Shown: positions 1 through 63,602, counted from the first letter of the stretch. The stretch: 63,602 bases of DNA from a virus (IMGVR_UViG_3300034022_000282:1-63602); one strand, 5' to 3'. Notes: generated from the sequence alone by a model not told the origin. Translations and numbers: made by a program.

Positions 1-1
1 A

Positions 2-529
2 GGTGCTTCAATTACTAGTTTAAATATTGCTTTTGTTGCTACTGTAGGTAGTTCTAATTGTGGTATTCGTGTAACTGAATATGGTAACACATTTAATGGT
101 TCAAATGTATTAGAGCCAATGCCTAACAAAATTATGAATGTTAGTTGCAGTTCTAATTTGTCAGGAACTCCTGTTCAAAATAACCAAATTGTAGCTAAAG
201 ATTACACGTCTTCTATAGGTAATCCTGTATCATTTACTTACACTGAAGGTAATGGTACTTATCCACAGATCTTTAAAAAGGAATTAACTGCTGCTGGTTA
301 CGGAGGATTTATCAACCGTATATTCTTGCCAGATAATTTCCCTCTTTATTCTGTAAGTGGTGCTACTTATGATACTATTGGTTTACAATATGGTACTAGT
401 GTTACTGATTACACTGCTCAAGGTTACAAAGCAGGTGAAACTTTAGACGCAATTATTGCTGTTCCTTTTTCTTCTGTAGGAAATCAATTTGCTACTTTAG
501 CAACAATTTTATCTAGTCCAAACTGGTAA
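2..529 (+). CDS. 5'-truncated virion structural protein (probably head/auxiliary capsid protein)
   Basis: The frame of ORF 119..529 is open from position 2 (GASITSLNIAFVATVG...). G/T/S/N-rich composition, a strong terminator follows, and it sits at the head-tail junction of a crAss-like layout. Confidence 0.55.
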   Translation, partial: GASITSLNIAFVATVGSSNCGIRVTEYGNTFNGSNVLEPMPNKIMNVSCSSNLSGTPVQNNQIVAKDYTSSIGNPVSFTYTEGNGTYPQIFKKELTAAGYGGFINRIFLPDNFPLYSVSGATYDTIGLQYGTSVTDYTAQGYKAGETLDAIIAVPFSSVGNQFATLATILSSPNW

Positions 530-551
530 TAATTAATCTAATTAATAAATT

Positions 552-580
552 AAAGGGTAAGAGAAATCTTACCCTTTTTT
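552..580 (+). terminator. Rho-independent terminator
   Basis: AAAGGGTAAGA-GAAA-TCTTACCCTTT hairpin followed by a T-run, 22 nt after the stop at 529. Confidence 0.9.
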
Positions 581-597
581 GTTTTATAATTAAATCG

Positions 598-605
598 TAT
601 ATTTG
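598..605 (+). promoter_or_regulatory. Bacteroidota sigmaA-type -7 box (TAnnTTTG)
   Basis: Intergenic TATATTTG just after the terminator, 4 nt before ATG 610. Confidence 0.65.
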
Positions 606-609
606 AAAC

Positions 610-1278
610 ATGAACACAATATTTGGTAACTTTATTGAAAAGACACTTCCTAATCTTAGGGATGCACTTATAAAATTAGTTGTAGGTACTAATGAAACTA
701 CAATGAATCTAGAAGATTTTAAAACTTTAATGGCACCTGAACCAAATTATAAAGTGTATACTGCATTAGTAACACAGAGTGGTGGGGATGAACCTTTAGA
801 AATAAATGGAGATGAAGCAATACCGTTAACTATTGGTGTTACTTATGAGATTATTGATAACTCTCCTAATTTGGCAGATTTTACTAATGTTGGTGCTCCA
901 AACAATAATATAGGAACAAAATTTGTTGCTACAGGAACAACACCTGCAAGTTGGGGTAATATTGATGAAGGATGGGCTGTACTTGGTTACAACCTAGGTG
1001 CTCCAACAGTAACAGTATTAGAAAATACAATTGGTAATATTTGGTTTACGTATGGTAATGTTGGTGAATATTATATTTATTCTAATGATTTATTTACACA
1101 AGATAAAATGTACTTATCTATTATTCCATTAGTTAATTTTGATTCTGGGGCAAATGTTCCAGCGTTTTTATTTAATCGACAAGATATTAATGAATTATTA
1201 CTTACAACATCAAATGCAGGAGATAATCAAAATTATCAATTATCTAGCACTCCAATAGAAATAAGAGTATACAACTAA
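610..1278 (+). CDS. putative virion structural protein
   Basis: 222 aa, beta-rich; YKVYTALVTQSG...APTVTVLENTIG...PIEIRVYN pattern; structural gene context. Confidence 0.5.
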   Translation: MNTIFGNFIEKTLPNLRDALIKLVVGTNETTMNLEDFKTLMAPEPNYKVYTALVTQSGGDEPLEINGDEAIPLTIGVTYEIIDNSPNLADFTNVGAPNNNIGTKFVATGTTPASWGNIDEGWAVLGYNLGAPTVTVLENTIGNIWFTYGNVGEYYIYSNDLFTQDKMYLSIIPLVNFDSGANVPAFLFNRQDINELLLTTSNAGDNQNYQLSSTPIEIRVYN

Positions 1279-1282
1279 TCTA

Positions 1283-2098
1283 ATGGCATTAATATCTAAA
1301 CATAAATCAGTTCCAAATCAATCAACCCAGTATTTAACCTTAACGGAAACTACTGGTGTATTTGGTACTTTAAACCCCGGAGGTTACGGTGCAGGTCAAA
1401 CTCCTGCAGGTCTAAGAGAAATAGGAGATATTTTAACTTCTAATTATAGTATATTAAATTATAATGGTACTTTAACTTATACTGGTTCTACTACACCTGT
1501 AATTACAGAAGAGTTATATTCTACAAATTATAATAATACTAATGCTCAATTAATAGCTGGTGGTACAACACAATCTTTTGATTTAGCTACTTTAATAGGT
1601 GTTAATTATGTAGATGCTGTTTACAAATCAATTTATTATAATTGGTTTAATGGAACAAATATTATTAATCAAGGAGATGCTCCTAATATTTTAGTTGTAC
1701 CTAATTATAATGAATTTACAAATGCTAAATATATTAAAATAGATATTACAGGTTTAGGTGATTTTGAAATTTACGAAGTATTACAAGTTAATACAAATAA
1801 TACTATTGTAATAAATAGTAATACAGCATTTGATAGTGACCATGCATATCAAGTAGGTTATGAATCAACAGCTTACTTTGCTAACACATATAACATTAAC
1901 AAGTGTTTACATTTTAAAATATCTCAATTATCTCTATCAACTTGTAGTTGTAAAACAAAATCTACTGAAAAATTATATGAGGCTGTAATGATGTACATGT
2001 CAATACAACCTAATATGGATTTAGGTAAATACACTAAAGCTCAAGAAATTATTCAAGCCTTAACTATATACTGCAATGGTGGAGAATGTAATTGTTAA
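1283..2098 (+). CDS. putative tail hub/collar-type structural protein with Cys-rich C-terminus
   Basis: 271 aa ending TCSCK...YCNGGECNC; lies before the fibre genes as in crAss-like phages. Confidence 0.5.
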   Translation: MALISKHKSVPNQSTQYLTLTETTGVFGTLNPGGYGAGQTPAGLREIGDILTSNYSILNYNGTLTYTGSTTPVITEELYSTNYNNTNAQLIAGGTTQSFDLATLIGVNYVDAVYKSIYYNWFNGTNIINQGDAPNILVVPNYNEFTNAKYIKIDITGLGDFEIYEVLQVNTNNTIVINSNTAFDSDHAYQVGYESTAYFANTYNINKCLHFKISQLSLSTCSCKTKSTEKLYEAVMMYMSIQPNMDLGKYTKAQEIIQALTIYCNGGECNC

Positions 2099-2339
2099 TT
2101 ATAACCAAACTCAGATAGACGATATTATATGTGAATTAAATGGCTTGTACACAGACTTAACTGGAGTATTAGCTAAACAATGGTTATATTCTGTACCTTG
2201 TATTGATATGTGTTTACTTAAAGAAGTATTTCTTTTAAGATGGGCTATTGATGGACAATTAGATACAAATCTTCTTTCAACAGAAGAATTAAATTATATA
2301 GTAGATAGAATAAATAATATAGCAAACTGCTCATGTTAG
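2076..2339 (+). CDS. small structural protein (hub-like) ending in CSC
   Basis: 87 aa helical ORF overlapping both neighbours, C-terminal NCSC. Confidence 0.5.
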   Translation: MVENVIVNYNQTQIDDIICELNGLYTDLTGVLAKQWLYSVPCIDMCLLKEVFLLRWAIDGQLDTNLLSTEELNYIVDRINNIANCSC

Positions 2340-4540
2340 AATTTAATTCAACAAATGATAATGATTGTGGATGTGACCCCGGATCCTTAAATGGTTTTAC
2401 AGATCCGTCATGTCCTGCACCTTCAGTAGTAACTTGGAATAGTATTCAAGGTAAACCTTCATGTTTTACTCCTTGTGCTCATACCCATGTTCCTGGAGAC
2501 ATTATTGGATTAGAAGCTTATATTCAAAGTGTTGAATTTATTAGTAATATAGCTACAACAAATTCTATACAATTAACAGCACCTTCAGGATTTTTAAATG
2601 CTAATTTAAGATTATCAGCAAACACAGGAGTAGGTTATAAAGTACCTTTGTCAATTTTATCTGATGGATTAATTGGACAAATACCTTATGCTTCTGGATC
2701 AAATGCTGGTATACTTAGTGCTGCAGATTGGATTAATTTTAATAACAAGTTTAACACACCTAGTGGTACAATATCACAATATGTAAGAGGAGATGGTAGT
2801 TTAGGTACATTCCCTGCATTTGGTACATTATCTTCAGTAGGTATAACAATGCCGGCTGCTTTTGGTGTAGTAAATAGCCCATTAACAAGTAATGGTACTA
2901 TTGTAGTAAATGCATTAGGTACATCTGCTCAATACATTAGAGGTGACGGAACTTTAGCTGTTTTTCCTACTAGTAGTGGGTCTGTTACATCTGTTGGATT
3001 ATCAATGCCAGCAGCTTTTACAGTTACTAACTCTCCCGTAATAAGTTCCGGAATATTAACCGTTACTGCAGCAGGAACTGCATCTCAGTATATAAGAGGT
3101 GACGGTACACTTGCAACATTACCTACTGGTGGTGGAGAAGGAGGATCTTCTATTTATTATTATTTAAATGGTAGTGTTACTGCTTCTGTAGCAGGATATA
3201 AACAAATGGATTTTGATCCTGTTTTAGGATTAGGTACTGATTTTCCTTTATTAGGAAATGGGTTAATTGCTCAGTTTTTAACTGATGTTGCAAATCCAAA
3301 TAGATTAGAAATACCGGGTGGTGCTTGGAATATAGAAACGTGGTTTAGTATGTCATCTTCTGGAGGTGCTACTAAATTTTATGTAGAACTTTTAAAATAT
3401 AACGGTACTACATTTACTACTATTGCAGATAGTTCGGCTGTTCCAGAAACTATTACAGGTGGTACAAGTATTGATTTGTATTTAACGTCATTAGCAGTAC
3501 CAACAACTACGTTATTAGCTACAGATAGATTAGCTATTAGAGTTTATATAGTAGATAATTCAGGAGGTAGAACTGCAACATTACATACAGAAAATAGTCA
3601 TTTGTGTCAAATTATTACAACTTTTGCTGGTGGTATATCTGCATTAAATGGTTTAACAGATAATACACAATATTTTGCTTTAGGATCAACAGGTACTTCA
3701 TATAGTATTGTTTCATCTGGAAATACTCATACTTTTAACACACCTTCATTTACAATAGGTAGTGTTCCTTTCGGAAACGGTACTGGATTAACTGAAAATA
3801 ATACTAAATTCTTTTGGGATAATACTTTATTTAAATTAAAACTTACAGATAGTAAATTAGAATTTTTAGATACAGATGCAATAGCTGGTTCTGCTTTATT
3901 AGAATATAAACTGCAAAATACTATAATGCCAATGTTAGTTTGTGAACAAACTGATACTGATGGTGACGCTGCAATGTATTTTAAACTTAAAGCATTTAAT
4001 AATGCAGGTACTGCTGAATCAGGACAATCGTTAGGTTATTTATTTGGTATTATAGATGGTGTAGATACTTCAATTGGTCAAGTAGGATTAAGTTGGAATA
4101 CACCTAGAGCTAGTACAGGAGCTAACAGATTAACATTATCAAACACATACGATTCTACAGGTACAATTGTAATACAAGCTACAGCTTATACTCAAGTAGA
4201 TGGGTTAGCAATTACTAAAGCCGCTACTAATACTTTTACTACAGGTACTGTATTTTTTTCAATTACCTACCCTTTTAATGTTATGAGATTTAATTATGGG
4301 GGTACATCTGGAACACATAGTATAAAATTACCTTACAATTTTGATTTGCCTATACCTGATGGTTATATTGCTATAATAAAAGCTATTAATGCTAAAGGCA
4401 CTGCTCCAGATGTAGTTATGGTTGTTGAACCTATGGGTGGTGACACTTTAGAACCTTTTACATTTACAGCTGATTATCAAAGTGTTACGTATAGATATAA
4501 TTTATCTAGTACTCGTTGGGACATAATAGCAAAAGTTTAA
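2333..4540 (+). CDS. tail/collar fibre protein
   Basis: 735 aa; Cys-rich N-terminus (DCGCDP..CP..WNSIQGKP..PCAHTH); three GTxxQY(V/I)RGDGxL repeats with SVG(I/L)xMPAAF repeats; G/S/T-rich. Confidence 0.75.
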   Translation: MLEFNSTNDNDCGCDPGSLNGFTDPSCPAPSVVTWNSIQGKPSCFTPCAHTHVPGDIIGLEAYIQSVEFISNIATTNSIQLTAPSGFLNANLRLSANTGVGYKVPLSILSDGLIGQIPYASGSNAGILSAADWINFNNKFNTPSGTISQYVRGDGSLGTFPAFGTLSSVGITMPAAFGVVNSPLTSNGTIVVNALGTSAQYIRGDGTLAVFPTSSGSVTSVGLSMPAAFTVTNSPVISSGILTVTAAGTASQYIRGDGTLATLPTGGGEGGSSIYYYLNGSVTASVAGYKQMDFDPVLGLGTDFPLLGNGLIAQFLTDVANPNRLEIPGGAWNIETWFSMSSSGGATKFYVELLKYNGTTFTTIADSSAVPETITGGTSIDLYLTSLAVPTTTLLATDRLAIRVYIVDNSGGRTATLHTENSHLCQIITTFAGGISALNGLTDNTQYFALGSTGTSYSIVSSGNTHTFNTPSFTIGSVPFGNGTGLTENNTKFFWDNTLFKLKLTDSKLEFLDTDAIAGSALLEYKLQNTIMPMLVCEQTDTDGDAAMYFKLKAFNNAGTAESGQSLGYLFGIIDGVDTSIGQVGLSWNTPRASTGANRLTLSNTYDSTGTIVIQATAYTQVDGLAITKAATNTFTTGTVFFSITYPFNVMRFNYGGTSGTHSIKLPYNFDLPIPDGYIAIIKAINAKGTAPDVVMVVEPMGGDTLEPFTFTADYQSVTYRYNLSSTRWDIIAKV

Positions 4541-4541
4541 T

Positions 4542-4549
4542 TATATTTG
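4542..4549 (+). promoter_or_regulatory. Bacteroidota -7 box
   Basis: TATATTTG(TAA) in the 27-nt gap before ATG 4568. Confidence 0.55.
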
Positions 4550-4567
4550 TAATAAATAAATAATAAA

Positions 4568-4882
4568 ATGGGATTAACTAATTTAGAAGCTTTAATAACC
4601 TCGTTAGTTGGGTTTTATACTCGTAGAGGATATAACGGTAGTGTAGGAACACTTGAAACTTTTACTCCATTATCTGAAACATCAGTACCTGCACAATTAG
4701 TATATATTTCTAATACAATAGGTCAAACACTATTGGTATCAACTGATGCTGGTGCAACTTACTTAGCATTACCTGATGGTGCCGTATTTCCTTTTAACAA
4801 TATTGCAGATTTAAGTGCTGTTTGGGTTAAAGCAGCAGATGACACTATAGATTTAGTTGTAACTTACAGATACGAAATTTAA
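4568..4882 (+). CDS. small beta-rich structural/fibre-associated protein
   Basis: 104 aa; TAATG overlap with the next gene. Confidence 0.55.
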   Translation: MGLTNLEALITSLVGFYTRRGYNGSVGTLETFTPLSETSVPAQLVYISNTIGQTLLVSTDAGATYLALPDGAVFPFNNIADLSAVWVKAADDTIDLVVTYRYEI

Positions 4883-7035
4883 TGATTCAAATCATTATAA
4901 AATATGGTAGACCTATAGTATTAGCCATTAAAAAATCTGGTAGTACTCCTCCTCCTATCCTATCTTGGATATGGGGAACTATTACAGGTACTAATTGGGG
5001 TACTTCTACTCCTGGTAAACTTTGGGGTGTACCTGAATCTACAACAGCTCCTGCTAATTTAACTGCACCAACAATAACAGGTGCTGCAATAGTTGGCCAA
5101 ACATTAACTATTAATGGTGGTACTTGGAGTGCTGTTCCTTATATTTTAAAATACGATATATACAGAGGTGCTACCTTATTAACATCATTAGCTACTTCAA
5201 ATAGTAGTATTAGTTATACGGTATTACAATCTGATGTGGGTGGTAGTATAAGTTGTGTAGTGTCTGCAATAAATAGTGCAGGTACAGCAGTTGCTCCTAC
5301 AAGTAATACTGTAACAATAATAGATACTATTATCCAGAAAAGTGGTAGTGCTAGTGCAGCAGCTTACGACATAAACATGGTGTTGAACTCAAGCTATGCA
5401 AACTACTCAACTCAAATAGTACGAGTAAGACGTAGCGGAGATAATGCAGAAGCTAACTATGGTGTAGCTTCAAATGGTTATGTTGATTGGAGTGCAATTA
5501 CAACATGGGTAAATGCAGGTGGTGGTACACAAAATGGATTTGTAGTTACTATCTACGACCAATCAGGTAATGGTAGAAATTTTACACAAAGTACACAATC
5601 AGCACAAATGCAGATTATTGCAAGTGGTGTATTATTAACAGACACAGGTGCAGGTAGTGGAGCAGTTCCACGGGCAGCAATGAGATCAACAGGCACACAA
5701 TTCTATGAAGTTGCCGCAAGTACAGCAATGTTTAATTTCTTGCACAATGGAGGAGATGGATGGATTACAAGTGTTCAAAGATGTGGAAATGTTGCAGACC
5801 CTGCGGCATTCTACGGGATAGTTGGTAACTTTGGTGGCTCAGGTGCAAATACAGGCTTTGCTGTTGGTTTTGCAGATAATAGTCCCAATAATAATGCAAC
5901 ATACCAAGCTATTTGGAAAGGCTCAAATCCACAGCCAGCAGCAACATTAGTAAGTAATGTAATGACTGCAAATCAAATAGCAATTCTTAATTTTCAATTT
6001 GATGCTGATAATGCAACATTAGCTAATAGAGCAATTAATTGGGTTAACAATAGTACAGCAAATGCAAATAACACTCTTAATGGAACTCCTGTTACATCTA
6101 ATGCAACATTTAATTTACAGTGGGGTTCTAATGGAGCTGGTGGTTTTGGAATTGTTGGAAGTTTACAACGTTTAATTATTTGGAATGCAAACTTATCAAC
6201 TCAAAGAACAACATTAACAGATTTAACTAATAGTTACTATGGTATTTACACACCTGTAATTGTAAGTGACCCTAATGCTCAAGCATTTGTTGATGCTGCA
6301 AGTATAACAAGTCAACCACAAGCAGATGCTGTTAATACCTTAGTAATAGGCATGAAAGCACAAGGGTTGTGGACTAAAACGCCAGCAGTTTACCCTATGG
6401 TGGGTGGTACAGAATATTCACATAAGTTTAATCTTAAAGACCCTCGTGATTTAGATGCAGCATTTAGATTGGCATTTAGTGGAACTTGGATACATTCAAG
6501 TACGGGAGCAACGCCTAATGGTACTAATGCGTTTGCTGATACATTCTTAGTTTGTTCTACAGAATTTAACACTACAACATTTAACCATTTTAGCTATTAT
6601 TCAAGAAGTAATACGGCTAAAGCAGCTGAATATGTTATGGGGTCATTTGATGGTGTTGGGAATACTGGTATGATAATTAGACGTGACAACAATTCAAGTT
6701 TAATGATAGCCGATTACCCGTCTTCTACAACATTTAGAGCAGCAACTGGTTCGGTTACAGATTCACGAGGTTTTTTCTTAGGTAGTCAAACTGGGGCAAA
6801 TATAAAAATGTTTAAAAATAACATTTTACTTGCTAGTAATACAGGAGCTACATTAAATTCAGCTCAATCAACCAGAAGTGTTTATATTGGGGCATTAAAT
6901 AGTACACCTGCAAGTTTTTATACTGATAAAGAATGTGCATTTGCTTCAATAGGTCAAGGATTATCAGACGCAGAAGTTACTTCACTAAATACATTAGTTC
7001 AAGCTTTCCAAACAAGTTTAGGCCGTAACGTATAA
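4882..7035 (+). CDS. multidomain fibre/adhesin: Ig-like domain plus two ConA/LamG-like (arabinofuranosidase-B-like) domains
   Basis: APANLTAPTITG..VGQTLT..GTW (Ig-like); VRVRRSGDNAE..GFVVTIYDQSGNG; DPNAQAF..YPMVGGT..HKFNLKDPRDLDAAFRL. Confidence 0.65.
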   Translation: MIQIIIKYGRPIVLAIKKSGSTPPPILSWIWGTITGTNWGTSTPGKLWGVPESTTAPANLTAPTITGAAIVGQTLTINGGTWSAVPYILKYDIYRGATLLTSLATSNSSISYTVLQSDVGGSISCVVSAINSAGTAVAPTSNTVTIIDTIIQKSGSASAAAYDINMVLNSSYANYSTQIVRVRRSGDNAEANYGVASNGYVDWSAITTWVNAGGGTQNGFVVTIYDQSGNGRNFTQSTQSAQMQIIASGVLLTDTGAGSGAVPRAAMRSTGTQFYEVAASTAMFNFLHNGGDGWITSVQRCGNVADPAAFYGIVGNFGGSGANTGFAVGFADNSPNNNATYQAIWKGSNPQPAATLVSNVMTANQIAILNFQFDADNATLANRAINWVNNSTANANNTLNGTPVTSNATFNLQWGSNGAGGFGIVGSLQRLIIWNANLSTQRTTLTDLTNSYYGIYTPVIVSDPNAQAFVDAASITSQPQADAVNTLVIGMKAQGLWTKTPAVYPMVGGTEYSHKFNLKDPRDLDAAFRLAFSGTWIHSSTGATPNGTNAFADTFLVCSTEFNTTTFNHFSYYSRSNTAKAAEYVMGSFDGVGNTGMIIRRDNNSSLMIADYPSSTTFRAATGSVTDSRGFFLGSQTGANIKMFKNNILLASNTGATLNSAQSTRSVYIGALNSTPASFYTDKECAFASIGQGLSDAEVTSLNTLVQAFQTSLGRNV

Positions 7036-7061
7036 AATATAAAATAAAAAATTAAAATAAA

Positions 7062-8930
7062 ATGGCAAGTATATTCAACCAAGACATAGGTTTAAACTAT
7101 AAAGGAATTATAACTTTAGGTAGCACTATAAACCAAAACCTATCAGGTACATTACAATATTTAACTGATGGTGATGGCAATAACTTGCCTTTACAAGTAA
7201 GTACTACGGGATTACAATTTAATGCTATTGAAACCATTTACAGAAATGCGGCTGGTACAAACATAGCAATGAATGTATGGGGTAACTTAGGTAGAGTTGC
7301 AATAGGTGGATTAACTACAAACTATACTCCTTCTGCTCCATTACAAGTACGTGGAGATGCACTTAGCCCAATAGCACGTTTTGAAGATAATGCAGGTACT
7401 TTAGCTTTACAAGTTCAGCATTCTATAAATGGTATAGGTTTATTAACATCAGGTAGTTGGGTTGGCTATAATAGCTCAACAACACAATTAGTAGGAATAC
7501 AAGGTGGGTATTATTATATACTTAATTCTACAAGTAGATTTCAAATAAATTTAGCTACTAACGAAACTAGAAATTTAGGTAATTTATTTGTAGGTAGTGT
7601 AGCTGTAACGTCAACCGCAAGATTACATGTACGTGGAGATGGAACTAACCCTTACGTAAGATTAGAAACTCCTGCTGGAGCTTCCGTTTATGAATTTAAT
7701 GTTATACAATTTGATATTGGAGCAGCTTCTACAAATATGAATGTAAACTTTAGAAGTAACAGCAGTACGTTTACTTCTACTCAAATGGCTTCTACATTTG
7801 AAGGGTTTAGATTTAATTTTGGTACAACTGCTTTTTCATCTAATGGAAGTTGGAATAAAATATATTTTAATCAAACCTACACGTTAACAGGAGCTGTAAG
7901 TAGTAACATTAATGAAATAAATTTAGTTTCAACATTTAATGCAAACGCTAATACAGGTGTATTTAATGGAGTAAATGTTAGACCAACTATTAACCAAACA
8001 GGTGGAGCTAATGGTATCACAAGAGGACTTTACGTAGCTCCTACACTTACAGCAGCTGCTGATTTTAGAGCTTATGATTCAGATATTACATTTGCAAATG
8101 CGTCAGGTAGTAATAAGCTTTCGTTATTTAATGCTAATTATACTATTAATAATACAGGAACTACAAGTGGTAGTATTGTTACAGGTATTAAACTTAATGC
8201 AACTGAAACGTCTATAACTGGTACTACTCACAACTTGATGGATTTACAGGTTGGTGGGCAATCAAGGCTTAGGTATACACCTACAGCTAATTCAGGGTTA
8301 CAAATAACAAGAACTGATAATGCTTATGTTTCCGTAACTTTAAATAATAATGGTATAACTGTACATCAAAACTTAGGTGTTACATCAAATTATTATGTTG
8401 CTACTGTTGGAAGTGTTCTTTATACAGTTAATAGTTGGACAATAGGTAGTAATGCAGTAAACTTTGCAAGATTACACGTTAGAGGTGATGGTACTAATCC
8501 AATAGCTAGGTTTGAAACCAGTGCTGGTGGGGCATCATATATTATTAACTCAACAGGTACTGCTCATACATTTACAGGTAGTGTTGACGTTTCTGATGTT
8601 GTAAACGTAGCTGCAACAAGAGGTTATTTCTGGACAAATAGAGGAGGTATAGCAACTTCTGGAGATGGTATTATTTTATTACGTAATAATAATAATACTG
8701 ATTTTAATAGACTTAATTTTGGAGGTAATACAAGTAGTTTCCCGTCATTAAAAAGAAATACAATTGCATTAGAAGCAAGATTAGCTGATGATAGTGATTT
8801 TACTTTTATACAAGGTAAATTAAGAACTGAAACTAATTTTACAAGTGAACCAGCTGTAATGGCTAGTGGTTACATAGTTCTTTATGATTTAGATGGTACA
8901 GCATATAAAGTTTTAGCAACAGCATTATAA
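7062..8930 (+). CDS. tail fibre/spike protein
   Basis: 622 aa N/T/G/S-rich; three (A/P)xL(H/Q)VRGDxxxPxxRxE repeats near 7338, 7617 and 8466. Confidence 0.7.
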   Translation: MASIFNQDIGLNYKGIITLGSTINQNLSGTLQYLTDGDGNNLPLQVSTTGLQFNAIETIYRNAAGTNIAMNVWGNLGRVAIGGLTTNYTPSAPLQVRGDALSPIARFEDNAGTLALQVQHSINGIGLLTSGSWVGYNSSTTQLVGIQGGYYYILNSTSRFQINLATNETRNLGNLFVGSVAVTSTARLHVRGDGTNPYVRLETPAGASVYEFNVIQFDIGAASTNMNVNFRSNSSTFTSTQMASTFEGFRFNFGTTAFSSNGSWNKIYFNQTYTLTGAVSSNINEINLVSTFNANANTGVFNGVNVRPTINQTGGANGITRGLYVAPTLTAAADFRAYDSDITFANASGSNKLSLFNANYTINNTGTTSGSIVTGIKLNATETSITGTTHNLMDLQVGGQSRLRYTPTANSGLQITRTDNAYVSVTLNNNGITVHQNLGVTSNYYVATVGSVLYTVNSWTIGSNAVNFARLHVRGDGTNPIARFETSAGGASYIINSTGTAHTFTGSVDVSDVVNVAATRGYFWTNRGGIATSGDGIILLRNNNNTDFNRLNFGGNTSSFPSLKRNTIALEARLADDSDFTFIQGKLRTETNFTSEPAVMASGYIVLYDLDGTAYKVLATAL

Positions 8931-8949
8931 TATTAATAATTAAAATAAA

Positions 8950-9240
8950 ATGATAATAATAAGTGAAAAATCGTTTGTAACTCTAAGTGAAGACTTACAA
9001 ACCCCTAAAAAAGTAAAACAAGGTGTAGTTAAATTTACAACACCTGCATTGGGTAAAGTTAGTGGCTGGTTAACATTAGAAGATGAATCAGGTGCTGAGG
9101 TAACTAATTGTTTAATAACAGAATACGATCAATCATATTTTGTTGGTGAAAAGTTAGATATTTTATTAACTTTGCATGTAGATTTTAAAGCAGTTTTAGA
9201 AGCTTTAAATCCAAGTTTAACAATTACAATTGAAATTTAA
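8950..9240 (+). CDS. hypothetical protein (possible fibre assembly factor)
   Basis: 96 aa ORF with A-rich leader, directly after a fibre gene. Confidence 0.55.
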   Translation: MIIISEKSFVTLSEDLQTPKKVKQGVVKFTTPALGKVSGWLTLEDESGAEVTNCLITEYDQSYFVGEKLDILLTLHVDFKAVLEALNPSLTITIEI

Positions 9241-9252
9241 TTAATAAATCAT

Positions 9253-9426
9253 ATGCAAATAGAACAAGGAAAAAAGTACAACGTAGTACTTACAGGAGAA
9301 GAATTAGCATTAATTCAAAATGCTTTGGTAGAATTACCATTTAAATTTACAGCAGCTTTAATCCAGGGGTTACCTGAGAAGATTACTGCTTATGATGAAA
9401 ACAAATTAGAAATAGTAGAGGGTTAA
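9253..9426 (+). CDS. small hypothetical protein (57 aa; not in the ORF track)
   Basis: MQIEQGKKYNVVLTGEELALIQNALVELPFKFTAALIQGLPEKITAYDENKLEIVEG; fills the gap, A at -3 context. Confidence 0.6.
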   Translation: MQIEQGKKYNVVLTGEELALIQNALVELPFKFTAALIQGLPEKITAYDENKLEIVEG

Positions 9427-9450
9427 CCTCTATTATTTCTCCATTAAACT

Positions 9451-9573
9451 ATGGCAAAAGTAGCTACTAAACAGAATTTTAAATCGTCACCTTTTGGTAC
9501 TAAGAAGAAAGGTATGGCTAAAAAGAAATTAAACAAACACGAAAACAAAAAACCGTATAATCGTCAAGGCTAA
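9451..9573 (+). CDS. small basic peptide (40 aa; not in the ORF track)
   Basis: MAKVATKQNFKSSPFGTKKKGMAKKKLNKHENKKPYNRQG. Confidence 0.55.
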   Translation: MAKVATKQNFKSSPFGTKKKGMAKKKLNKHENKKPYNRQG

Positions 9574-9578
9574 TATCT

Positions 9579-9737
9579 ATGAAACAAGTTGCATTAGAAC
9601 TCACAAAAAAACATGGTTGGAAAGTGTTAGCATTTATACTGCTAATGCTTGCCGTTAAGTTTACAAACTTAGAACCTAAAATGGTAATTGATTTTTTAAA
9701 CGATAAATCTGTTATTCAAAATGACTCTACCAATTAG
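9579..9737 (+). CDS. small single-TM membrane protein (52 aa; not in the ORF track)
   Basis: MKQVALELTKKHGWKVLAFILLMLAVKFTNLEPK...; overlaps the start of 9721. Confidence 0.5.
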   Translation: MKQVALELTKKHGWKVLAFILLMLAVKFTNLEPKMVIDFLNDKSVIQNDSTN

Positions 9738-9981
9738 TTTCAAAACATTTAGTAAAGACCCGTACAAGGCTACCATGTTTATGGTTCTTTGTGCTATTGC
9801 ATACTTGTACGTAGATAATAAGATTAACTATACAAGTCAAATAACTAAACACGAGCAGAAGATAATTGTGCTTGAACAAAAAGTTGATTTGTTAAGTTCA
9901 GCATTAAAACGTTCTGATAGTGCATTAGTAGCTGTCACGACAAGACTAGAAGTATTAACTCAAATGGGGGCTATCAAATAA
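9721..9981 (+). CDS. membrane protein with one TM helix and a coiled coil (holin/antiholin-like)
   Basis: ATMFMVLCAIAYLYV hydrophobic stretch followed by a heptad pattern. Confidence 0.55.
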   Translation: MTLPISFKTFSKDPYKATMFMVLCAIAYLYVDNKINYTSQITKHEQKIIVLEQKVDLLSSALKRSDSALVAVTTRLEVLTQMGAIK

Positions 9982-10313
9982 TGAAATATTTATTATTGTC
10001 AATAATAACAATATTAGCAGTATCATTATCAGAACCCAATAGAGAATTGGAGTATGATTCATCAGTAGATTCATTACTTGCAAAGACTAATAACACATTT
10101 AAGAAAGCATCTACAGTATGTGTTAAAGCTGAAAAGCAACAAACAAAGATGATTACAGAAGTAAAAGAGAAAGTAGTATCGTTAGAAAAAGATAAAGAAG
10201 ATCTACAAACAACACTAACAGAAACTAAAACTCAACTTCAAAATGTTAAAGAAACTATTAATACTAACGCTGCTGACACTGGTGAGCAGTTTGACTTATT
10301 CCCAAGTAATTAA
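9981..10313 (+). CDS. signal/TM-anchored coiled-coil protein (i-spanin-like)
   Basis: MKYLLLSIITILAVSLS N-terminus followed by a long coiled coil. Confidence 0.5.
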   Translation: MKYLLLSIITILAVSLSEPNRELEYDSSVDSLLAKTNNTFKKASTVCVKAEKQQTKMITEVKEKVVSLEKDKEDLQTTLTETKTQLQNVKETINTNAADTGEQFDLFPSN

Positions 10314-11034
10314 AACAATTGAAGGGCAAAAAGTAGTTTTATTTACACTTGAACAAGCTAAAGGAGTAAATGATACCTTTGTAATTCAAAAACAAAACAT
10401 TGCTAAATTAAAATCTCAAGATAGTTTAAATCTAGTAAGTGTTAAATATTTAATACAACAAGATAGTATCCATAAAATTAAAGATAGTATAACTTACTAT
10501 CAACAAGTGCTTCCTGCATTTGCTGAAATAAAACAATTATTAGTTGCACAAATTGAAACTCCATTTAAAGGTAATATTGAAATAGGAGTAGGTGCAGGTG
10601 CATCAACTTACTTTGGTAATTTTAGACCTTTCAATACAATTGCTGACGGTAAGTATTATATACCATCAGGTGCCGGAGTATTAAAATATAATTTTCATAA
10701 ACATCTAACTTCAAGATTTGAGGTAATAGGTACACAAATAGCAGCTGGTCCATTAAGTAAACAACTTATAATAGGTACAGTACTTGTAGACTACAATATT
10801 GCTCCTAATATGTACAGCATCAGAGTAGGCATGATACCTACTGTAAGTGTAGGATTAAACGTATTCGGCTTAACAGATAAGTCATTGGTAGTTGGAGCTG
10901 GTATTAAATCATACTTTACAGCATCAACTGCATTAGAGATTAACGTAAGATACGGACTAACAAATATAGACAATGTTGGAGGTACAGATACCTTTATTTA
11001 TGGGCATTTAATTTTAACAAAACGTATACTATGA
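10243..11034 (+). CDS. secreted protein: signal peptide, coiled coil and outer-membrane beta-barrel (Bacteroidota OMP/PorT-like)
   Basis: MLKKLLILTLLTLVSSLTYSQ signal; amphipathic strands EIGVGAGASTYFG, GAGVLKYNF, GAGIKSYF, ALEINVRY, FIYGHLILTKRI. Confidence 0.6.
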   Translation: MLKKLLILTLLTLVSSLTYSQVIKTIEGQKVVLFTLEQAKGVNDTFVIQKQNIAKLKSQDSLNLVSVKYLIQQDSIHKIKDSITYYQQVLPAFAEIKQLLVAQIETPFKGNIEIGVGAGASTYFGNFRPFNTIADGKYYIPSGAGVLKYNFHKHLTSRFEVIGTQIAAGPLSKQLIIGTVLVDYNIAPNMYSIRVGMIPTVSVGLNVFGLTDKSLVVGAGIKSYFTASTALEINVRYGLTNIDNVGGTDTFIYGHLILTKRIL

Positions 11035-11279
11035 AATTCTTTAAACAATTATTTGACGACAAAAATACCATCAACGAAAAAGCTGTAGTTGGTTTTATTG
11101 CATTCTTTATGCTAGTAGTAGCATTAGCAGTTGATTTGGTTACTGGGTATTTTGGAAACCCATTAGTAATTAATGAATTTATATTTGATGGATTTATGGT
11201 AATAATTTTAGGCAGTTTTGGTATTGCCTCAGTAGATAAATGGTTAAACAAAAAAGATAATAACACACCAAATGAGTAA
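11031..11279 (+). CDS. holin (2 TM)
   Basis: Two hydrophobic segments and a charged C-tail, directly upstream of the endolysin. Confidence 0.65.
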   Translation: MKFFKQLFDDKNTINEKAVVGFIAFFMLVVALAVDLVTGYFGNPLVINEFIFDGFMVIILGSFGIASVDKWLNKKDNNTPNE

Positions 11280-11727
11280 CATATCAAAACATATTACATT
11301 GAAAGAAGCTACCTATTCATCAACAGGAGAAGCTAAAAAGATTGATAATAGTCCTACGGCTGAACATTTAGTTAGTATGAAGCTATTGGCTGAAAAAGTA
11401 TTTGAACCAATCCGTGAGTGGTACGGTAAACCAATTAAAATAAATTCATTTTACAGAAGTAAAGCTTTAAATTTAGCTATCCCTGGAAGTAGTTTAACTA
11501 GTCAACACTCAAAAGGTGAAGCTATGGATATTGACACAGCTGCTGATAATAAGAAACTATTTAACTATATTCGTGAAAATTTAGATTGGGATCAATTAAT
11601 CTGGGAATTTGGAACTGCTGAAAATCCTGACTGGGTACATGTTAGTTACAAGGCTACAGGTAATAGAAAACAAATACTAAAAGCTAAAAAAGTAAATGGT
11701 AAATCTGTTTACGAACCATATAAATAA
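11272..11727 (+). CDS. endolysin, peptidase M15A family
   Basis: INSFYRS..LN..SQHSKGEAMD...WVHVSY: the H-D-H zinc ligands of M15. Confidence 0.85.
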   Translation: MSNISKHITLKEATYSSTGEAKKIDNSPTAEHLVSMKLLAEKVFEPIREWYGKPIKINSFYRSKALNLAIPGSSLTSQHSKGEAMDIDTAADNKKLFNYIRENLDWDQLIWEFGTAENPDWVHVSYKATGNRKQILKAKKVNGKSVYEPYK

Positions 11728-12188
11728 TGAGATACTTATTAATCATATTAAGTCTAATACTTGTTTCATGTAGTTCTGAATGGCACATGAAGAAAGCTTT
11801 AAAGAAAAACCCTAAGTTAGCTGATAGCTCAGTTAAATATGTACCTTATTACAAAGATACTATTGTAACTATTCAGATTGTAGGAGATACTTCAGATCAA
11901 TCTGTTAAGTATGCTGAGTGGTATAAGAAAATAGCTGACAGTACAATGATTGTATTTTCAGATAGTTTTACACATGTAACCCAAGAACTAGATTCATTAG
12001 GTAAATTAAAAACTAAAGTTATTAGGTTACCTTATGAAGTTAAACAATTAGTAACCATACATGATACCATACAAGTTAAAATGCCACCTCAAGTTATTGT
12101 TAAGAATGAAATAGGTAGTTTTACTTGGATTTTGATATTAGTGGTAATTGTGCTATTTTTGTTGTTACTTAATAAGTTATTTAGATAA
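11727..12188 (+). CDS. lipoprotein with C-terminal TM helix (unimolecular-spanin architecture)
   Basis: Lipobox LVSC at residues 12-15; C-terminal FTWILILVVIVLFLLLL. Confidence 0.6.
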   Translation: MRYLLIILSLILVSCSSEWHMKKALKKNPKLADSSVKYVPYYKDTIVTIQIVGDTSDQSVKYAEWYKKIADSTMIVFSDSFTHVTQELDSLGKLKTKVIRLPYEVKQLVTIHDTIQVKMPPQVIVKNEIGSFTWILILVVIVLFLLLLNKLFR

Positions 12189-12859
12189 TGGCAAGTGCTA
12201 AAGAAATAGTTTACAATTGGAGGAATTTAATTAGTGGTGGTAGGTTATCAGATGATGATATACCTTCATATTCACAGTTAAAGTTTATTCTTAATTATAA
12301 ACGTTTACAATACTTACGTCAAGATTATGCAAAGAATTTCTTTGATAATGATTTGATGTATCAAGATCTTGGGTGTCTAGAAATGGAACCTGTAGATTCT
12401 GCAGAATGTTGCCACTTTGAAACTGGTTGTACAATATACCGTACAAAAGAAATACTACCTTACCCACTTAGACTTTTAGATAGATTAGGATTTAAAGTTA
12501 ATGCAATTAACAAAACCAAAAGGTTTGAATTAATACTTCCTGAACGTGCTCCATTTATTGGGTATACTAAATACCCATCACTTACTGAAAAAGTTTATTG
12601 GTTAAATGGTAGATTGTATATGAGAGGACTACATGCTATTAATGCTAGAGTTATAGCTGAAAATCCAGAAGATGTAAAAAGATTTAGATGTGATGATCAA
12701 TCGTGTTATAACGATGATCACCAATATCCTTTGCCGGGAGATATGATAGATTTGATAACAAAAGATATATTAGGAACTGAATTAAAAGCCTTAATATCTT
12801 TAGGACAAGACTTAGAGAATAATGCAAAAGACGATATGTACGAAAGAACTTCTCAGTAA
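12188..12859 (+). CDS. crAss-like tail ring/adaptor protein
   Basis: QDLGCLEMEPVD..CC..GC..YRT..P and D..YPLPGDMI motifs typical of crAss ring proteins; synteny. Confidence 0.65.
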   Translation: MASAKEIVYNWRNLISGGRLSDDDIPSYSQLKFILNYKRLQYLRQDYAKNFFDNDLMYQDLGCLEMEPVDSAECCHFETGCTIYRTKEILPYPLRLLDRLGFKVNAINKTKRFELILPERAPFIGYTKYPSLTEKVYWLNGRLYMRGLHAINARVIAENPEDVKRFRCDDQSCYNDDHQYPLPGDMIDLITKDILGTELKALISLGQDLENNAKDDMYERTSQ

Positions 12860-13289
12860 TAATTTAGAAAGTAAGAAATTACTTTCTATTTATTCTGATA
12901 TATGGTATACTCTAAACCAAGTAATGGTTAAAGAGTTAATAGAAAAAAACTACCTTGAGTTACCTATTTTAGGTCGCTTTAAAATAGTTAGGTTTAAACG
13001 TAAAGTAAAGATTAAAGAAAATGGTAAACCTAACTTACCCATAGATTGGATAAAAACAAGAAGGGGTTGGAGAGACGGTACATTAAAATCAGATAAGTTT
13101 ATATACCATACTAGGAACTGGGCTATTAAAATAGTTTGGAGTAAAACGAAAGTTAAAAACATAAAAGTATATTCATTTAAACCATCAAGAACAAATGGAG
13201 GTAAATGTAATACTGGAATGATAAATCAATTATGGGCTTATTTAGCAGAACAGGATACTAATTATCTAAAAATTCCCATGATAAATTAA
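12822..13289 (+). CDS. IHF/HU-like DNA-binding protein
   Basis: LELPILGRFKI..., IDW..T, YSFKPSR; basic; lies between ring genes as in crAss-like phages. Confidence 0.6.
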   Translation: MQKTICTKELLSNNLESKKLLSIYSDIWYTLNQVMVKELIEKNYLELPILGRFKIVRFKRKVKIKENGKPNLPIDWIKTRRGWRDGTLKSDKFIYHTRNWAIKIVWSKTKVKNIKVYSFKPSRTNGGKCNTGMINQLWAYLAEQDTNYLKIPMIN

Positions 13290-13297
13290 TATATTTG
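13290..13297 (+). promoter_or_regulatory. Bacteroidota -7 box
   Basis: TATATTTG occupies the 12-nt gap, 4 nt before ATG 13302. Confidence 0.6.
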
Positions 13298-13301
13298 TAA
13301 T

Positions 13302-14030
13302 ATGAACTACAGAACAGTCTCTGCTAAAACAATAGTTGAAACAGTATTCTCAAGATACCGTAATTATATATCTCAAGATTCTGATGGATTAGTGGGTAAT
13401 GCCGTTGAATGGATGGGTGAAGCCTTAGAAGCTATTGGTATCCTTTCAGCAATGGAAGATATAGATGCTGTTCATGCCGTTGAAAATGGTAGAGTAGAAA
13501 TTCCTTGTAATTTATACTTAATAAAATCAGTAGCACATGACGGTAATTGGTTACCTTACGGTTCCCAAACATTTAATTATGACCTTCACTGTACTCATTG
13601 TGTAAATGAAGATGCATCAAAAGATTTACCTTATTCATACATTGTTAATCCAAATTGGATACAAACCAATGTTCCTGATGGAGAAAATATATGTATTAGC
13701 TACAAAGCTTTTGCTGTAGATGAAGAAGGATACCCACAAATTCCAGATAAAGTAACAGTTAAACAAGCATTGTTTTGGTATATTACTATGCTAATGTGTT
13801 TAGGTGGATTCCAACATCCGGAGATTAACTTTGACAAAGCTGAACAAAGATGGTTAAAATATTGTGGTCAAGCTGAAGCTGACTTAGCATTACTTGATAA
13901 ACCACAAAGAGAAACATTTAGAAATCAGTGGGTTAGATTAATTTCTACTACCCAACATGATTATAGAGATTTCTTTAGTAACATTGAAGGTGAAGTTTTG
14001 CAACAAAAATATAACAACCAAAGAGTTTAA
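13302..14030 (+). CDS. tail tubular/ring protein (P22 gp4-like)
   Basis: EWMGEALEAIG, ISYKA..VDEEGYPQIPD, W..YCGQA motifs; upstream of the muzzle gene. Confidence 0.7.
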   Translation: MNYRTVSAKTIVETVFSRYRNYISQDSDGLVGNAVEWMGEALEAIGILSAMEDIDAVHAVENGRVEIPCNLYLIKSVAHDGNWLPYGSQTFNYDLHCTHCVNEDASKDLPYSYIVNPNWIQTNVPDGENICISYKAFAVDEEGYPQIPDKVTVKQALFWYITMLMCLGGFQHPEINFDKAEQRWLKYCGQAEADLALLDKPQRETFRNQWVRLISTTQHDYRDFFSNIEGEVLQQKYNNQRV

Positions 14031-17000
14031 TGCTACCACTAAAAATAAATACAGATTTAGACCCAACAAATGCTCCAGAAAACTCTTCAACCTTAAATGT
14101 CAACATGAATGCTGACATTTTAAAGGGTGTTATCAGTAATGAGCAAGGGTTTGATATAATTACTTTAACTAATGACAGCAGGAAGATTATCGGTAGTTGT
14201 TTATTACCTGATAATTCTACTTGTTTATTTTCTCAAATATTTAATAATGCTAACTATGCATCTGAAATAGGTGTAGTTAAAGAAGGTGTATATACTGTTA
14301 TACTAAGAGATAATCTATTAGTTAATGCTGCATTAGGTTTTAATACTACTAATTTAATTCAAGCACAATCTAAAGTTAACTTTAATGGTGATTTTGTAAT
14401 ATACTGGGTAGACGGTAATAACTCAGATAAATGGTTAAATATTACTAACTTACAAGTAGATACAACTACAGATTTAAAAATAACTGATGCTGCTCAATTT
14501 AATTTAATGCTTGGGTTTGCTCCTGCAATAGGAGATTTACCTAGTTTATCTATTATTGAATCTGGTAGTTTAGAATCTGGAGTATACTATGTAGCAATTA
14601 CTTACGGAGATAAATTTCAAAATTTCACTAGAACAAGTTTAATTTCTAATCCTATACCTGTAGTATCTCCTAATGCTCCATTTGATAATCAATACATTGG
14701 ATCAAAACCAGTTACTTTTACTAATAAAGCTATAAACGTAAGTTTAGATGTTAATGTAACAAATATTGAATATACTTTTGTTAAAGTAACTGTTATATCT
14801 AAAATTAATCAAGTACTTAAAGCTTATGAGTTTGGTATATTTGAATTAGCTACTAATAATTTTCAATGTGTTGTTGATACATTAGTAAATAAAACAGAAG
14901 TTAGTGTAGACTCAGTTGTTATTAATAATGCTGATTATAACTCTTCACTTACACTTACTCAACTAGACGATGTACTTTACAAAGCACATTTACGTAGTAG
15001 ACAAACTATTGATTTGCAACCTTATGTAAATAACATAAAAGTAAACTATGTACAAAAAGAAATAGATTTAAGCTCATCTTTACCAAATGAATCTTTTAGA
15101 GATCCTAACATGACTTTTTATTCTAAGGGGTTTATGTATGATGAAGTATATGCTTTGTATGTTTCTTTTATTGTAGAAGATAATGGTGAATACGAAACTG
15201 AAGCTTACCATATTCCTGGTAGAGAAGCTGTTAATGTTGATTTAGGTATAGGTATTGCAATTAATCCTTTAGAAACTGAAAACATATCTACTATAGCTAC
15301 AGCTGCTAATCCAAATGATTATTGCAGTGTAGAGTATTTTAGAAATTTACCAAATGCTCAACAACCTTTTAATAAATTTTATGATTTAGACCCAATTAAT
15401 TCTAAAATATTTCATGCTATAACAACTAATAATAATCCATTAGCTGATACCAACATGGGTTATTACGAAAATAAAGATGAAAGGTATAGTTTGTTAAGCA
15501 AATGGTTAACATTAGATAATACTAGTACCCCTGTTCCCGGTAAAGATTATAGAGGTCAGAATGTAAGACACCATAAATTTCCTGAAGCATATAACCATAA
15601 TTTAGAAAGCTTAACTCCAAATTTATCTAAAAGTATACATCCGTCAACTACTAATTATAATTTGGTTAACTTATTAGGTATTAGATTATCTGATGTAGTT
15701 ATACCAGATGAATTAATAGGTAAAGTTAAAAAAATAAATATATATTATGCTAAAAGAGATTTAAACAATAGAACTGTATTAGGCCAATCTTTATTACAAT
15801 CTCTTTCTCAATTTCACAATTATACTTCTACACGAGATAATTACGATACTAAAAATACTGTATGGAACAATAGTGGGCAATTTGTAGGTTATCAAATGTC
15901 TCAAGATACAGGTTTATCTGCAAGAGTAGCTGGTATTTTTCCAGTTGGGTATGACAGAACTGCAGCACAAACTCCAGATACTTGGATGTATGCTTCTCCT
16001 GTAATTTTTACTGATCGTATAAATCCTACATTTTGGGGTAAAGGGTATTATAAATTTAAAGCTTTTGATTTAATGCAACAATCTCTTAGTACAAATTTAG
16101 CTACTTACGTTAAAAATTTGTATAGAGTAAAAAGTGTGTATAAAGTACAATTAATAGATGGAGTTAATTTAAGTGATCCGTCATTAAACATGATTACTTT
16201 GTTTTTATTTGATCCTTGTAATGCTACTAATACTACTAGTATTGCTGCAAATTATTATGGCGGTATAGATAGGCTTGTATCAAATAATGAAAGTTTAGCT
16301 AATAATATTAGATTAATAACTAATTCATCTTACGTATCTCAAGGATTTCCTAATCAAAGATTTATTACAGAATCTTCACCTTATTCTTTTTCAGCAATAC
16401 CTTTTAATTATGGTGGTGAAACTAGTTTATGGTTAGAAACTGATTATTTTTTAAATAGTTGGAATTACGCATCAACTTTAAATCAAATAAATAATGATTT
16501 TAGTTATATAAATTATATTAACAATACTACTTTTTTTGATACAAATACAAATTTAACTGATAGATTATATGCATCACCTTATATATCAAATTTGTGTGTT
16601 TACAAATTAAATATATTTCAAACATTTGATAGTCAAGTATTATGTTTAGCTAATTCAATAAATATTGAAGATATTAGTATTACTGATATTTATAATGGGG
16701 ATACTTTTACAACTATTAATGCTGATAAAGGGGGTGTAGATGCTTCTGCTTATACACCTCAAGGTAGTCATCCAATAGCTACAAATCCTAATGATAGACC
16801 TTTAGGTCAATTTAGAAGTGTACATTGTTATATTACTCAATCAACAGCTAATCCTAATTACAGGTATGAAGGTGATAATAGTTGGGAAACTTTTTATCCG
16901 TACACTTCAATTGATGAAATGTGGAGTATAGCTCAAACAGATCCTGAATGGTATGGTTACAACATTGATTATTCATCAGTTAATGATATTAAACAACCTG

Positions 17001-18850
17001 TAATAGGTTCTAACTTTGATAACCAGTTGCAAGATTATTTTCCTAATAGAGTAATAAGATCTGCTAAAGATAATCCTGAAATTCAACAAGATAACTATTT
17101 AGATTATCTAGCTGGAGATTACAAAGACTTTGGTAAAATTAAAGGTAAGATACGTAATATAACTAATCAGAATAATAAATTACTTATTAAAACTGATAAT
17201 GCTTTATACGCAACTTTAGGTCGTGAGGTTATTTCAACTGAGAATGCTGAAGCTAATGTAACTGCAGGAGATATATTTGCTGTAAAACCTAGAGAAATAG
17301 TATCATCTGATTCTTATGGTGGTGGTTTAGGTAGGTTTGCAGATACTGTAACTCAGTATGGTTACATGTATCCTGATACTACTAACGGTATAGTTTATAA
17401 TTTTAACGGTCAATCTGTAGATGAAATATCTAAAGCAGGTAGACAAATATTTTTTAGAAATGAACTTAAATTTAAATTACCTAAGTTATTAGATAATTAT
17501 GTATTTAGTAAATTTCCAGCATACAATAGCATAGCAACTTACATTGAAAATTACTATGTAACTTTTAATGGTAAAGTATGGGTGTCTTTAACTGATGGTA
17601 CTTTAGGTACTCCTGGTCAATCAGAAGATTGGCAATTAGTAGATTATAATTTTACTAGAATTGATTCTATTGTAGATCCATATTCTATAGGTGTACAAGC
17701 TACATTTGATTACAAATACAGAAGGTATATACTAACTAAAAAAGATTATACGTTTAATACTGTATCTGGTATATTTGGGTTTGTAGGTAACATACCTGAT
17801 ATGTTGTTTGCTAATACTATTACTAATGGTGTTACTAAAGCTTGGTACAATGGTTATATCTACACATTGTATGTTGTAGGTGATACTCCTGCACCTCCTG
17901 CTAATGCTGAATATTTAGTTACTAGAGGAGTATATGGTATATACGGTGTAAAAACAGATTTTAATTCTATATTTAATTTAGATAGTTTTGTAACTGCTTA
18001 TTACCCAGAACTACAAGCTTGGGTATCTATGTATGATTTTGGTGGAGTACCTGAGTTTATGGCTTACACTATAGATAAAACTTACTCATTTAACGGTAAC
18101 ACTTTATTTAAACATAATTCAGATACACAAAATACTTTGTTTTATGATAGAGAAACTCCTTACACTTCATTTGTAGAGCCTATATTAAACACTCCACAGG
18201 GAGTTAAAAGATTCTCATCATTCTCTTTTATAACTGAATTGTTTAGAGCTAACGGTACTTTAGATTATTTAAAAACTTTTACAAATTACTTTGTAAGAAA
18301 CTCTTATCAGATTTCTGATAAAATAGAAGTTGTTAATACTAAAACATCTAGAAATGCTGAAGGGTATTTTAATGCTAATGAATTTAGGGATTTAACTAGA
18401 GATAACTCTAAACCTTTAATGACTGATGCTATTATACATCAACCTGATTTAGCTAACATTAACGTTAATAAACATTGGTCTAAACAAAAGAAATTTGTAG
18501 ATTATTATTTAATACCTAGGTTAGAATATACCCCAGAATTATTAACTGGAACTACTCTTACAATTGGTGGTGACATTTACACTTTAAATGGTATATTGGA
18601 AGATGGTACTATAATTAAGTTTATTTATTTAGGAGTTACTTACGTTTATCAATTAAACAAAGTAGATGTTTCTACAGTTCTTAATCAAACAACTTTATCA
18701 GTAGGTTATGTTGTTTCTTTAAATAATACCCCTATACTTAATCCAAATCCTTTTGATCCTAGTATAATAATACCTTCTTTTGAATATACATTTAAAAGAA
18801 CATTAGACTTATTTGATATAAATACTTTAACCCATAAAAATACAAGATAA
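14030..18850 (+). CDS. tail stabilisation/muzzle protein (P22 gp10-like)
   Basis: 1606 aa beta-rich; YWVDG.N, GFMYDEVYA.Y, AYHIPGR, VRHHKFP, GDTF motifs; synteny. Confidence 0.8.
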   Translation: MLPLKINTDLDPTNAPENSSTLNVNMNADILKGVISNEQGFDIITLTNDSRKIIGSCLLPDNSTCLFSQIFNNANYASEIGVVKEGVYTVILRDNLLVNAALGFNTTNLIQAQSKVNFNGDFVIYWVDGNNSDKWLNITNLQVDTTTDLKITDAAQFNLMLGFAPAIGDLPSLSIIESGSLESGVYYVAITYGDKFQNFTRTSLISNPIPVVSPNAPFDNQYIGSKPVTFTNKAINVSLDVNVTNIEYTFVKVTVISKINQVLKAYEFGIFELATNNFQCVVDTLVNKTEVSVDSVVINNADYNSSLTLTQLDDVLYKAHLRSRQTIDLQPYVNNIKVNYVQKEIDLSSSLPNESFRDPNMTFYSKGFMYDEVYALYVSFIVEDNGEYETEAYHIPGREAVNVDLGIGIAINPLETENISTIATAANPNDYCSVEYFRNLPNAQQPFNKFYDLDPINSKIFHAITTNNNPLADTNMGYYENKDERYSLLSKWLTLDNTSTPVPGKDYRGQNVRHHKFPEAYNHNLESLTPNLSKSIHPSTTNYNLVNLLGIRLSDVVIPDELIGKVKKINIYYAKRDLNNRTVLGQSLLQSLSQFHNYTSTRDNYDTKNTVWNNSGQFVGYQMSQDTGLSARVAGIFPVGYDRTAAQTPDTWMYASPVIFTDRINPTFWGKGYYKFKAFDLMQQSLSTNLATYVKNLYRVKSVYKVQLIDGVNLSDPSLNMITLFLFDPCNATNTTSIAANYYGGIDRLVSNNESLANNIRLITNSSYVSQGFPNQRFITESSPYSFSAIPFNYGGETSLWLETDYFLNSWNYASTLNQINNDFSYINYINNTTFFDTNTNLTDRLYASPYISNLCVYKLNIFQTFDSQVLCLANSINIEDISITDIYNGDTFTTINADKGGVDASAYTPQGSHPIATNPNDRPLGQFRSVHCYITQSTANPNYRYEGDNSWETFYPYTSIDEMWSIAQTDPEWYGYNIDYSSVNDIKQPVIGSNFDNQLQDYFPNRVIRSAKDNPEIQQDNYLDYLAGDYKDFGKIKGKIRNITNQNNKLLIKTDNALYATLGREVISTENAEANVTAGDIFAVKPREIVSSDSYGGGLGRFADTVTQYGYMYPDTTNGIVYNFNGQSVDEISKAGRQIFFRNELKFKLPKLLDNYVFSKFPAYNSIATYIENYYVTFNGKVWVSLTDGTLGTPGQSEDWQLVDYNFTRIDSIVDPYSIGVQATFDYKYRRYILTKKDYTFNTVSGIFGFVGNIPDMLFANTITNGVTKAWYNGYIYTLYVVGDTPAPPANAEYLVTRGVYGIYGVKTDFNSIFNLDSFVTAYYPELQAWVSMYDFGGVPEFMAYTIDKTYSFNGNTLFKHNSDTQNTLFYDRETPYTSFVEPILNTPQGVKRFSSFSFITELFRANGTLDYLKTFTNYFVRNSYQISDKIEVVNTKTSRNAEGYFNANEFRDLTRDNSKPLMTDAIIHQPDLANINVNKHWSKQKKFVDYYLIPRLEYTPELLTGTTLTIGGDIYTLNGILEDGTIIKFIYLGVTYVYQLNKVDVSTVLNQTTLSVGYVVSLNNTPILNPNPFDPSIIIPSFEYTFKRTLDLFDINTLTHKNTR

Positions 18851-19245
18851 TGAAATTAACAGATAAAATTAAACCAACCGTAACAAAAGCAACTATACCT
18901 CAATTAATTTCTGAGTTATTAGAATCTGTATTGATAGTGCATAAAATGCATTTACAAGCTAAGTCTAGAAGTTATGCTGAACACCAAGCTTTAGGTGAGT
19001 TTTATGATGCAATTGGAGATTATGCTGATAGTATCTATGAACAATTTGCTGGACAAACTACAACTGTAGATATACCTGATGCTATGATTTATGACACTAA
19101 TCCTATCAATTATTTAGAAATTTTAGCTAAATTCGTAGAAAGGGTACATGCTAATAGTGGTGAATATTCTCATTTGCAAAATCAAATGGACGAAGTTAAG
19201 TCACTAATATTTGGTACCTTGTATAAGTTAAAGTATCTTAAATAA
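18850..19245 (+). CDS. ferritin/Dps-like four-helix-bundle protein (DUF5856-like)
   Basis: HKMHLQ..SYAEHQALGEFYD..D...E ... DE....TLYKLKYL. Confidence 0.7.
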   Translation: MKLTDKIKPTVTKATIPQLISELLESVLIVHKMHLQAKSRSYAEHQALGEFYDAIGDYADSIYEQFAGQTTTVDIPDAMIYDTNPINYLEILAKFVERVHANSGEYSHLQNQMDEVKSLIFGTLYKLKYLK

Positions 19246-22200
19246 TGAAACGTAGTCTTAAAAAATATGATAATGGTGGGAAAATTAAAAAACCAATTTT
19301 TCCAGGTAAATTAGATAACAGAATAGTTTCTGATAATACCTCTGTGCAAAGACCTACCATACAACAACAAGACGTAAGATTAAAAACTCCACAAGAAGTT
19401 AAGAAAGCTAATAGGGAAAACTTTCAAAAACGTATAGGTGTAAAACCTACATACAATGTTCAAGAGTTAACTGACTTTGGTACACCTGAACCTGGATTAG
19501 AAGATGCTTCATTAGAAGCTTTAGATGCTTTAAGTTTAGCTAGTGGTGTAGGTTATTTAGGTAAAAAAGGATTACAATTAGGTGCTAAAGAATTAGCTAA
19601 TGTTTTAAAACCAAAACTTTATTCTCGTTTGACTTTTCCTAAACCTGTAGTATCAAAGTATATTCCATCATTACCAAATGCTTCTTCAATTGATTATAAT
19701 GAAGTAATTAGAAGAAATAAAAATTTAAAAGAATTGTGGGAAAATCCTGAAAGTAATAAATTAATGGCTTGGGATGGAACACCGTTAAAATTAAATCACA
19801 TATCTGAAAACCCAGATTTAATTAATACTTTAGATAACAATAAATTAAAATATCAAGGTCTTTATTTTAATCCTAAAAAAGAATGGGCATTTGGTAAAGA
19901 ATTAGGGTATAGCACTCAACCTTGGCATAAATATACTGTTGAAGACGCTTTTTCTAAAAAACCATATATTGCAGATTATCATGGGCAATTACAAAATTTA
20001 AAACCAGGTGCAAATAGAATAGGAGATAAATTAAGAAAACATATTTCTGAAGGTAAAGATGTAAAAAGTTTTGTTGATAGAGAAAGACAATTTGGAATAT
20101 CTAAAATTAAAAACCAGACGCAATCTCCTGAATTTAAAGCTTACATGAGTAAACTTAAAAAAGAAAACCCTGAAAGTTTTAAAAATGAAGTTGATCTAAT
20201 AAGAAGAAATAGGGATTTTAAAGATTTAGATTTTATAGAAAACATTTACAATAAAGGATACGATAGTTATGTTTCTTATGGTGGGCCTAAAATAGACCCT
20301 TTAAAAAGAGGTTTGGAAGATGCTTATGAAATTGTTTTATTTAATAAACCTGCAAATCTTAAAAAAGAATTTAAAAAAGGTGGAATAATAAAAGATGATA
20401 GGGGTCAATGGGCACACCCTGGAGAAATAACAGAAATAGGTTCTAACAACATAACAATGCAAGGTGTTAACTACCCTGTATTAGGAGTATCAAATCAAGG
20501 TGATACACAAATGATGTACCCAGAACAAGATTACCAATTTAGAGGTAATAAAGTTACTGAGTATCCTATGATGCAAAGAGGAGGTAAAGTAAAACCTATT
20601 GTTGTTAATGACCCTAATGACCCTAGATTACAAGCTTATAATGATAGTTTAAGTTTGTATAATAAAGGAAAAAGTTATTTAAACCAACCTTATTCTAATA
20701 ACTTATATGATTATACACAAAATTTATTAAAATTTGGGTACAGTAAAAAAATAGCTCCTGGAGAAAGTAAAAAAGGTATTAGTGACTTAATGATACCTCA
20801 GTATAAAAAACCTGTTCAACCTTATGTATATAACCCTATCACTAAACAAACTACAACAGCAGAACAAATTAAACCTTTGTATCAAGCACCTCAATTAACT
20901 ATGCCTGAAAGGTTAGAGTTAAGTATGAATAAACCTAATGTTGTACAATCAGCTGAAGGTCCTACTTTTAAACAAGGTAGAAAGTTTATGAGGGAAACAG
21001 GTTTAAGACCAGGGTATTATGAAGAAGGTGGTACATTACAAGAAAATACAAATATGGAATACGGTAAAGGTGGTTACACAGTAAAAAGAAGTTCTGATAG
21101 AAAAGGCAAAACACATGTTGTTATTGGCCCAGACGGAACTAAAAAATATTTTGGTGATCCTAATTTAGGAGAAAGAGGTAAATCTAAATATGGTAAAGAA
21201 GCTTTCTATGCTAGACATAAAAAGAACTTAGATGCTAATCCATACTTTAGAGCTTATGCTAGAGCTACTTGGGAAGACGGAGGTACAATTCCTGAACAAG
21301 GGCATATATCTATGAATAAAAGAAGTTTATTTAAATACGGTGGTTTAACTGTAACTGATTTAAATAAATATGATGATGGTGGTATTAATTTAGGTAATGC
21401 TTCTAAAATTAAACCATATGATTTTAGTAAATTAGCTTCAGGATTAGGTGGAGGTTCTACAAATGCAGCTACTACAGGTGCTACTGTTAGTCCTGCTGCT
21501 GTTGGTGCCGGTATAGGATTTGGTGCAGAAATGGTTGGTGCTTTAATACCTGAAAAAAGTTATACAGATTCTGAAGGTAATGATTTAGGCAGTAGAAAAT
21601 CTGTAGGAGAATCTGCTTTAAGTTCTGCCGCTTCAGGTGCTTCAATGGGTATGGTTGCCGGACCTTGGGGTGCAGCAGCTGGTGCAGTGCTTGGCGGTGC
21701 TTATGGTGCCATTAAAGGTTTTTCAGAAAAAGAAAAAATGGATAAACTTCAAGATGAAGCTGAAACTAGAATAACTAATAAAAATATTAATAAAAGAGCT
21801 AACGCTAGTTATAATTGGGGTACTCCTAATATCAATACTTCTCAAAACTTTATGTTTGCTAGAGGTGGTATGGTATTAGATTACGATGATCCCAATGCAA
21901 ATGCTGAACTTGAATTACAAGAAACATTCCAAATGCCGGATGGTACTGTAGGTAATGTAGATGGGCCTTCACATGAAAATGGTGGAATAGCTGTTGATTT
22001 ACCTGAAGGTACTAGAATCTGGTCAGACAAATTAAAATATAATGGTAAGACATTTGCTAAACATACTAAGCCTATTACTAATACTATAGCTAAGTTAGAA
22101 AAGCAAATAGAAAAAAACCCAGTAAATAGTGATGCTAAAGAAAATAGTATTGCATTACTTAAAAACCAATTAGATTATTACTTTGATACACAAGAAACTA

Positions 22201-23687
22201 ATAAACAAAATACTGAAATGAAACGTACTTTAAGAGAAGGTGGCATGATTAAACGTGCTGATGGTTCTTACTCAAAAAGAGGTTTATGGGATAATATTAG
22301 AGCCAACAAAGGTTCTGGTAAAAAGCCTACACCTGAAATGTTAAAACAAGAACGTAAAATAAATAATGAAATGGAAATGGGTGGTTACATGTACGGCCAA
22401 GGTGGTACAAACAATCCAGGGTTTAATGCATTACCAGAAGAAGTTCAAGAAAATATATTAGCTCATATGTCTATGGGTGGACGTTTAATGAATGACCCTA
22501 TGTTTGCTGAAGGTGGTATACATATTAAACCTGAAAACAGAGGTAAGTTTACTGCTTATGCTGAATCTCATGGTAAAGGTGTACAAGAAATGGCTGCTCA
22601 TATAATGGCTAACAAAGAAGATTATTCTCCTGCTGTTGTTAAACGTGCAAACTTTGCTAAAAATGCTGCAGGTTGGAAACATGAAATGGGTGGTTTAGTT
22701 AAATATGAAGTGGGTGGCCCTTTTGAACAAGATGAAGAATATTTAACAGGTTATGGTACTCCAAATGTTCCAACTCCATACATTCCTATGGAATACAATG
22801 AAAATTCATTTCCTATGGGAGAAACTCCTAGGTCTTTAAGATCTGTTAATCCTTATACTCAAAATACAACCCCTGCAGTAAATACAAATCCTTACAGAAC
22901 GTTTTATGAAACTAATTCTAATATTCCTAAAGGTCAACCTTTAGGTTCTACTGTTAATGCAGGTATGCCTCCAGTAACTACACCTGAAGCTACAGGGTTC
23001 TTTAATAAAGCAGGTCAGTTTATACAAAACAATCCTGGTTTAATAGGACAATTAGGTACTGCAGCTTTAACTGCTGGTAGTCAGATGAATAGAATTAATA
23101 GATTAGCTAGACCTAAAACTTTAGCTGATGTTAGGTTAAGAGATAGTGTAGCTAATCCTAATTTAGTAGATTATTCTGCTGAAAGAAATGCTATTGACAG
23201 AGCAGCTTTAACCGGTATGGGTGAAGCACAAAGAGGATTCGGTTCTTCTGCAGCTGCACAAGCATTTAAAAATAAAGCTAGATTAAACCAATTAGAAGGT
23301 ACAGGTAGATCATTCCAAGGTCAAGAAAATGCTAATGCTCAAATTAAAAATCAATTCTTAGCTGCTCAACAAGAAGCTGCAATGAAAGAAGCTATGATGA
23401 ATAGTGAGATTGGTAAGTATAATCTTGAAAATGTTTATGGTTACGATACTATGACTACAGCTCAAAAGAATGCTATAACTGCTATGTTAGGTAATACTGC
23501 TGGTCAAACATTTGGTAAACAAACTGATTATGCTAATCAATTAGAAAAAGCTAACATATTATCTAATCAATATGACCCTAGTGTTCTTAATGATATGATT
23601 AAGAATGGTAAATTAAAAGTTGTAGACGGTAAAATAGTAAAAGCTAGAAATGGTGGTACTATTAAAAAACGTAGTTTTAAAAAATAA
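19245..23687 (+). CDS. virion cargo/ejection protein; modular polyprotein-like with repeated xxGG motifs
   Basis: 1480 aa; glycine-zipper TM (GASMGMVAGPWGAAAGAVLGG), GPSHENGGI motif, about 18 xxGG motifs; first gene of the cargo cluster. Confidence 0.75.
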   Translation: MKRSLKKYDNGGKIKKPIFPGKLDNRIVSDNTSVQRPTIQQQDVRLKTPQEVKKANRENFQKRIGVKPTYNVQELTDFGTPEPGLEDASLEALDALSLASGVGYLGKKGLQLGAKELANVLKPKLYSRLTFPKPVVSKYIPSLPNASSIDYNEVIRRNKNLKELWENPESNKLMAWDGTPLKLNHISENPDLINTLDNNKLKYQGLYFNPKKEWAFGKELGYSTQPWHKYTVEDAFSKKPYIADYHGQLQNLKPGANRIGDKLRKHISEGKDVKSFVDRERQFGISKIKNQTQSPEFKAYMSKLKKENPESFKNEVDLIRRNRDFKDLDFIENIYNKGYDSYVSYGGPKIDPLKRGLEDAYEIVLFNKPANLKKEFKKGGIIKDDRGQWAHPGEITEIGSNNITMQGVNYPVLGVSNQGDTQMMYPEQDYQFRGNKVTEYPMMQRGGKVKPIVVNDPNDPRLQAYNDSLSLYNKGKSYLNQPYSNNLYDYTQNLLKFGYSKKIAPGESKKGISDLMIPQYKKPVQPYVYNPITKQTTTAEQIKPLYQAPQLTMPERLELSMNKPNVVQSAEGPTFKQGRKFMRETGLRPGYYEEGGTLQENTNMEYGKGGYTVKRSSDRKGKTHVVIGPDGTKKYFGDPNLGERGKSKYGKEAFYARHKKNLDANPYFRAYARATWEDGGTIPEQGHISMNKRSLFKYGGLTVTDLNKYDDGGINLGNASKIKPYDFSKLASGLGGGSTNAATTGATVSPAAVGAGIGFGAEMVGALIPEKSYTDSEGNDLGSRKSVGESALSSAASGASMGMVAGPWGAAAGAVLGGAYGAIKGFSEKEKMDKLQDEAETRITNKNINKRANASYNWGTPNINTSQNFMFARGGMVLDYDDPNANAELELQETFQMPDGTVGNVDGPSHENGGIAVDLPEGTRIWSDKLKYNGKTFAKHTKPITNTIAKLEKQIEKNPVNSDAKENSIALLKNQLDYYFDTQETNKQNTEMKRTLREGGMIKRADGSYSKRGLWDNIRANKGSGKKPTPEMLKQERKINNEMEMGGYMYGQGGTNNPGFNALPEEVQENILAHMSMGGRLMNDPMFAEGGIHIKPENRGKFTAYAESHGKGVQEMAAHIMANKEDYSPAVVKRANFAKNAAGWKHEMGGLVKYEVGGPFEQDEEYLTGYGTPNVPTPYIPMEYNENSFPMGETPRSLRSVNPYTQNTTPAVNTNPYRTFYETNSNIPKGQPLGSTVNAGMPPVTTPEATGFFNKAGQFIQNNPGLIGQLGTAALTAGSQMNRINRLARPKTLADVRLRDSVANPNLVDYSAERNAIDRAALTGMGEAQRGFGSSAAAQAFKNKARLNQLEGTGRSFQGQENANAQIKNQFLAAQQEAAMKEAMMNSEIGKYNLENVYGYDTMTTAQKNAITAMLGNTAGQTFGKQTDYANQLEKANILSNQYDPSVLNDMIKNGKLKVVDGKIVKARNGGTIKKRSFKK

Positions 23688-23713
23688 CCTCTTTAAGTAT
23701 AATATATTTAAAC

Positions 23714-23746
23714 AAACCCTAGTAGAAATACTAGGGTTTCTTTTTT
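23714..23746 (+). terminator. Rho-independent terminator
   Basis: AAACCCTAGTA-GAAA-TACTAGGGTTT followed by CTTTTTT. Confidence 0.9.
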
Positions 23747-23757
23747 AAATAAAACCG

Positions 23758-23765
23758 TATATTTG
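23758..23765 (+). promoter_or_regulatory. Bacteroidota -7 box
   Basis: CG-TATATTTG-TAA right after the terminator, the same arrangement as 552-605. Confidence 0.65.
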
Positions 23766-23783
23766 TAAATAATTAAATAAATT

Positions 23784-25838
23784 ATGGCAATTGATTTCAA
23801 CAAACAATTAGTTTTTGATCCGAAGATAGATATAGTAGGAGAAGAAGTACCATTAGCTGAAATGGAAAAAACAGGTCAAGTTTTACAAGGTAGATACGAT
23901 AAATCATACGAAGATTATAGTACTTTTAAAGAATTAGCAAAACAAACAGAGCAAATATCTGATCGTGAAGAAAGAGAAAAAGTAAAAGAATACATTAAAG
24001 ATTTAGAACCACAAGTTAAACAAATTGGTGAAAAAGGTGATTTTCATAATATGAGGCAACAAACAGCTGCTTTAGCTAAAAATGCTGCTTTTAATTTAAA
24101 ACTGTTTGGTGAAAGAGCTGCTGAAGTTAAAAAATATAGAGACTTAATAGCAGCTAATGATAAGCTTGGTGACGAAGAAACAAAAGCATATTACCAAAAT
24201 AAACTAAATAAAACTATGGCTGAGACTCAGTACAATCCTGAAACTAAGTCTTTTAATTTTAGTGCTTTACAATTACCTAAAATGGTAGAAGATTACAATA
24301 GTAATAAACTTCTACAAGATGCAACTCAAGGTTGGTTAGCTAACACTTATAAAGATGAAGCAGCTAATTTAGTTGTGCTTAAAGCTGGAGATAAAATACC
24401 AAATGTTGGTGGGACAGCTCCAGTAGAAGGTGTTTATAATACTAAAACAGGCAGACAAACAGCAAAAGTAGATTTTAATGAAATTTATAATAATGTTTTA
24501 AAAATAGCTAAAGGTGAACGTGGTTTACAAGCAATGTTACAAAGAGATTTTGAAATTAAATCTGAAGGTAAAAATTTAAATCCTGAACAACAAGAAGCTC
24601 TTAAAGAATCACTTAAAAGAAAATATTTATACGATCCATTAACAGGTTTTGCTAATAAAGCAGCTAATGAAACAATAATTAATACTGAAGATTTAGCTCT
24701 TGATAAAGGGGCTACTGATTTATATAATGCTGGTTTAGCAGCTAATGCTGATAACGGAGGTATAGATGATACTTTTGAAAGTACTATTAAGCCTGGAGAA
24801 TCTTCACCATTAATTACAGAATTAAACCAACCTTTAACAAAATTTGGACAATTAACAAATTATACACCAGGTAAAACTTATGATTATACTATAAATGATG
24901 AATATAAACCTAAACTTAAATTAGTTTTTTCAGGTTTATCAATACCTAATTTAAAGAAAATGCAAAATGGTACACCTGAACAAAAACAATTATATGCTGA
25001 ATTAAGTAAGAATAAACAAATTTATGGTCTTTATAATGATATAATGGCAAATAAACCTATATCTAAACGTGCTTATGGTGATGTAATGGAGATATTAAGT
25101 AAATATAATTATGCACCACCTACATCTTATAAATGGGTATCAGCAAATGATAAACGTTTAGTAAATGAATTAGTTAAAGAAGACCCTTCTGTTATGACTG
25201 CTAATGGTATAGTAGATACTGAAAAAGCACAACAAGTTTTAAATAGAAGATTGTTTGGGGATAATAAAGGACTTGTTATAGATAAAGATGGTAATTTTAC
25301 AAGTGCTAATACAGAAGGTTTAGATATAATGGACCCAGAAACTGGTCAAGTTTTACCATTTAATGAAGCTTATAAACAAAATAAATTTGAATTAAAATCA
25401 GGTAATCTTTTTGATAACTCAAGAACTATTCAAGTTAACGGTAAAGTTAAACCAGGATCTTTAGCACATGCTCATAGTGAAAATCCTCAACAAGATTTAT
25501 CTTATTTTGGAGCAGGTTATACTATAAATTCTAACGGTAAACAATATATAGTTGCTAAAAGAGGAGAAGTACCTTTAAATTCTAGTGCTGCTAAACTAAA
25601 TGATTTAGCTTCTTTTAGTAGATTTTCTAGAGATGAAAAACAATATAAAACTTCTGATGGTCAACCGGTAAAAGTAAAATCAGATTTTTCAGGTAATGTA
25701 ATAATAACACATAACGGAAAATCTCAAGTTATACCTCAAGATCAATACAATGCAACCCTGCAAAATTTAGGGAATGCAGATGTAAAAAACCCAATAGATT
25801 ATTTACCACAATTTAAAGCATTTACACCTAAACCATAA
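23784..25838 (+). CDS. virion cargo/ejection protein
   Basis: 684 aa, helical N-half; lies between cargo protein 1 and the vRNAP. Confidence 0.6.
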   Translation: MAIDFNKQLVFDPKIDIVGEEVPLAEMEKTGQVLQGRYDKSYEDYSTFKELAKQTEQISDREEREKVKEYIKDLEPQVKQIGEKGDFHNMRQQTAALAKNAAFNLKLFGERAAEVKKYRDLIAANDKLGDEETKAYYQNKLNKTMAETQYNPETKSFNFSALQLPKMVEDYNSNKLLQDATQGWLANTYKDEAANLVVLKAGDKIPNVGGTAPVEGVYNTKTGRQTAKVDFNEIYNNVLKIAKGERGLQAMLQRDFEIKSEGKNLNPEQQEALKESLKRKYLYDPLTGFANKAANETIINTEDLALDKGATDLYNAGLAANADNGGIDDTFESTIKPGESSPLITELNQPLTKFGQLTNYTPGKTYDYTINDEYKPKLKLVFSGLSIPNLKKMQNGTPEQKQLYAELSKNKQIYGLYNDIMANKPISKRAYGDVMEILSKYNYAPPTSYKWVSANDKRLVNELVKEDPSVMTANGIVDTEKAQQVLNRRLFGDNKGLVIDKDGNFTSANTEGLDIMDPETGQVLPFNEAYKQNKFELKSGNLFDNSRTIQVNGKVKPGSLAHAHSENPQQDLSYFGAGYTINSNGKQYIVAKRGEVPLNSSAAKLNDLASFSRFSRDEKQYKTSDGQPVKVKSDFSGNVIITHNGKSQVIPQDQYNATLQNLGNADVKNPIDYLPQFKAFTPKP

Positions 25839-25841
25839 AAT

Positions 25842-28800
25842 ATGCCAAATTTATCAGAGTTATTAGATGAGTATAATAAAGGTATTCAAAAAAATAAATC
25901 TTTAATAAGTCCTGAAGAAATGAATGTTGGATTTGGTTTAGCCAAAGAACAAGACATTCCATTTTCATCAAAAGACTTAGGACAAAGTATTTATGAAGAA
26001 GTTGAAAATAGACGTAGTAGAAATCAAGGAGCTTGGGAAACCGTAGGAATTGGAGCAGCTAGATTAGCTGGTAAAACTTTAACTAAAACAGCTGAAGGTG
26101 CCGGTTTTATAGCCGGATTGGTAGGAGATGCTTTAGGTAATGCTGTTGGTTTAGATACTAACACAGATACATATAAAAAAGAAGGTGACACAAGTTTAGG
26201 TGGAAATTTATCAGCTTGGATAGCTGGTGCTGCTGATAACGGTTTAGCAACATTAGCTTCTGACATGGAACAAAAATTAGAAGACATTACTCCTTTATAC
26301 AATAGTTTAGAAGATAGAGCAGCTAACAAAATGAATGTCTTTAATAACTTAATGGACGGAGATTTTTGGGCTGGAGATGCTGTGGATGCTACTGCTTTTT
26401 TATTATCTGCTTATTTAACAGGTGGTGCCGTAGCTGAAGCTAAAATAGGTCAAGGATTAGTTAAAGGGTTAGCTAAAAAAGGTTTAATGTCAGGTAATTT
26501 GAATAAAGTTGCTAATGCTACTAACCATTTTACAGCTACTGCTTTACAAACAGCTTCTGAATCTATGTTTGAGTCTAAAGAATTACGTGATAATTTACGT
26601 GAACAAATAGCTGAAGAAAGATACGGTGCTAATTTTGATTTTCTTTCTCCTGAACAACAAAAAGAAATTAATGTTGAAGTTGCTCCAGCAGCAGCTAAAA
26701 GTTTTGGTTTAAACATGTTGTTGTTAGCACCTTCAAATGCTTTAGAGATGAAAAATTTAATGAAATCATCTTCTAGAATTACAGGTAAAACTAAAGGGTT
26801 AGGGTCAAAAGGGTTACAAACAATAGAAGAAGTTACAGGAGATATAAATTTACCTTTTGATATGTCATTACCTACAAGTAAAATACCATATTTAGGTGCA
26901 GGAGTAAAAGCTGTAAATAAATTTGGTAGTACTAGAGCAGGTAGTATTTTATCAGCTCAAGCTAATAGTATATTATCTGAAGGTTTATACGAAGAAAATG
27001 CTCAGTTAGCTGTATCTGAAATGTTAAAAGTTAATAGAGATGCTGATTTATTTAGTCTAAGTACTTATGGAGATATAGGTTCTAAGATGAGTGAAAACTT
27101 TGAAACAGAAGAAGGTAAAAAATCTATGTTGTTAGGTTCACTTGTAGGTGGTATATCAGGTACTATGGGTGGTGTTAAAGATTATAATGCAAATAAGAAA
27201 AAACAAGATTCAGCTATTGAGTATACTGGTAAAGAACTTGCCAATATGTTTTCTGTAAATAATGTTTACGAAACTGAAGAATACACACAAGATGTAGACG
27301 GTAAACCTGTTGTTAAAACTAAATACAAATTAGACGAAAATGGTCAACCAATTGTAGACCAAAACAAACTTCAAGCTGTTTTAAAACAAAAACAAGAATT
27401 TGAATTTTTAGATGACGTTGCTACATTAGCCGAAGAAAAAGGAGATGATGTATTATATGGTTTAGCTAAAAACAATGCTATTAATAGATGGATTAAATCT
27501 CATTTTGCTACAGGTTCAGAAGATTTATTAGAAGGTAAAATTGAATATCTTCAAAATTTATCTGATGAAGAATATTTAAAACAAGGGTTAAACCCAGCTG
27601 AAAAAGGACAATACATTGCTAACATACGTAATAAAATTAGTGAGTTTACCAAATTATCTAAAAACATTGAAAACAACTTAGTTGCAATGGATAATAGTAA
27701 AGTAGGTTCTCAAAATTTTAAAGCTAGAAAAAATGAATTGTACAATATAGGTACAGTTTTAAATGATGTTAAAGACGAAAAAAACAGATTACTTTTGGAA
27801 CAGGCTGAAATTAATTCTGATGAACAATCTCAAACATTAAATGCTAAAAGATCAGCTTACATTGATTTAAAAGTTAAAGAATTAACAGAAGCTGAAAATA
27901 AATACAAAGAAGAGTTTAACAAATTAGGTAATTTAAATACTGGTCAAAAATATTTTGATAATGACTATAAAAAATCTATTACTCAAAAAGTAAATTCATT
28001 TAATTTTCAAAGTGGTAATTTAGATCAATTTAATGCTTTTGAAAATTCTAAACTATACAAATCAGGTTTAGAATTAAAAGCTAAAAACATTGAAAATGAT
28101 TTTTTTGAACAAGGTACACAAGAACGTATAGAAAATGGTGAAGATGCTACAGCTATTGTAGATGATTTAGTAGCTGATAATGTGCCTGTTACACAAGAAA
28201 CTAAAAATTTACTAGAAAGTAAATTAAATTCAGAAAAAGAACTTATAGAAGAAATTAGTTCTTATGTAGAACAAATGCAAAATGGGTTAGAACCTGACCC
28301 ATTATCTCCAGCTGCTCAAGAATTAAACAATAGTTTTAATGATAATTTTGATGCTTTTAATGAGTATTCTAATAAAATACAAAGTGCTTTAAATAACCTT
28401 ACCAATCTACCATTAGCTACTAAAATGGATACTAGTAAAAAAGCTATTAAAGCTAAAATATTAGAATCATTTACTAATATGGTAAACAGTATTGTATTTG
28501 TAGCATCTAATAACGAAGATTACGAAAATGTATCTGAAATAGAAAACGCTATTAAGTCTTTAGAAAATACAATTAAAATACTAGAAGAAAAGAAAGATTC
28601 TGAGTATGATGATGTTATTGCTAATTACAAAAATATTTTAAAAGAATTAAAAGATTTAGAAGCTGTAGTTAAAGAAAGAGCTGCAGATAAACAAAAACAA
28701 CAAGAAAAAATAGCAACTCAAAGTTTAGAGTTACAAGAAGATAGTGTTGCTTCAGTACCTGAATTAATTACGTTAGTATCTGATATTACAGGATTAGATG

Positions 28801-31800
28801 TTTCTGACTTAGACAATCAAACTAAAGATATGCCTTTGTGGGAAAAGATTGGGTATTTAACTAATATAATTAGTCAAATAAAAACTCAAATTACTCCTGA
28901 ACAACTTCAAAAACTTAAAAACTTAGAAAGAAGTTTAACAACTCAAGTTGAAAGTTTAGTTGTAGCTAACTCTAAATCTTATGTATTAGTAGATATTATT
29001 AAAAAGTATTATGGTAAAAACCCTAAATTAATTTTTAATGATATTGTACAGTTAACAATTAAAGCTTCTGAAGATAAAACTTCTGCTTATGCTAAGTATT
29101 TAAAAGATTTTAATTTTTACAATCTTTTTGAAAAAATTATTAGCAATGAAGTTGAATTTAGGTTACCTGAAAATGTAACACATGAAATTTATAATCTTCA
29201 TAAACAAGTATTAGGTGTTAATAATTTAATTTCTATTATAGAAAGTGCTTACAACCCAGTAACAGAAGTAGTAACTGAAAATGCTATTGGTAAAGAAGAA
29301 AAAATAGTACCTTCTAATCAACAATTAGCAGCTATTCGTGATTTAGTTAAATTCTTATTTACTAAAAAACCTAATGTACCATTTGGTAACTTTGCATATT
29401 TAAAAGGATTTGCTGGTACCGGTAAAACTAATATTGTACTTAAGTGGTTTACAAAAGTTGCTGCTTTAAAACAAGAAGAAATATTTGCTACTGGGCACAA
29501 TGAAAATTCTGCTAAAGCAATTAATGACGCTATTGGAAATCCTAATGCAAAAACATTAGAAGAACTTAAATTTAAACTTGCTAATAATGAATTAGGTAAA
29601 ACTAAATTAATCATTATTGATGAGGTAAATGCTTTAAACAAAAATGAAATAATTGAAATTAACAGATTATTAGTATCTTACAATCAAACTAATAATACTG
29701 AAATAAAAATAATAGGTTTAGGTGATCCTAATCAGGTTACTGCTACAGGTGAAAATCCATTTTTATCTCCAGCATATACTGCTGGTTTAGAAAATGCTAC
29801 TATAATTACACCACTTACTATTCGTTATAGAAGTAATGTACAAGCAGTAGTAGATGCTCAAGATTTGTTTATGGATCAAAAGAAAGATTTAACTAAACAA
29901 GAAATCTTTTTAACTTCTAATTCTGAAAAAACTTTAGGTGCAGAAGGGTCATTACAATCAGATAGCATTAAACAAGCTTTAGCACAACGTGATTTAAACG
30001 ATGGTAAAACTAGAGCTATAATTGTACATCCTAGTGAAGTAGAAATGTGGAAAGCTGAAAACTTAGGTGTTGAAGTGGTTTCATATATTGATGTTCAAGG
30101 TAGAACTATAGATGAAGTATTTGTAAGTATACCTAGTACTAAGTTTGGTGATTCATTTGCATTTAACCAAGCTATGTATACAGCTACTTCACGTGCTACA
30201 AGTTTTATACATATTAACGGCATGGCATCTAAAAATGTAACAGATGAAAACGTTAATAAAATTACAGATAAAAACGTTAAAGCTATACAAGAATCTAAAA
30301 TTAAATTTGAAGAAGACCGTGTAGCTGAAATGAAACAAATAGATGATTCTATTGAAATTAAACCTCTAGTTAAACCTCAAGAAGAAGTAAAAGAAGAAGA
30401 AGAGGAAGAAGTTGATTTAGAATTAGAACCTGAATTAATACCTATAACACCTGAAGAAGAAGTAGAAATACAACCTACTTCAGCTGAAGTGTTAAATCTT
30501 AAATACCCTAATAACAAATCATTAAAAGGTAATACTCAAAATGGTAAAGATGTACCAGCTGTAAAACCAGGTGAAGAAGTAATTTATGTACCTTTTGAAA
30601 ATAAACAAGGTAATAAATCTATTGGTGTATTTGTAAATAGAAATGGTGATTATTTAGAAATAGGTGTGTTATCTCAACAAGAATTAGATAATCCTCCTGC
30701 AAATAAAATTGATTTGTTTAATAAGTTTAAAGAAGCTTTAAAAGGTCCTATAACTAAATTTACAATTAATAATGAAACAGGTTATCTAAATGTTTCTAAT
30801 ACTAGTAGTTTAATTACATTAGCTAAAGGTAAAGTAGAAAATGTTTCTAAACTTAAAATGATTTACAAAGCAATTTCTGAACCTTTTAATTGGCAAAATA
30901 TTCTTACTAAATTTAGAAAAGGATTTTTTACAACTGCAGAAGGAGATGCTGCACAATTAGAAAAGAGTCAAATTAGAGTGTTTACTACTAATGAAATAGC
31001 TCAATTAAAAAGTAAAGGGGTTACTTTTCCATTAACTGCAGGTAGACCTTACATAATGATTGTAAACCCAATACAAGCTACTGGTCAAACAGCTATACCT
31101 CAATTTATAGAATTAGAAAGAAAATCTTTAAACAAAGATGAGCATAGTTTTATTACAGCCCCTATTTATGATTTTATAGCCAAGTATGAGCAATTTAAAG
31201 ATGCATTTAGTGAATTAGACTCTAATGAATTAGCTGATTTAATTACAGCTACTGATGAGTTTTTACCTACATTAATTGATAAATTAAATGGTAAATACAA
31301 AAAGAAATTTAATTTAGCTAATCCTATTTTAGAATTACGTAAAGAAATTAACAACTTACTTTATACTGAATTAACTGAACAAGATCTTGTAATTAAAAAA
31401 GGAATGAAAGTTAAAAACCTTGCTATTCCTTTTACTAAAAAAGATAAAAATAACAATACCGTAGAAGTTAATGGTGTAGTTGTAAAAGTTAAAGAAGATG
31501 AAGTTGATGTTAAAGTAGAAAATGAAGTTGTAACTGTTAAGTTATCTGATTTACAACCTGTAGTAAAACGTAAACCTGGACCTGCTCAAAAAGCATTTAA
31601 TATTATTGCTCAAGGTAATAATACAGCTGCTGGTTACACTATACGTTTAAATTACAATGCTAACGGTACCCTTTTATCTAAAGCTAAATCTTTGTTACCA
31701 AAAACTGAAAATTTAACTGTAGACCAAATTATAGAAAAGTTTAAAGCAATGAGTTCATTTAAACAACAAAATGTTTTAAACAAATTTCAAGAAATTTATG

Positions 31801-34800
31801 GCCGTCCTGTAGATATAACTAGTGAAGAAGATATAATTAATATTAACAAACTTGTTTCTAATACAATGTCTTATGATCAATTATTAGAAATTTTTAAAAC
31901 ATCTGATAATAATAATATTTCTACTTTAAGAGTACCTGTTCAATTTGAAACAACATTTGATGAGGCTGGTCAAGCTATTAAAGTAGCTTATAATGAAAAT
32001 TATATTCCTACTAAATATGATTCTTTATTTTTTGAAGATAAATTAGAATCTGTGCAAGCTACATCTGCATCAGTTACAATAGAAGAACCTTCTACTGGAA
32101 ATACACCTCCTCCAAATAATACTCCTCCAAGACCTAAGACTACTACTAGATTAAGAGCCTTATTAAAATCTGTAGATAAGCAATTAGGTAAAAAGTTTAA
32201 AACTAAAGACATCTTTGCATATTTAAAATCAATTGATAAAACTTTAACTCCGGAACAAGTTCGTTTTGTATCTGCTTCTGAGTTAATGATTTTATCTGGT
32301 GGTAAAGATACTTGGGGATTCTTTAAAGATGGTATTATTTATCTTGAACAAGATGAATTTGGTAAAGCTTATGAAAATGTAGCTAGACATGAATTGTTTC
32401 ATAAAATCTTTGATATGATGTTAACACCATCACAAAGAAGATTAGTATATGCAAAAGCTATTGAAGAATTTGGGTTACCACAAAATACTGATTTAGAAGC
32501 TATAGAAGAACTATTAGCTGAAAAATATCAAGAGTGGAGAAATAATAGTCCTATGTCTTCGTTTTTTACAACTTTATTTAACCGTATAAAAAGATGGTTA
32601 GGTATGAATGTAAACATAACACCTACTATTGATTCATTTTTCCAAATGGTAGAAGCTGGTTATTTCTCAGAGCAAGATAACGTTGGTGAAACTAATAAAG
32701 GGTATAATGACATTTTAAAAGATTTTGATAACATTCTTAACTTTAAAAATGCTAAACTATTTATAATTAGTAAACTAAACGATTTAAAAAATCAAGAATT
32801 AACTGAAGATTATTTAGAAAAATACAATACAACTACTAGCTTAGAAAAATTAGAATTAATATATACTTATGCTTTAGAAGATTATTCTGAGTTAATAAAA
32901 AAATCTGCAACAGAAGAATTAACTGAAGAAGAAAAAGTAGATTTAATGTTTTTAGCTAAAGTTATAGATCGTAAAGTCTATAATAGTTTAATTGAAGATA
33001 TGTTTGAAGGTATTAACTTAGATAAAGTTAATAAAGATGAAATTATATCTACAGATTGGACAGATGATATTAGAGATGCAGAAGAAGTAAATCAAGAAAC
33101 TAAAATTTCTCAATCTGTAAAACAGTTTTTATCTACTATTATTAACCAAACTGAAAATAAACAAGTATCTCCTAAGTTTGCATTTTTAACTGTTCTTGAA
33201 ACGTTTTCAAACATTAACACGTCAACTGAAACAATATTTAAATCTGAGTTAATAAACAGGTTTAAAGAATTTTATGTTAAAAATACAAATGTTGGTGCTA
33301 TTCAAAATAGTATAGACAATTTACTTAAATGGGCTTATTTAGATATTTACAAAGAAATAAATTTAAATCAAAAGTTTGATTTTGTTACACCTAATTTATT
33401 TAAATCTGAAGATAACAATTATTTAAGTAGAAGAGGTAATGAATCAAATAAAGATTTTTTTGCTAGGATTATAGAAAAAAATCCTACAGAATTAAAATTA
33501 CTTAACGTATTGTTTTTAAGAGCTGACGCTAGAAATAACTTAAATGAGTTATATGCTCAAGCTGGGTCATTGTATTCTCAAAATGTAATGTACGGTGAGT
33601 ACAGAGGTTTTGGTGAAGATTACAAACAATCATTTAAAAATGCTATTGTTGAAGCTGAAATTTCTACTGAACGTGATAACTTAGCAGATTCATTTATTCA
33701 AAGAGCACAAGGATTAGATTCAAACTTTAATACTAGATTAAATAATGCTTCTAAGACTAAAGATTTAAATAAACGTAGGCAGGAAGCTATTACTTTATTT
33801 AGAGAGATGTTTTTGTATGAACCTAAGAATGTACAAGACGATAACGTAAATGACTTAATTAAAAAGATGTCAACGTTATATGAGTATTATAAAACGTTTA
33901 AAGGTGAAGATGCTCAAGAAAATTTTCAAGATAAACTAGTAACTGACTACAACGGGTTGTTGTCTTCAATTGCTAAAGACCATTTAGTATCTGCAGAAAC
34001 TAACATTAGAAATCCTAATTACAGAAGAACAGATGGTAAAACAGCTTACAAATTTACTTTATCATCTTTTGCTGTTAACACTATACAATCGTTAATAAAA
34101 AATGTTAACGTACCTGCTTATTTAAAAACTGATTTTTACAAACAAAACATATTTTTAAATGGCCTATCTAAAATTTATAACTATGTAAATTTTGACGGTG
34201 TTGTAGATGAAGATAGAAACACGGATTCTGTAAGATACAAATCTGAAAATGAATCAGATTGGTTTAGACGTAACTTTAATTATTTCTTTTTAGCTTTTGA
34301 TAACGATAACATTAAAACTAAAACTACTTATTTACAACAGTTTGTAACAATATCTAATAAACCAAACATTATAGCTGCTGAAGTAAATATATTAGATTGG
34401 AATTTAATAGAACGGTCTGTTATGTCTATTTTAAACCAACAGTCTAGTAGAAATTTTAGTAATGTTAAAATAGATAATACTTTAAACATATTTGAACCTC
34501 TAGTAGCACGTCAAGAAAATGAAACTAATGCTCAATATGCTAAACGTATTATGGAAACTTTTAAATCTAAAGAGGGTTTAACTGAGTTATTAAATACTGA
34601 TTCAAAAATTGACGTTAAAAAATTAGATGCTTTAGCTGAAAAATTTACTAACAAAAATGTTAATGAACTTACTAAATTATTTTATGCTAATTTCTTTATT
34701 AACTTACATCAATTAAACCAAATTGTTGCAGGTGATGAATCGTTCTACAAAAACTCATTTGATGTTGTAAAACGTATGTCAATAGCTTTTGCTACTGGTT

Positions 34801-37800
34801 ACAAAGGAATGGTTAACGACATATTTGGATTACCTAAATATTACAAAACATTAGTATTAGACGATATTGAAGGAGTATTAGGTAAAGATTACAATAAATA
34901 CAAAGAAATAGTAGGTAAAACATTTGAGTTAACTGATGCTCAAGGATTTATGACTGTTAAAAGAGCTGAACAATTAAGAAGAGCTTATGGTACAGCATTT
35001 AATTTTGGATCAGTTATTAAACCTGTTCATTTTGAAATTGATGAAAATGGTATACCAAGAGCAGTTAAATATTCATGTGTTGAGTTAACTCCTGAATTAT
35101 GCGCTATGTTTCCTATATTAGATAAACTTAGATTAACTTTAGAAAATAATGAAATTGATGAAGTTGCATTTAAATCTGCTATTAAAGTAGGTAGACCTAA
35201 AAATATTCAAAAAACATTAGCTGATGGTAGCATCGATACTGTAAATGCTGATAGTGTTCTTACTTTACAAAATAATAATTACAGAATACAAAGTAATCCA
35301 GAACATGATGTTGATGGTCAAGAAGTAGCATTTCCTACACAGTTAGGTTATTTTTATAACTTTAGTGGTTTAAACAACGATTTAGCAGATAAACTATTTA
35401 AAGCCCAAGAGTTTTTAATTAAAAATGGTTTAAATGACATACTTAAAAGATTAGGATTATCATCTAAATTATTAGAAGGTGAATCTTTAGAACTTACACA
35501 AAATAAGCAAAGAGATAACCTACGTAAAAAACTAATAAATGAGCAAGCTGATGAAAGAGATCAAAGGCAAAATGAATTTTATGCTAACCCTAAATTAGGT
35601 ATTAATACTCCTTTTTTAGTTAAAAAAGCTATTACAACAATGGCTTCTATGTTTAAAAAAGCTACTGTTGCTATTAAGTTACCTGGAGCCGGATTAGTAT
35701 TACAGTCTGCATATGGTACAGCTATATTTAAAGATGCTGAAGGTAATGAAATAGAAAGACCTTTAAAATGGAGAGATGCTGAAGGATACGCTGAAGTAAT
35801 TTTACCAGATTTTTGGCAAGATAAATTTAAAATTGGTGATAGTATTTTATTTGATACTATGGTTGGTTTTAGGATTCCTTCAACTGAATTACATTCTGCA
35901 GTACCTTTAAAAGTAGTAGGTTTTTACCCTAACAACAAAAACGTAGTAATTGCACCACCGGAAATTGTATTTTTCCACGGTTCAGATTATGACGTAGATA
36001 AATTGTATGTAATGAGGAGAGAAATCTATGACAAAGAAGTTTATTCTTCAACTGGTAAACTTATAAATGACCCTAATGTTCCTGTAGGTTACAGTGGTAT
36101 TAATTTTGATGAAGAATTTGCAGAAGTATTAAAATTAGAAATTGCAGATTTTCAAAATAAAATTAACACAGCTAAAAATACAAATGATGCCGATGCAATA
36201 AAAGGTGCAAAAGAAAAACTAAAAGAACTTAAAACACTTCAAGATATTTACTACAAAAACTTTATAGTAGATTTATTTGTAAAAGTAACTACAGCTAAAG
36301 TAAACGAAAACCTAATGATGGCTCCTATTTCAATGGAAAGATTTAAAGGTGTAGGTGTAGATACTGAAGATTCTACTTTTGATTTAGTAGCTAGATTAAA
36401 AGGTTTTAAAGAACCTAAACCTAACTTTAAAGATTTTACAACTTTAGAAAGTTATAAAAATGCTATAGAAGAATGGAAAGATAAAAGAGATGCTGTAATT
36501 TATACTACACGTAGTTTGTACGATTTAAATGATCAAATGTTAATGCATAAGGATAATTTTAGTGGTACCAAACTTACAGGTAGTTTTGCTAACATGGCTA
36601 AAGTTATAGCTTACTTTTTCCAATCTACTACAAATGGTGAATACCCTCAACTTAAAGAAAGCTATCATATTAGTTTAAACGGTGAAACTTATACTGGGTA
36701 TGATTATTATGAAAAAACTAAAGAGGTATTAGTAACATATGACTCTGATGGTAATCCGGTTTATAAAAAACCTTCTATTACTGAAACAATAGATTCATTA
36801 GTAAATGCTGCTATTGATAACGTAAAAGAACAAATACTTCCTGTAATTGGTTTTACTAACAATACTGGTGGAGCTGCAGTATCTATGATTTCAATGGGTA
36901 TACCTTTAAATCAAGTAGTGTTAACAATGTTACAACCTGCAGTTGATGTTATTAATAGATACAATAGTTATTCAATTGGTTATAGTGCTGCTTTAACAGA
37001 ATTAAAAGTAGCTTATGCTAAAAATTTAAAAGCTGATTCTTTTGAAACATTAACTGAAGATCAAAAACTTGCATTTGATGATAAATTACCAGAAGTAAGT
37101 GACGCTAAAATGACTAATGCATACGGTAAAAACATAGCAGATATGACTACCGAGGAGATAAAACTTCAAGTAGCTGTATTAAAAGATGTTTTAAATAAAG
37201 CAAATAATGCATCTGATTATATAACTACGGCTAGTACTGCTTACAGTGTGTTAAAAGAATTTCCTGTAGATTTCCCTGGTATGGAAAATGTATTAGAAGC
37301 TTTTGATAAAATGTGGGTAGAGGGTACTGTTACAGATCCTGAAACAGGTAAAGAAGTAAGTGTAAATGAAGCTTCTGAAACGTTTCCATTTACTAATGTA
37401 ATGCCAACTAAGCTACCACATATTGATGCTGCATTTAAAACGTTAAAAGCTTTAAAAAGTAAAACTGAACATTTGTTTTTTGTTCATTATAAAACTTTAC
37501 AAAACTTTTCAAACTCTGCTTTAGAAAAGTATAACTTAAAACTTAAACGTTCTACTAAAACTAAAGAATTAACTGCTAAATTTAGAGAAAGATTTTTACA
37601 GTATTTTATGTCAGGTCTTACTTTTACTACTCCGGAAGGGTATAATATTAGTTTAGACACATCTAAAGAACCTGTTTATACTGACGCCAGAGGTAAAGAA
37701 TATACTGGTATGGATGCTTGGTTAAGAAGTTTTTCTGATCAAATAAGAGAAATAAAGAAAGCTAATCCAAATAACAAATTTTTACGTAAAATTAGTATAG

Positions 37801-38708
37801 GTAAAAAATACAAATTAAACTTTTCTACAGGTAAAAATTTAACTCAAGAAGATTTTGTGGATTTGCAATTAGAATTTGATAAATTAAAAGTAGATGGCCA
37901 ATTTACTGAGTTTCAATATAATTTAGTAAAATACTCTATCTTACAATCAGGTTTGTCTTTTGGTTCTAACACATTTTCTCTTATATTACCTAGTGCTATT
38001 TATGAGCCATTTATGGAAACATACAATGATGTAATGTCTAAGTATACTGCAGATTCAGAAGCATACAATGTTCTTTTAAATAAAGTACAAGATAATTTTT
38101 TAGTTCAATACGCTATTAACAATGCTAAAGAATCTGTTAGAAACATAGATCCTAAAGATACCGAAGAAGGCAAAGAAAGAAGTATTTTAATATCTAAAGA
38201 CAATATATACATGGGTGAAAATCCACCTATATTTGTAAGAAGTTACAGTACTTTATATACTTTATTAGATTTAGATCCTAGAAAACCTGATAAATTTGTA
38301 TATGGTAGAGTAGGAGATTTTAATCAAATTTCTGGTTATCAATTTAATACAGATATAGTTGATGGTAATTATGATTTAAAATCTGCATTTAGTATTGATA
38401 TACCTACTGTTTCTGTAACAAATAATGTGTTAAAAAATGGTATCTTTGAATCTAGAAAAGAATATAGTGTAGGCCAAAAAATTAGATTAGTAAATTATTC
38501 TGATTACACTAGAATGAATTTAGTTGAATATACTGTAACTGAAAAAACAGAAAAAAACAATGTGTATACTTACAAATTGTCTGATTCTCAAGATGTTAGT
38601 TTAACTTTAACTGATTCTCAAATAATATCTAGTGAAGAATATAAAAAATTAATTGAAGAGGGTTATACTGGAGAAGCAGCATTACAAAAAATAAAAAATA
38701 AATGTTAA
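25842..38708 (+). CDS. giant virion RNA polymerase (two-barrel, crAss type) fused to SF1 helicase and zincin domains
   Basis: 4288 aa; catalytic GSDYDVDK (35985-36002), TDAQGF, FRIPST; HELFH (32388-32402); GFAGTGKT/IIIDE/GDPNQ/YTATSRA. Confidence 0.9.
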   Translation: MPNLSELLDEYNKGIQKNKSLISPEEMNVGFGLAKEQDIPFSSKDLGQSIYEEVENRRSRNQGAWETVGIGAARLAGKTLTKTAEGAGFIAGLVGDALGNAVGLDTNTDTYKKEGDTSLGGNLSAWIAGAADNGLATLASDMEQKLEDITPLYNSLEDRAANKMNVFNNLMDGDFWAGDAVDATAFLLSAYLTGGAVAEAKIGQGLVKGLAKKGLMSGNLNKVANATNHFTATALQTASESMFESKELRDNLREQIAEERYGANFDFLSPEQQKEINVEVAPAAAKSFGLNMLLLAPSNALEMKNLMKSSSRITGKTKGLGSKGLQTIEEVTGDINLPFDMSLPTSKIPYLGAGVKAVNKFGSTRAGSILSAQANSILSEGLYEENAQLAVSEMLKVNRDADLFSLSTYGDIGSKMSENFETEEGKKSMLLGSLVGGISGTMGGVKDYNANKKKQDSAIEYTGKELANMFSVNNVYETEEYTQDVDGKPVVKTKYKLDENGQPIVDQNKLQAVLKQKQEFEFLDDVATLAEEKGDDVLYGLAKNNAINRWIKSHFATGSEDLLEGKIEYLQNLSDEEYLKQGLNPAEKGQYIANIRNKISEFTKLSKNIENNLVAMDNSKVGSQNFKARKNELYNIGTVLNDVKDEKNRLLLEQAEINSDEQSQTLNAKRSAYIDLKVKELTEAENKYKEEFNKLGNLNTGQKYFDNDYKKSITQKVNSFNFQSGNLDQFNAFENSKLYKSGLELKAKNIENDFFEQGTQERIENGEDATAIVDDLVADNVPVTQETKNLLESKLNSEKELIEEISSYVEQMQNGLEPDPLSPAAQELNNSFNDNFDAFNEYSNKIQSALNNLTNLPLATKMDTSKKAIKAKILESFTNMVNSIVFVASNNEDYENVSEIENAIKSLENTIKILEEKKDSEYDDVIANYKNILKELKDLEAVVKERAADKQKQQEKIATQSLELQEDSVASVPELITLVSDITGLDVSDLDNQTKDMPLWEKIGYLTNIISQIKTQITPEQLQKLKNLERSLTTQVESLVVANSKSYVLVDIIKKYYGKNPKLIFNDIVQLTIKASEDKTSAYAKYLKDFNFYNLFEKIISNEVEFRLPENVTHEIYNLHKQVLGVNNLISIIESAYNPVTEVVTENAIGKEEKIVPSNQQLAAIRDLVKFLFTKKPNVPFGNFAYLKGFAGTGKTNIVLKWFTKVAALKQEEIFATGHNENSAKAINDAIGNPNAKTLEELKFKLANNELGKTKLIIIDEVNALNKNEIIEINRLLVSYNQTNNTEIKIIGLGDPNQVTATGENPFLSPAYTAGLENATIITPLTIRYRSNVQAVVDAQDLFMDQKKDLTKQEIFLTSNSEKTLGAEGSLQSDSIKQALAQRDLNDGKTRAIIVHPSEVEMWKAENLGVEVVSYIDVQGRTIDEVFVSIPSTKFGDSFAFNQAMYTATSRATSFIHINGMASKNVTDENVNKITDKNVKAIQESKIKFEEDRVAEMKQIDDSIEIKPLVKPQEEVKEEEEEEVDLELEPELIPITPEEEVEIQPTSAEVLNLKYPNNKSLKGNTQNGKDVPAVKPGEEVIYVPFENKQGNKSIGVFVNRNGDYLEIGVLSQQELDNPPANKIDLFNKFKEALKGPITKFTINNETGYLNVSNTSSLITLAKGKVENVSKLKMIYKAISEPFNWQNILTKFRKGFFTTAEGDAAQLEKSQIRVFTTNEIAQLKSKGVTFPLTAGRPYIMIVNPIQATGQTAIPQFIELERKSLNKDEHSFITAPIYDFIAKYEQFKDAFSELDSNELADLITATDEFLPTLIDKLNGKYKKKFNLANPILELRKEINNLLYTELTEQDLVIKKGMKVKNLAIPFTKKDKNNNTVEVNGVVVKVKEDEVDVKVENEVVTVKLSDLQPVVKRKPGPAQKAFNIIAQGNNTAAGYTIRLNYNANGTLLSKAKSLLPKTENLTVDQIIEKFKAMSSFKQQNVLNKFQEIYGRPVDITSEEDIININKLVSNTMSYDQLLEIFKTSDNNNISTLRVPVQFETTFDEAGQAIKVAYNENYIPTKYDSLFFEDKLESVQATSASVTIEEPSTGNTPPPNNTPPRPKTTTRLRALLKSVDKQLGKKFKTKDIFAYLKSIDKTLTPEQVRFVSASELMILSGGKDTWGFFKDGIIYLEQDEFGKAYENVARHELFHKIFDMMLTPSQRRLVYAKAIEEFGLPQNTDLEAIEELLAEKYQEWRNNSPMSSFFTTLFNRIKRWLGMNVNITPTIDSFFQMVEAGYFSEQDNVGETNKGYNDILKDFDNILNFKNAKLFIISKLNDLKNQELTEDYLEKYNTTTSLEKLELIYTYALEDYSELIKKSATEELTEEEKVDLMFLAKVIDRKVYNSLIEDMFEGINLDKVNKDEIISTDWTDDIRDAEEVNQETKISQSVKQFLSTIINQTENKQVSPKFAFLTVLETFSNINTSTETIFKSELINRFKEFYVKNTNVGAIQNSIDNLLKWAYLDIYKEINLNQKFDFVTPNLFKSEDNNYLSRRGNESNKDFFARIIEKNPTELKLLNVLFLRADARNNLNELYAQAGSLYSQNVMYGEYRGFGEDYKQSFKNAIVEAEISTERDNLADSFIQRAQGLDSNFNTRLNNASKTKDLNKRRQEAITLFREMFLYEPKNVQDDNVNDLIKKMSTLYEYYKTFKGEDAQENFQDKLVTDYNGLLSSIAKDHLVSAETNIRNPNYRRTDGKTAYKFTLSSFAVNTIQSLIKNVNVPAYLKTDFYKQNIFLNGLSKIYNYVNFDGVVDEDRNTDSVRYKSENESDWFRRNFNYFFLAFDNDNIKTKTTYLQQFVTISNKPNIIAAEVNILDWNLIERSVMSILNQQSSRNFSNVKIDNTLNIFEPLVARQENETNAQYAKRIMETFKSKEGLTELLNTDSKIDVKKLDALAEKFTNKNVNELTKLFYANFFINLHQLNQIVAGDESFYKNSFDVVKRMSIAFATGYKGMVNDIFGLPKYYKTLVLDDIEGVLGKDYNKYKEIVGKTFELTDAQGFMTVKRAEQLRRAYGTAFNFGSVIKPVHFEIDENGIPRAVKYSCVELTPELCAMFPILDKLRLTLENNEIDEVAFKSAIKVGRPKNIQKTLADGSIDTVNADSVLTLQNNNYRIQSNPEHDVDGQEVAFPTQLGYFYNFSGLNNDLADKLFKAQEFLIKNGLNDILKRLGLSSKLLEGESLELTQNKQRDNLRKKLINEQADERDQRQNEFYANPKLGINTPFLVKKAITTMASMFKKATVAIKLPGAGLVLQSAYGTAIFKDAEGNEIERPLKWRDAEGYAEVILPDFWQDKFKIGDSILFDTMVGFRIPSTELHSAVPLKVVGFYPNNKNVVIAPPEIVFFHGSDYDVDKLYVMRREIYDKEVYSSTGKLINDPNVPVGYSGINFDEEFAEVLKLEIADFQNKINTAKNTNDADAIKGAKEKLKELKTLQDIYYKNFIVDLFVKVTTAKVNENLMMAPISMERFKGVGVDTEDSTFDLVARLKGFKEPKPNFKDFTTLESYKNAIEEWKDKRDAVIYTTRSLYDLNDQMLMHKDNFSGTKLTGSFANMAKVIAYFFQSTTNGEYPQLKESYHISLNGETYTGYDYYEKTKEVLVTYDSDGNPVYKKPSITETIDSLVNAAIDNVKEQILPVIGFTNNTGGAAVSMISMGIPLNQVVLTMLQPAVDVINRYNSYSIGYSAALTELKVAYAKNLKADSFETLTEDQKLAFDDKLPEVSDAKMTNAYGKNIADMTTEEIKLQVAVLKDVLNKANNASDYITTASTAYSVLKEFPVDFPGMENVLEAFDKMWVEGTVTDPETGKEVSVNEASETFPFTNVMPTKLPHIDAAFKTLKALKSKTEHLFFVHYKTLQNFSNSALEKYNLKLKRSTKTKELTAKFRERFLQYFMSGLTFTTPEGYNISLDTSKEPVYTDARGKEYTGMDAWLRSFSDQIREIKKANPNNKFLRKISIGKKYKLNFSTGKNLTQEDFVDLQLEFDKLKVDGQFTEFQYNLVKYSILQSGLSFGSNTFSLILPSAIYEPFMETYNDVMSKYTADSEAYNVLLNKVQDNFLVQYAINNAKESVRNIDPKDTEEGKERSILISKDNIYMGENPPIFVRSYSTLYTLLDLDPRKPDKFVYGRVGDFNQISGYQFNTDIVDGNYDLKSAFSIDIPTVSVTNNVLKNGIFESRKEYSVGQKIRLVNYSDYTRMNLVEYTVTEKTEKNNVYTYKLSDSQDVSLTLTDSQIISSEEYKKLIEEGYTGEAALQKIKNKC

Positions 38709-38709
38709 A

Positions 38710-41700
38710 ATGAGTTTTTGTCCTAATAAGTCATCTGAACAATACAAAGCATTAGTTTCTCAATTAGGGGAAGCTAATGCTTATAATGCATGGTTTTTAC
38801 ATAATAAAAGTAATATTGCTAATGAAATTGAACCTGTTATACCTACAGTAAATGAAGCAACAGAGCTTATTAAAGAAATTAAACCTGCATTTAATATATC
38901 AAATAAGAGTATAACTTTTGAAAAAGAATATACTGAAGTTGTAACTAAATATAAACCAGAAGTTCCAAAAGCTTTAGAAGCTGTTATACGTATTGTTAAC
39001 GAAATAAACAACAAATATAAAACTTTAAAAGCAGCTTTTGTTAGATCTGAAGGTGATTCTTTTAAAATAGAAATTTACAAACCTAATAAAGAACAATATA
39101 CTTTAGGTATACTTGAAAAGTTACAAAAGTTAATACCAGAAATAAAAGAAGTTAGAATTGTAAGTTTAGAAGAAGCAAGAAACCTTGTAGGAGATGATGC
39201 ATTAAAAGCTAATGCTTTTATTAAAGGTAGAGTAATATACATGGTTGGTACCGAATTTGGTGATGAAACACTTATTGAGGAATTTTTACATCCGTTTATA
39301 GAATACCTTTTTCAAAATAACAATCAATTATTTACCGGATTACTTGAGGAGGCTAAGAAAGATAAAACTTTATTTAAATCTATAGCAGAAAGGTATTCTA
39401 AGTTTACAGTACAAGATAAACAAAAAGAATTAGTTACTCAGAAATTAGCACAATTGTTAAATGAAGAGTATAAAGGTCCTCAAAACGAACTTGAAGACGT
39501 TAAAGGAATTTTAAACTTAGTACTCAGGGAATTAGTCAAATTTTTTAAACAGCTTTTTGGGGGTACTTACGAATTACAAGTAGATCAACTTTACCCTAAT
39601 ATGTCTTTAGGCCAATTAGCTAGAATTTTAAATACTAAAAATGTAACTATACCTACTGAATTTTTATACAAACCTACGTTTAGTTTAATAGATGATATTA
39701 AAAAACAATCTATTGAAAATAATTATAGGTTAGATGAACCTGTTTACAAAGATAAAGCTAATAGCAGCTATCCTCGTTTAACTGAATGGGTAAAAGAAAA
39801 GCTGAGTAAACTTAAAGGTGTAACTGATGAAGATTTTGCCCAATCATCTGCTAAAAAAATGTTTAGGTTAGGTAAAACCAGAATTAATGAAAATGGTGAT
39901 TTAGTTTTACTACTTAATAGTGGTAAGGAAGTTACTATGGATGAGTTAGTTGCAGATAGATTAGAAGATTTTAAAGTTAGTAGAGCTTACGGTAAGTTAT
40001 CCCATTTATTAATTGAAAGAGCTTTAAGAAAAAAGATGGGTGAGGATATTACCGATGTTAATCTTAAAATACAATCTTTAGTTAATGGCGCTGAAACAAA
40101 AGAAACTATTGACGAAAATAGGTATTCTTGGATAGAACCTAATATAGAACGTATATTAGCTTTATCTGGTTTAAATATAGGTGACGGTAGGTTATCAAAA
40201 GACAAATTAGATAAAGTGTTATCTGAATTACCTTTTATATCTGAAGAAATTGGTATAGGTACTACTATAGATGGTTTAATAGAACATGAAGATGGTACTT
40301 TATCTATTAAAGATTGGAAAACTGGTAACATATTAAATGATATGTTTACACCTCAATTGTTATCAGAATACGGTAATCAATTAGAACCTATTAGAGATAG
40401 TAAATTAGACAGAGCTAAATTAGAAGTTGCTTTAAGGGCAATGATGATTAAACTTAAAAACCCATCTGCTAAATTTAGAAGTTTATCAGTAGAATATTTA
40501 AATAAAAATACTTTATTAGAAAGCTATAACATTAATCTTGACAATTATTTAAATTTTTTAGAGTCTTACTTTAGAGAAAATGAACCTAATTTATACAAAA
40601 CTTTAAAAGATAAAAATCTATTTAGTGTATATGAGTACGGTGTTAGAGTACAAGAAGACATGAGTCCAGAAAGTATGGAATCTAAAGAAGCAAAAATTAA
40701 AAACATAGACCAAGAAATACAAATTTTAAAAAATAGAATTACAGTAGAAAAAAATGTTGGTCTTAAAAGTGCTATGAAAAACGAACTTGTACGTTTAACA
40801 CAAGAACGTATAAGTGCTGAAACATTAATGCCAGGAGGTTTATCTGAAGAAAATGTAGAAGTTAGTTGGTTTAAAAGATGGACAGGTAATTTAAGTGTTG
40901 TGTCACAACCTTTAATTACAGCGTATAAAAAATTATTAGATTCTGCTAAAATGAAATTTTTAGATGAACGTAATAAACTACGTTATGAATTTAATGATTT
41001 ACAAAAAGAATTAATGAAAGAATATAATCCTAAAATAGGTAATATAGGTTTAAAATACAAAACCGATACTAATGAAGGATTGTATGATTTTATGTGGGTA
41101 GAAAGAACTAAAAATGGTAACAAAGGGTATTATCGTGTAACAGAACAAGATGCTGAATGGGCATTATTATCAGATGTAAAAAAGAAATATGTTAACTTTT
41201 TTGCAGATAAAATTGAATCTTTATACAGTGAAGTAGCTAATAAAGTAGTTTATATTGACCCTTTAGGTAAAAGAGTAACAAATGCTGAGTTTAATAATCA
41301 ACCATCTAAATTAGATGTAGATTTTATGCCTAGAGTTTATATGAGTTTTTCTGATTTTACAGAAAGAAACGGTTTAATATCTAAAGCATCTGCTGCTTGG
41401 CAATATTCTCAATTTAAAAATCAATTTTTAAGAAGTGAATTTTATGCTAAAAATGCTTATGATGTAATTCCATTTAAACATATGGGTTCAGAAGCTGTTA
41501 TTGGTAATCAAATGCATAGTTTTAATGCTGAAATAGCTTTTTATTCGTTTACAGATAATTTACTTAAAAAGAAATACTTTGATGAAGCTCACAGTATTGG
41601 TGTAGGTCTTGTAGAATATTTTAAACAAAATGATGAAGGTAGTAATGCTGAATTTTTAAATGATAGGATTATTGTAGAGGTATTAGAAAGTAAAAAAGAA

Positions 41701-43107
41701 CTTAAAATAGGTAAAAAGAATTTTAGTTACGTTGGTAAAGATGGTAAATTAAAAAAAGTAGACGTTGATACAGTCCTTGGAGCTTTAAAAAACTTTGTTA
41801 CTGCAGGATCTATGTGGTTAAAAGTTGGAGCAGGTTTAAAAAATGCTGTATTAATTGGTATAACTAATAGAAAAAAATCTTTATTAGGTAATATATCTAG
41901 GAAATTTGGTGTAGATGAAGAAGATTTAGATTTTACAGAAGGTGATTTACTTAAAGCAGACGGATTATGGTTACAATATATAAAAGACAGTGCTTCAGGT
42001 AATGTTGAAAATAATAAAGTAAATTTACTACTTAAAGATTTTAATTATCTACCGGATAGTTTTGATTTTAAACTTAATAGAAATGATTTAGCATCTTTAA
42101 AAAATAAAGGGTTAAGTACAGATCATTTATACATTTTTCATTCTGCTTTTGAAACTTGGGGTACAGGTACAATTTTCTTAGCTTTATTATTACACAACAA
42201 AAACAAACGTACTGGTAAATCTTTATACGATAGTTATGACGTTAAAGACGGTAAATTAGTTTGGGAAGGTGGATTAAGAGGTAAAAGACAAGATGGTAGT
42301 GAAATAAATGGATTAACTTTTGAAGAATTAAATAAATTTAAACGTGTAAGTGCTACTTTACATGGTAACTATCGTCCTGAAGAAAAAGGTGCCATAGAAT
42401 TATATGCTCTTGGTCAAATGGCAATGCAGTTTAAACGTTTTGTATCTCAACAATTGTTTAATTTAGCTCAATCAAAACAACGTTCAGATGCATTTGGTAA
42501 ATTTGTTGAAGAAGTAGATTCTGCTACAGGTAAACCTTTATTAGACAAAGATGGTAATACTATTTACAGCTGGAGACCTGAAGTAATAGAAGGTAGAATG
42601 AGATTACTATTTAAACACCTTTTAAATATCACTCCATTTGTAGCTGGTAATCCTGATTATATTTTTAAAAATTTAGGGCCTAGACAAAAACAAGATTTAA
42701 TAGCTTCTTATATGGTAGTTATTCAAACAGCTGTAATGTTTGCTTTAGGTAAACTTATGTTTCCAGATGATGATGAAGAAACTTTTGCTTCTTTAACATA
42801 TTGGAAATTAATGCAAGATTTATCTGATGGTGCAAATCCGTATGATATGTTAGATAATTTTCAAAGCCAAGCAATATCTTTTGTTAAGCTTAAAAAATTA
42901 GGTGCCGCTAGTGCTGAATTTCTTTATTCTACATCAACAGGTGAAAAAACACAAAGAGGTTATTATAGAGGTGAAATTGAAATAGCTAAAGGAACACCTT
43001 TATTTTCATCAGTTTATGAAATAGATAAGTTATTAAATAGGGTTGAAAAAGGAGATGCTTCTGGATTAAACCCAACTAAATTTGGTGATACGTTTTTTAA
43101 CAAGTAA
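38710..43107 (+). CDS. large virion cargo protein with degenerate zincin-like and PD-(D/E)xK nuclease domains
   Basis: 1465 aa; N-terminal CPN motif; EEFLH (39277-39291); GKLSH..E..GTTIDGL..IKDWKTG (about 39990-40326). Confidence 0.75.
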   Translation: MSFCPNKSSEQYKALVSQLGEANAYNAWFLHNKSNIANEIEPVIPTVNEATELIKEIKPAFNISNKSITFEKEYTEVVTKYKPEVPKALEAVIRIVNEINNKYKTLKAAFVRSEGDSFKIEIYKPNKEQYTLGILEKLQKLIPEIKEVRIVSLEEARNLVGDDALKANAFIKGRVIYMVGTEFGDETLIEEFLHPFIEYLFQNNNQLFTGLLEEAKKDKTLFKSIAERYSKFTVQDKQKELVTQKLAQLLNEEYKGPQNELEDVKGILNLVLRELVKFFKQLFGGTYELQVDQLYPNMSLGQLARILNTKNVTIPTEFLYKPTFSLIDDIKKQSIENNYRLDEPVYKDKANSSYPRLTEWVKEKLSKLKGVTDEDFAQSSAKKMFRLGKTRINENGDLVLLLNSGKEVTMDELVADRLEDFKVSRAYGKLSHLLIERALRKKMGEDITDVNLKIQSLVNGAETKETIDENRYSWIEPNIERILALSGLNIGDGRLSKDKLDKVLSELPFISEEIGIGTTIDGLIEHEDGTLSIKDWKTGNILNDMFTPQLLSEYGNQLEPIRDSKLDRAKLEVALRAMMIKLKNPSAKFRSLSVEYLNKNTLLESYNINLDNYLNFLESYFRENEPNLYKTLKDKNLFSVYEYGVRVQEDMSPESMESKEAKIKNIDQEIQILKNRITVEKNVGLKSAMKNELVRLTQERISAETLMPGGLSEENVEVSWFKRWTGNLSVVSQPLITAYKKLLDSAKMKFLDERNKLRYEFNDLQKELMKEYNPKIGNIGLKYKTDTNEGLYDFMWVERTKNGNKGYYRVTEQDAEWALLSDVKKKYVNFFADKIESLYSEVANKVVYIDPLGKRVTNAEFNNQPSKLDVDFMPRVYMSFSDFTERNGLISKASAAWQYSQFKNQFLRSEFYAKNAYDVIPFKHMGSEAVIGNQMHSFNAEIAFYSFTDNLLKKKYFDEAHSIGVGLVEYFKQNDEGSNAEFLNDRIIVEVLESKKELKIGKKNFSYVGKDGKLKKVDVDTVLGALKNFVTAGSMWLKVGAGLKNAVLIGITNRKKSLLGNISRKFGVDEEDLDFTEGDLLKADGLWLQYIKDSASGNVENNKVNLLLKDFNYLPDSFDFKLNRNDLASLKNKGLSTDHLYIFHSAFETWGTGTIFLALLLHNKNKRTGKSLYDSYDVKDGKLVWEGGLRGKRQDGSEINGLTFEELNKFKRVSATLHGNYRPEEKGAIELYALGQMAMQFKRFVSQQLFNLAQSKQRSDAFGKFVEEVDSATGKPLLDKDGNTIYSWRPEVIEGRMRLLFKHLLNITPFVAGNPDYIFKNLGPRQKQDLIASYMVVIQTAVMFALGKLMFPDDDEETFASLTYWKLMQDLSDGANPYDMLDNFQSQAISFVKLKKLGAASAEFLYSTSTGEKTQRGYYRGEIEIAKGTPLFSSVYEIDKLLNRVEKGDASGLNPTKFGDTFFNK

Positions 43108-43146
43108 AAAATAAAAGGTAGGGAACCACCCCTACCTTTTTTATTT
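43108..43146. terminator. bidirectional terminator between the convergent late and replication blocks
   Basis: A-run, AAAAGGTAGGG-AACCAC-CCCTACCTTTT, then T-run. Confidence 0.9.
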
Positions 43147-43267
43147 AAGCTAAACTCTATACTAGTTAGTTTTATTAAAACTTATAAACCTAAAAATACG
43201 TATTTCTATGCCTCTCGTCAGAGGTTTGGTTGTTGTTAGTTAGTATATCTAAAAAGCTTAAAGATCT

Positions 43268-43462
43268 TTATAACATTTCTGATGACGCTGTCACAGACTG
43301 AGATATTTTTAAAATTGTAATTTTATAGTCAGGGTATTTTTTAGATAAAAGACTTTTAGTATTTATTTTATCGTACCTAATATTTGACTCTAGCACTTCA
43401 AATTTAGATTGAGTTTCCCCATCCTTTTCAATTGTAAATTTTACATTAAATCTCATAATCAA
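43268..43462 (-). CDS. hypothetical protein
   Basis: 64 aa ORF in a tightly overlapping - strand chain. Confidence 0.5.
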   Translation of the reverse strand: MIMRFNVKFTIEKDGETQSKFEVLESNIRYDKINTKSLLSKKYPDYKITILKISQSVTASSEML

Positions 43463-43652
43463 TACTAATACTAAAGTTTAATAGTTCAAAATATAAATGA
43501 TACATAGTCCAATCTTCTTGCATGTAAAATCCTCTATTTAAAAAGAATTTTAAATCTATAAAATTAAAGTTTATATTATAACGTGCAAATTCTTTAACTA
43601 TAGGTGGCTCAAATCTAAATCTGATTTTTCTTATTTTTTTATTTGGATTCAT
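43446..43652 (-). CDS. hypothetical protein
   Basis: 68 aa ORF in the overlapping chain. Confidence 0.5.
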   Translation of the reverse strand: MNPNKKIRKIRFRFEPPIVKEFARYNINFNFIDLKFFLNRGFYMQEDWTMYHLYFELLNFSISIDYEI

Positions 43653-43842
43653 TACTTGCTGTTATTTTAAGTGGGCATTCTAAAGGTGTAAATTCAATAC
43701 AATCTGGTGCAGTTATTACCAATACATAAGCATCATCATCTAACGTGTAAGATAAATATCTCTTACAGTTTTGTTTCATGTGGCAAGAAACACCTTTTGA
43801 GGTGCTTCCTGTACATTTACTATAATCACTTGGTAGTATCAT
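43639..43842 (-). CDS. small Cys-rich protein
   Basis: D.SKC.G....C.MK.NC.RY...C: likely metal-binding. Confidence 0.55.
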   Translation of the reverse strand: MILPSDYSKCTGSTSKGVSCHMKQNCKRYLSYTLDDDAYVLVITAPDCIEFTPLECPLKITASNESK

Positions 43843-44593
43843 TGTTTATGTTAATAATTGCAAAGGTAGTAATATCTAAATCATTTACTAATTTTAATGA
43901 TTTATATGCTTCATAATATTTTTCAATTGCTATATCAGTATCTTTATAATAATCAATATAACAACTTAATACTTTTTCAGCAAAATCTTTAGGTTCTGTA
44001 AATACTTTATTTACAAATGCTTCACCTTTACCTTTTAATCCAGGTATATTGTCACTGGTATCACCAATAATCATACTACCAAAGAAATACTTTTCAGCAG
44101 CAAAGGGGTCTATAAATACCCATTCATTCTTTTTAGGATTGTAATGGCTACCTTCTAAGTTTAATAAATCTTTATCTGGACTAACTATAAAAGTATCCGG
44201 TGTTTGTTTAACAAAACTAGCTACATAATCATCTGTTTCATGTTGATAACCTGATAACCAATTAAATGACCATCTGTCAACTAAATGCATTTTCATTTCA
44301 TATAAATTCTTTAGTGGTTCTACATCTTTACGATTAGCTTTATACTCAGGGTATATTTCTTTTCTTGCTTTAGATGATCCACCGAAAAATCCTATATAAT
44401 GTGTTGCATTAGTTATTTCTAGTATATTAATAATGTAAATATCTGCTATATAACAACTTTCTTCAAATGTTCTATCTCTATAAGTAAACTTACCATCTAC
44501 TTTAATAGGTTCTCCGTTTTCATCTAATAACTTTTCCCCAGTCAAACTGAGGTAAAAGATATGGTCAACGTCTATAACTGCTATTTTACCCAT
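43826..44593 (-). CDS. 5'-3' exonuclease / flap endonuclease
   Basis: IDVD, YKANRK, ETDD, SPDKDL, GDTSDNIPGLKGKG. Likely ATG start at 44593; the track uses TTG at 44602. Confidence 0.9.
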   Translation of the reverse strand: MGKIAVIDVDHIFYLSLTGEKLLDENGEPIKVDGKFTYRDRTFEESCYIADIYIINILEITNATHYIGFFGGSSKARKEIYPEYKANRKDVEPLKNLYEMKMHLVDRWSFNWLSGYQHETDDYVASFVKQTPDTFIVSPDKDLLNLEGSHYNPKKNEWVFIDPFAAEKYFFGSMIIGDTSDNIPGLKGKGEAFVNKVFTEPKDFAEKVLSCYIDYYKDTDIAIEKYYEAYKSLKLVNDLDITTFAIININNDTTK

Positions 44594-44738
44594 GTAATCC
44601 AATTAATTTCTTTGCATAACTTGTTAAAAATTGATGACCGTTGAAGAAGAAGTCATGTTTACCTTCTTCAACAGCCTTGTTGTATGCTTCCGTAAAAGCA
44701 TCATATGTATTTCCTATGGAATGTATTGTATCTGTCAT
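44586..44738 (-). CDS. small hypothetical protein (50 aa; not in the ORF track)
   Basis: MTDTIHSIGNTYDAFTEAYNKAVEEGKHDFFFNGHQFLTSYAKKLIGLHG fills the gap. Confidence 0.55.
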   Translation of the reverse strand: MTDTIHSIGNTYDAFTEAYNKAVEEGKHDFFFNGHQFLTSYAKKLIGLHG

Positions 44739-44746
44739 TTAAATTT

Positions 44747-44995
44747 TCACTTAGGTAAATCAATATAACGATAACCTCCTTTAAATCCAAAAGCTTTTAT
44801 TGCATCTGTGTCTTGAGTAGGAACCATAATTTCTAGAAAATCTTCTATTGTATCTTCTTCAATTTCATCGTTTGGTCCAAAATTATAATATATTTTACCA
44901 TTTTCAATTTTAAGTATTTTTACATTATAATCAGGACCATAACATGCTACAATCATTCCTACTTTTAAATCTTCTTCTTTCATTATTTTTGCCAA
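44747..44995 (-). CDS. hypothetical protein (SH3/KOW-like start)
   Basis: EDLKVGMIV...VKILKI pattern. Confidence 0.5.
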   Translation of the reverse strand: MAKIMKEEDLKVGMIVACYGPDYNVKILKIENGKIYYNFGPNDEIEEDTIEDFLEIMVPTQDTDAIKAFGFKGGYRYIDLPK

Positions 44996-46842
44996 TGGTC
45001 GTGTATACTACAATCAACAACAACAGGTACTTCTAATAATACTTTTTTAGCTGCTTTTACCATTAACTCATCTAATTTAACTTTCCAAGCTTCTGCTTGG
45101 TCTGCTCTAGTCTCAGTTTGTATCTCGTCATAAACTGCTAAAATAATCTTTACATCCCAATTGTTATCATAAATTTCTTGTTGTACATCTATTAATGCTT
45201 GTTTAATAATGTCACCGTTAGAACCTTGTATCGGTGTGTTTTTACTTGCTCTTTCAATAGATCCCATAACACCAAAGTTTTCAGTTTCTACAGCATGTTG
45301 CCATTGCTCAAACCATCTGATACGTCTGTATGGTGCCGAAGTTCTAATAAACCCTCTCTTCTTACCCAACTCACCTAATCCAGTTAAAAACTTTTCTACT
45401 TTAGGTACTGCTTTAAAGAATTTAGTAATAATAGCTTTAGCATCAGATACACTGATTTCCATAGTATCTGCTAATTTAAACTCTGACATACCATAAGCTA
45501 ATCCAAAGTTGATCGTCTTTTGTACATCTCTATAAGTTACACCTTTCTTAAATGGTGTTTCTTTCTTAGCATCAGATTCTGGTATATCAAATGTCATTGC
45601 ACACAATACACTATGTAAATCTTTACCTTCTTTAAATGCATTTAACCAAACTTCATCTTTACTAAACTCAGCAATTATCCTCAATTCCATACCACTAAAA
45701 TCACCACCTACTATCTTATAACCTTTTTCTGGTATAAAACAACTACGTATTATCTTACCCAATTCACCTTTAGAAGGAATTTGATTAAGATTTGGTTCAC
45801 TAACTGATATTCTACCTGTAGATAATATAGGCCATATGTTAGCTCTAATCCTACCATCTTTGTCTACAAAATCTAAAAACTTCTTACCAAATGATGATTG
45901 TAGTTTTTTAAACTTGTTATAAGATATAAGCTCTTTAATAATACCATGTTTGTATTTTATTCTCTGTAATTCTCTATCACCAACACTTTCTAATGTAGGT
46001 TCAATAGTTTTACAAATAGATAGCTTTTGTTGGTTACTTGACCAGTTAATGTTTAAAGCTTCATTATCTCCAAACAACGCCATTTGTGTATACTTAGGTC
46101 TAAATGGTATAAATTTATTATCTGTAAGTATTATGTTATCTAGTATCTTTTCTAGTTTATCAGCTTCAATATCTACAGTTTTTATTACTTCTTTCCATTT
46201 ATCAACATTAAGTTTTACACCATGGTACTCCATTAAAGTAAATACCTTAATAACTTCATTTTCTAGTTTAAGTACATTTTGTAGTTCTAATTCTTCAATT
46301 TTTGCAAGCTGTTGATTCATTATATCCTCAAGATACATTACATCTTCAGCTGCATATTTAATAACTCTAGAAGATAAACCTATTCTATTGATTTCTCCTC
46401 TTACAGTTTTGTCTAGTTTAACATTACAATACTTCATTGCAAGACCTTCTAGGCTTACATCTCTACTTTCAATACCTGTAGTCAAAATACACTCAGCTAA
46501 GAATGTATCATATACATTAAGTTTCCAAATATCGATACCGTGTTTAAGTAAAAACCTACCGTCAAACTTAAAATTCTGAAGTAACCATAATTTCTCTTTG
46601 TCTTCAAATTGGTCTTTAAACATTGTTACAGGATAAGACTTAGAATCTACTACAAATTGGGTTTCATAGTTACCTATTTGATAGCATAATAGATCACTTT
46701 CTATTATACTAAACCCAGTAGTTTCCGTGTCAAATCCTATAACAGTGTTTACTTTTAGCCAATCAACCAGTTTTTCTATTTCACAATCATTAATGTTTGG
46801 ATTTTGAAATAACTGTTTATTCTTGCTAATAAAATATATCAT
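44983..46842 (-). CDS. polA: DNA polymerase family A (3'-5' exonuclease plus polymerase)
   Basis: FDTETTG, NFKFD, YAAED; TGRIS..PNLNQIP, DFSGMELR, R...KTINFGLAYG, NTPIQG, VYDEI. Confidence 0.95.
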   Translation of the reverse strand: MIYFISKNKQLFQNPNINDCEIEKLVDWLKVNTVIGFDTETTGFSIIESDLLCYQIGNYETQFVVDSKSYPVTMFKDQFEDKEKLWLLQNFKFDGRFLLKHGIDIWKLNVYDTFLAECILTTGIESRDVSLEGLAMKYCNVKLDKTVRGEINRIGLSSRVIKYAAEDVMYLEDIMNQQLAKIEELELQNVLKLENEVIKVFTLMEYHGVKLNVDKWKEVIKTVDIEADKLEKILDNIILTDNKFIPFRPKYTQMALFGDNEALNINWSSNQQKLSICKTIEPTLESVGDRELQRIKYKHGIIKELISYNKFKKLQSSFGKKFLDFVDKDGRIRANIWPILSTGRISVSEPNLNQIPSKGELGKIIRSCFIPEKGYKIVGGDFSGMELRIIAEFSKDEVWLNAFKEGKDLHSVLCAMTFDIPESDAKKETPFKKGVTYRDVQKTINFGLAYGMSEFKLADTMEISVSDAKAIITKFFKAVPKVEKFLTGLGELGKKRGFIRTSAPYRRIRWFEQWQHAVETENFGVMGSIERASKNTPIQGSNGDIIKQALIDVQQEIYDNNWDVKIILAVYDEIQTETRADQAEAWKVKLDELMVKAAKKVLLEVPVVVDCSIHDHWQK

Positions 46843-47012
46843 TTACTATTAATTACTAATTCATCTACAACCATCCATTGACAGTCTGCTGGCCTTAAAT
46901 CTTCGTCGTTATACTTACTATCAAACCATTCCTCAGAATTTTCTATTTCATCAGGAAAGTTTCTAATTATAACTTCTGCACTACTAAAATTTAATATTAC
47001 TATTCTTTTCAT
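46839..47012 (-). CDS. small hypothetical protein (57 aa; not in the ORF track)
   Basis: MKRIVILNFSSAEVIIRNFPDEIENSEEWFD...; ATGA overlaps at both ends. Confidence 0.6.
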   Translation of the reverse strand: MKRIVILNFSSAEVIIRNFPDEIENSEEWFDSKYNDEDLRPADCQWMVVDELVINSK

Positions 47013-47512
47013 TCTATTAATCTTTTAACTTGTTCTACATATTTGGGATCTTTACAATAAACTTTTCCAAGCATATCTAAGTATTGTTCTTCTGTAGTAA
47101 TAAAAAATGCATTTTGTATTTGAAAAGCCTTGTAATCCATAATACAATCTTCTAAAGTTTCGTATTGAGCAAATGCTCCGTAATCATGTGAATTTGATGC
47201 AAAAGTAAATCTTTGTGCTGCAACTCTCATACCTGTTACGTTTCTGTCATTTTTAGCTCTACGATGCTTTAAATAATCAGATTCTAATTTAATTTGGGCT
47301 ACTGCAATTCTACTAAATTTTATTTTATGTTTAGTAAGATAATTTTTAATGCACTCAATATCAAGGGTATCTTTTAAACAATACTCAATATTCTTAGCTT
47401 TTAGTAATTCTGTTATTTGTGGATTATCTACTAACTGTAGTTTAGTTCCAGCAAATACTCCTAGGCAAAATACAGCTAGTATTATACCTACATCTTTAAA
47501 CCATTCTTTCAT
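47009..47512 (-). CDS. membrane-anchored glucosaminidase (GH73-like) muralytic protein
   Basis: N-terminal TM; AVAQIKLES, N..GM, FAQYETLEDCI.DY, VYCKDPKY. Confidence 0.65.
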   Translation of the reverse strand: MKEWFKDVGIILAVFCLGVFAGTKLQLVDNPQITELLKAKNIEYCLKDTLDIECIKNYLTKHKIKFSRIAVAQIKLESDYLKHRRAKNDRNVTGMRVAAQRFTFASNSHDYGAFAQYETLEDCIMDYKAFQIQNAFFITTEEQYLDMLGKVYCKDPKYVEQVKRLIE

Positions 47513-47568
47513 ATTTTTTTAATTAATACATTTTTTCCTACGAGTAAATGGCAATTATGCCACTTTTT

Positions 47569-47790
47569 CTAAGGAGTGTTGTTACCGTATGTTTCGTTGT
47601 AATATTGTTCAAATGTTTTACCATCAAAACTTCTCCAAGCATTTTCTATCTCTTCCTTATGCATTGCCTTGGCCTTTTTCATCGCATCCATTAATAATAA
47701 ATCTTGCATTGGTTTTGTTTCAATTGGTCCAAGTATTTCACTAAACTCTTTAATTAAATACTCGATGCTAGTTTGTTCTTTATTGCTCAT
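47569..47790 (-). CDS. hypothetical protein
   Basis: KQT..E.L...AKAMHKEEI..A...EQYYNETY pattern; likely ATG start at 47790. Confidence 0.6.
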   Translation of the reverse strand: MSNKEQTSIEYLIKEFSEILGPIETKPMQDLLLMDAMKKAKAMHKEEIENAWRSFDGKTFEQYYNETYGNNTP

Positions 47791-47791
47791 A

Positions 47792-48076
47792 TTACCCTTC
47801 AATTTTTAAACCTGATACTAAATCTATCCAACCTGCATGTTTATCACATTCTTTAGGGTGCCAATAAAATGTATTTTGAAGTATTTTAGAAGCTTTTTTA
47901 AACCAACTTATGTTTTGATCATAAGTCATAGTATACTCTTCATAAAATTTCCAATCTTCTAAAAACTCTTTAGCACTATACATTTCTCTAATTTCATCAT
48001 AAGTAATATGATGACCAGCCTCTACTAACTGTAATGTTAGTAGATAGCCGGCTATGTTTTCTCTAGTTAATATCAT
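47792..48076 (-). CDS. hypothetical protein
   Basis: 94 aa ORF in the operon. Confidence 0.55.
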   Translation of the reverse strand: MILTRENIAGYLLTLQLVEAGHHITYDEIREMYSAKEFLEDWKFYEEYTMTYDQNISWFKKASKILQNTFYWHPKECDKHAGWIDLVSGLKIEG

Positions 48077-48078
48077 AA

Positions 48079-48420
48079 TTAAAAAGGTAATTTACTGTTA
48101 CGTTTATCTTCAATAGATGCTTCTAACAATAATAAATAGTTTACAGCATCACCTATCTTTTCTTCTGTTAAAGATTTAGAAGGTACAAACTCAGAGTTTT
48201 TATTCATCTCAGTTACTATATCTATTACAGATACTAAATGTTTTAAAAAGAAACCAAATAAAGCTTTTTCTCTACACTCACCAGTAATTTGGGCTGCCAT
48301 ATTAAAATTGTGCATCCTATCGTCATCACCTTTAGCATATTCTTTTGCTTTTTCAATAAGTATTCTTTTACATTCAGCTAATCTGTGTTCTACTACTTTG
48401 TCAAATTGTGCTGTTTTCAT
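48079..48420 (-). CDS. nucleotide-modification-associated / MazG-like all-alpha protein
   Basis: K..EYA...D...NF, KH, EKIGDAVNYLLLL. Confidence 0.6.
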   Translation of the reverse strand: MKTAQFDKVVEHRLAECKRILIEKAKEYAKGDDDRMHNFNMAAQITGECREKALFGFFLKHLVSVIDIVTEMNKNSEFVPSKSLTEEKIGDAVNYLLLLEASIEDKRNSKLPF

Positions 48421-49061
48421 TATAGTTTTAGTTTAAATTGTTGAACTTCTGCTCTAAGATCTTGATAGAAAGTAAATACTATCTTTCTTTCTTCAAAAGT
48501 CTCTACAGGAGTATAAATTGGAAATGATCCAGTAACATATTTTACTTCGTCATCTTTAATAATACCCATATTTGTAAGTACATCCTCAAAGGTCTTAATA
48601 TAAACGGCTGCAAAATTAGTATTATCTAATGTCTTATGGCTGTATGGGCAAAACCAATTAACCACCATAACAATAGGATAATCCTGACTTACAAAGGGTT
48701 GTATTCCTTCTAATGCTTCTTTGTAAAATTCATGCAAAGCATTTACTATTTTAACCCTGGTAAATTGTCCACCATTTTGACTATAAAATATTTGGCCATT
48801 GATAGGAACATATTTAGATGTACCTGCAGCTAAAGGATTAGCTATAATTCTTTGGTTTTCTGCTGTTATAACATAGCCCTCTAAATCATAACCTATTGCT
48901 TTATACTTTTTAGGGATGTCTAAAATTTCTTTTTTAACTTTACCTCTTCCTGTTTTAGAATGAAAATACTTAGTTAATCTAGACTTTGATGTTTGTACTT
49001 GGTAAATATATTCTGGTATTGTAATAACTTTTATTGCTTTAAATAATTTTTTGTCTAACAT
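48420..49061 (-). CDS. RusA-like Holliday junction resolvase
   Basis: LDNTN....KTFEDVL...GIIKDD motif. Confidence 0.55.
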   Translation of the reverse strand: MLDKKLFKAIKVITIPEYIYQVQTSKSRLTKYFHSKTGRGKVKKEILDIPKKYKAIGYDLEGYVITAENQRIIANPLAAGTSKYVPINGQIFYSQNGGQFTRVKIVNALHEFYKEALEGIQPFVSQDYPIVMVVNWFCPYSHKTLDNTNFAAVYIKTFEDVLTNMGIIKDDEVKYVTGSFPIYTPVETFEERKIVFTFYQDLRAEVQQFKLKL

Positions 49062-49909
49062 TCTTCTCCTTCTTCTATTGTGTTATAATCTATACCATAT
49101 GTAAACTCATTTACTTTAATTTTAAATTTAGTTACAAGTTCTTTAAATTTTTCTTTAAACTTCTCTTCAAACTTATTGTAAACAAATTGATGATGTTCTT
49201 CTTTGCTACAATACGATCTGTAACCGTTTGAATCTATTAAATTAACAGATCTAAAGCTAAATCCTAATGACTCAGTAAACCCTTTAAAACTAATAGAATT
49301 TCTATATGGGTTATGCCAAATTGTTTCTGCATGATTTGTAAATATATCCATTAGGTATACTTTATCATCTTCCCAGTTAGCATTAGACATAAACTCCATA
49401 GCCATTGTTACATTACTAACTTCATTAGATTTAAGTAATTGCATTATGTTACTATACAAATCAAACGTAACTTCATATTTATACAAAGAACTATAAATAT
49501 CTTTTACTTGTAAATATTTATAATCTTTTAAAAAATCTACAATACGGTTGTCTATAAAGTCTTCAGCTCTTATTCTATCGTTAAATCTAAATGATTCTTC
49601 ACGTAAATTCCAACCTAAATCAATCATGTCTTCTTTAAAACTTAAAAAATTATCTACTATAATAAAAGTAGCATTATCTTTAGATCTAGTAATTTTAAAC
49701 CCAGCTTCTCTTAATTTAGTTTGAGATATTGATTTAGTCTCAACATAAACAGTTTCTGTTTTTGTTATAGGTAAATCATATTTAGGTATATTAATTAGAA
49801 ATTGTTTTAAATCCGGATATGAATAATAGGTATAGTTTCTATGAGGACGATGATCATTGTCTTTAGGTTTTACTAATCCTAAATCTAATCTTTCTTGATA
49901 AAAATCCAT
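49055..49909 (-). CDS. hypothetical protein, paralogue of 49911..50738
   Basis: Shared segments ITRSKDNATFII and YSNIMQLLKSNEVSNVTMAMEFMSN. Confidence 0.6.
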   Translation of the reverse strand: MDFYQERLDLGLVKPKDNDHRPHRNYTYYSYPDLKQFLINIPKYDLPITKTETVYVETKSISQTKLREAGFKITRSKDNATFIIVDNFLSFKEDMIDLGWNLREESFRFNDRIRAEDFIDNRIVDFLKDYKYLQVKDIYSSLYKYEVTFDLYSNIMQLLKSNEVSNVTMAMEFMSNANWEDDKVYLMDIFTNHAETIWHNPYRNSISFKGFTESLGFSFRSVNLIDSNGYRSYCSKEEHHQFVYNKFEEKFKEKFKELVTKFKIKVNEFTYGIDYNTIEEGEEC

Positions 49910-49910
49910 G

Positions 49911-50738
49911 TTATTTTAATTTAATGTGAAAATCAGTTAATACAAACTTTTCTGTGCCAAAATAAGAACTAAAATAATTAACGTTAATATGCTTAGAAAA
50001 ATCAGCTCTCATTTTCTGTACAATACAATCTAATACATCTTGAACTGTAACTATATTTATGATAGCATCTAAATTAGCATTTAATAAATTATGTAAATTA
50101 ATATTTTTAGAAGAATAATAGTTTTTTATAATGTTTTTAGTATCATAAAAAAGTAATTTATTACCTTCTTTATGATAAATATATAAAATCCAATCTAAAT
50201 TTTTATCTAAATCTGAGTTTATAAGCATAGAAGCTGCAATTTGTAAATTATCAGGAGCACCTGAATCCATTAAACTTTTAATAGTAGTATAGTTTTCTTT
50301 ATCTATTATAAAACCATTATTTAAACTATCGTTAAGTGAATCTTGATTTACATATTCTACAACTTGACCTCTACTAAAAAAGTCTAATATTTGCTCTAAA
50401 GTTTGATAATCTTCTGGATATAAATTATTAGTAGAATACATTACATCTCCTGTGTCTACTTCAGTCATACAGTTATTAACTGAATCATAGAATATAGGAT
50501 AAAGATTAATATCAAACTTTTTAATAATACAATAATTAGCCTTTTCTTTTTTAATTACCCTGGAGATGTTAGTTCCAGAGTAATCACTTATTATTTTAGG
50601 TATTGTAGTATTCTTTAAAAAGAATATATTCTTATCATTTGGAATTGTTTTGTTAAACGTAGACCAAATTGTAGATAAATAATCTTTAAATGCTTGATCA
50701 ACGTATTTAGCACCGTTAGTTGTTATAATTAGTCTCAT
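49911..50738 (-). CDS. hypothetical protein, paralogue of 49055..49909
   Basis: ISRVIKKEKANYCII and YTTIKSLMDSGAPDNLQIAASMLIN. Confidence 0.6.
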   Translation of the reverse strand: MRLIITTNGAKYVDQAFKDYLSTIWSTFNKTIPNDKNIFFLKNTTIPKIISDYSGTNISRVIKKEKANYCIIKKFDINLYPIFYDSVNNCMTEVDTGDVMYSTNNLYPEDYQTLEQILDFFSRGQVVEYVNQDSLNDSLNNGFIIDKENYTTIKSLMDSGAPDNLQIAASMLINSDLDKNLDWILYIYHKEGNKLLFYDTKNIIKNYYSSKNINLHNLLNANLDAIINIVTVQDVLDCIVQKMRADFSKHINVNYFSSYFGTEKFVLTDFHIKLK

Positions 50739-51955
50739 TATGCTGTCATGTATTTAATAAATCTCGGATCCGAAGCTAATAACCCTGTAAAGTTATTACC
50801 ACAAGAAATTGTTTGTTTAACCATTAAGAACTTTTGATCTACTGAAAAAGATGGGTGCAACACTAATTCTAAATACTGCTTAATGTTATCCTTAGATAAA
50901 CCTTTAGCATTAAACCTAATATAGTTATACATCCTTGTACATAATATAGCAGCAGTAGCACCTTTCCAGTTAACTGAATCTTGTTCAGAATCACCACATG
51001 CACCGGTTAGTTGAGCTTTAGCTGTTGGTAAATCATATTCTTTTATCAGTTTTTCTATTGAAGGAAGCTTATCTAACTTTTTGTTTACAAAATTGATTAG
51101 CTGACTTGTAATGTTACTACCTACGGTAATATCACCAAACATAGAAATCTTATCAAGATGCTTCTCAAACTCATCAATAGTAGATGTTAAGCTAAAAAAC
51201 TTATCCATCATACGAGGAGATATGTTATTACTAGCACTAATACCTTCAGATTTTTTATTCTCTAATAATTCTGGTGCCCATAATACAAAGTTTATTAACC
51301 TCTCATCTAAACCAACTTTTTCTGCTCTTTCTGCCCAATCTTTAGCATCCCATACCATATTAATTTTAGCCATACGATCTGTTTGAGCATTATCTTGACT
51401 AGATACATTGTACTCACCGTTATCAGGATTTTCACTTAGAAAGATTTGAACTTTCTTTTCTTTTAAATCCCAACCAATCATGGTACCCTCGTTAACCAAT
51501 TCCATTACAGCTTGACTAAACAAACTATTTGAACGGCTATAATCATCTAGTAATAAAATACCATTTTCTTGTAAATTAGTTACCCAATCTGGAGGACATG
51601 GTACAGTTCTAGTTTTGTTAGTATATCTAAAACCATTCTCTGCTGCTTTAGGTAATAAGTTTTCAGTAATCCATCTTACTTCACTTTTAGCATTTATTAC
51701 TTGGTATTCTTTACTGTAATAACCTATTAATTCTGATGGTTCTGTTAACTGAGCTAAATTTAATTTGTATAAATCTCTACCTAGATCAGTAGCTAAATCT
51801 CTACATATAGTAGTTTTACCTATACCTCTCTCACCGATTAAGCTTACACTAATTGGAATACCTCCATTTTTCATAATCTCATCATTAGCTTTAACCACAT
51901 CTACTAATACTTTGTAGGTTTCGTTTGGTTTATATGTTGTTGTTTTCTTTGCCAT
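50738..51955 (-). CDS. MoxR-like AAA+ ATPase
   Basis: Walker A GERGIGKT, Walker B LLLDDYSR, NP..GEY, SPR sensor II. Confidence 0.85.
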   Translation of the reverse strand: MAKKTTTYKPNETYKVLVDVVKANDEIMKNGGIPISVSLIGERGIGKTTICRDLATDLGRDLYKLNLAQLTEPSELIGYYSKEYQVINAKSEVRWITENLLPKAAENGFRYTNKTRTVPCPPDWVTNLQENGILLLDDYSRSNSLFSQAVMELVNEGTMIGWDLKEKKVQIFLSENPDNGEYNVSSQDNAQTDRMAKINMVWDAKDWAERAEKVGLDERLINFVLWAPELLENKKSEGISASNNISPRMMDKFFSLTSTIDEFEKHLDKISMFGDITVGSNITSQLINFVNKKLDKLPSIEKLIKEYDLPTAKAQLTGACGDSEQDSVNWKGATAAILCTRMYNYIRFNAKGLSKDNIKQYLELVLHPSFSVDQKFLMVKQTISCGNNFTGLLASDPRFIKYMTA

Positions 51956-51968
51956 TGTTTAATATTTT

Positions 51969-53147
51969 TTAATTGTTTGTTGGAATTTTAATCCATTGTG
52001 CATGATCTTGTATACTCTGTTCAGTGCCGTTAGAACTAATCACCCATAGTAATCTTTTACTACATTTAGGTGGAACTTCTGCATGACCATCTGTAAATAT
52101 TATACATGATTGATACTTGGATTCATTAAAATAATTTACTGCTGCCGTGAATGATGTTCCCCCACAATAGGTTCTTGGAAACTCATTATTACCTTTGTAT
52201 TTAACAATTCCAGATACTCCGGTGTCAAAAGCTCTAATCTCAATATCAGTTTTCTTTTGTAAATGATATATCTCGTTTAAGAAATCATATAACTCATTTT
52301 CTGATACGGATCCTGACTCATCTACTAGTATTAACATCTTGTTTAGAGGCTTTAATACTATTTTTGGTTGGCCTGGAAATCTTTGATTCTCTTTAATCTT
52401 AGTAGACTTAATAAAAAACTTAGTTGAATTACCTACAAAGTTTCTTATATACTTACTATAGTTAAATGCTGGTTTAGGTTTAACAAATCCTGATATTAAT
52501 TGATCAATTTCTACTGGTATATGACCTTGAGACTTTTTAATCTCTTCAGCTATACTTTCTATAGTATGCTCAATTTGTACTTTTAAAGCTTCTTTCTCAC
52601 TATCTGTTAAGTTGTCTACCTTGTTACCATCACCATCAACTATTACCCAAACATGTTGAGATTTTTCATCAATACCCATCTTTTCTTGTTCTTCTTCAGA
52701 TAGTTTACTTAGCTCATTATAATAATGATGTCTACCTGCATGTGCTTTCCAATTTAAGTTAGGGTGTTTTTCTTGAAAGTCTTCTAGGAATATTCCCCAT
52801 GATGGTAAATTAGCTTTACCTATTCTTTGGTTAATATCTAAGTCACATGCTACATTATCCATTTTACTATTAGGATATGCATCCATAGTAATTAAATGGA
52901 ATTGACATAAATGTTGTGCTTCATGTAATAACACACCATACCTTATTTCTTCTGCATGTTTAAACCACTCATCTGGATTAATTAGTAAAGCAAAATCCAT
53001 AGTAGATTTGTTTACACTTACTGCAGCTAGTGGAATCTCTTTGTTTTCTTTCTTTTCTATTGTAGATAAAAACAAACCATAGAATATATCATTGATTAAT
53101 ATCTTCTTGGTTAACTTGTTTATATCTAGTATTAAGTTTTGTTGCAT
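51969..53147 (-). CDS. metallopeptidase-like (HExxH) plus vWA domain protein (DUF2201-like)
   Basis: LLHEAQH, NVACDLDIN; MIDAS DESGS, GGTSF, FTDG. Confidence 0.85.
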   Translation of the reverse strand: MQQNLILDINKLTKKILINDIFYGLFLSTIEKKENKEIPLAAVSVNKSTMDFALLINPDEWFKHAEEIRYGVLLHEAQHLCQFHLITMDAYPNSKMDNVACDLDINQRIGKANLPSWGIFLEDFQEKHPNLNWKAHAGRHHYYNELSKLSEEEQEKMGIDEKSQHVWVIVDGDGNKVDNLTDSEKEALKVQIEHTIESIAEEIKKSQGHIPVEIDQLISGFVKPKPAFNYSKYIRNFVGNSTKFFIKSTKIKENQRFPGQPKIVLKPLNKMLILVDESGSVSENELYDFLNEIYHLQKKTDIEIRAFDTGVSGIVKYKGNNEFPRTYCGGTSFTAAVNYFNESKYQSCIIFTDGHAEVPPKCSKRLLWVISSNGTEQSIQDHAQWIKIPTNN

Positions 53148-53169
53148 AGTGTTTAAATAAAAAGAGCAG

Positions 53170-54144
53170 CTATAAAAGCTGCTCTATTAATTGTTTTGTT
53201 TCTTGAAATCCATATAAGTTCCGATAGTCACTTATGTCTTTGGCACCTAAATATCCTTTCTTTCTATTCCAGAGTTTATCTGTAAAAAAGAATGGTTTTA
53301 TGTTATGCAGCTTCCTCATTTTCCAAGCTAAATGTATTCCGGTATTATCGTAATCCATAAGAGTATATATATTCTTAAACCTAAGTTTTAAATCAATAAT
53401 AACTTCTTCCGAAAGTAATATACTCTCTGCTTGAGGTGCTACAGCACATATACCTTGTTCATATAATGTACCTACATCTTTAAAAGACTTAGTAATAACT
53501 AATAAATCACCTGATTCTGGTAACATGTCGTAACCTTGAACATCTAGTTTATTAGTATTACTTAAAAATCTCCATTCTCTATTCTTATAAAAGTACAGTT
53601 TCCACCTACCTTTGAAGTAATAACCAATGCAAGGATTATAATCACTATACGTATACAACATCACATCATTTATCCAATAATGTTTTATTGAAAACCATTT
53701 TGCTTTTTTACAAAATTCTCCTGTAATCCCATAACCTTTTAAATATTCTATATCTACTCTACTAAATGGTTGAATAGTTACTTTTATATCTTTAGGTTTA
53801 TGTTCTTCTTTAGGTCTAATAACAACATAGTTACTAATTGTATGATTATTAAAAAACAAATCATATACTGTATTTAATGCTTTGTAATAATTGCAATTTT
53901 CATTGTTCATTACTATATTAATACATGTATATGTTTGTTTCCAAGCTGGATCATGGAAATATAATATACCTCCATTCCAGTAAAACCAACAATCAGCTTT
54001 GGTATCGTTCCTTAATGGATTACAAAACTTCTTGTTGAGTTGACAAAACCCAAAATACTTGAGATAAACATCTTCTTGGTTTATCTTATCAAATAACCAG
54101 TCAAAGGTCATCTCAAGTGGTTTAATATTTGGGCTTCCGTACAT
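53170..54144 (-). CDS. DNA primase (crAss-type, TOPRIM)
   Basis: CNPLRND...C, ITKSFKDV, APQAE, MDYDNTG, AKDISD. Confidence 0.8.
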   Translation of the reverse strand: MYGSPNIKPLEMTFDWLFDKINQEDVYLKYFGFCQLNKKFCNPLRNDTKADCWFYWNGGILYFHDPAWKQTYTCINIVMNNENCNYYKALNTVYDLFFNNHTISNYVVIRPKEEHKPKDIKVTIQPFSRVDIEYLKGYGITGEFCKKAKWFSIKHYWINDVMLYTYSDYNPCIGYYFKGRWKLYFYKNREWRFLSNTNKLDVQGYDMLPESGDLLVITKSFKDVGTLYEQGICAVAPQAESILLSEEVIIDLKLRFKNIYTLMDYDNTGIHLAWKMRKLHNIKPFFFTDKLWNRKKGYLGAKDISDYRNLYGFQETKQLIEQLL

Positions 54145-54156
54145 AATTGTTTAGAT

Positions 54157-54198
54157 TAAAATGGTAATTAAAAAGTGTTATTTCTTACTACCATTTTA
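54157..54198 (-). promoter_or_regulatory. intergenic hairpin between SSB and primase
   Basis: TAAAATGGTAGT...ATTACCATTTTA stem (- strand) ending 12 nt before the primase ATG. Confidence 0.45.
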
Positions 54199-54729
54199 GA
54201 AAGGAAGTTCGTCAGTTGCTGTTCCCATATCAAGAACAGTGCTATCAGTTGGATTAGCTGTAGGCTTAGTTGTTTTAGCTGCTTCACTAGATGATAATAC
54301 TAAACGAGTAGAATTACTCATAGCTCTAACACAACCATCATACTTAGGCATTTCTAAATAACCTTTGCTACCGTAAACTAATTTGATTTCCAATAAGGTA
54401 TCTTTTTGGTTTACAATATCAGCAAATTTATTAGCCATATCTTCATAAGAAGTAAATTGAGTTGGAAACGTATCTGTTCCTGTTACTTCCTTAACCCATC
54501 TACGTAGACGAACTAATTGGTTCTTCATTTTATCTTCTGTATCTTGTGCCCATTCTGTAACTGTAAGTTTCTGGCCAGTAGGACCTTCAATATCAATACA
54601 TAATACTGCATCACCACTATTGTCTTTTCTAGGGCTTCTAAATTGAGCACTAACAGTTACATTTTGGTTAATACCTGGGTTAAAGTTGTTACTTTCTCTT
54701 AATTCGATTTTTTCTGATGTTCCGTACAT
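54196..54729 (-). CDS. putative single-stranded DNA-binding protein
   Basis: 177 aa with acidic-aromatic tail TATDELPF; lies next to the Sak4-like ATPase and primase. Confidence 0.65.
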   Translation of the reverse strand: MYGTSEKIELRESNNFNPGINQNVTVSAQFRSPRKDNSGDAVLCIDIEGPTGQKLTVTEWAQDTEDKMKNQLVRLRRWVKEVTGTDTFPTQFTSYEDMANKFADIVNQKDTLLEIKLVYGSKGYLEMPKYDGCVRAMSNSTRLVLSSSEAAKTTKPTANPTDSTVLDMGTATDELPF

Positions 54730-54753
54730 ATTCTTATTTATTTAAATTGTTTA

Positions 54754-55014
54754 TTAAAATCCTGTTTCAAATACTGTTTCTTCTATTTCTGGTGCTGGGC
54801 ACTCTTCAATTTCAACTACTATGTTTTCTACTGTATCTTCATCAACTAATACATACTTAGGAGCTTTCTTAATCTTAATAGTTAACTCTAAAGCTTTAGC
54901 CCAATCATTAATTACTGAAACTGGTACTCCGTACTTAGCTTTTAATTCAGTTCTAGTCAATTCTGCATTTACGTCTGCAATAAAATCTGTCTTGTTAATC
55001 TTTACTTGTGTCAT
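54754..55014 (-). CDS. small HTH-like protein with acidic tail
   Basis: LTRTELKAKYGVPVSVINDW. Confidence 0.5.
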   Translation of the reverse strand: MTQVKINKTDFIADVNAELTRTELKAKYGVPVSVINDWAKALELTIKIKKAPKYVLVDEDTVENIVVEIEECPAPEIEETVFETGF

Positions 55015-55018
55015 ATTT

Positions 55019-55699
55019 TTAGTTATTATATTCTTCTATTTTCTTAATTACAAATGATAAATCATTTTTTATTTCTAATGTATCAAACATTCCTCTTGGA
55101 GATTTACCTGTATTACTACCATCATTTTGGGTAATAAATACATAGTCTAACCCTTTCTCTAGTTTGATAACCTTGGTGTAAAGCACAATACTAAACATAC
55201 CTTCTATATTTAGGTATTGATCTACTAGCTTACCTACTGATTTTGCTTTAATAATCTTATTACCCAATGCATCAGTGTCTACTTCTGGGTGCATCATAAC
55301 AATAAAATTAATGTTTTCTCTAAGACCACAACCTTTAGTTATGATGTTAGAGTAATTAACACCTATATCAGTAAACTTCTGAAAACCTGTTTCTTTAGCA
55401 CGTTTGATATATTCAAATGCCATAATATAATTAGCATCGTCAATAATTACGTTTCTTATCTCAGGTCTTTTAGTGTCAATATAATCCAACACTTGTATAA
55501 TTTGTGCTGCATTATCTACATTAAACAAATTACCAGTAGGGTTCTCTTTATTCCATTCTTTGTATTTGCCTTTGTAACCTTTAAAAGGTAAAGCTTTTTT
55601 AGCTGGATTAATGATAGCAGTACTTTCACTGTCTAGTTCTGTCAATGAGGTACTCTTACCGGTACCTGATTGGCCAATAATTAATATTTCTTGTGCCAT
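55019..55699 (-). CDS. Sak4/AAA_24-like P-loop ATPase
   Basis: IIGQSGTGKSTS, IIDDANY, GKLVD...IEG.F.IVL, KSPRGMF. Confidence 0.8.
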   Translation of the reverse strand: MAQEILIIGQSGTGKSTSLTELDSESTAIINPAKKALPFKGYKGKYKEWNKENPTGNLFNVDNAAQIIQVLDYIDTKRPEIRNVIIDDANYIMAFEYIKRAKETGFQKFTDIGVNYSNIITKGCGLRENINFIVMMHPEVDTDALGNKIIKAKSVGKLVDQYLNIEGMFSIVLYTKVIKLEKGLDYVFITQNDGSNTGKSPRGMFDTLEIKNDLSFVIKKIEEYNN

Positions 55700-56785
55700 T
55701 TAATTTATATATTTATTATAATCTTGTTCCGTCATGTCAACTGCCGGTGGTAATTCCTCAAAGTAATTAGTTGCACCGTTAAAGTAGGTACCGATATAGA
55801 AATTAATTAAACCATTATTCCTATCCTTTAAGAACTTAATACTACGATATTTATTCTTTAACTTACTTATATCATAGCCTCTGTGTCTTTTAATACCATA
55901 TCTTTCTGGTGCAAATAATCCTAAGACTAAGTCAGCATCACGTTGGGTTTCTTTGTTATTAGCTAAACCATCTAGTGATGGCTCTAGCTTTTCTTCTATA
56001 GAAATACCCTGGTAATACTCTGCTTTTTCTTTAGATGCTTCTTGCTGTTGAATATTAATAGTTACACAACCATACTTTTTAGTAAAACCTTTTAAACAAA
56101 AGTGCTTACTAAACCTACCCATTGCTTCGTGAAGTGATTCACCTTTTTCTGGAGTAAGTAAACTAATATGGTCTGTAATTACAAATACCCACAGGTTTGG
56201 ATTAGTGTATACATATCTTTTGGATACCTTTTCTGCATGAGCTACATCAAACTCTTCATGTCCTACAGCAGGATTATTAAAGTAATCAGCTACATATTTG
56301 TAAATCCCATAAGGATTAAATATATAGTCTACTACTTCAATATAATTCTGCATGTCTTCAATTAACTCTTGGCAATCTTCTACTTTCTGCAGAACATCAT
56401 CTGTTAAATAGAATTCACCTAATGATTTTAATTGATTTGGAGATAAAGATATTTGATACTTTTCAAACAGTAAAGTAGATATGATACCTAACCAGAAACT
56501 TTCTGAGGTTTCTTCTAGAGCAAAATAGAATATCTTACTTTCTATTTCTGGTTTATTTTTAACAAACTCATAGACAGATGTTACTGATAGAAACTTTGCT
56601 AATTTTGTTTTACCGATACCTGATGAAGCAGTTATAATGCTGTAACTAGATTTAGTCCATCCTGGAAATAACTTAGATAATCTATTAAATGGAAACAATA
56701 CTGAGGTAATTTTACCCTCATCTTTTAGTTTCTTATTTAGTTTTAGTTTATCAACCAGTTCTTTAAACATCGTTTCCTGTGTCAT
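55700..56785 (-). CDS. dnaB: replicative DNA helicase (DnaB/SF4)
   Basis: ASSGIGKT, YFALEE, ITDHISLL, IQQQ, RDADLVLGLF.P, LKDRN. Confidence 0.85.
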   Translation of the reverse strand: MTQETMFKELVDKLKLNKKLKDEGKITSVLFPFNRLSKLFPGWTKSSYSIITASSGIGKTKLAKFLSVTSVYEFVKNKPEIESKIFYFALEETSESFWLGIISTLLFEKYQISLSPNQLKSLGEFYLTDDVLQKVEDCQELIEDMQNYIEVVDYIFNPYGIYKYVADYFNNPAVGHEEFDVAHAEKVSKRYVYTNPNLWVFVITDHISLLTPEKGESLHEAMGRFSKHFCLKGFTKKYGCVTINIQQQEASKEKAEYYQGISIEEKLEPSLDGLANNKETQRDADLVLGLFAPERYGIKRHRGYDISKLKNKYRSIKFLKDRNNGLINFYIGTYFNGATNYFEELPPAVDMTEQDYNKYIN

Positions 56786-57365
56786 AGCTTTCCTCCATCA
56801 TTTTCTTAATACTATCTATAGTACCTTTGGTTAGAAACTTACTAATATGGGTATTACACAAACCTTTCTCCTTGGCATATTCTAATATACCTTTCATTTC
56901 TTCGTGTTTATGTATGCTGTTTTTGATTAATTTGCAATAATCTACTGCAATTTTATCTAAATCCCCATTCTTTGTAAAATAAATACTACCGTTAACACTG
57001 ATAGTATCTGGGTAAATCTCTAGTATCTCATCTAGTGCAAAGTTACCATTTATAAACATTAAATCCGAGAACTTTTGTGTAAGTATCAGCTGATCAATGG
57101 AATAATTTACTACTCCATTTAGTTGCTTAGATTTGATACCAAACACATAATCCTTGGAAATTAAATCATCTATTTCATTCTCTGACCAACCGGTACCTTC
57201 ATTACTCCACTTGTATATATTACCTATACTTTTGAACTTTAGTTTTTTATTAATTTTAAACATTTGTTCAGTGTATAATAAATACAACAGTAAAAATTGA
57301 TTTGTTGACAATCTGTTTTTAGTTAAAAACTCTACATAAGCATCTGTGTCATCTAATATTCCCAT
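56763..57365 (-). CDS. hypothetical replication-associated protein (possible helicase loader/initiator)
   Basis: 200 aa overlapping the dnaB start; wHTH-like N-terminus, ..IYP.. motif. Confidence 0.45.
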   Translation of the reverse strand: MGILDDTDAYVEFLTKNRLSTNQFLLLYLLYTEQMFKINKKLKFKSIGNIYKWSNEGTGWSENEIDDLISKDYVFGIKSKQLNGVVNYSIDQLILTQKFSDLMFINGNFALDEILEIYPDTISVNGSIYFTKNGDLDKIAVDYCKLIKNSIHKHEEMKGILEYAKEKGLCNTHISKFLTKGTIDSIKKMMEESYDTGNDV

Positions 57366-57424
57366 ATCATTTTTATTTAGTAATCTGTAAAAACAGTTAC
57401 TGTAGAGTTTTTAACTGATTATAA

Positions 57425-57574
57425 TTAATCTTCTGGATCTTTGGACATTAACTGATAGTAAGCTTCAGATTGTCTTTCGTCTTCAAGTCTATCTATGTCA
57501 ATTTCTTCCTCTATAGCACAGCATTGCTGTACGTTACACCAAGTAGGATCTTGGCATTTGTTACAAATGTTCAT
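57425..57574 (-). CDS. small Cys-rich acidic protein (49 aa; not in the ORF track)
   Basis: MNICNKCQDPTWCNVQQCCAIEEEIDIDRLEDERQSEAYYQLMSKDPED. Confidence 0.5.
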   Translation of the reverse strand: MNICNKCQDPTWCNVQQCCAIEEEIDIDRLEDERQSEAYYQLMSKDPED

Positions 57575-57734
57575 AATCTTCTTCTATTTCTATTTGTTCT
57601 CTTTGATTATATTCAATAAATACTAAAGCATCAGCAATCATTTCATTACCATATTTTTCTATTAGAGGTTCTAAAGATTCTCCTTTCTTTATGGCTATTG
57701 CTACAATTGTTATTATATCATTTAAGGTTCCCAT
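57561..57734 (-). CDS. small hypothetical protein (57 aa; not in the ORF track)
   Basis: MGTLNDIITIVAIAIKKGESLEPLIEKYGNEMIADALVFIEYNQ...; overlaps both neighbours. Confidence 0.5.
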   Translation of the reverse strand: MGTLNDIITIVAIAIKKGESLEPLIEKYGNEMIADALVFIEYNQREQIEIEEDYEHL

Positions 57735-58147
57735 TGTATAGTATGATTTTTAATATATTCTTGTAATCTGGTATAGATTTCTAACTCTTTACCAAAAAAC
57801 TCAGTATAACTTTTAAAATGTAATGCTGTTGAATGGTCTTTGATAATATTAAATAGTTTCTTGTACACATTCTTAGAATTAAATTCTTCTATGTCTACAG
57901 TTAGAACTGCTTTAACTAAATAACCTCTAGTTCTAGGTATTTTGTTACTACCACCTCTTTTATTCTTACCAAAATCAGTACGTAATTGGAATTTAGTAGT
58001 ATCAGTTAATATACATAGATAATCAAGTACATCATCTAAAGTTTTTACATTTGCTTTTAACTCTATTAAATACTCGTCATATTCTGCTGATAAGTCTATT
58101 TGTTTATTGTCAAGTAACCACTTATTCCATTCTTGTATCTCTATCAT
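57722..58147 (-). CDS. DnaA domain IV-like HTH protein
   Basis: R.......R...KDHSTALH signature. Confidence 0.5.
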   Translation of the reverse strand: MIEIQEWNKWLLDNKQIDLSAEYDEYLIELKANVKTLDDVLDYLCILTDTTKFQLRTDFGKNKRGGSNKIPRTRGYLVKAVLTVDIEEFNSKNVYKKLFNIIKDHSTALHFKSYTEFFGKELEIYTRLQEYIKNHTIQWEP

Positions 58148-58464
58148 TTTTGTTTTACTATTTCAATTAATTTAATTAGACAAGTAAGTTCTGCTTCTTC
58201 GTAGGTTTTAAAACCATAAAACCAATAAGGTAACATATCTTCTGTTTCAATAACAAACCTATCTTTTAAGACTGCATTATCTAACCCGTGCTTCTCTCTA
58301 AACCATCTAAAGGCTTGTGAGAATAATATTGCTTTACTTTCTGTTGTATAAGGCTTTAATGGTAAGACTTGCCCACTTACACTATATGTTCCTAAACCTT
58401 CTTCATCAAACCCTAATTCTTTTAAAGCTAATGCTTGTTCGTAAGGTATAAATTCTTTGTTCAT
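58144..58464 (-). CDS. hypothetical phage protein
   Basis: EFIPYEQALALKELGFDE...QAFRWFREK...TYEEAE. Confidence 0.65.
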   Translation of the reverse strand: MNKEFIPYEQALALKELGFDEEGLGTYSVSGQVLPLKPYTTESKAILFSQAFRWFREKHGLDNAVLKDRFVIETEDMLPYWFYGFKTYEEAELTCLIKLIEIVKQK

Positions 58465-59708
58465 ATTAATTTGTGTTTATCGGCATCAATTATTTGATAC
58501 ACTTGGTTTATTGAATTAAGCCATAATACATTCTTTTGACCTTTAAGTGATGATTGTAACCATCTTTCATCTTGTGTTTCTGGTACATATAGCTCAATAA
58601 AATAAGCTGTTTTACCTTCAACCTTCCTAAGTATCCTACCTAATGTTTGAGTGGCTCTTAAAGCTTTAGAAGTACGTGACCAAGTAATACCTAGTTGTAG
58701 ATTTGGTAAATCAAAACCTGCTTCCAAACCTTTAGCTGATGATATATAATCTACTTTAGTTCTACCATCTCTAAGTCTTTTAAGATTTTCTTTTAAAGTT
58801 TTAGCCGTAATCTTAGAATGGTATTCTACACATTTGTCACCTAATGCTACATTAATTTTATCAGCACCAGCAATAGATTGACCAAACAATATAGTTTGCA
58901 TACCTAAGACATTAGTAATTTCAATAGCAGCATTTATCTTAGAATCAATATGATACAGAAATTCTTTTCTTAATCTCATATTACGATTCCAATTAAACAC
59001 TGATGCATCTACTCTTTGTAATGTCCAACCAAGTTTAGTAGCTAATTCTTGTCTAGCATCTTTATTAATTATACATTTCATAGCAAATTCAAAGTCAAAA
59101 TTAAATGTAGCAAAGTGTTTATTAAACTCTTTGTGCATCTTATCATACTTTTCTTTATCATCATCATCTAATTCAATAGGTACACATAATACTTTGTATG
59201 GACTTAACCAACCATTTTTAACTGCATCATCAGCTGTTAAAGTACTAATACACTTAACATTACGTTTATGTAAAAACTCTTTATGCTCTTTTTCAAGAGT
59301 AGCAGATAGACACAATATCCAATTAAACTTAGTTTTATCTATTACGGTATTAAAATGTTTACTCTTGGCACCAGTAGCTGTATGTACCTCATCAATAATT
59401 AGTAAAGCACAATCATGTGTTTCTTTAACATAAGTATTAATTACAAATACATTTACATTTTTAAGACCATGTAGTTTTATATGGCCTTTTTTATCATCAG
59501 TCCAAGCTTCTTGTAATACTGTAGTAGGTACAACAACGTTTATTTCTTTGTCAGGATGTCTTTCATTTGCTAATTTAATTGCTAAACAAGCTAAATAACT
59601 TTTACCTGAACCAGTACACCACTCAAAATAACCTCTAGCTCCTGCTTTAATCCATTTCTCAATACCGTCTTTTTGGTATAATGTTCTATCACTTGTTTGG
59701 CTAATCAT
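58461..59708 (-). CDS. superfamily 2 (DExH) helicase
   Basis: TGSGKS, IIDEVH, LSAT, EAGFDLP, QTLGRILR. Confidence 0.9.
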   Translation of the reverse strand: MISQTSDRTLYQKDGIEKWIKAGARGYFEWCTGSGKSYLACLAIKLANERHPDKEINVVVPTTVLQEAWTDDKKGHIKLHGLKNVNVFVINTYVKETHDCALLIIDEVHTATGAKSKHFNTVIDKTKFNWILCLSATLEKEHKEFLHKRNVKCISTLTADDAVKNGWLSPYKVLCVPIELDDDDKEKYDKMHKEFNKHFATFNFDFEFAMKCIINKDARQELATKLGWTLQRVDASVFNWNRNMRLRKEFLYHIDSKINAAIEITNVLGMQTILFGQSIAGADKINVALGDKCVEYHSKITAKTLKENLKRLRDGRTKVDYISSAKGLEAGFDLPNLQLGITWSRTSKALRATQTLGRILRKVEGKTAYFIELYVPETQDERWLQSSLKGQKNVLWLNSINQVYQIIDADKHKLI

Positions 59709-59710
59709 AA

Positions 59711-59830
59711 TTAAGGGGTTTTAAAATAATCTTTTATTTCTATGTAACATATAAAAAATAGTTGAAGAACTACTACTGTAGATACAATTGAAAGTAAAAT
59801 CAATAAATAAGCTAATAAATATTCTATCAT
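59711..59830 (-). CDS. small single-TM peptide (39 aa; not in the ORF track)
   Basis: MIEYLLAYLLILLSIVSTVVVLQLFFICYIEIKDYFKTP. Confidence 0.45.
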   Translation of the reverse strand: MIEYLLAYLLILLSIVSTVVVLQLFFICYIEIKDYFKTP

Positions 59831-59842
59831 AATTAAAAATTT

Positions 59843-60208
59843 TTATGCATTTTTTAAATAATAATAAGTTAAAAATAATTGTATATAATGTAATACTTGA
59901 TCAAATCCTACTGATACAAAAAAGTTATGTACTTTACCTTGTTCCCACAATTTAGTATTTAATCTACTTGTAAAATAATCTGTAATTGTATGAGTTATAA
60001 ATGTTATTAATATAAAAATTCCTGCTTTTGGAGGATTTTCTCCTAATAAAATACCCATTGGTATAATCCAACAAAAACTATATATTATAGTATGTTCTAA
60101 TAAATCATTCCAGTTTTTACTTTTACCTTTTGCTTGTTTGTCTGTTTGTAGTACAAAGTCGGCTATCCAATGTATCAAAATGATACTAAATATTTCTATT
60201 AAATTCAT
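59843..60208 (-). CDS. DUF3307-like membrane protein
   Basis: HWIADFVLQ, H...Y, H..TDY, GFDQVLH. Confidence 0.8.
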   Translation of the reverse strand: MNLIEIFSIILIHWIADFVLQTDKQAKGKSKNWNDLLEHTIIYSFCWIIPMGILLGENPPKAGIFILITFITHTITDYFTSRLNTKLWEQGKVHNFFVSVGFDQVLHYIQLFLTYYYLKNA

Positions 60209-60210
60209 AA

Positions 60211-60741
60211 TTAAAAGTTTTTATGCATTTTACTAGCTACAACACCTTCTTGATTCATATACTTAGAACCTTCTTTCTTGTCGTAACCTGTTTCTATTTC
60301 TGTAGTTTCATAAAATGCTATTTGACATATTTTCATATTAGGATATATGACTATTGGTTGAGTAGCAACTAATTCTAATACTAAACTACCTTCAAAACCA
60401 CTGTCAATCCATCCAGCTGTAACGTGTACAAACAGTCCTAATCTACCTAATGAAGATTTACCTTCTACTTTAGCACATAAATTACCTTTAACACCTATTT
60501 TCTCATTACAAGCATATAAATATACTATTCCTGGTCTAAGTGTAAATCCTCTTTCATGTATAACAAATTCATAAGTTGGATTATCTTTTTTAACATCTAG
60601 GGTGTTACAATCATATACTTTACCTATTTTATTTAATGTTAGATCAACACTATTAGGGTTTAAGTATTTCTCATTAAATGGGCTAATAATAATATTACCA
60701 TTTGTTATTTTTTCTTTTATTTTTTTATCTCCTAGTATCAT
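60211..60741 (-). CDS. dcd: dCTP deaminase
   Basis: NPNSVDLTL, EGKSSLGRLGL.VH.TAG.ID.GFEG.LVLE, ICQI.F, KY..Q. Confidence 0.92.
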   Translation of the reverse strand: MILGDKKIKEKITNGNIIISPFNEKYLNPNSVDLTLNKIGKVYDCNTLDVKKDNPTYEFVIHERGFTLRPGIVYLYACNEKIGVKGNLCAKVEGKSSLGRLGLFVHVTAGWIDSGFEGSLVLELVATQPIVIYPNMKICQIAFYETTEIETGYDKKEGSKYMNQEGVVASKMHKNF

Positions 60742-60933
60742 TTATTCTGGTTTAATTGGAATCATCCAATGTGAAATTTCTTTAATTGTAAAATATCTAT
60801 TTATTCTATCATCTGCAAAAGAAAAATTACCGTTTAAAAAATAACTTTCAAACCAGGTATTATCATATTTTGACCAAACAAGAACAATTTCTTTGTTTTT
60901 AGGTAATTTATCTTTGATATTTATCCAATTCAT
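60742..60933 (-). CDS. DUF551-like protein
   Basis: WINIKDKLP....VLV ... ISHWM.P. Confidence 0.75.
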   Translation of the reverse strand: MNWINIKDKLPKNKEIVLVWSKYDNTWFESYFLNGNFSFADDRINRYFTIKEISHWMIPIKPE

Positions 60934-60939
60934 AGTTTT

Positions 60940-60974
60940 AAAATAAAACCCTATCTAAATTAATAGATAGGGTT
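60940..60974 (-). terminator. Rho-independent terminator (- strand)
   Basis: AACCCTATCTA-N6-TAGATAGGGTT with a T-rich tail on the - strand. Confidence 0.8.
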
Positions 60975-60982
60975 ATAAATAA

Positions 60983-61279
60983 TTAAAGTAATTCTTGCTT
61001 TTCTTCAGCTAATGCTACTTGTGCATTGATCAAATCATTGATATACCCACGTATTTCAATTAATTCGTTAATGTAATCTCTTAAATTCTCTTCACGTTTA
61101 GCTGCATTTACTAATGCTTCTCTAGCATTGTTTAATGCTGCTTCTTTGTCCATTAGTTGCTCTTCAATTGAATCTTTAGCTGATTCAAATGCACGTACTA
61201 CTCTTTTTTCTACGAATGGTTTCTTAATTGCATCCATTCCTTTTTCGATAATCTGGCTTAATAAACTTGTTTTTGACAT
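60983..61279 (-). CDS. coiled-coil hypothetical protein
   Basis: 98 aa helical ORF. Confidence 0.65.
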   Translation of the reverse strand: MSKTSLLSQIIEKGMDAIKKPFVEKRVVRAFESAKDSIEEQLMDKEAALNNAREALVNAAKREENLRDYINELIEIRGYINDLINAQVALAEEKQELL

Positions 61280-61283
61280 AATA

Positions 61284-62048
61284 TTAAATTTTAATTGTTT
61301 TTGATTTTTTAACTTGAATTTTTATTTCTTCTGAATTAGATTTAGGTTTTACTTTAGGTTCTTTATATTCTAGTAAATGTTTAGGTATACTTAAATTTAT
61401 ATTTGTATTTGTATATGTTACAGTTCCAGTTGTAAGTGGTATAGGTATTTCATGTGGTTCAGCAGGTTTAAATGTATCAATAGTTCCATTTACATCTTCT
61501 TTATAGTATATAGTAGCACCCATTACATCTAAAACTTGAAATACATCACCTTTTTTACGGTAGTCACCTTTATCTACTAAAGATACAACCCAATCTCCTA
61601 CTTTAGGAATCCATTTTTCTTCTTCTTTAGGTAATAATGTACCATACAATTCTTTACTATCTTTAATTTCCCAAAGAAAACCCGATCCACATTCTATATA
61701 ACAACTTTCTTCTCTAGATCCTTCTGATTTAAATGGGGTTTTAGTAGCTGTAAATTCATTACCTCTAGTAGAAATGTATTTATCACCTTTTTTAACATCT
61801 TTAAATACTTCCCAAGCTTTATTTTGTAATGCTTTGTAATTAGGGTCTACTAAATATGCCCATTTACCATTACTGTATAAACAACCTGCACCATTATGTG
61901 CCCAAATGCTTTTACCATGTATTGTATAAGTTACATTATCTTCTGATAAAACATACCTATTTCCCTCTGTATTATTAAAAGTAGAACCTATAGGAAATTT
62001 TTCTTTAGCTTGTCTTTGTATTTCTAACATTAGATTTGTTTGTTCCAT
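61284..62048 (-). CDS. hypothetical multi-module protein
   Basis: 254 aa; two related N-terminal modules plus a WIPKVGDWVV SH3-like module. Confidence 0.6.
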   Translation of the reverse strand: MEQTNLMLEIQRQAKEKFPIGSTFNNTEGNRYVLSEDNVTYTIHGKSIWAHNGAGCLYSNGKWAYLVDPNYKALQNKAWEVFKDVKKGDKYISTRGNEFTATKTPFKSEGSREESCYIECGSGFLWEIKDSKELYGTLLPKEEEKWIPKVGDWVVSLVDKGDYRKKGDVFQVLDVMGATIYYKEDVNGTIDTFKPAEPHEIPIPLTTGTVTYTNTNINLSIPKHLLEYKEPKVKPKSNSEEIKIQVKKSKTIKI

Positions 62049-62062
62049 GATTTTATTTAATT

Positions 62063-62086
62063 AAAAAAAGGAGCTGCATCTCCTTT
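62063..62086 (-). terminator. terminator hairpin downstream of tRNA-Gln
   Basis: AAAGGAG-ATGCAG-CTCCTTT followed by TTTT on the - strand. Confidence 0.75.
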
Positions 62087-62145
62087 ATGTGTACCACCAC
62101 AATTAACCATTATATGAACCAACTTATAATGCAGTATAAGCTTTG

Positions 62146-62218
62146 TTGTCTGATTAGGTCTCGAACCTAAACTCTTCTCAGTCAAAGTGAGACGTGTTGC
62201 CAATTACACCATCAGACA
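62146..62218 (-). tRNA. trnQ: tRNA-Gln(UUG)
   Basis: Acceptor TGTCTGA/TCAGACA, D arm GTGT/ACAC, anticodon arm TCTCA-CTTTGAC-TGAGA, T arm TTAGG-TTCGAGA-CCTAA; CCA not encoded. Confidence 0.93.
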
Positions 62219-62257
62219 ATTTGCTGTCTTTCCAAGCTGTCAGATTACTTCTATTAG

Positions 62258-62320
62258 TAGTCAGAGCAGGAATTAAACCTGCATTATTACAATATCACAC
62301 AAGTAAGGTGCTATCTGACT
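62258..62320 (-). ncRNA. tRNA-like element / degenerate tRNA
   Basis: Acceptor AGTCAGA/TCTGACT+A and T arm GCAGG-TTTAATT-CCTGC intact; no recognisable D or anticodon arm. Confidence 0.6.
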
Positions 62321-62327
62321 AATTTAT

Positions 62328-62558
62328 TTAAACTAAAGAGTCTTCTTTTACGACTACTCTGCAATTAATTTCATTATCTAAGCTTTCAAATAAAGCATTA
62401 AACATTTCAAATTTACTGTAATAATTTTGTAACTTCTTGACAGTTAGTTTTCTAAATTGCACTAACTCTTTATCAGATAACTCACTAATAGATTTAGTGG
62501 TACCATCTTGAAACTTCCATTCAAGGTTTTCTATTTGATTTACAGGTACTTTTGACAT
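62328..62558 (-). CDS. hypothetical protein
   Basis: 76 aa; W...DG....I.E.SD..L pattern. Confidence 0.6.
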   Translation of the reverse strand: MSKVPVNQIENLEWKFQDGTTKSISELSDKELVQFRKLTVKKLQNYYSKFEMFNALFESLDNEINCRVVVKEDSLV

Positions 62559-62570
62559 AAAGATAAGATT

Positions 62571-62598
62571 AAAAATCCCCTATATTTCAAGGGGATTT
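62571..62598 (-). terminator. Rho-independent terminator (- strand)
   Basis: AAATCCCCT-N8-AGGGGATTT followed by TT, just after the stop at 62605. Confidence 0.8.
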
Positions 62599-62604
62599 AA
62601 TTAA

Positions 62605-63030
62605 TTAAAATATTGCTTGCTCAACATTGTTTGCAACTACAGTTGCAGCTTCAACCATAACTTTACCAGCAGCTTTAAATACTGAGTAAGCATTCTCACC
62701 TTCTAATACTATTGCAGTATAAGTAGATGCAGTTCTAACTTCACCTGTACCTTGGTTAACAATATCATATTCTTCTACTGGAGAAGATACAATAGTACCT
62801 GGTATTAATTTACCAATGAAAGTTTTAACTAATGCTGGATTAGCTGTTTTCCATGTAGTTTCAGTACCTTCAATGTTGTGTTGTTGCCAAAATGTTCTAG
62901 ATACTGTTTTACCAAATGGATTAGCTGGATTAGCAAATGTTGCTGTGTAATACTGACGTGATACTTTGTTGTCAATACGTGATTTTTCTGTTTTTACTTC
63001 TGAAATTGATACTAATTGTAAATGTGACAT
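62605..63030 (-). CDS. hypothetical protein (OB-fold-like, probably highly expressed)
   Basis: 141 aa, beta-rich, with its own terminator. Confidence 0.65.
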   Translation of the reverse strand: MSHLQLVSISEVKTEKSRIDNKVSRQYYTATFANPANPFGKTVSRTFWQQHNIEGTETTWKTANPALVKTFIGKLIPGTIVSSPVEEYDIVNQGTGEVRTASTYTAIVLEGENAYSVFKAAGKVMVEAATVVANNVEQAIF

Positions 63031-63084
63031 AATTTTAAATGTTATTTTGTTTATTTTTTAATTAGTAATCTTTTGGTTGTTACT

Positions 63085-63500
63085 ATTACCCTTGCATCTT
63101 TTTATGAGATCAAGTACTCATTATACATTAGTTGAATGTGGAACTTTACCACTAGTAATGCATGTTAATAAATTTAGTACCCTCTTTCTTACAGTTTAGT
63201 ATTTAATCCAAGCTATACCTCTTGGTCTGTAAGAGTAGGGTCACGTAGTTAACTACCTCCTTTCGATGTGTAATTGGGAGGATTACTGAACCCACACCTG
63301 ATTAACTACTTGCTGAGAAACTCATTTGTGTTGTTAGCGTTATATATTTGCTACTCCTACATTCCTTTCTCAAGGGAACAACACATCACATATTACTATG
63401 TGTATCTTTATGTAAATTAGAGATATTCTATCTTGGACTAACCAAGCTTCTGTATTCTAAGTGAGTTTTAACCTCAACCTCCATCTGATTTTCCCAGATT
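63085..63500 (-). ncRNA. large structured non-coding RNA / 5' leader
   Basis: More than 10 helices found by eye, including two pseudoknots; no ORF in the track; lies downstream of a consensus promoter. Confidence 0.6.
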
Positions 63501-63539
63501 AATTTACAAAGGTTTCAATGTTTAACCTATTTCTTAATA

Positions 63540-63571
63540 CAAATGTAATACGTTATTTTGTAATATGCAAA
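63540..63571 (-). promoter_or_regulatory. complete Bacteroidota sigmaA promoter (-33/-7)
   Basis: - strand TTTG (63571-63568), 20-nt spacer, TACATTTG (63547-63540). Confidence 0.7.
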
Positions 63572-63602
63572 TTTATTTTCAGGCAACAAACATTGTTAGT
63601 GG

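Follow-up and report, generated by a model that had tools for sequence, protein, structure and literature searches.

Few gut phages are as abundant as the crassviruses, which also occur in marine environments and inject megadaltons of protein ahead of their DNA. Proteases of clan CE, such as adenain of adenovirus and pS273R of African swine fever virus, cut precursors at Gly-Gly; sites of the adenain and PLpro type carry a bulky or hydrophobic residue at P4, with the form LxGG or (M/I/L)xGG. Double-glycine leader peptides, which are cut by C39 peptidases, show a hydrophobic register at P4, P7 and P12, and the internal proteins of phage T4 lose a short targeting leader.

In crAss001, the ordered portal-bound domain of cargo protein 1 (C1 or gp45; PDB 7QOG, PF25725) comprises residues 425-552 according to the accessible text of its structural description (Bayfield et al. 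2023, PMC10172136). Virion gel bands reach more than 300 kDa (PMC6235969), and no processing is reported: cleavage and proteolysis go unmentioned in the accessible text of PMC10172136, and no processing appears in that of PMC6235969. For polyvalent proteins, processing by in-built metallopeptidases has been put forward as a hypothesis in the available sections of the work of Iyer, Burroughs, Anand, de Souza and Aravind (2017, PMC5512222). In polymorphic toxins, a pre-toxin border motif (PT-VENN of CdiA) marks the point of module exchange, as stated in the available part of Zhang et al. (2012, PMC3482391).

The gene analyzed here lies in a window of 63.6 kb, the whole record of an uncultured phage, which is 72% complete and lacks the head genes, the portal gene included. 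The encoded protein, called here the cargo protein, has 1480 aa compared to 842 aa for crAss001 gp45. The two have in common the position after the muzzle gene, the layout (a hydrophobic or glycine-zipper segment, then a GxSHExxxGG-type domain, GPSHENGG here, then a conserved C-terminal domain) and a small module, module c, found at gp45 residues 369-425; joints resembling those described below are present at gp45 206-210, 426-428 and 432-435. In contrast to gp45, the cargo protein has about a dozen extra modules, 17 joints and no PF25725 match, and a DUF5856 gene separates the muzzle and cargo genes. The joint motif is unmentioned in the accessible text on crAss001 C1 (PMC10172136), and we found no published description of it in the literature. 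With polyvalent proteins the cargo protein shares large size, a multi-module build, codelivery with DNA and extensive mosaicism; unlike them, it has no recognised effector or MPTase domain of its own, and the available sections of PMC5512222 name no joint motif and mention neither linkers nor glycine. As in PT-VENN systems, a short conserved peptide that may also be a processing site borders recombining variable modules. From the part of PMC3482391 available, PT-VENN is one border before one C-terminal toxin, whereas here all modules are bordered on both sides and exchange is not only C-terminal.

Results

Gene context and module organization

The cargo gene is located downstream of the muzzle gene with a single gene of 131 aa in between, and the same order is found in DAC15 and Fpv1. 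The muzzle protein has 1606 aa, with a discontinuous domain. The next two large genes encode proteins of 684 aa and 4288 aa at the same positions as the C2 and virion RNA polymerase proteins of crAss001; BLASTP detected no resemblance between these two proteins and their positional equivalents in DAC15. The features are listed below, with residue numbers of the cargo protein.

14030..18850, plus strand: muzzle protein gene (context); PF25731, E 4.8e-23
18850..19245, plus strand: small gene between the muzzle and cargo genes (context); 131 aa, DUF5856 (E 1e-15), phrog_858
19245..23687, plus strand: whole cargo gene; open reading frame of 1480 aa, ~164 kDa, pI 9.4; probable modular cargo/ejection protein of the C1 type
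19245..19280, plus strand: N-terminal cap MKRSLKKYDNGG, residues 1-12; basic tag, then first joint
19281..19574, plus strand: N-terminal conserved unit, residues 13-110; in 6/119 relatives, always before the core
19596..20384, plus strand: variable unit, residues 118-380, initially annotated as 'ART-like'; only in the cargo protein and relative P0003
20385..20585, plus strand: module 2, residues 381-447, IIKDDRGQW...MQRGG; in 25/119 relatives
20586..21032, plus strand: module 3, residues 448-596, KVKPIVV...YEEGG; in 11/119 relatives
21075..21284, plus strand: module 5, residues 611-680, YTVKRSS...WEDGG; net charge +8; in 80/119 relatives
21447..21734, plus strand: glycine zipper, the most hydrophobic stretch, residues 735-830; immediately precedes the GPSHExGG domain
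21870..22244, plus strand: GPSHENGG domain, residues 876-1000; core domain
22245..22385, plus strand: module a, residues 1001-1047, MIKRADGSY...MEMGG; net charge +5; in 109/119 relatives
22407..22481, plus strand: module b, residues 1055-1079, TNNPGF...MSMGG; in 67/119 relatives, with more than one copy in 12
22518..22694, plus strand: module c, residues 1092-1150, IHIKPENRGKF...WKHEMGG; in 94/119 relatives
23007..23648, plus strand: conserved C-terminal domain, residues 1255-1468; in 60/119 relatives, always after the core domain
23652..23684, plus strand: C-terminal cap GGTIKKRSFKK, residues 1470-1480; last joint and basic tag
23784..38708, plus strand: next two large genes (context); 684 aa and 4288 aa

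The mini-effectors of the initial annotation are putative: no module of the cargo protein matched a known enzyme family. The label 'ART-like' given to residues 118-380 in the initial annotation could not be confirmed, as this unit has no Pfam match at E <= 10 and BLASTP aligned it only weakly (E 0.21) with the ART-PolyVal region of P0008, another relative. In contrast, the four compact units named there (20385-20570, 21075-21272, 22245-22370 and 22518-22682) proved to be independent modules that are found singly in relatives. Modules present in relatives include ART-PolyVal, LysM, YkuD (L,D-transpeptidase) and zincin, as well as CHAP by precomputed database annotation; weak matches were obtained for phage lysozyme (just under Pfam's cut-off) and PG_binding_1. 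P0010 and P0071 are examples of relatives with the zincin module embedded in the chain. Module c occurs once in crAss001 gp45, twice in DAC15 C1 and also in small stand-alone genes.

Relationship to cargo protein 1

Besides the conserved gene order and layout, several sequence matches connect the protein to C1. Residues 840-984 match phrog_15413 (E 1.2e-13), a family represented by the Fpv1 protein whose gene likewise follows a structural gene of muzzle size, and tblastn aligned residues 859-984 with the Fpv1 gene at the C1 position (35.7% identity, E 6e-10). A profile of module c detected gp45 residues 369-425 (E 1.8e-11), and module c is also shared with DAC15 C1 (E 4e-13). For the core domain, BLASTP gave E 0.048 between the GxSHExxGG domain and DAC15 C1, and E 3e-4 between the GPSHENGG domain and relative P0113, where only the DGPSHENGG signature is aligned. 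The crAss_CARG1 family PF25725 was found neither with the whole cargo protein (E <= 0.1) nor with residues 876-1000 (E <= 10). It does match DAC15 C1 (2.3e-52) and relatives P0109, P0113, P0119 and P0164 (7e-9 to 4e-13), which have modules in common with the cargo protein, and gave no match in P0026, P0031, P0043, P0046 or Fpv1 C1. A profile of alignment A2 (residues 590-1165) retrieved no PDB chain at E <= 0.001, and profile-profile comparison of alignment A4 with DAC15 C1 returned module c alone.

Hydrophobicity over 19-aa windows peaks at residues 751-769 and 801-819, and a glycine zipper directly precedes the GPSHExGG domain in 50/50 relatives that have both. The glycine-zipper stretch (residues 735-830) is likely the part that inserts into the membrane, and the GPSHENGG domain likely corresponds to the domain by which crAss001 gp45 binds the portal. 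The cargo protein itself would presumably be located inside the particle.

Enrichment of the Gly-Gly motif

The initial annotation had listed 18 motifs made of a hydrophobic residue, two residues and Gly-Gly. All 18 are present where it placed them and 17 fit [FYWMLH]xxGG, the exception being ARNGG. One of them, HENGG, is situated inside the GPSHENGG domain and is not a joint. The cargo protein contains 22 GG in total; beyond the 18 listed, these are VSYGG (20271), an overlapping pair in GLGGG (21438/21441) and AVLGG (21684). When the same protein was shuffled 20,000 times with its composition kept, [FYWMLH]xxGG was expected 2.87 ± 1.66 times; the shuffle maximum was 11 and 0/20,000 reached the observed 17. 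The extended motif, in which the second residue after GG is hydrophobic, was observed 10 times compared to 0.77 expected (0/20,000 shuffles). Bare GG is only mildly enriched (22 versus 14.5 expected, with 547/20,000 shuffles reaching 22), indicating that the signal lies in the context and not in the glycine content, which is 9.9%. Motif density is 11.5 per 1000 aa in the cargo protein versus 0.96 per 1000 aa elsewhere in the window (17 motifs in the other 40 ORFs, 17,646 aa). Among the large neighbours, the 684-aa protein has 0 motifs, the 4288-aa protein 1, a 1465-aa protein 1 and the muzzle 3.

The frequency of the motif thus exceeds what the glycine content predicts in the cargo protein, and the shuffle test gave the same outcome in 107/119 relatives; the pattern is real and family-wide. 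In DAC15 C1 the motif is mildly enriched (6 versus 1.8, 50/5000 shuffles reaching the count), and in Fpv1 C1 it is not (3 versus 1.35, 748/5000 shuffles). Conservation is at the protein level, as initially proposed, and not that of a DNA repeat: the codons around GG differ, the GG codons are mostly GGT GGT in keeping with the general Gly codon use of the ORF, and the window contains no direct repeat of at least 40 nt.

Module mobility

The idea of a plug-and-play string of modules was borne out by comparison with the 119 relatives: gain, loss and relocation of modules take place precisely at the motif. Both refuting conditions set in the initial annotation for frequency and for module boundaries thus turned out in favour of the observation. 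The order of the core is constant, and four small modules (a, b, c and 5) are found before, between or after its elements and on both sides of it, resulting in 54 distinct module orders. Copies of module a lie before the core domain in 28 cases and after it in 29, and those of module 5 in 12 and 17 cases, respectively.

Global alignments with 14 close relatives contained 239 gaps of at least 10 aa, of which 7 were clean, that is with at least 8/15 identical residues in both flanks; in each of these 7, the two edges fall within a motif. Module 3, for example, is missing from P0006 as a single clean gap of 149 aa with both edges in the motif, and in P0004 an extension of 455 aa is attached at exactly the GG of the N-terminal cap. 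An earlier count on chained BLAST pieces, noisy and superseded by the global alignments, gave 17 indel events with GG at both ends in 4, at one end in 12 and at none in 1 (background 0.117 per 10-aa window). Internal alignment starts fell within 6 aa of a motif in 47% of 339 cases and internal ends in 47% of 314, both compared to 15% expected; starts concentrate at -4..0 of the motif and ends at +1..+3.

The stand-alone proteins follow the same logic. In 18 of 31 stand-alone module-c proteins, a leader is followed by GG and then immediately by the module, and the other 13 begin at the module without GG; where there is a C-terminal extension, xxGG follows the module in 7/9. This pattern indicates that GG is present only where something is attached. 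The commonest spacing between two GG is also the minimal one, 7-9 aa (306/1987 gaps), which corresponds to two joint halves placed back to back.

In 588 non-redundant contexts, which descend in part from a few module families so that the counts are not independent, the bulky residue three places before the first Gly is Y (24%), M or F, and A, Q or E are found two places before it. The position that follows GG is far from random, with Ala and Phe depleted (x0.1 each) and Met enriched (x3.5), which may have its cause in this common descent. At well-aligned joints (609, 679 and 874) GG is retained at 93-96%; the pooled retention of the first Gly, 1355/1783 cells, is blurred by alignments that enter non-homologous neighbours. 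The joint can hardly be claimed as a simple helix cap, since Chou-Fasman propensities and hydrophobic moments at 361 joints gave only a slight upstream helix preference.

Discussion

We consider it somewhat probable, on balance, that the gene encodes cargo protein 1 (gp45-type) of an uncultured crAss-like phage and that the Gly-Gly peptide is an uncut joint or hinge between modules that facilitates their reshuffling. The particle would contain the cargo protein fixed at the portal and threaded tailwards, and would eject it before the DNA. Its fixed core would consist of the glycine-zipper segment, the GPSHExGG domain and the C-terminal domain, around which small and mostly basic modules would be arranged in varying combinations, with the bulky-x-x-Gly-Gly-x-hydrophobic peptide as the standard joint. 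In such a joint the bulky residue would be the last anchor of a module, Gly-Gly a flexible break, and the x-hydrophobic pair the opening of the next module. Joints presumably remain uncut, at least in the particle, and would allow the modules to unfold and fold again independently of one another during passage through portal and tail. As all modules begin and end alike, recombination between any two joints would leave the protein functional, and the free reshuffling would thereby be explained. We thus infer that the joints act as hinges and contribute to evolvability.

The motif could in principle be a meaningless by-product of composition or of the common descent of a few repeats. The protein is Gly-rich and many joint contexts derive from few module families, which limits the independence of the counts; yet the composition-keeping shuffles never reached the count, 107/119 relatives behave alike, the modules between joints are mutually unrelated and the joint is retained where modules are swapped, and we regard this explanation as extremely improbable. 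Cutting was proposed in the initial annotation. Here, a phage zincin or a host protease would cut after Gly-Gly, at head maturation or post-injection, releasing modules and end tags. HExxH is present in 14/120 family members, and 11 family proteins carry the zincin signature of the annotated 'peptidase' of gut crassvirus cr10_1, the zincin module ending at a joint 70-91 aa past the signature in 11/11. The cr10_1 gene order (terminase, portal, peptidase, a 75-aa stand-alone module c whose 20-aa leader ends in YKNGG, a hypothetical gene, capsid gene) resembles the portal-protease-internal protein-capsid blocks of other phages. A few gut crassviruses pair a separate peptidase gene with a small GG-leadered module gene in this way. 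The depletion of Pro directly after GG (x0.4) and the GG retention at the best-aligned joints are also consistent with cutting, as is the hypothesis on polyvalent proteins in the available sections of PMC5512222. The cargo family has basic, particle-internal proteins with repeated xxGG sites in common with clan CE systems, and its short basic end peptides beside GG recall the adenovirus pVIc peptide; the cargo protein and stand-alone module-c genes begin, like double-glycine leader proteins, with a short GG-ending leader. However, nothing so far shows that the string is cut at the motif. No C39 (PF03412), C48 (PF02902) or C5 (PF00770) peptidase was found in the record, itself 72% complete and without head genes, or in five relatives (CheckV completeness 96-99% for three), and the record has no MPTase-PolyVal match (PF18818, E <= 1). 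HExxH is absent from the cargo protein and the zincin signature from the window in every frame. Among 50,697 records, just 8 (from 4 phages) contain relatives of the cr10_1 peptidase, and DAC15, Fpv1 and three marine relatives have none, although DAC15 C1 has joints. Unlike in clan CE substrates, the bulky residue is at P5 and not P4, and Ala hardly ever follows GG; in contrast to double-glycine leaders, the leader is 12 aa long with the hydrophobic register at P5. The ordered gp45 domain contains F426-G-G428 and T432-Q-G-G435, so that two joints are intact in the crAss001 particle, in which large bands and no processing are reported in the accessible accounts. These two may be unrepresentative of joints between free modules, as they flank or belong to a folded domain. 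We regard cutting as doubtful; it may take place after injection. More speculative still is that the joints are recognition sites of a dedicated crAss-like processing system, in which a new zincin family cuts the injected string after entry. Some lineages would carry this zincin within the cargo string, and others would encode it next to the portal gene. A search with a zincin regular expression beside stand-alone module-c genes in IMG/VR was positive in 0/50 loci (50/80 yielded a module-c ORF), the expression being too strict; at one locus, L006, the protein encoded next to module c shares 46% identity with the cr10_1 peptidase, HExxH included.

A docking role, which we judge unlikely, would make the joint and its KRS[LF]K tags a repeated handle for a particle part or the packed DNA, loading cargo into the head and ordering its release. 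The portal, the tail rings, the muzzle and the inner face of the capsid are named as candidate partners. In favour of docking, tandem joints without a module between them represent the commonest spacing, 104/124 KRS[LF]K tags are no more than 9 aa away from GG, such a tag is found at the end of 33/120 proteins and at the start of 21/120, and the hopping modules are basic (+5, +3, +8). Stand-alone module-c genes lie in the head gene block, and GenBank entries for gut crassviruses label them 'transcriptional regulator', a hint of DNA binding. According to the accessible structural text, a joint marks the start of each of the two resolved pieces of crAss001 gp45 or closely precedes it (GG 209-210 before helix 214-245; GG 427-428 at the start of 425-552). 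However, any partner for the joint peptide is purely putative, 13 of the 31 stand-alone module-c proteins lack a joint altogether, and other cargo-position proteins of the same genome hold 0-1 motif, so that the motif cannot serve as a general packing signal in this genome. The tandem empty joints and the conserved KRS[LF]K tags near joints and at both ends nevertheless suggest that the peptide does more than link.

If the joints do act as hinges, a universal joint for free module swapping would explain the fast diversification of cargo proteins, and the motif would supply a simple rule for splitting giant unannotated phage proteins into testable units. If they are cut, they would reveal a polyprotein strategy in a tailed phage, of which we found no description in the literature, and point to a new protease family; cutting by a zincin after entry would turn one chain into free small DNA-binding or cell-wall-active proteins and short basic end peptides. 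The small, highly conserved basic modules are very widespread: module 5 alone was detected at E <= 0.001 in 293 cluster representatives, with 58-100% identity among the best 150.

Joints in the cargo protein and its relatives

The cargo protein had initially been described as a string of small domains delimited by 18 hydrophobic-x-x-Gly-Gly motifs, and all 18 are present at the positions assigned to them.

19245-23687, + strand: cargo ORF, 1480 aa

With the pattern [FYWMLH]xxGG, hereafter termed the joint, 17 occurrences were counted compared to 2.87 ± 1.66 after shuffling, and none of 20,000 shuffles reached 17. Joints with a hydrophobic residue two places past the GG were also in excess (10 compared to 0.77 expected), and GG alone was mildly enriched (22 compared to 14.5; 547 of 20,000 shuffles reach 22). 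Joint density is 11.5 per 1000 aa in the cargo protein and 0.96 in the window's remaining 40 ORFs. Because the GG codons are mostly GGT GGT, matching Gly codon use throughout the ORF, and the flanking sequences vary, the pattern resides at the protein level, in line with the initial annotation, and is not a DNA repeat. The protein starts with MKRSLKKYDNGG and ends with GGTIKKRSFKK.

Relatives were sought in a collection of 5.8 billion proteins; 8000 candidates were scored, 253 proteins had E <= 0.001 and the best 120 of these, query included, were listed. The relatives have a mosaic make-up, small parts of each being highly identical to the query. The motif is present in every one of the 119, at a density of 4.8-20.2 per 1000 aa; for 107 of them no shuffle out of 1000 reached the observed count, and the median ratio of observed to expected was 5.7. 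The consensus of 588 non-redundant GG contexts is K(-4), Y/M/F(-3), A/Q/E(-2), x, G, G, x, I/V. Family-wide, the position following the joint is strongly biased in composition (Met x3.5, Ile x2.5, Tyr x2.5; Ala x0.1, Phe x0.1), which may reflect either recognition or simply descent from few module families. Of 124 KRS[LF]K-type tags in the family, 104 have a GG no more than 9 aa away, and such a tag is found at the C-terminal end in 33 and at the N-terminal start in 21 of the 120 listed proteins. In one relative, P0004, a 455-aa extension is joined precisely at the first GG.

Joints are borders of swappable modules

When pieces of the query were compared by BLASTP with the 119 listed relatives, the share falling within 6 aa of a motif was 47% both for the 339 internal starts and for the 314 internal ends (15% expected), the starts clustering at -4 to 0 and the ends at +1 to +3 relative to the first Gly; module boundaries thus coincide with GG motifs, as the initial annotation had proposed. 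In global alignments of the query to 14 close relatives there were 239 gaps of at least 10 aa, of which 232 with poor flanks were dropped and 7 kept (at least 8 of 15 residues identical in each flank). Modules are gained or lost exactly at the motif: all 7 clean gaps have both edges inside one, so that an insert can be described as running from after one GG through to another GG. A module map of the 119 proteins revealed a fixed core (the glycine zipper, the GPSHExGG domain and the C-terminal domain), 54 distinct module orders, and four small modules that can precede or follow the GPSHExGG domain.

Copies of four small modules relative to the GPSHExGG domain (query residues in brackets)
Module a (1001-1047): 28 before, 29 after
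Module b (1055-1079): 16 before, 24 after
Module c (1092-1150): 16 before, 44 after
Module 5 (611-680): 12 before, 17 after

Module 5 was found in 293 cluster representatives of a 1.84-billion-protein library (E <= 0.001); among the best 150 of these, its identity is 58-100% (at least 68% in all but three) and it lies anywhere in proteins of 120-2409 aa. GG-to-GG spacing peaks at 7-9 aa (306 of 1987), which is two joint halves back to back, and shows more peaks at module lengths. Module c also stands alone, in 33 small proteins of 60-119 aa. Among the 31 that were aligned, 18 have a leader of 7-50 aa and then GG directly before the module, and 13 begin at the module, without GG; xxGG follows the module in 7 of 9 proteins with a C-terminal extension, and the others stop at the module's last residues. 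As GG occurs only where something is attached, it is a joint and not part of the module. Combined, these results identify the motif as the border of swappable modules.

Effector domains

Relatives carry ART-PolyVal, LysM and YkuD domains, with weaker matches to phage lysozyme (just under the Pfam cut-off) and PG_binding_1, to which the precomputed database annotation adds CHAP; with these domains the family fits the concept of polyvalent proteins (Iyer et al. 2017, PMC5512222). The query's own modules match no known family. The label 'ART-like' given earlier to residues 118-380 was not upheld: the alignment to an ART-PolyVal region is weak (E 0.21), although it pairs the H and G-hydrophobic-Y motifs, and the unit is present only in the query and in one relative, P0003.

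Relation to the crAss001 cargo protein C1

The window carries crAss-like marker genes: muzzle (PF25731, E 4.8e-23), tail ring protein 2 (PF25702, E 1.4e-29) and a DNA polymerase of family A, for which crAss-like phages supply the closest named relatives (27-30% identity). The cargo ORF lies downstream of the muzzle gene, a single small gene separating the two:

18850-19245, + strand: DUF5856 gene, 131 aa, phrog_858, named 'starvation-inducible transcriptional regulator'

C1 of crAss001 (gp45) has the same layout and genome position. It comprises a predicted transmembrane helix (136-158), a helix (214-245) bound within the tail barrel and a portal-bound domain inside the head (425-552), as described with the published virion structure (PMC10172136). 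Gene 59 of DAC15, which follows a muzzle-sized gene, matches gp45 (PDB 7QOG chain M, E 5e-98) and PF25725 (E 2.3e-52). Module c is shared with gp45 369-425 (E 1.8e-11, profile of the stand-alone proteins), and that of the query matches DAC15 C1 twice (BLASTP, E 4e-13). The GPSHENGG domain resembles the Fpv1 protein encoded at the corresponding genome position (E 6e-10) and phrog_15413; its direct alignment to DAC15 is weak (BLASTP, E 0.048), and PF25725 does not match the query. On account of position, layout and shared parts, we file the query as a probable C1-type cargo protein, not as a proven PF25725 family member.

Are the joints cut?

The initial annotation proposed that modules are packaged as one chain and cut at Gly-Gly by a protease; the string of motif-bounded modules stands, but the cutting does not find support. 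Peptidase families C39, C48 and C5 were found neither in the window record nor in five related crass-like phages (DAC15, Fpv1 and three from IMG/VR, the latter 96-99% complete), and MPTase-PolyVal was not found in the window record, which is 63.6 kb long and 72% complete (CheckV). Adenain-type and PLpro-type sites have a bulky residue at P4; in the 588 contexts it stands at P5 of the joint, not P4. Two gp45 joints, F426-G427-G428 and T432-Q433-G434-G435 (numbering from HMMER alignments), lie inside the resolved segment 425-552 and are therefore intact in the mature crAss001 particle; a third (GG 209-210) lies four residues ahead of the resolved helix 214-245. In the available text of the crAss001 papers no processing is reported, that of PMC10172136 making no mention of cleavage, proteolysis, protease or scaffold, and virion bands of up to 270 and >300 kDa are described (PMC6235969, 2018).

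That joints are cut, possibly after injection only or in zincin-bearing lineages only, is doubtful given these observations; what speaks for it is a set of zincins associated with joints. HExxH occurs in 14 of the 120 listed family members, and 11 family proteins share a signature of HExxH followed 20-140 aa on by P-[ST]-E-x-x-A-[RH] (P0010, P0071, P0072, P0113, P0118, P0164, P0229, P0231, P0243, P0258, P0282). In all 11 a joint closes the embedded module, 70-91 aa past the signature. The gut crassvirus cr10_1 carries the same signature in a gene annotated 'peptidase', with the portal gene on one side and, on the other, a 75-aa stand-alone module-c gene (annotated 'transcriptional regulator') whose 20-aa leader ends in YKNGG; the capsid gene is two genes further.

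Head blocks
L090 (cr10_1, NC_055875.1), 31-6945: portal, zincin 'peptidase', stand-alone module c, ~400-aa gene, major capsid protein
L006 (99-kb IMG/VR crassvirus), 3752-10940: same head block

The head block belongs to one gut-crassvirus lineage, with a stand-alone module c of 72-75 aa and a leader ending Y-K-x-G-G; many GenBank records of cr*_1 phages label this small gene 'transcriptional regulator'. The L006 peptidase homologue (6436-7995) is 46% identical to that of cr10_1 and keeps HExxH; relative to it, a ~120-aa insert is flanked by YQDGG and FKDGG, so the joint rule is valid in this head-block gene too. Pfam peptidase families gave no match for P0010, P0164, P0231 and P0243, the module-bearing proteins scanned, or for the cr10_1 peptidase, which has no PDB match either. 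A cr10_1-type peptidase is ruled out as the general partner of the joints, because its relatives are rare (8 of 50,697 phage records, from 4 phages) and absent from DAC15, Fpv1 and three marine relatives, and because the zincin signature is absent from the window in all frames.

We favour, with moderate confidence and as the most likely reading, a joint that is left uncut and acts as a flexible break flanked on both sides by conserved end-anchors. Uncut joints would let modules fold and unfold singly while passing the portal and tail, and would make any joint-to-joint recombinant viable. A role as docking handle, which may coexist with uncut joints, appears less probable still than cutting. 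No description of the joint motif came up in full-text literature searches or in targeted reading of the main texts of PMC10172136, PMC5512222, PMC10136315 and PMC7886860.

Other features of the record

The 63.6-kb window, from an uncultured phage, has no terminal repeat. At the position of virion RNA polymerase proteins lies a 4288-aa ORF (25842-38708, +) with Pfam matches limited to SF1-helicase/AAA families (residues 1184-1458) and a single HELFH at residue 2183, without the cargo-string zincin signature. In the replication-side block (50738-53147, -), a MoxR-like AAA ATPase gene (405 aa) adjoins the gene of a 392-aa protein with DUF2201_N 'putative metallopeptidase' and VWA-like domains. 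One tRNA gene is present:

62145-62218, - strand: tRNA-Gln, anticodon TTG

Gene strand switches and GC skew reverses at ~43100-44600, where the structural/cargo block (+ strand) gives way to the replication block (- strand).
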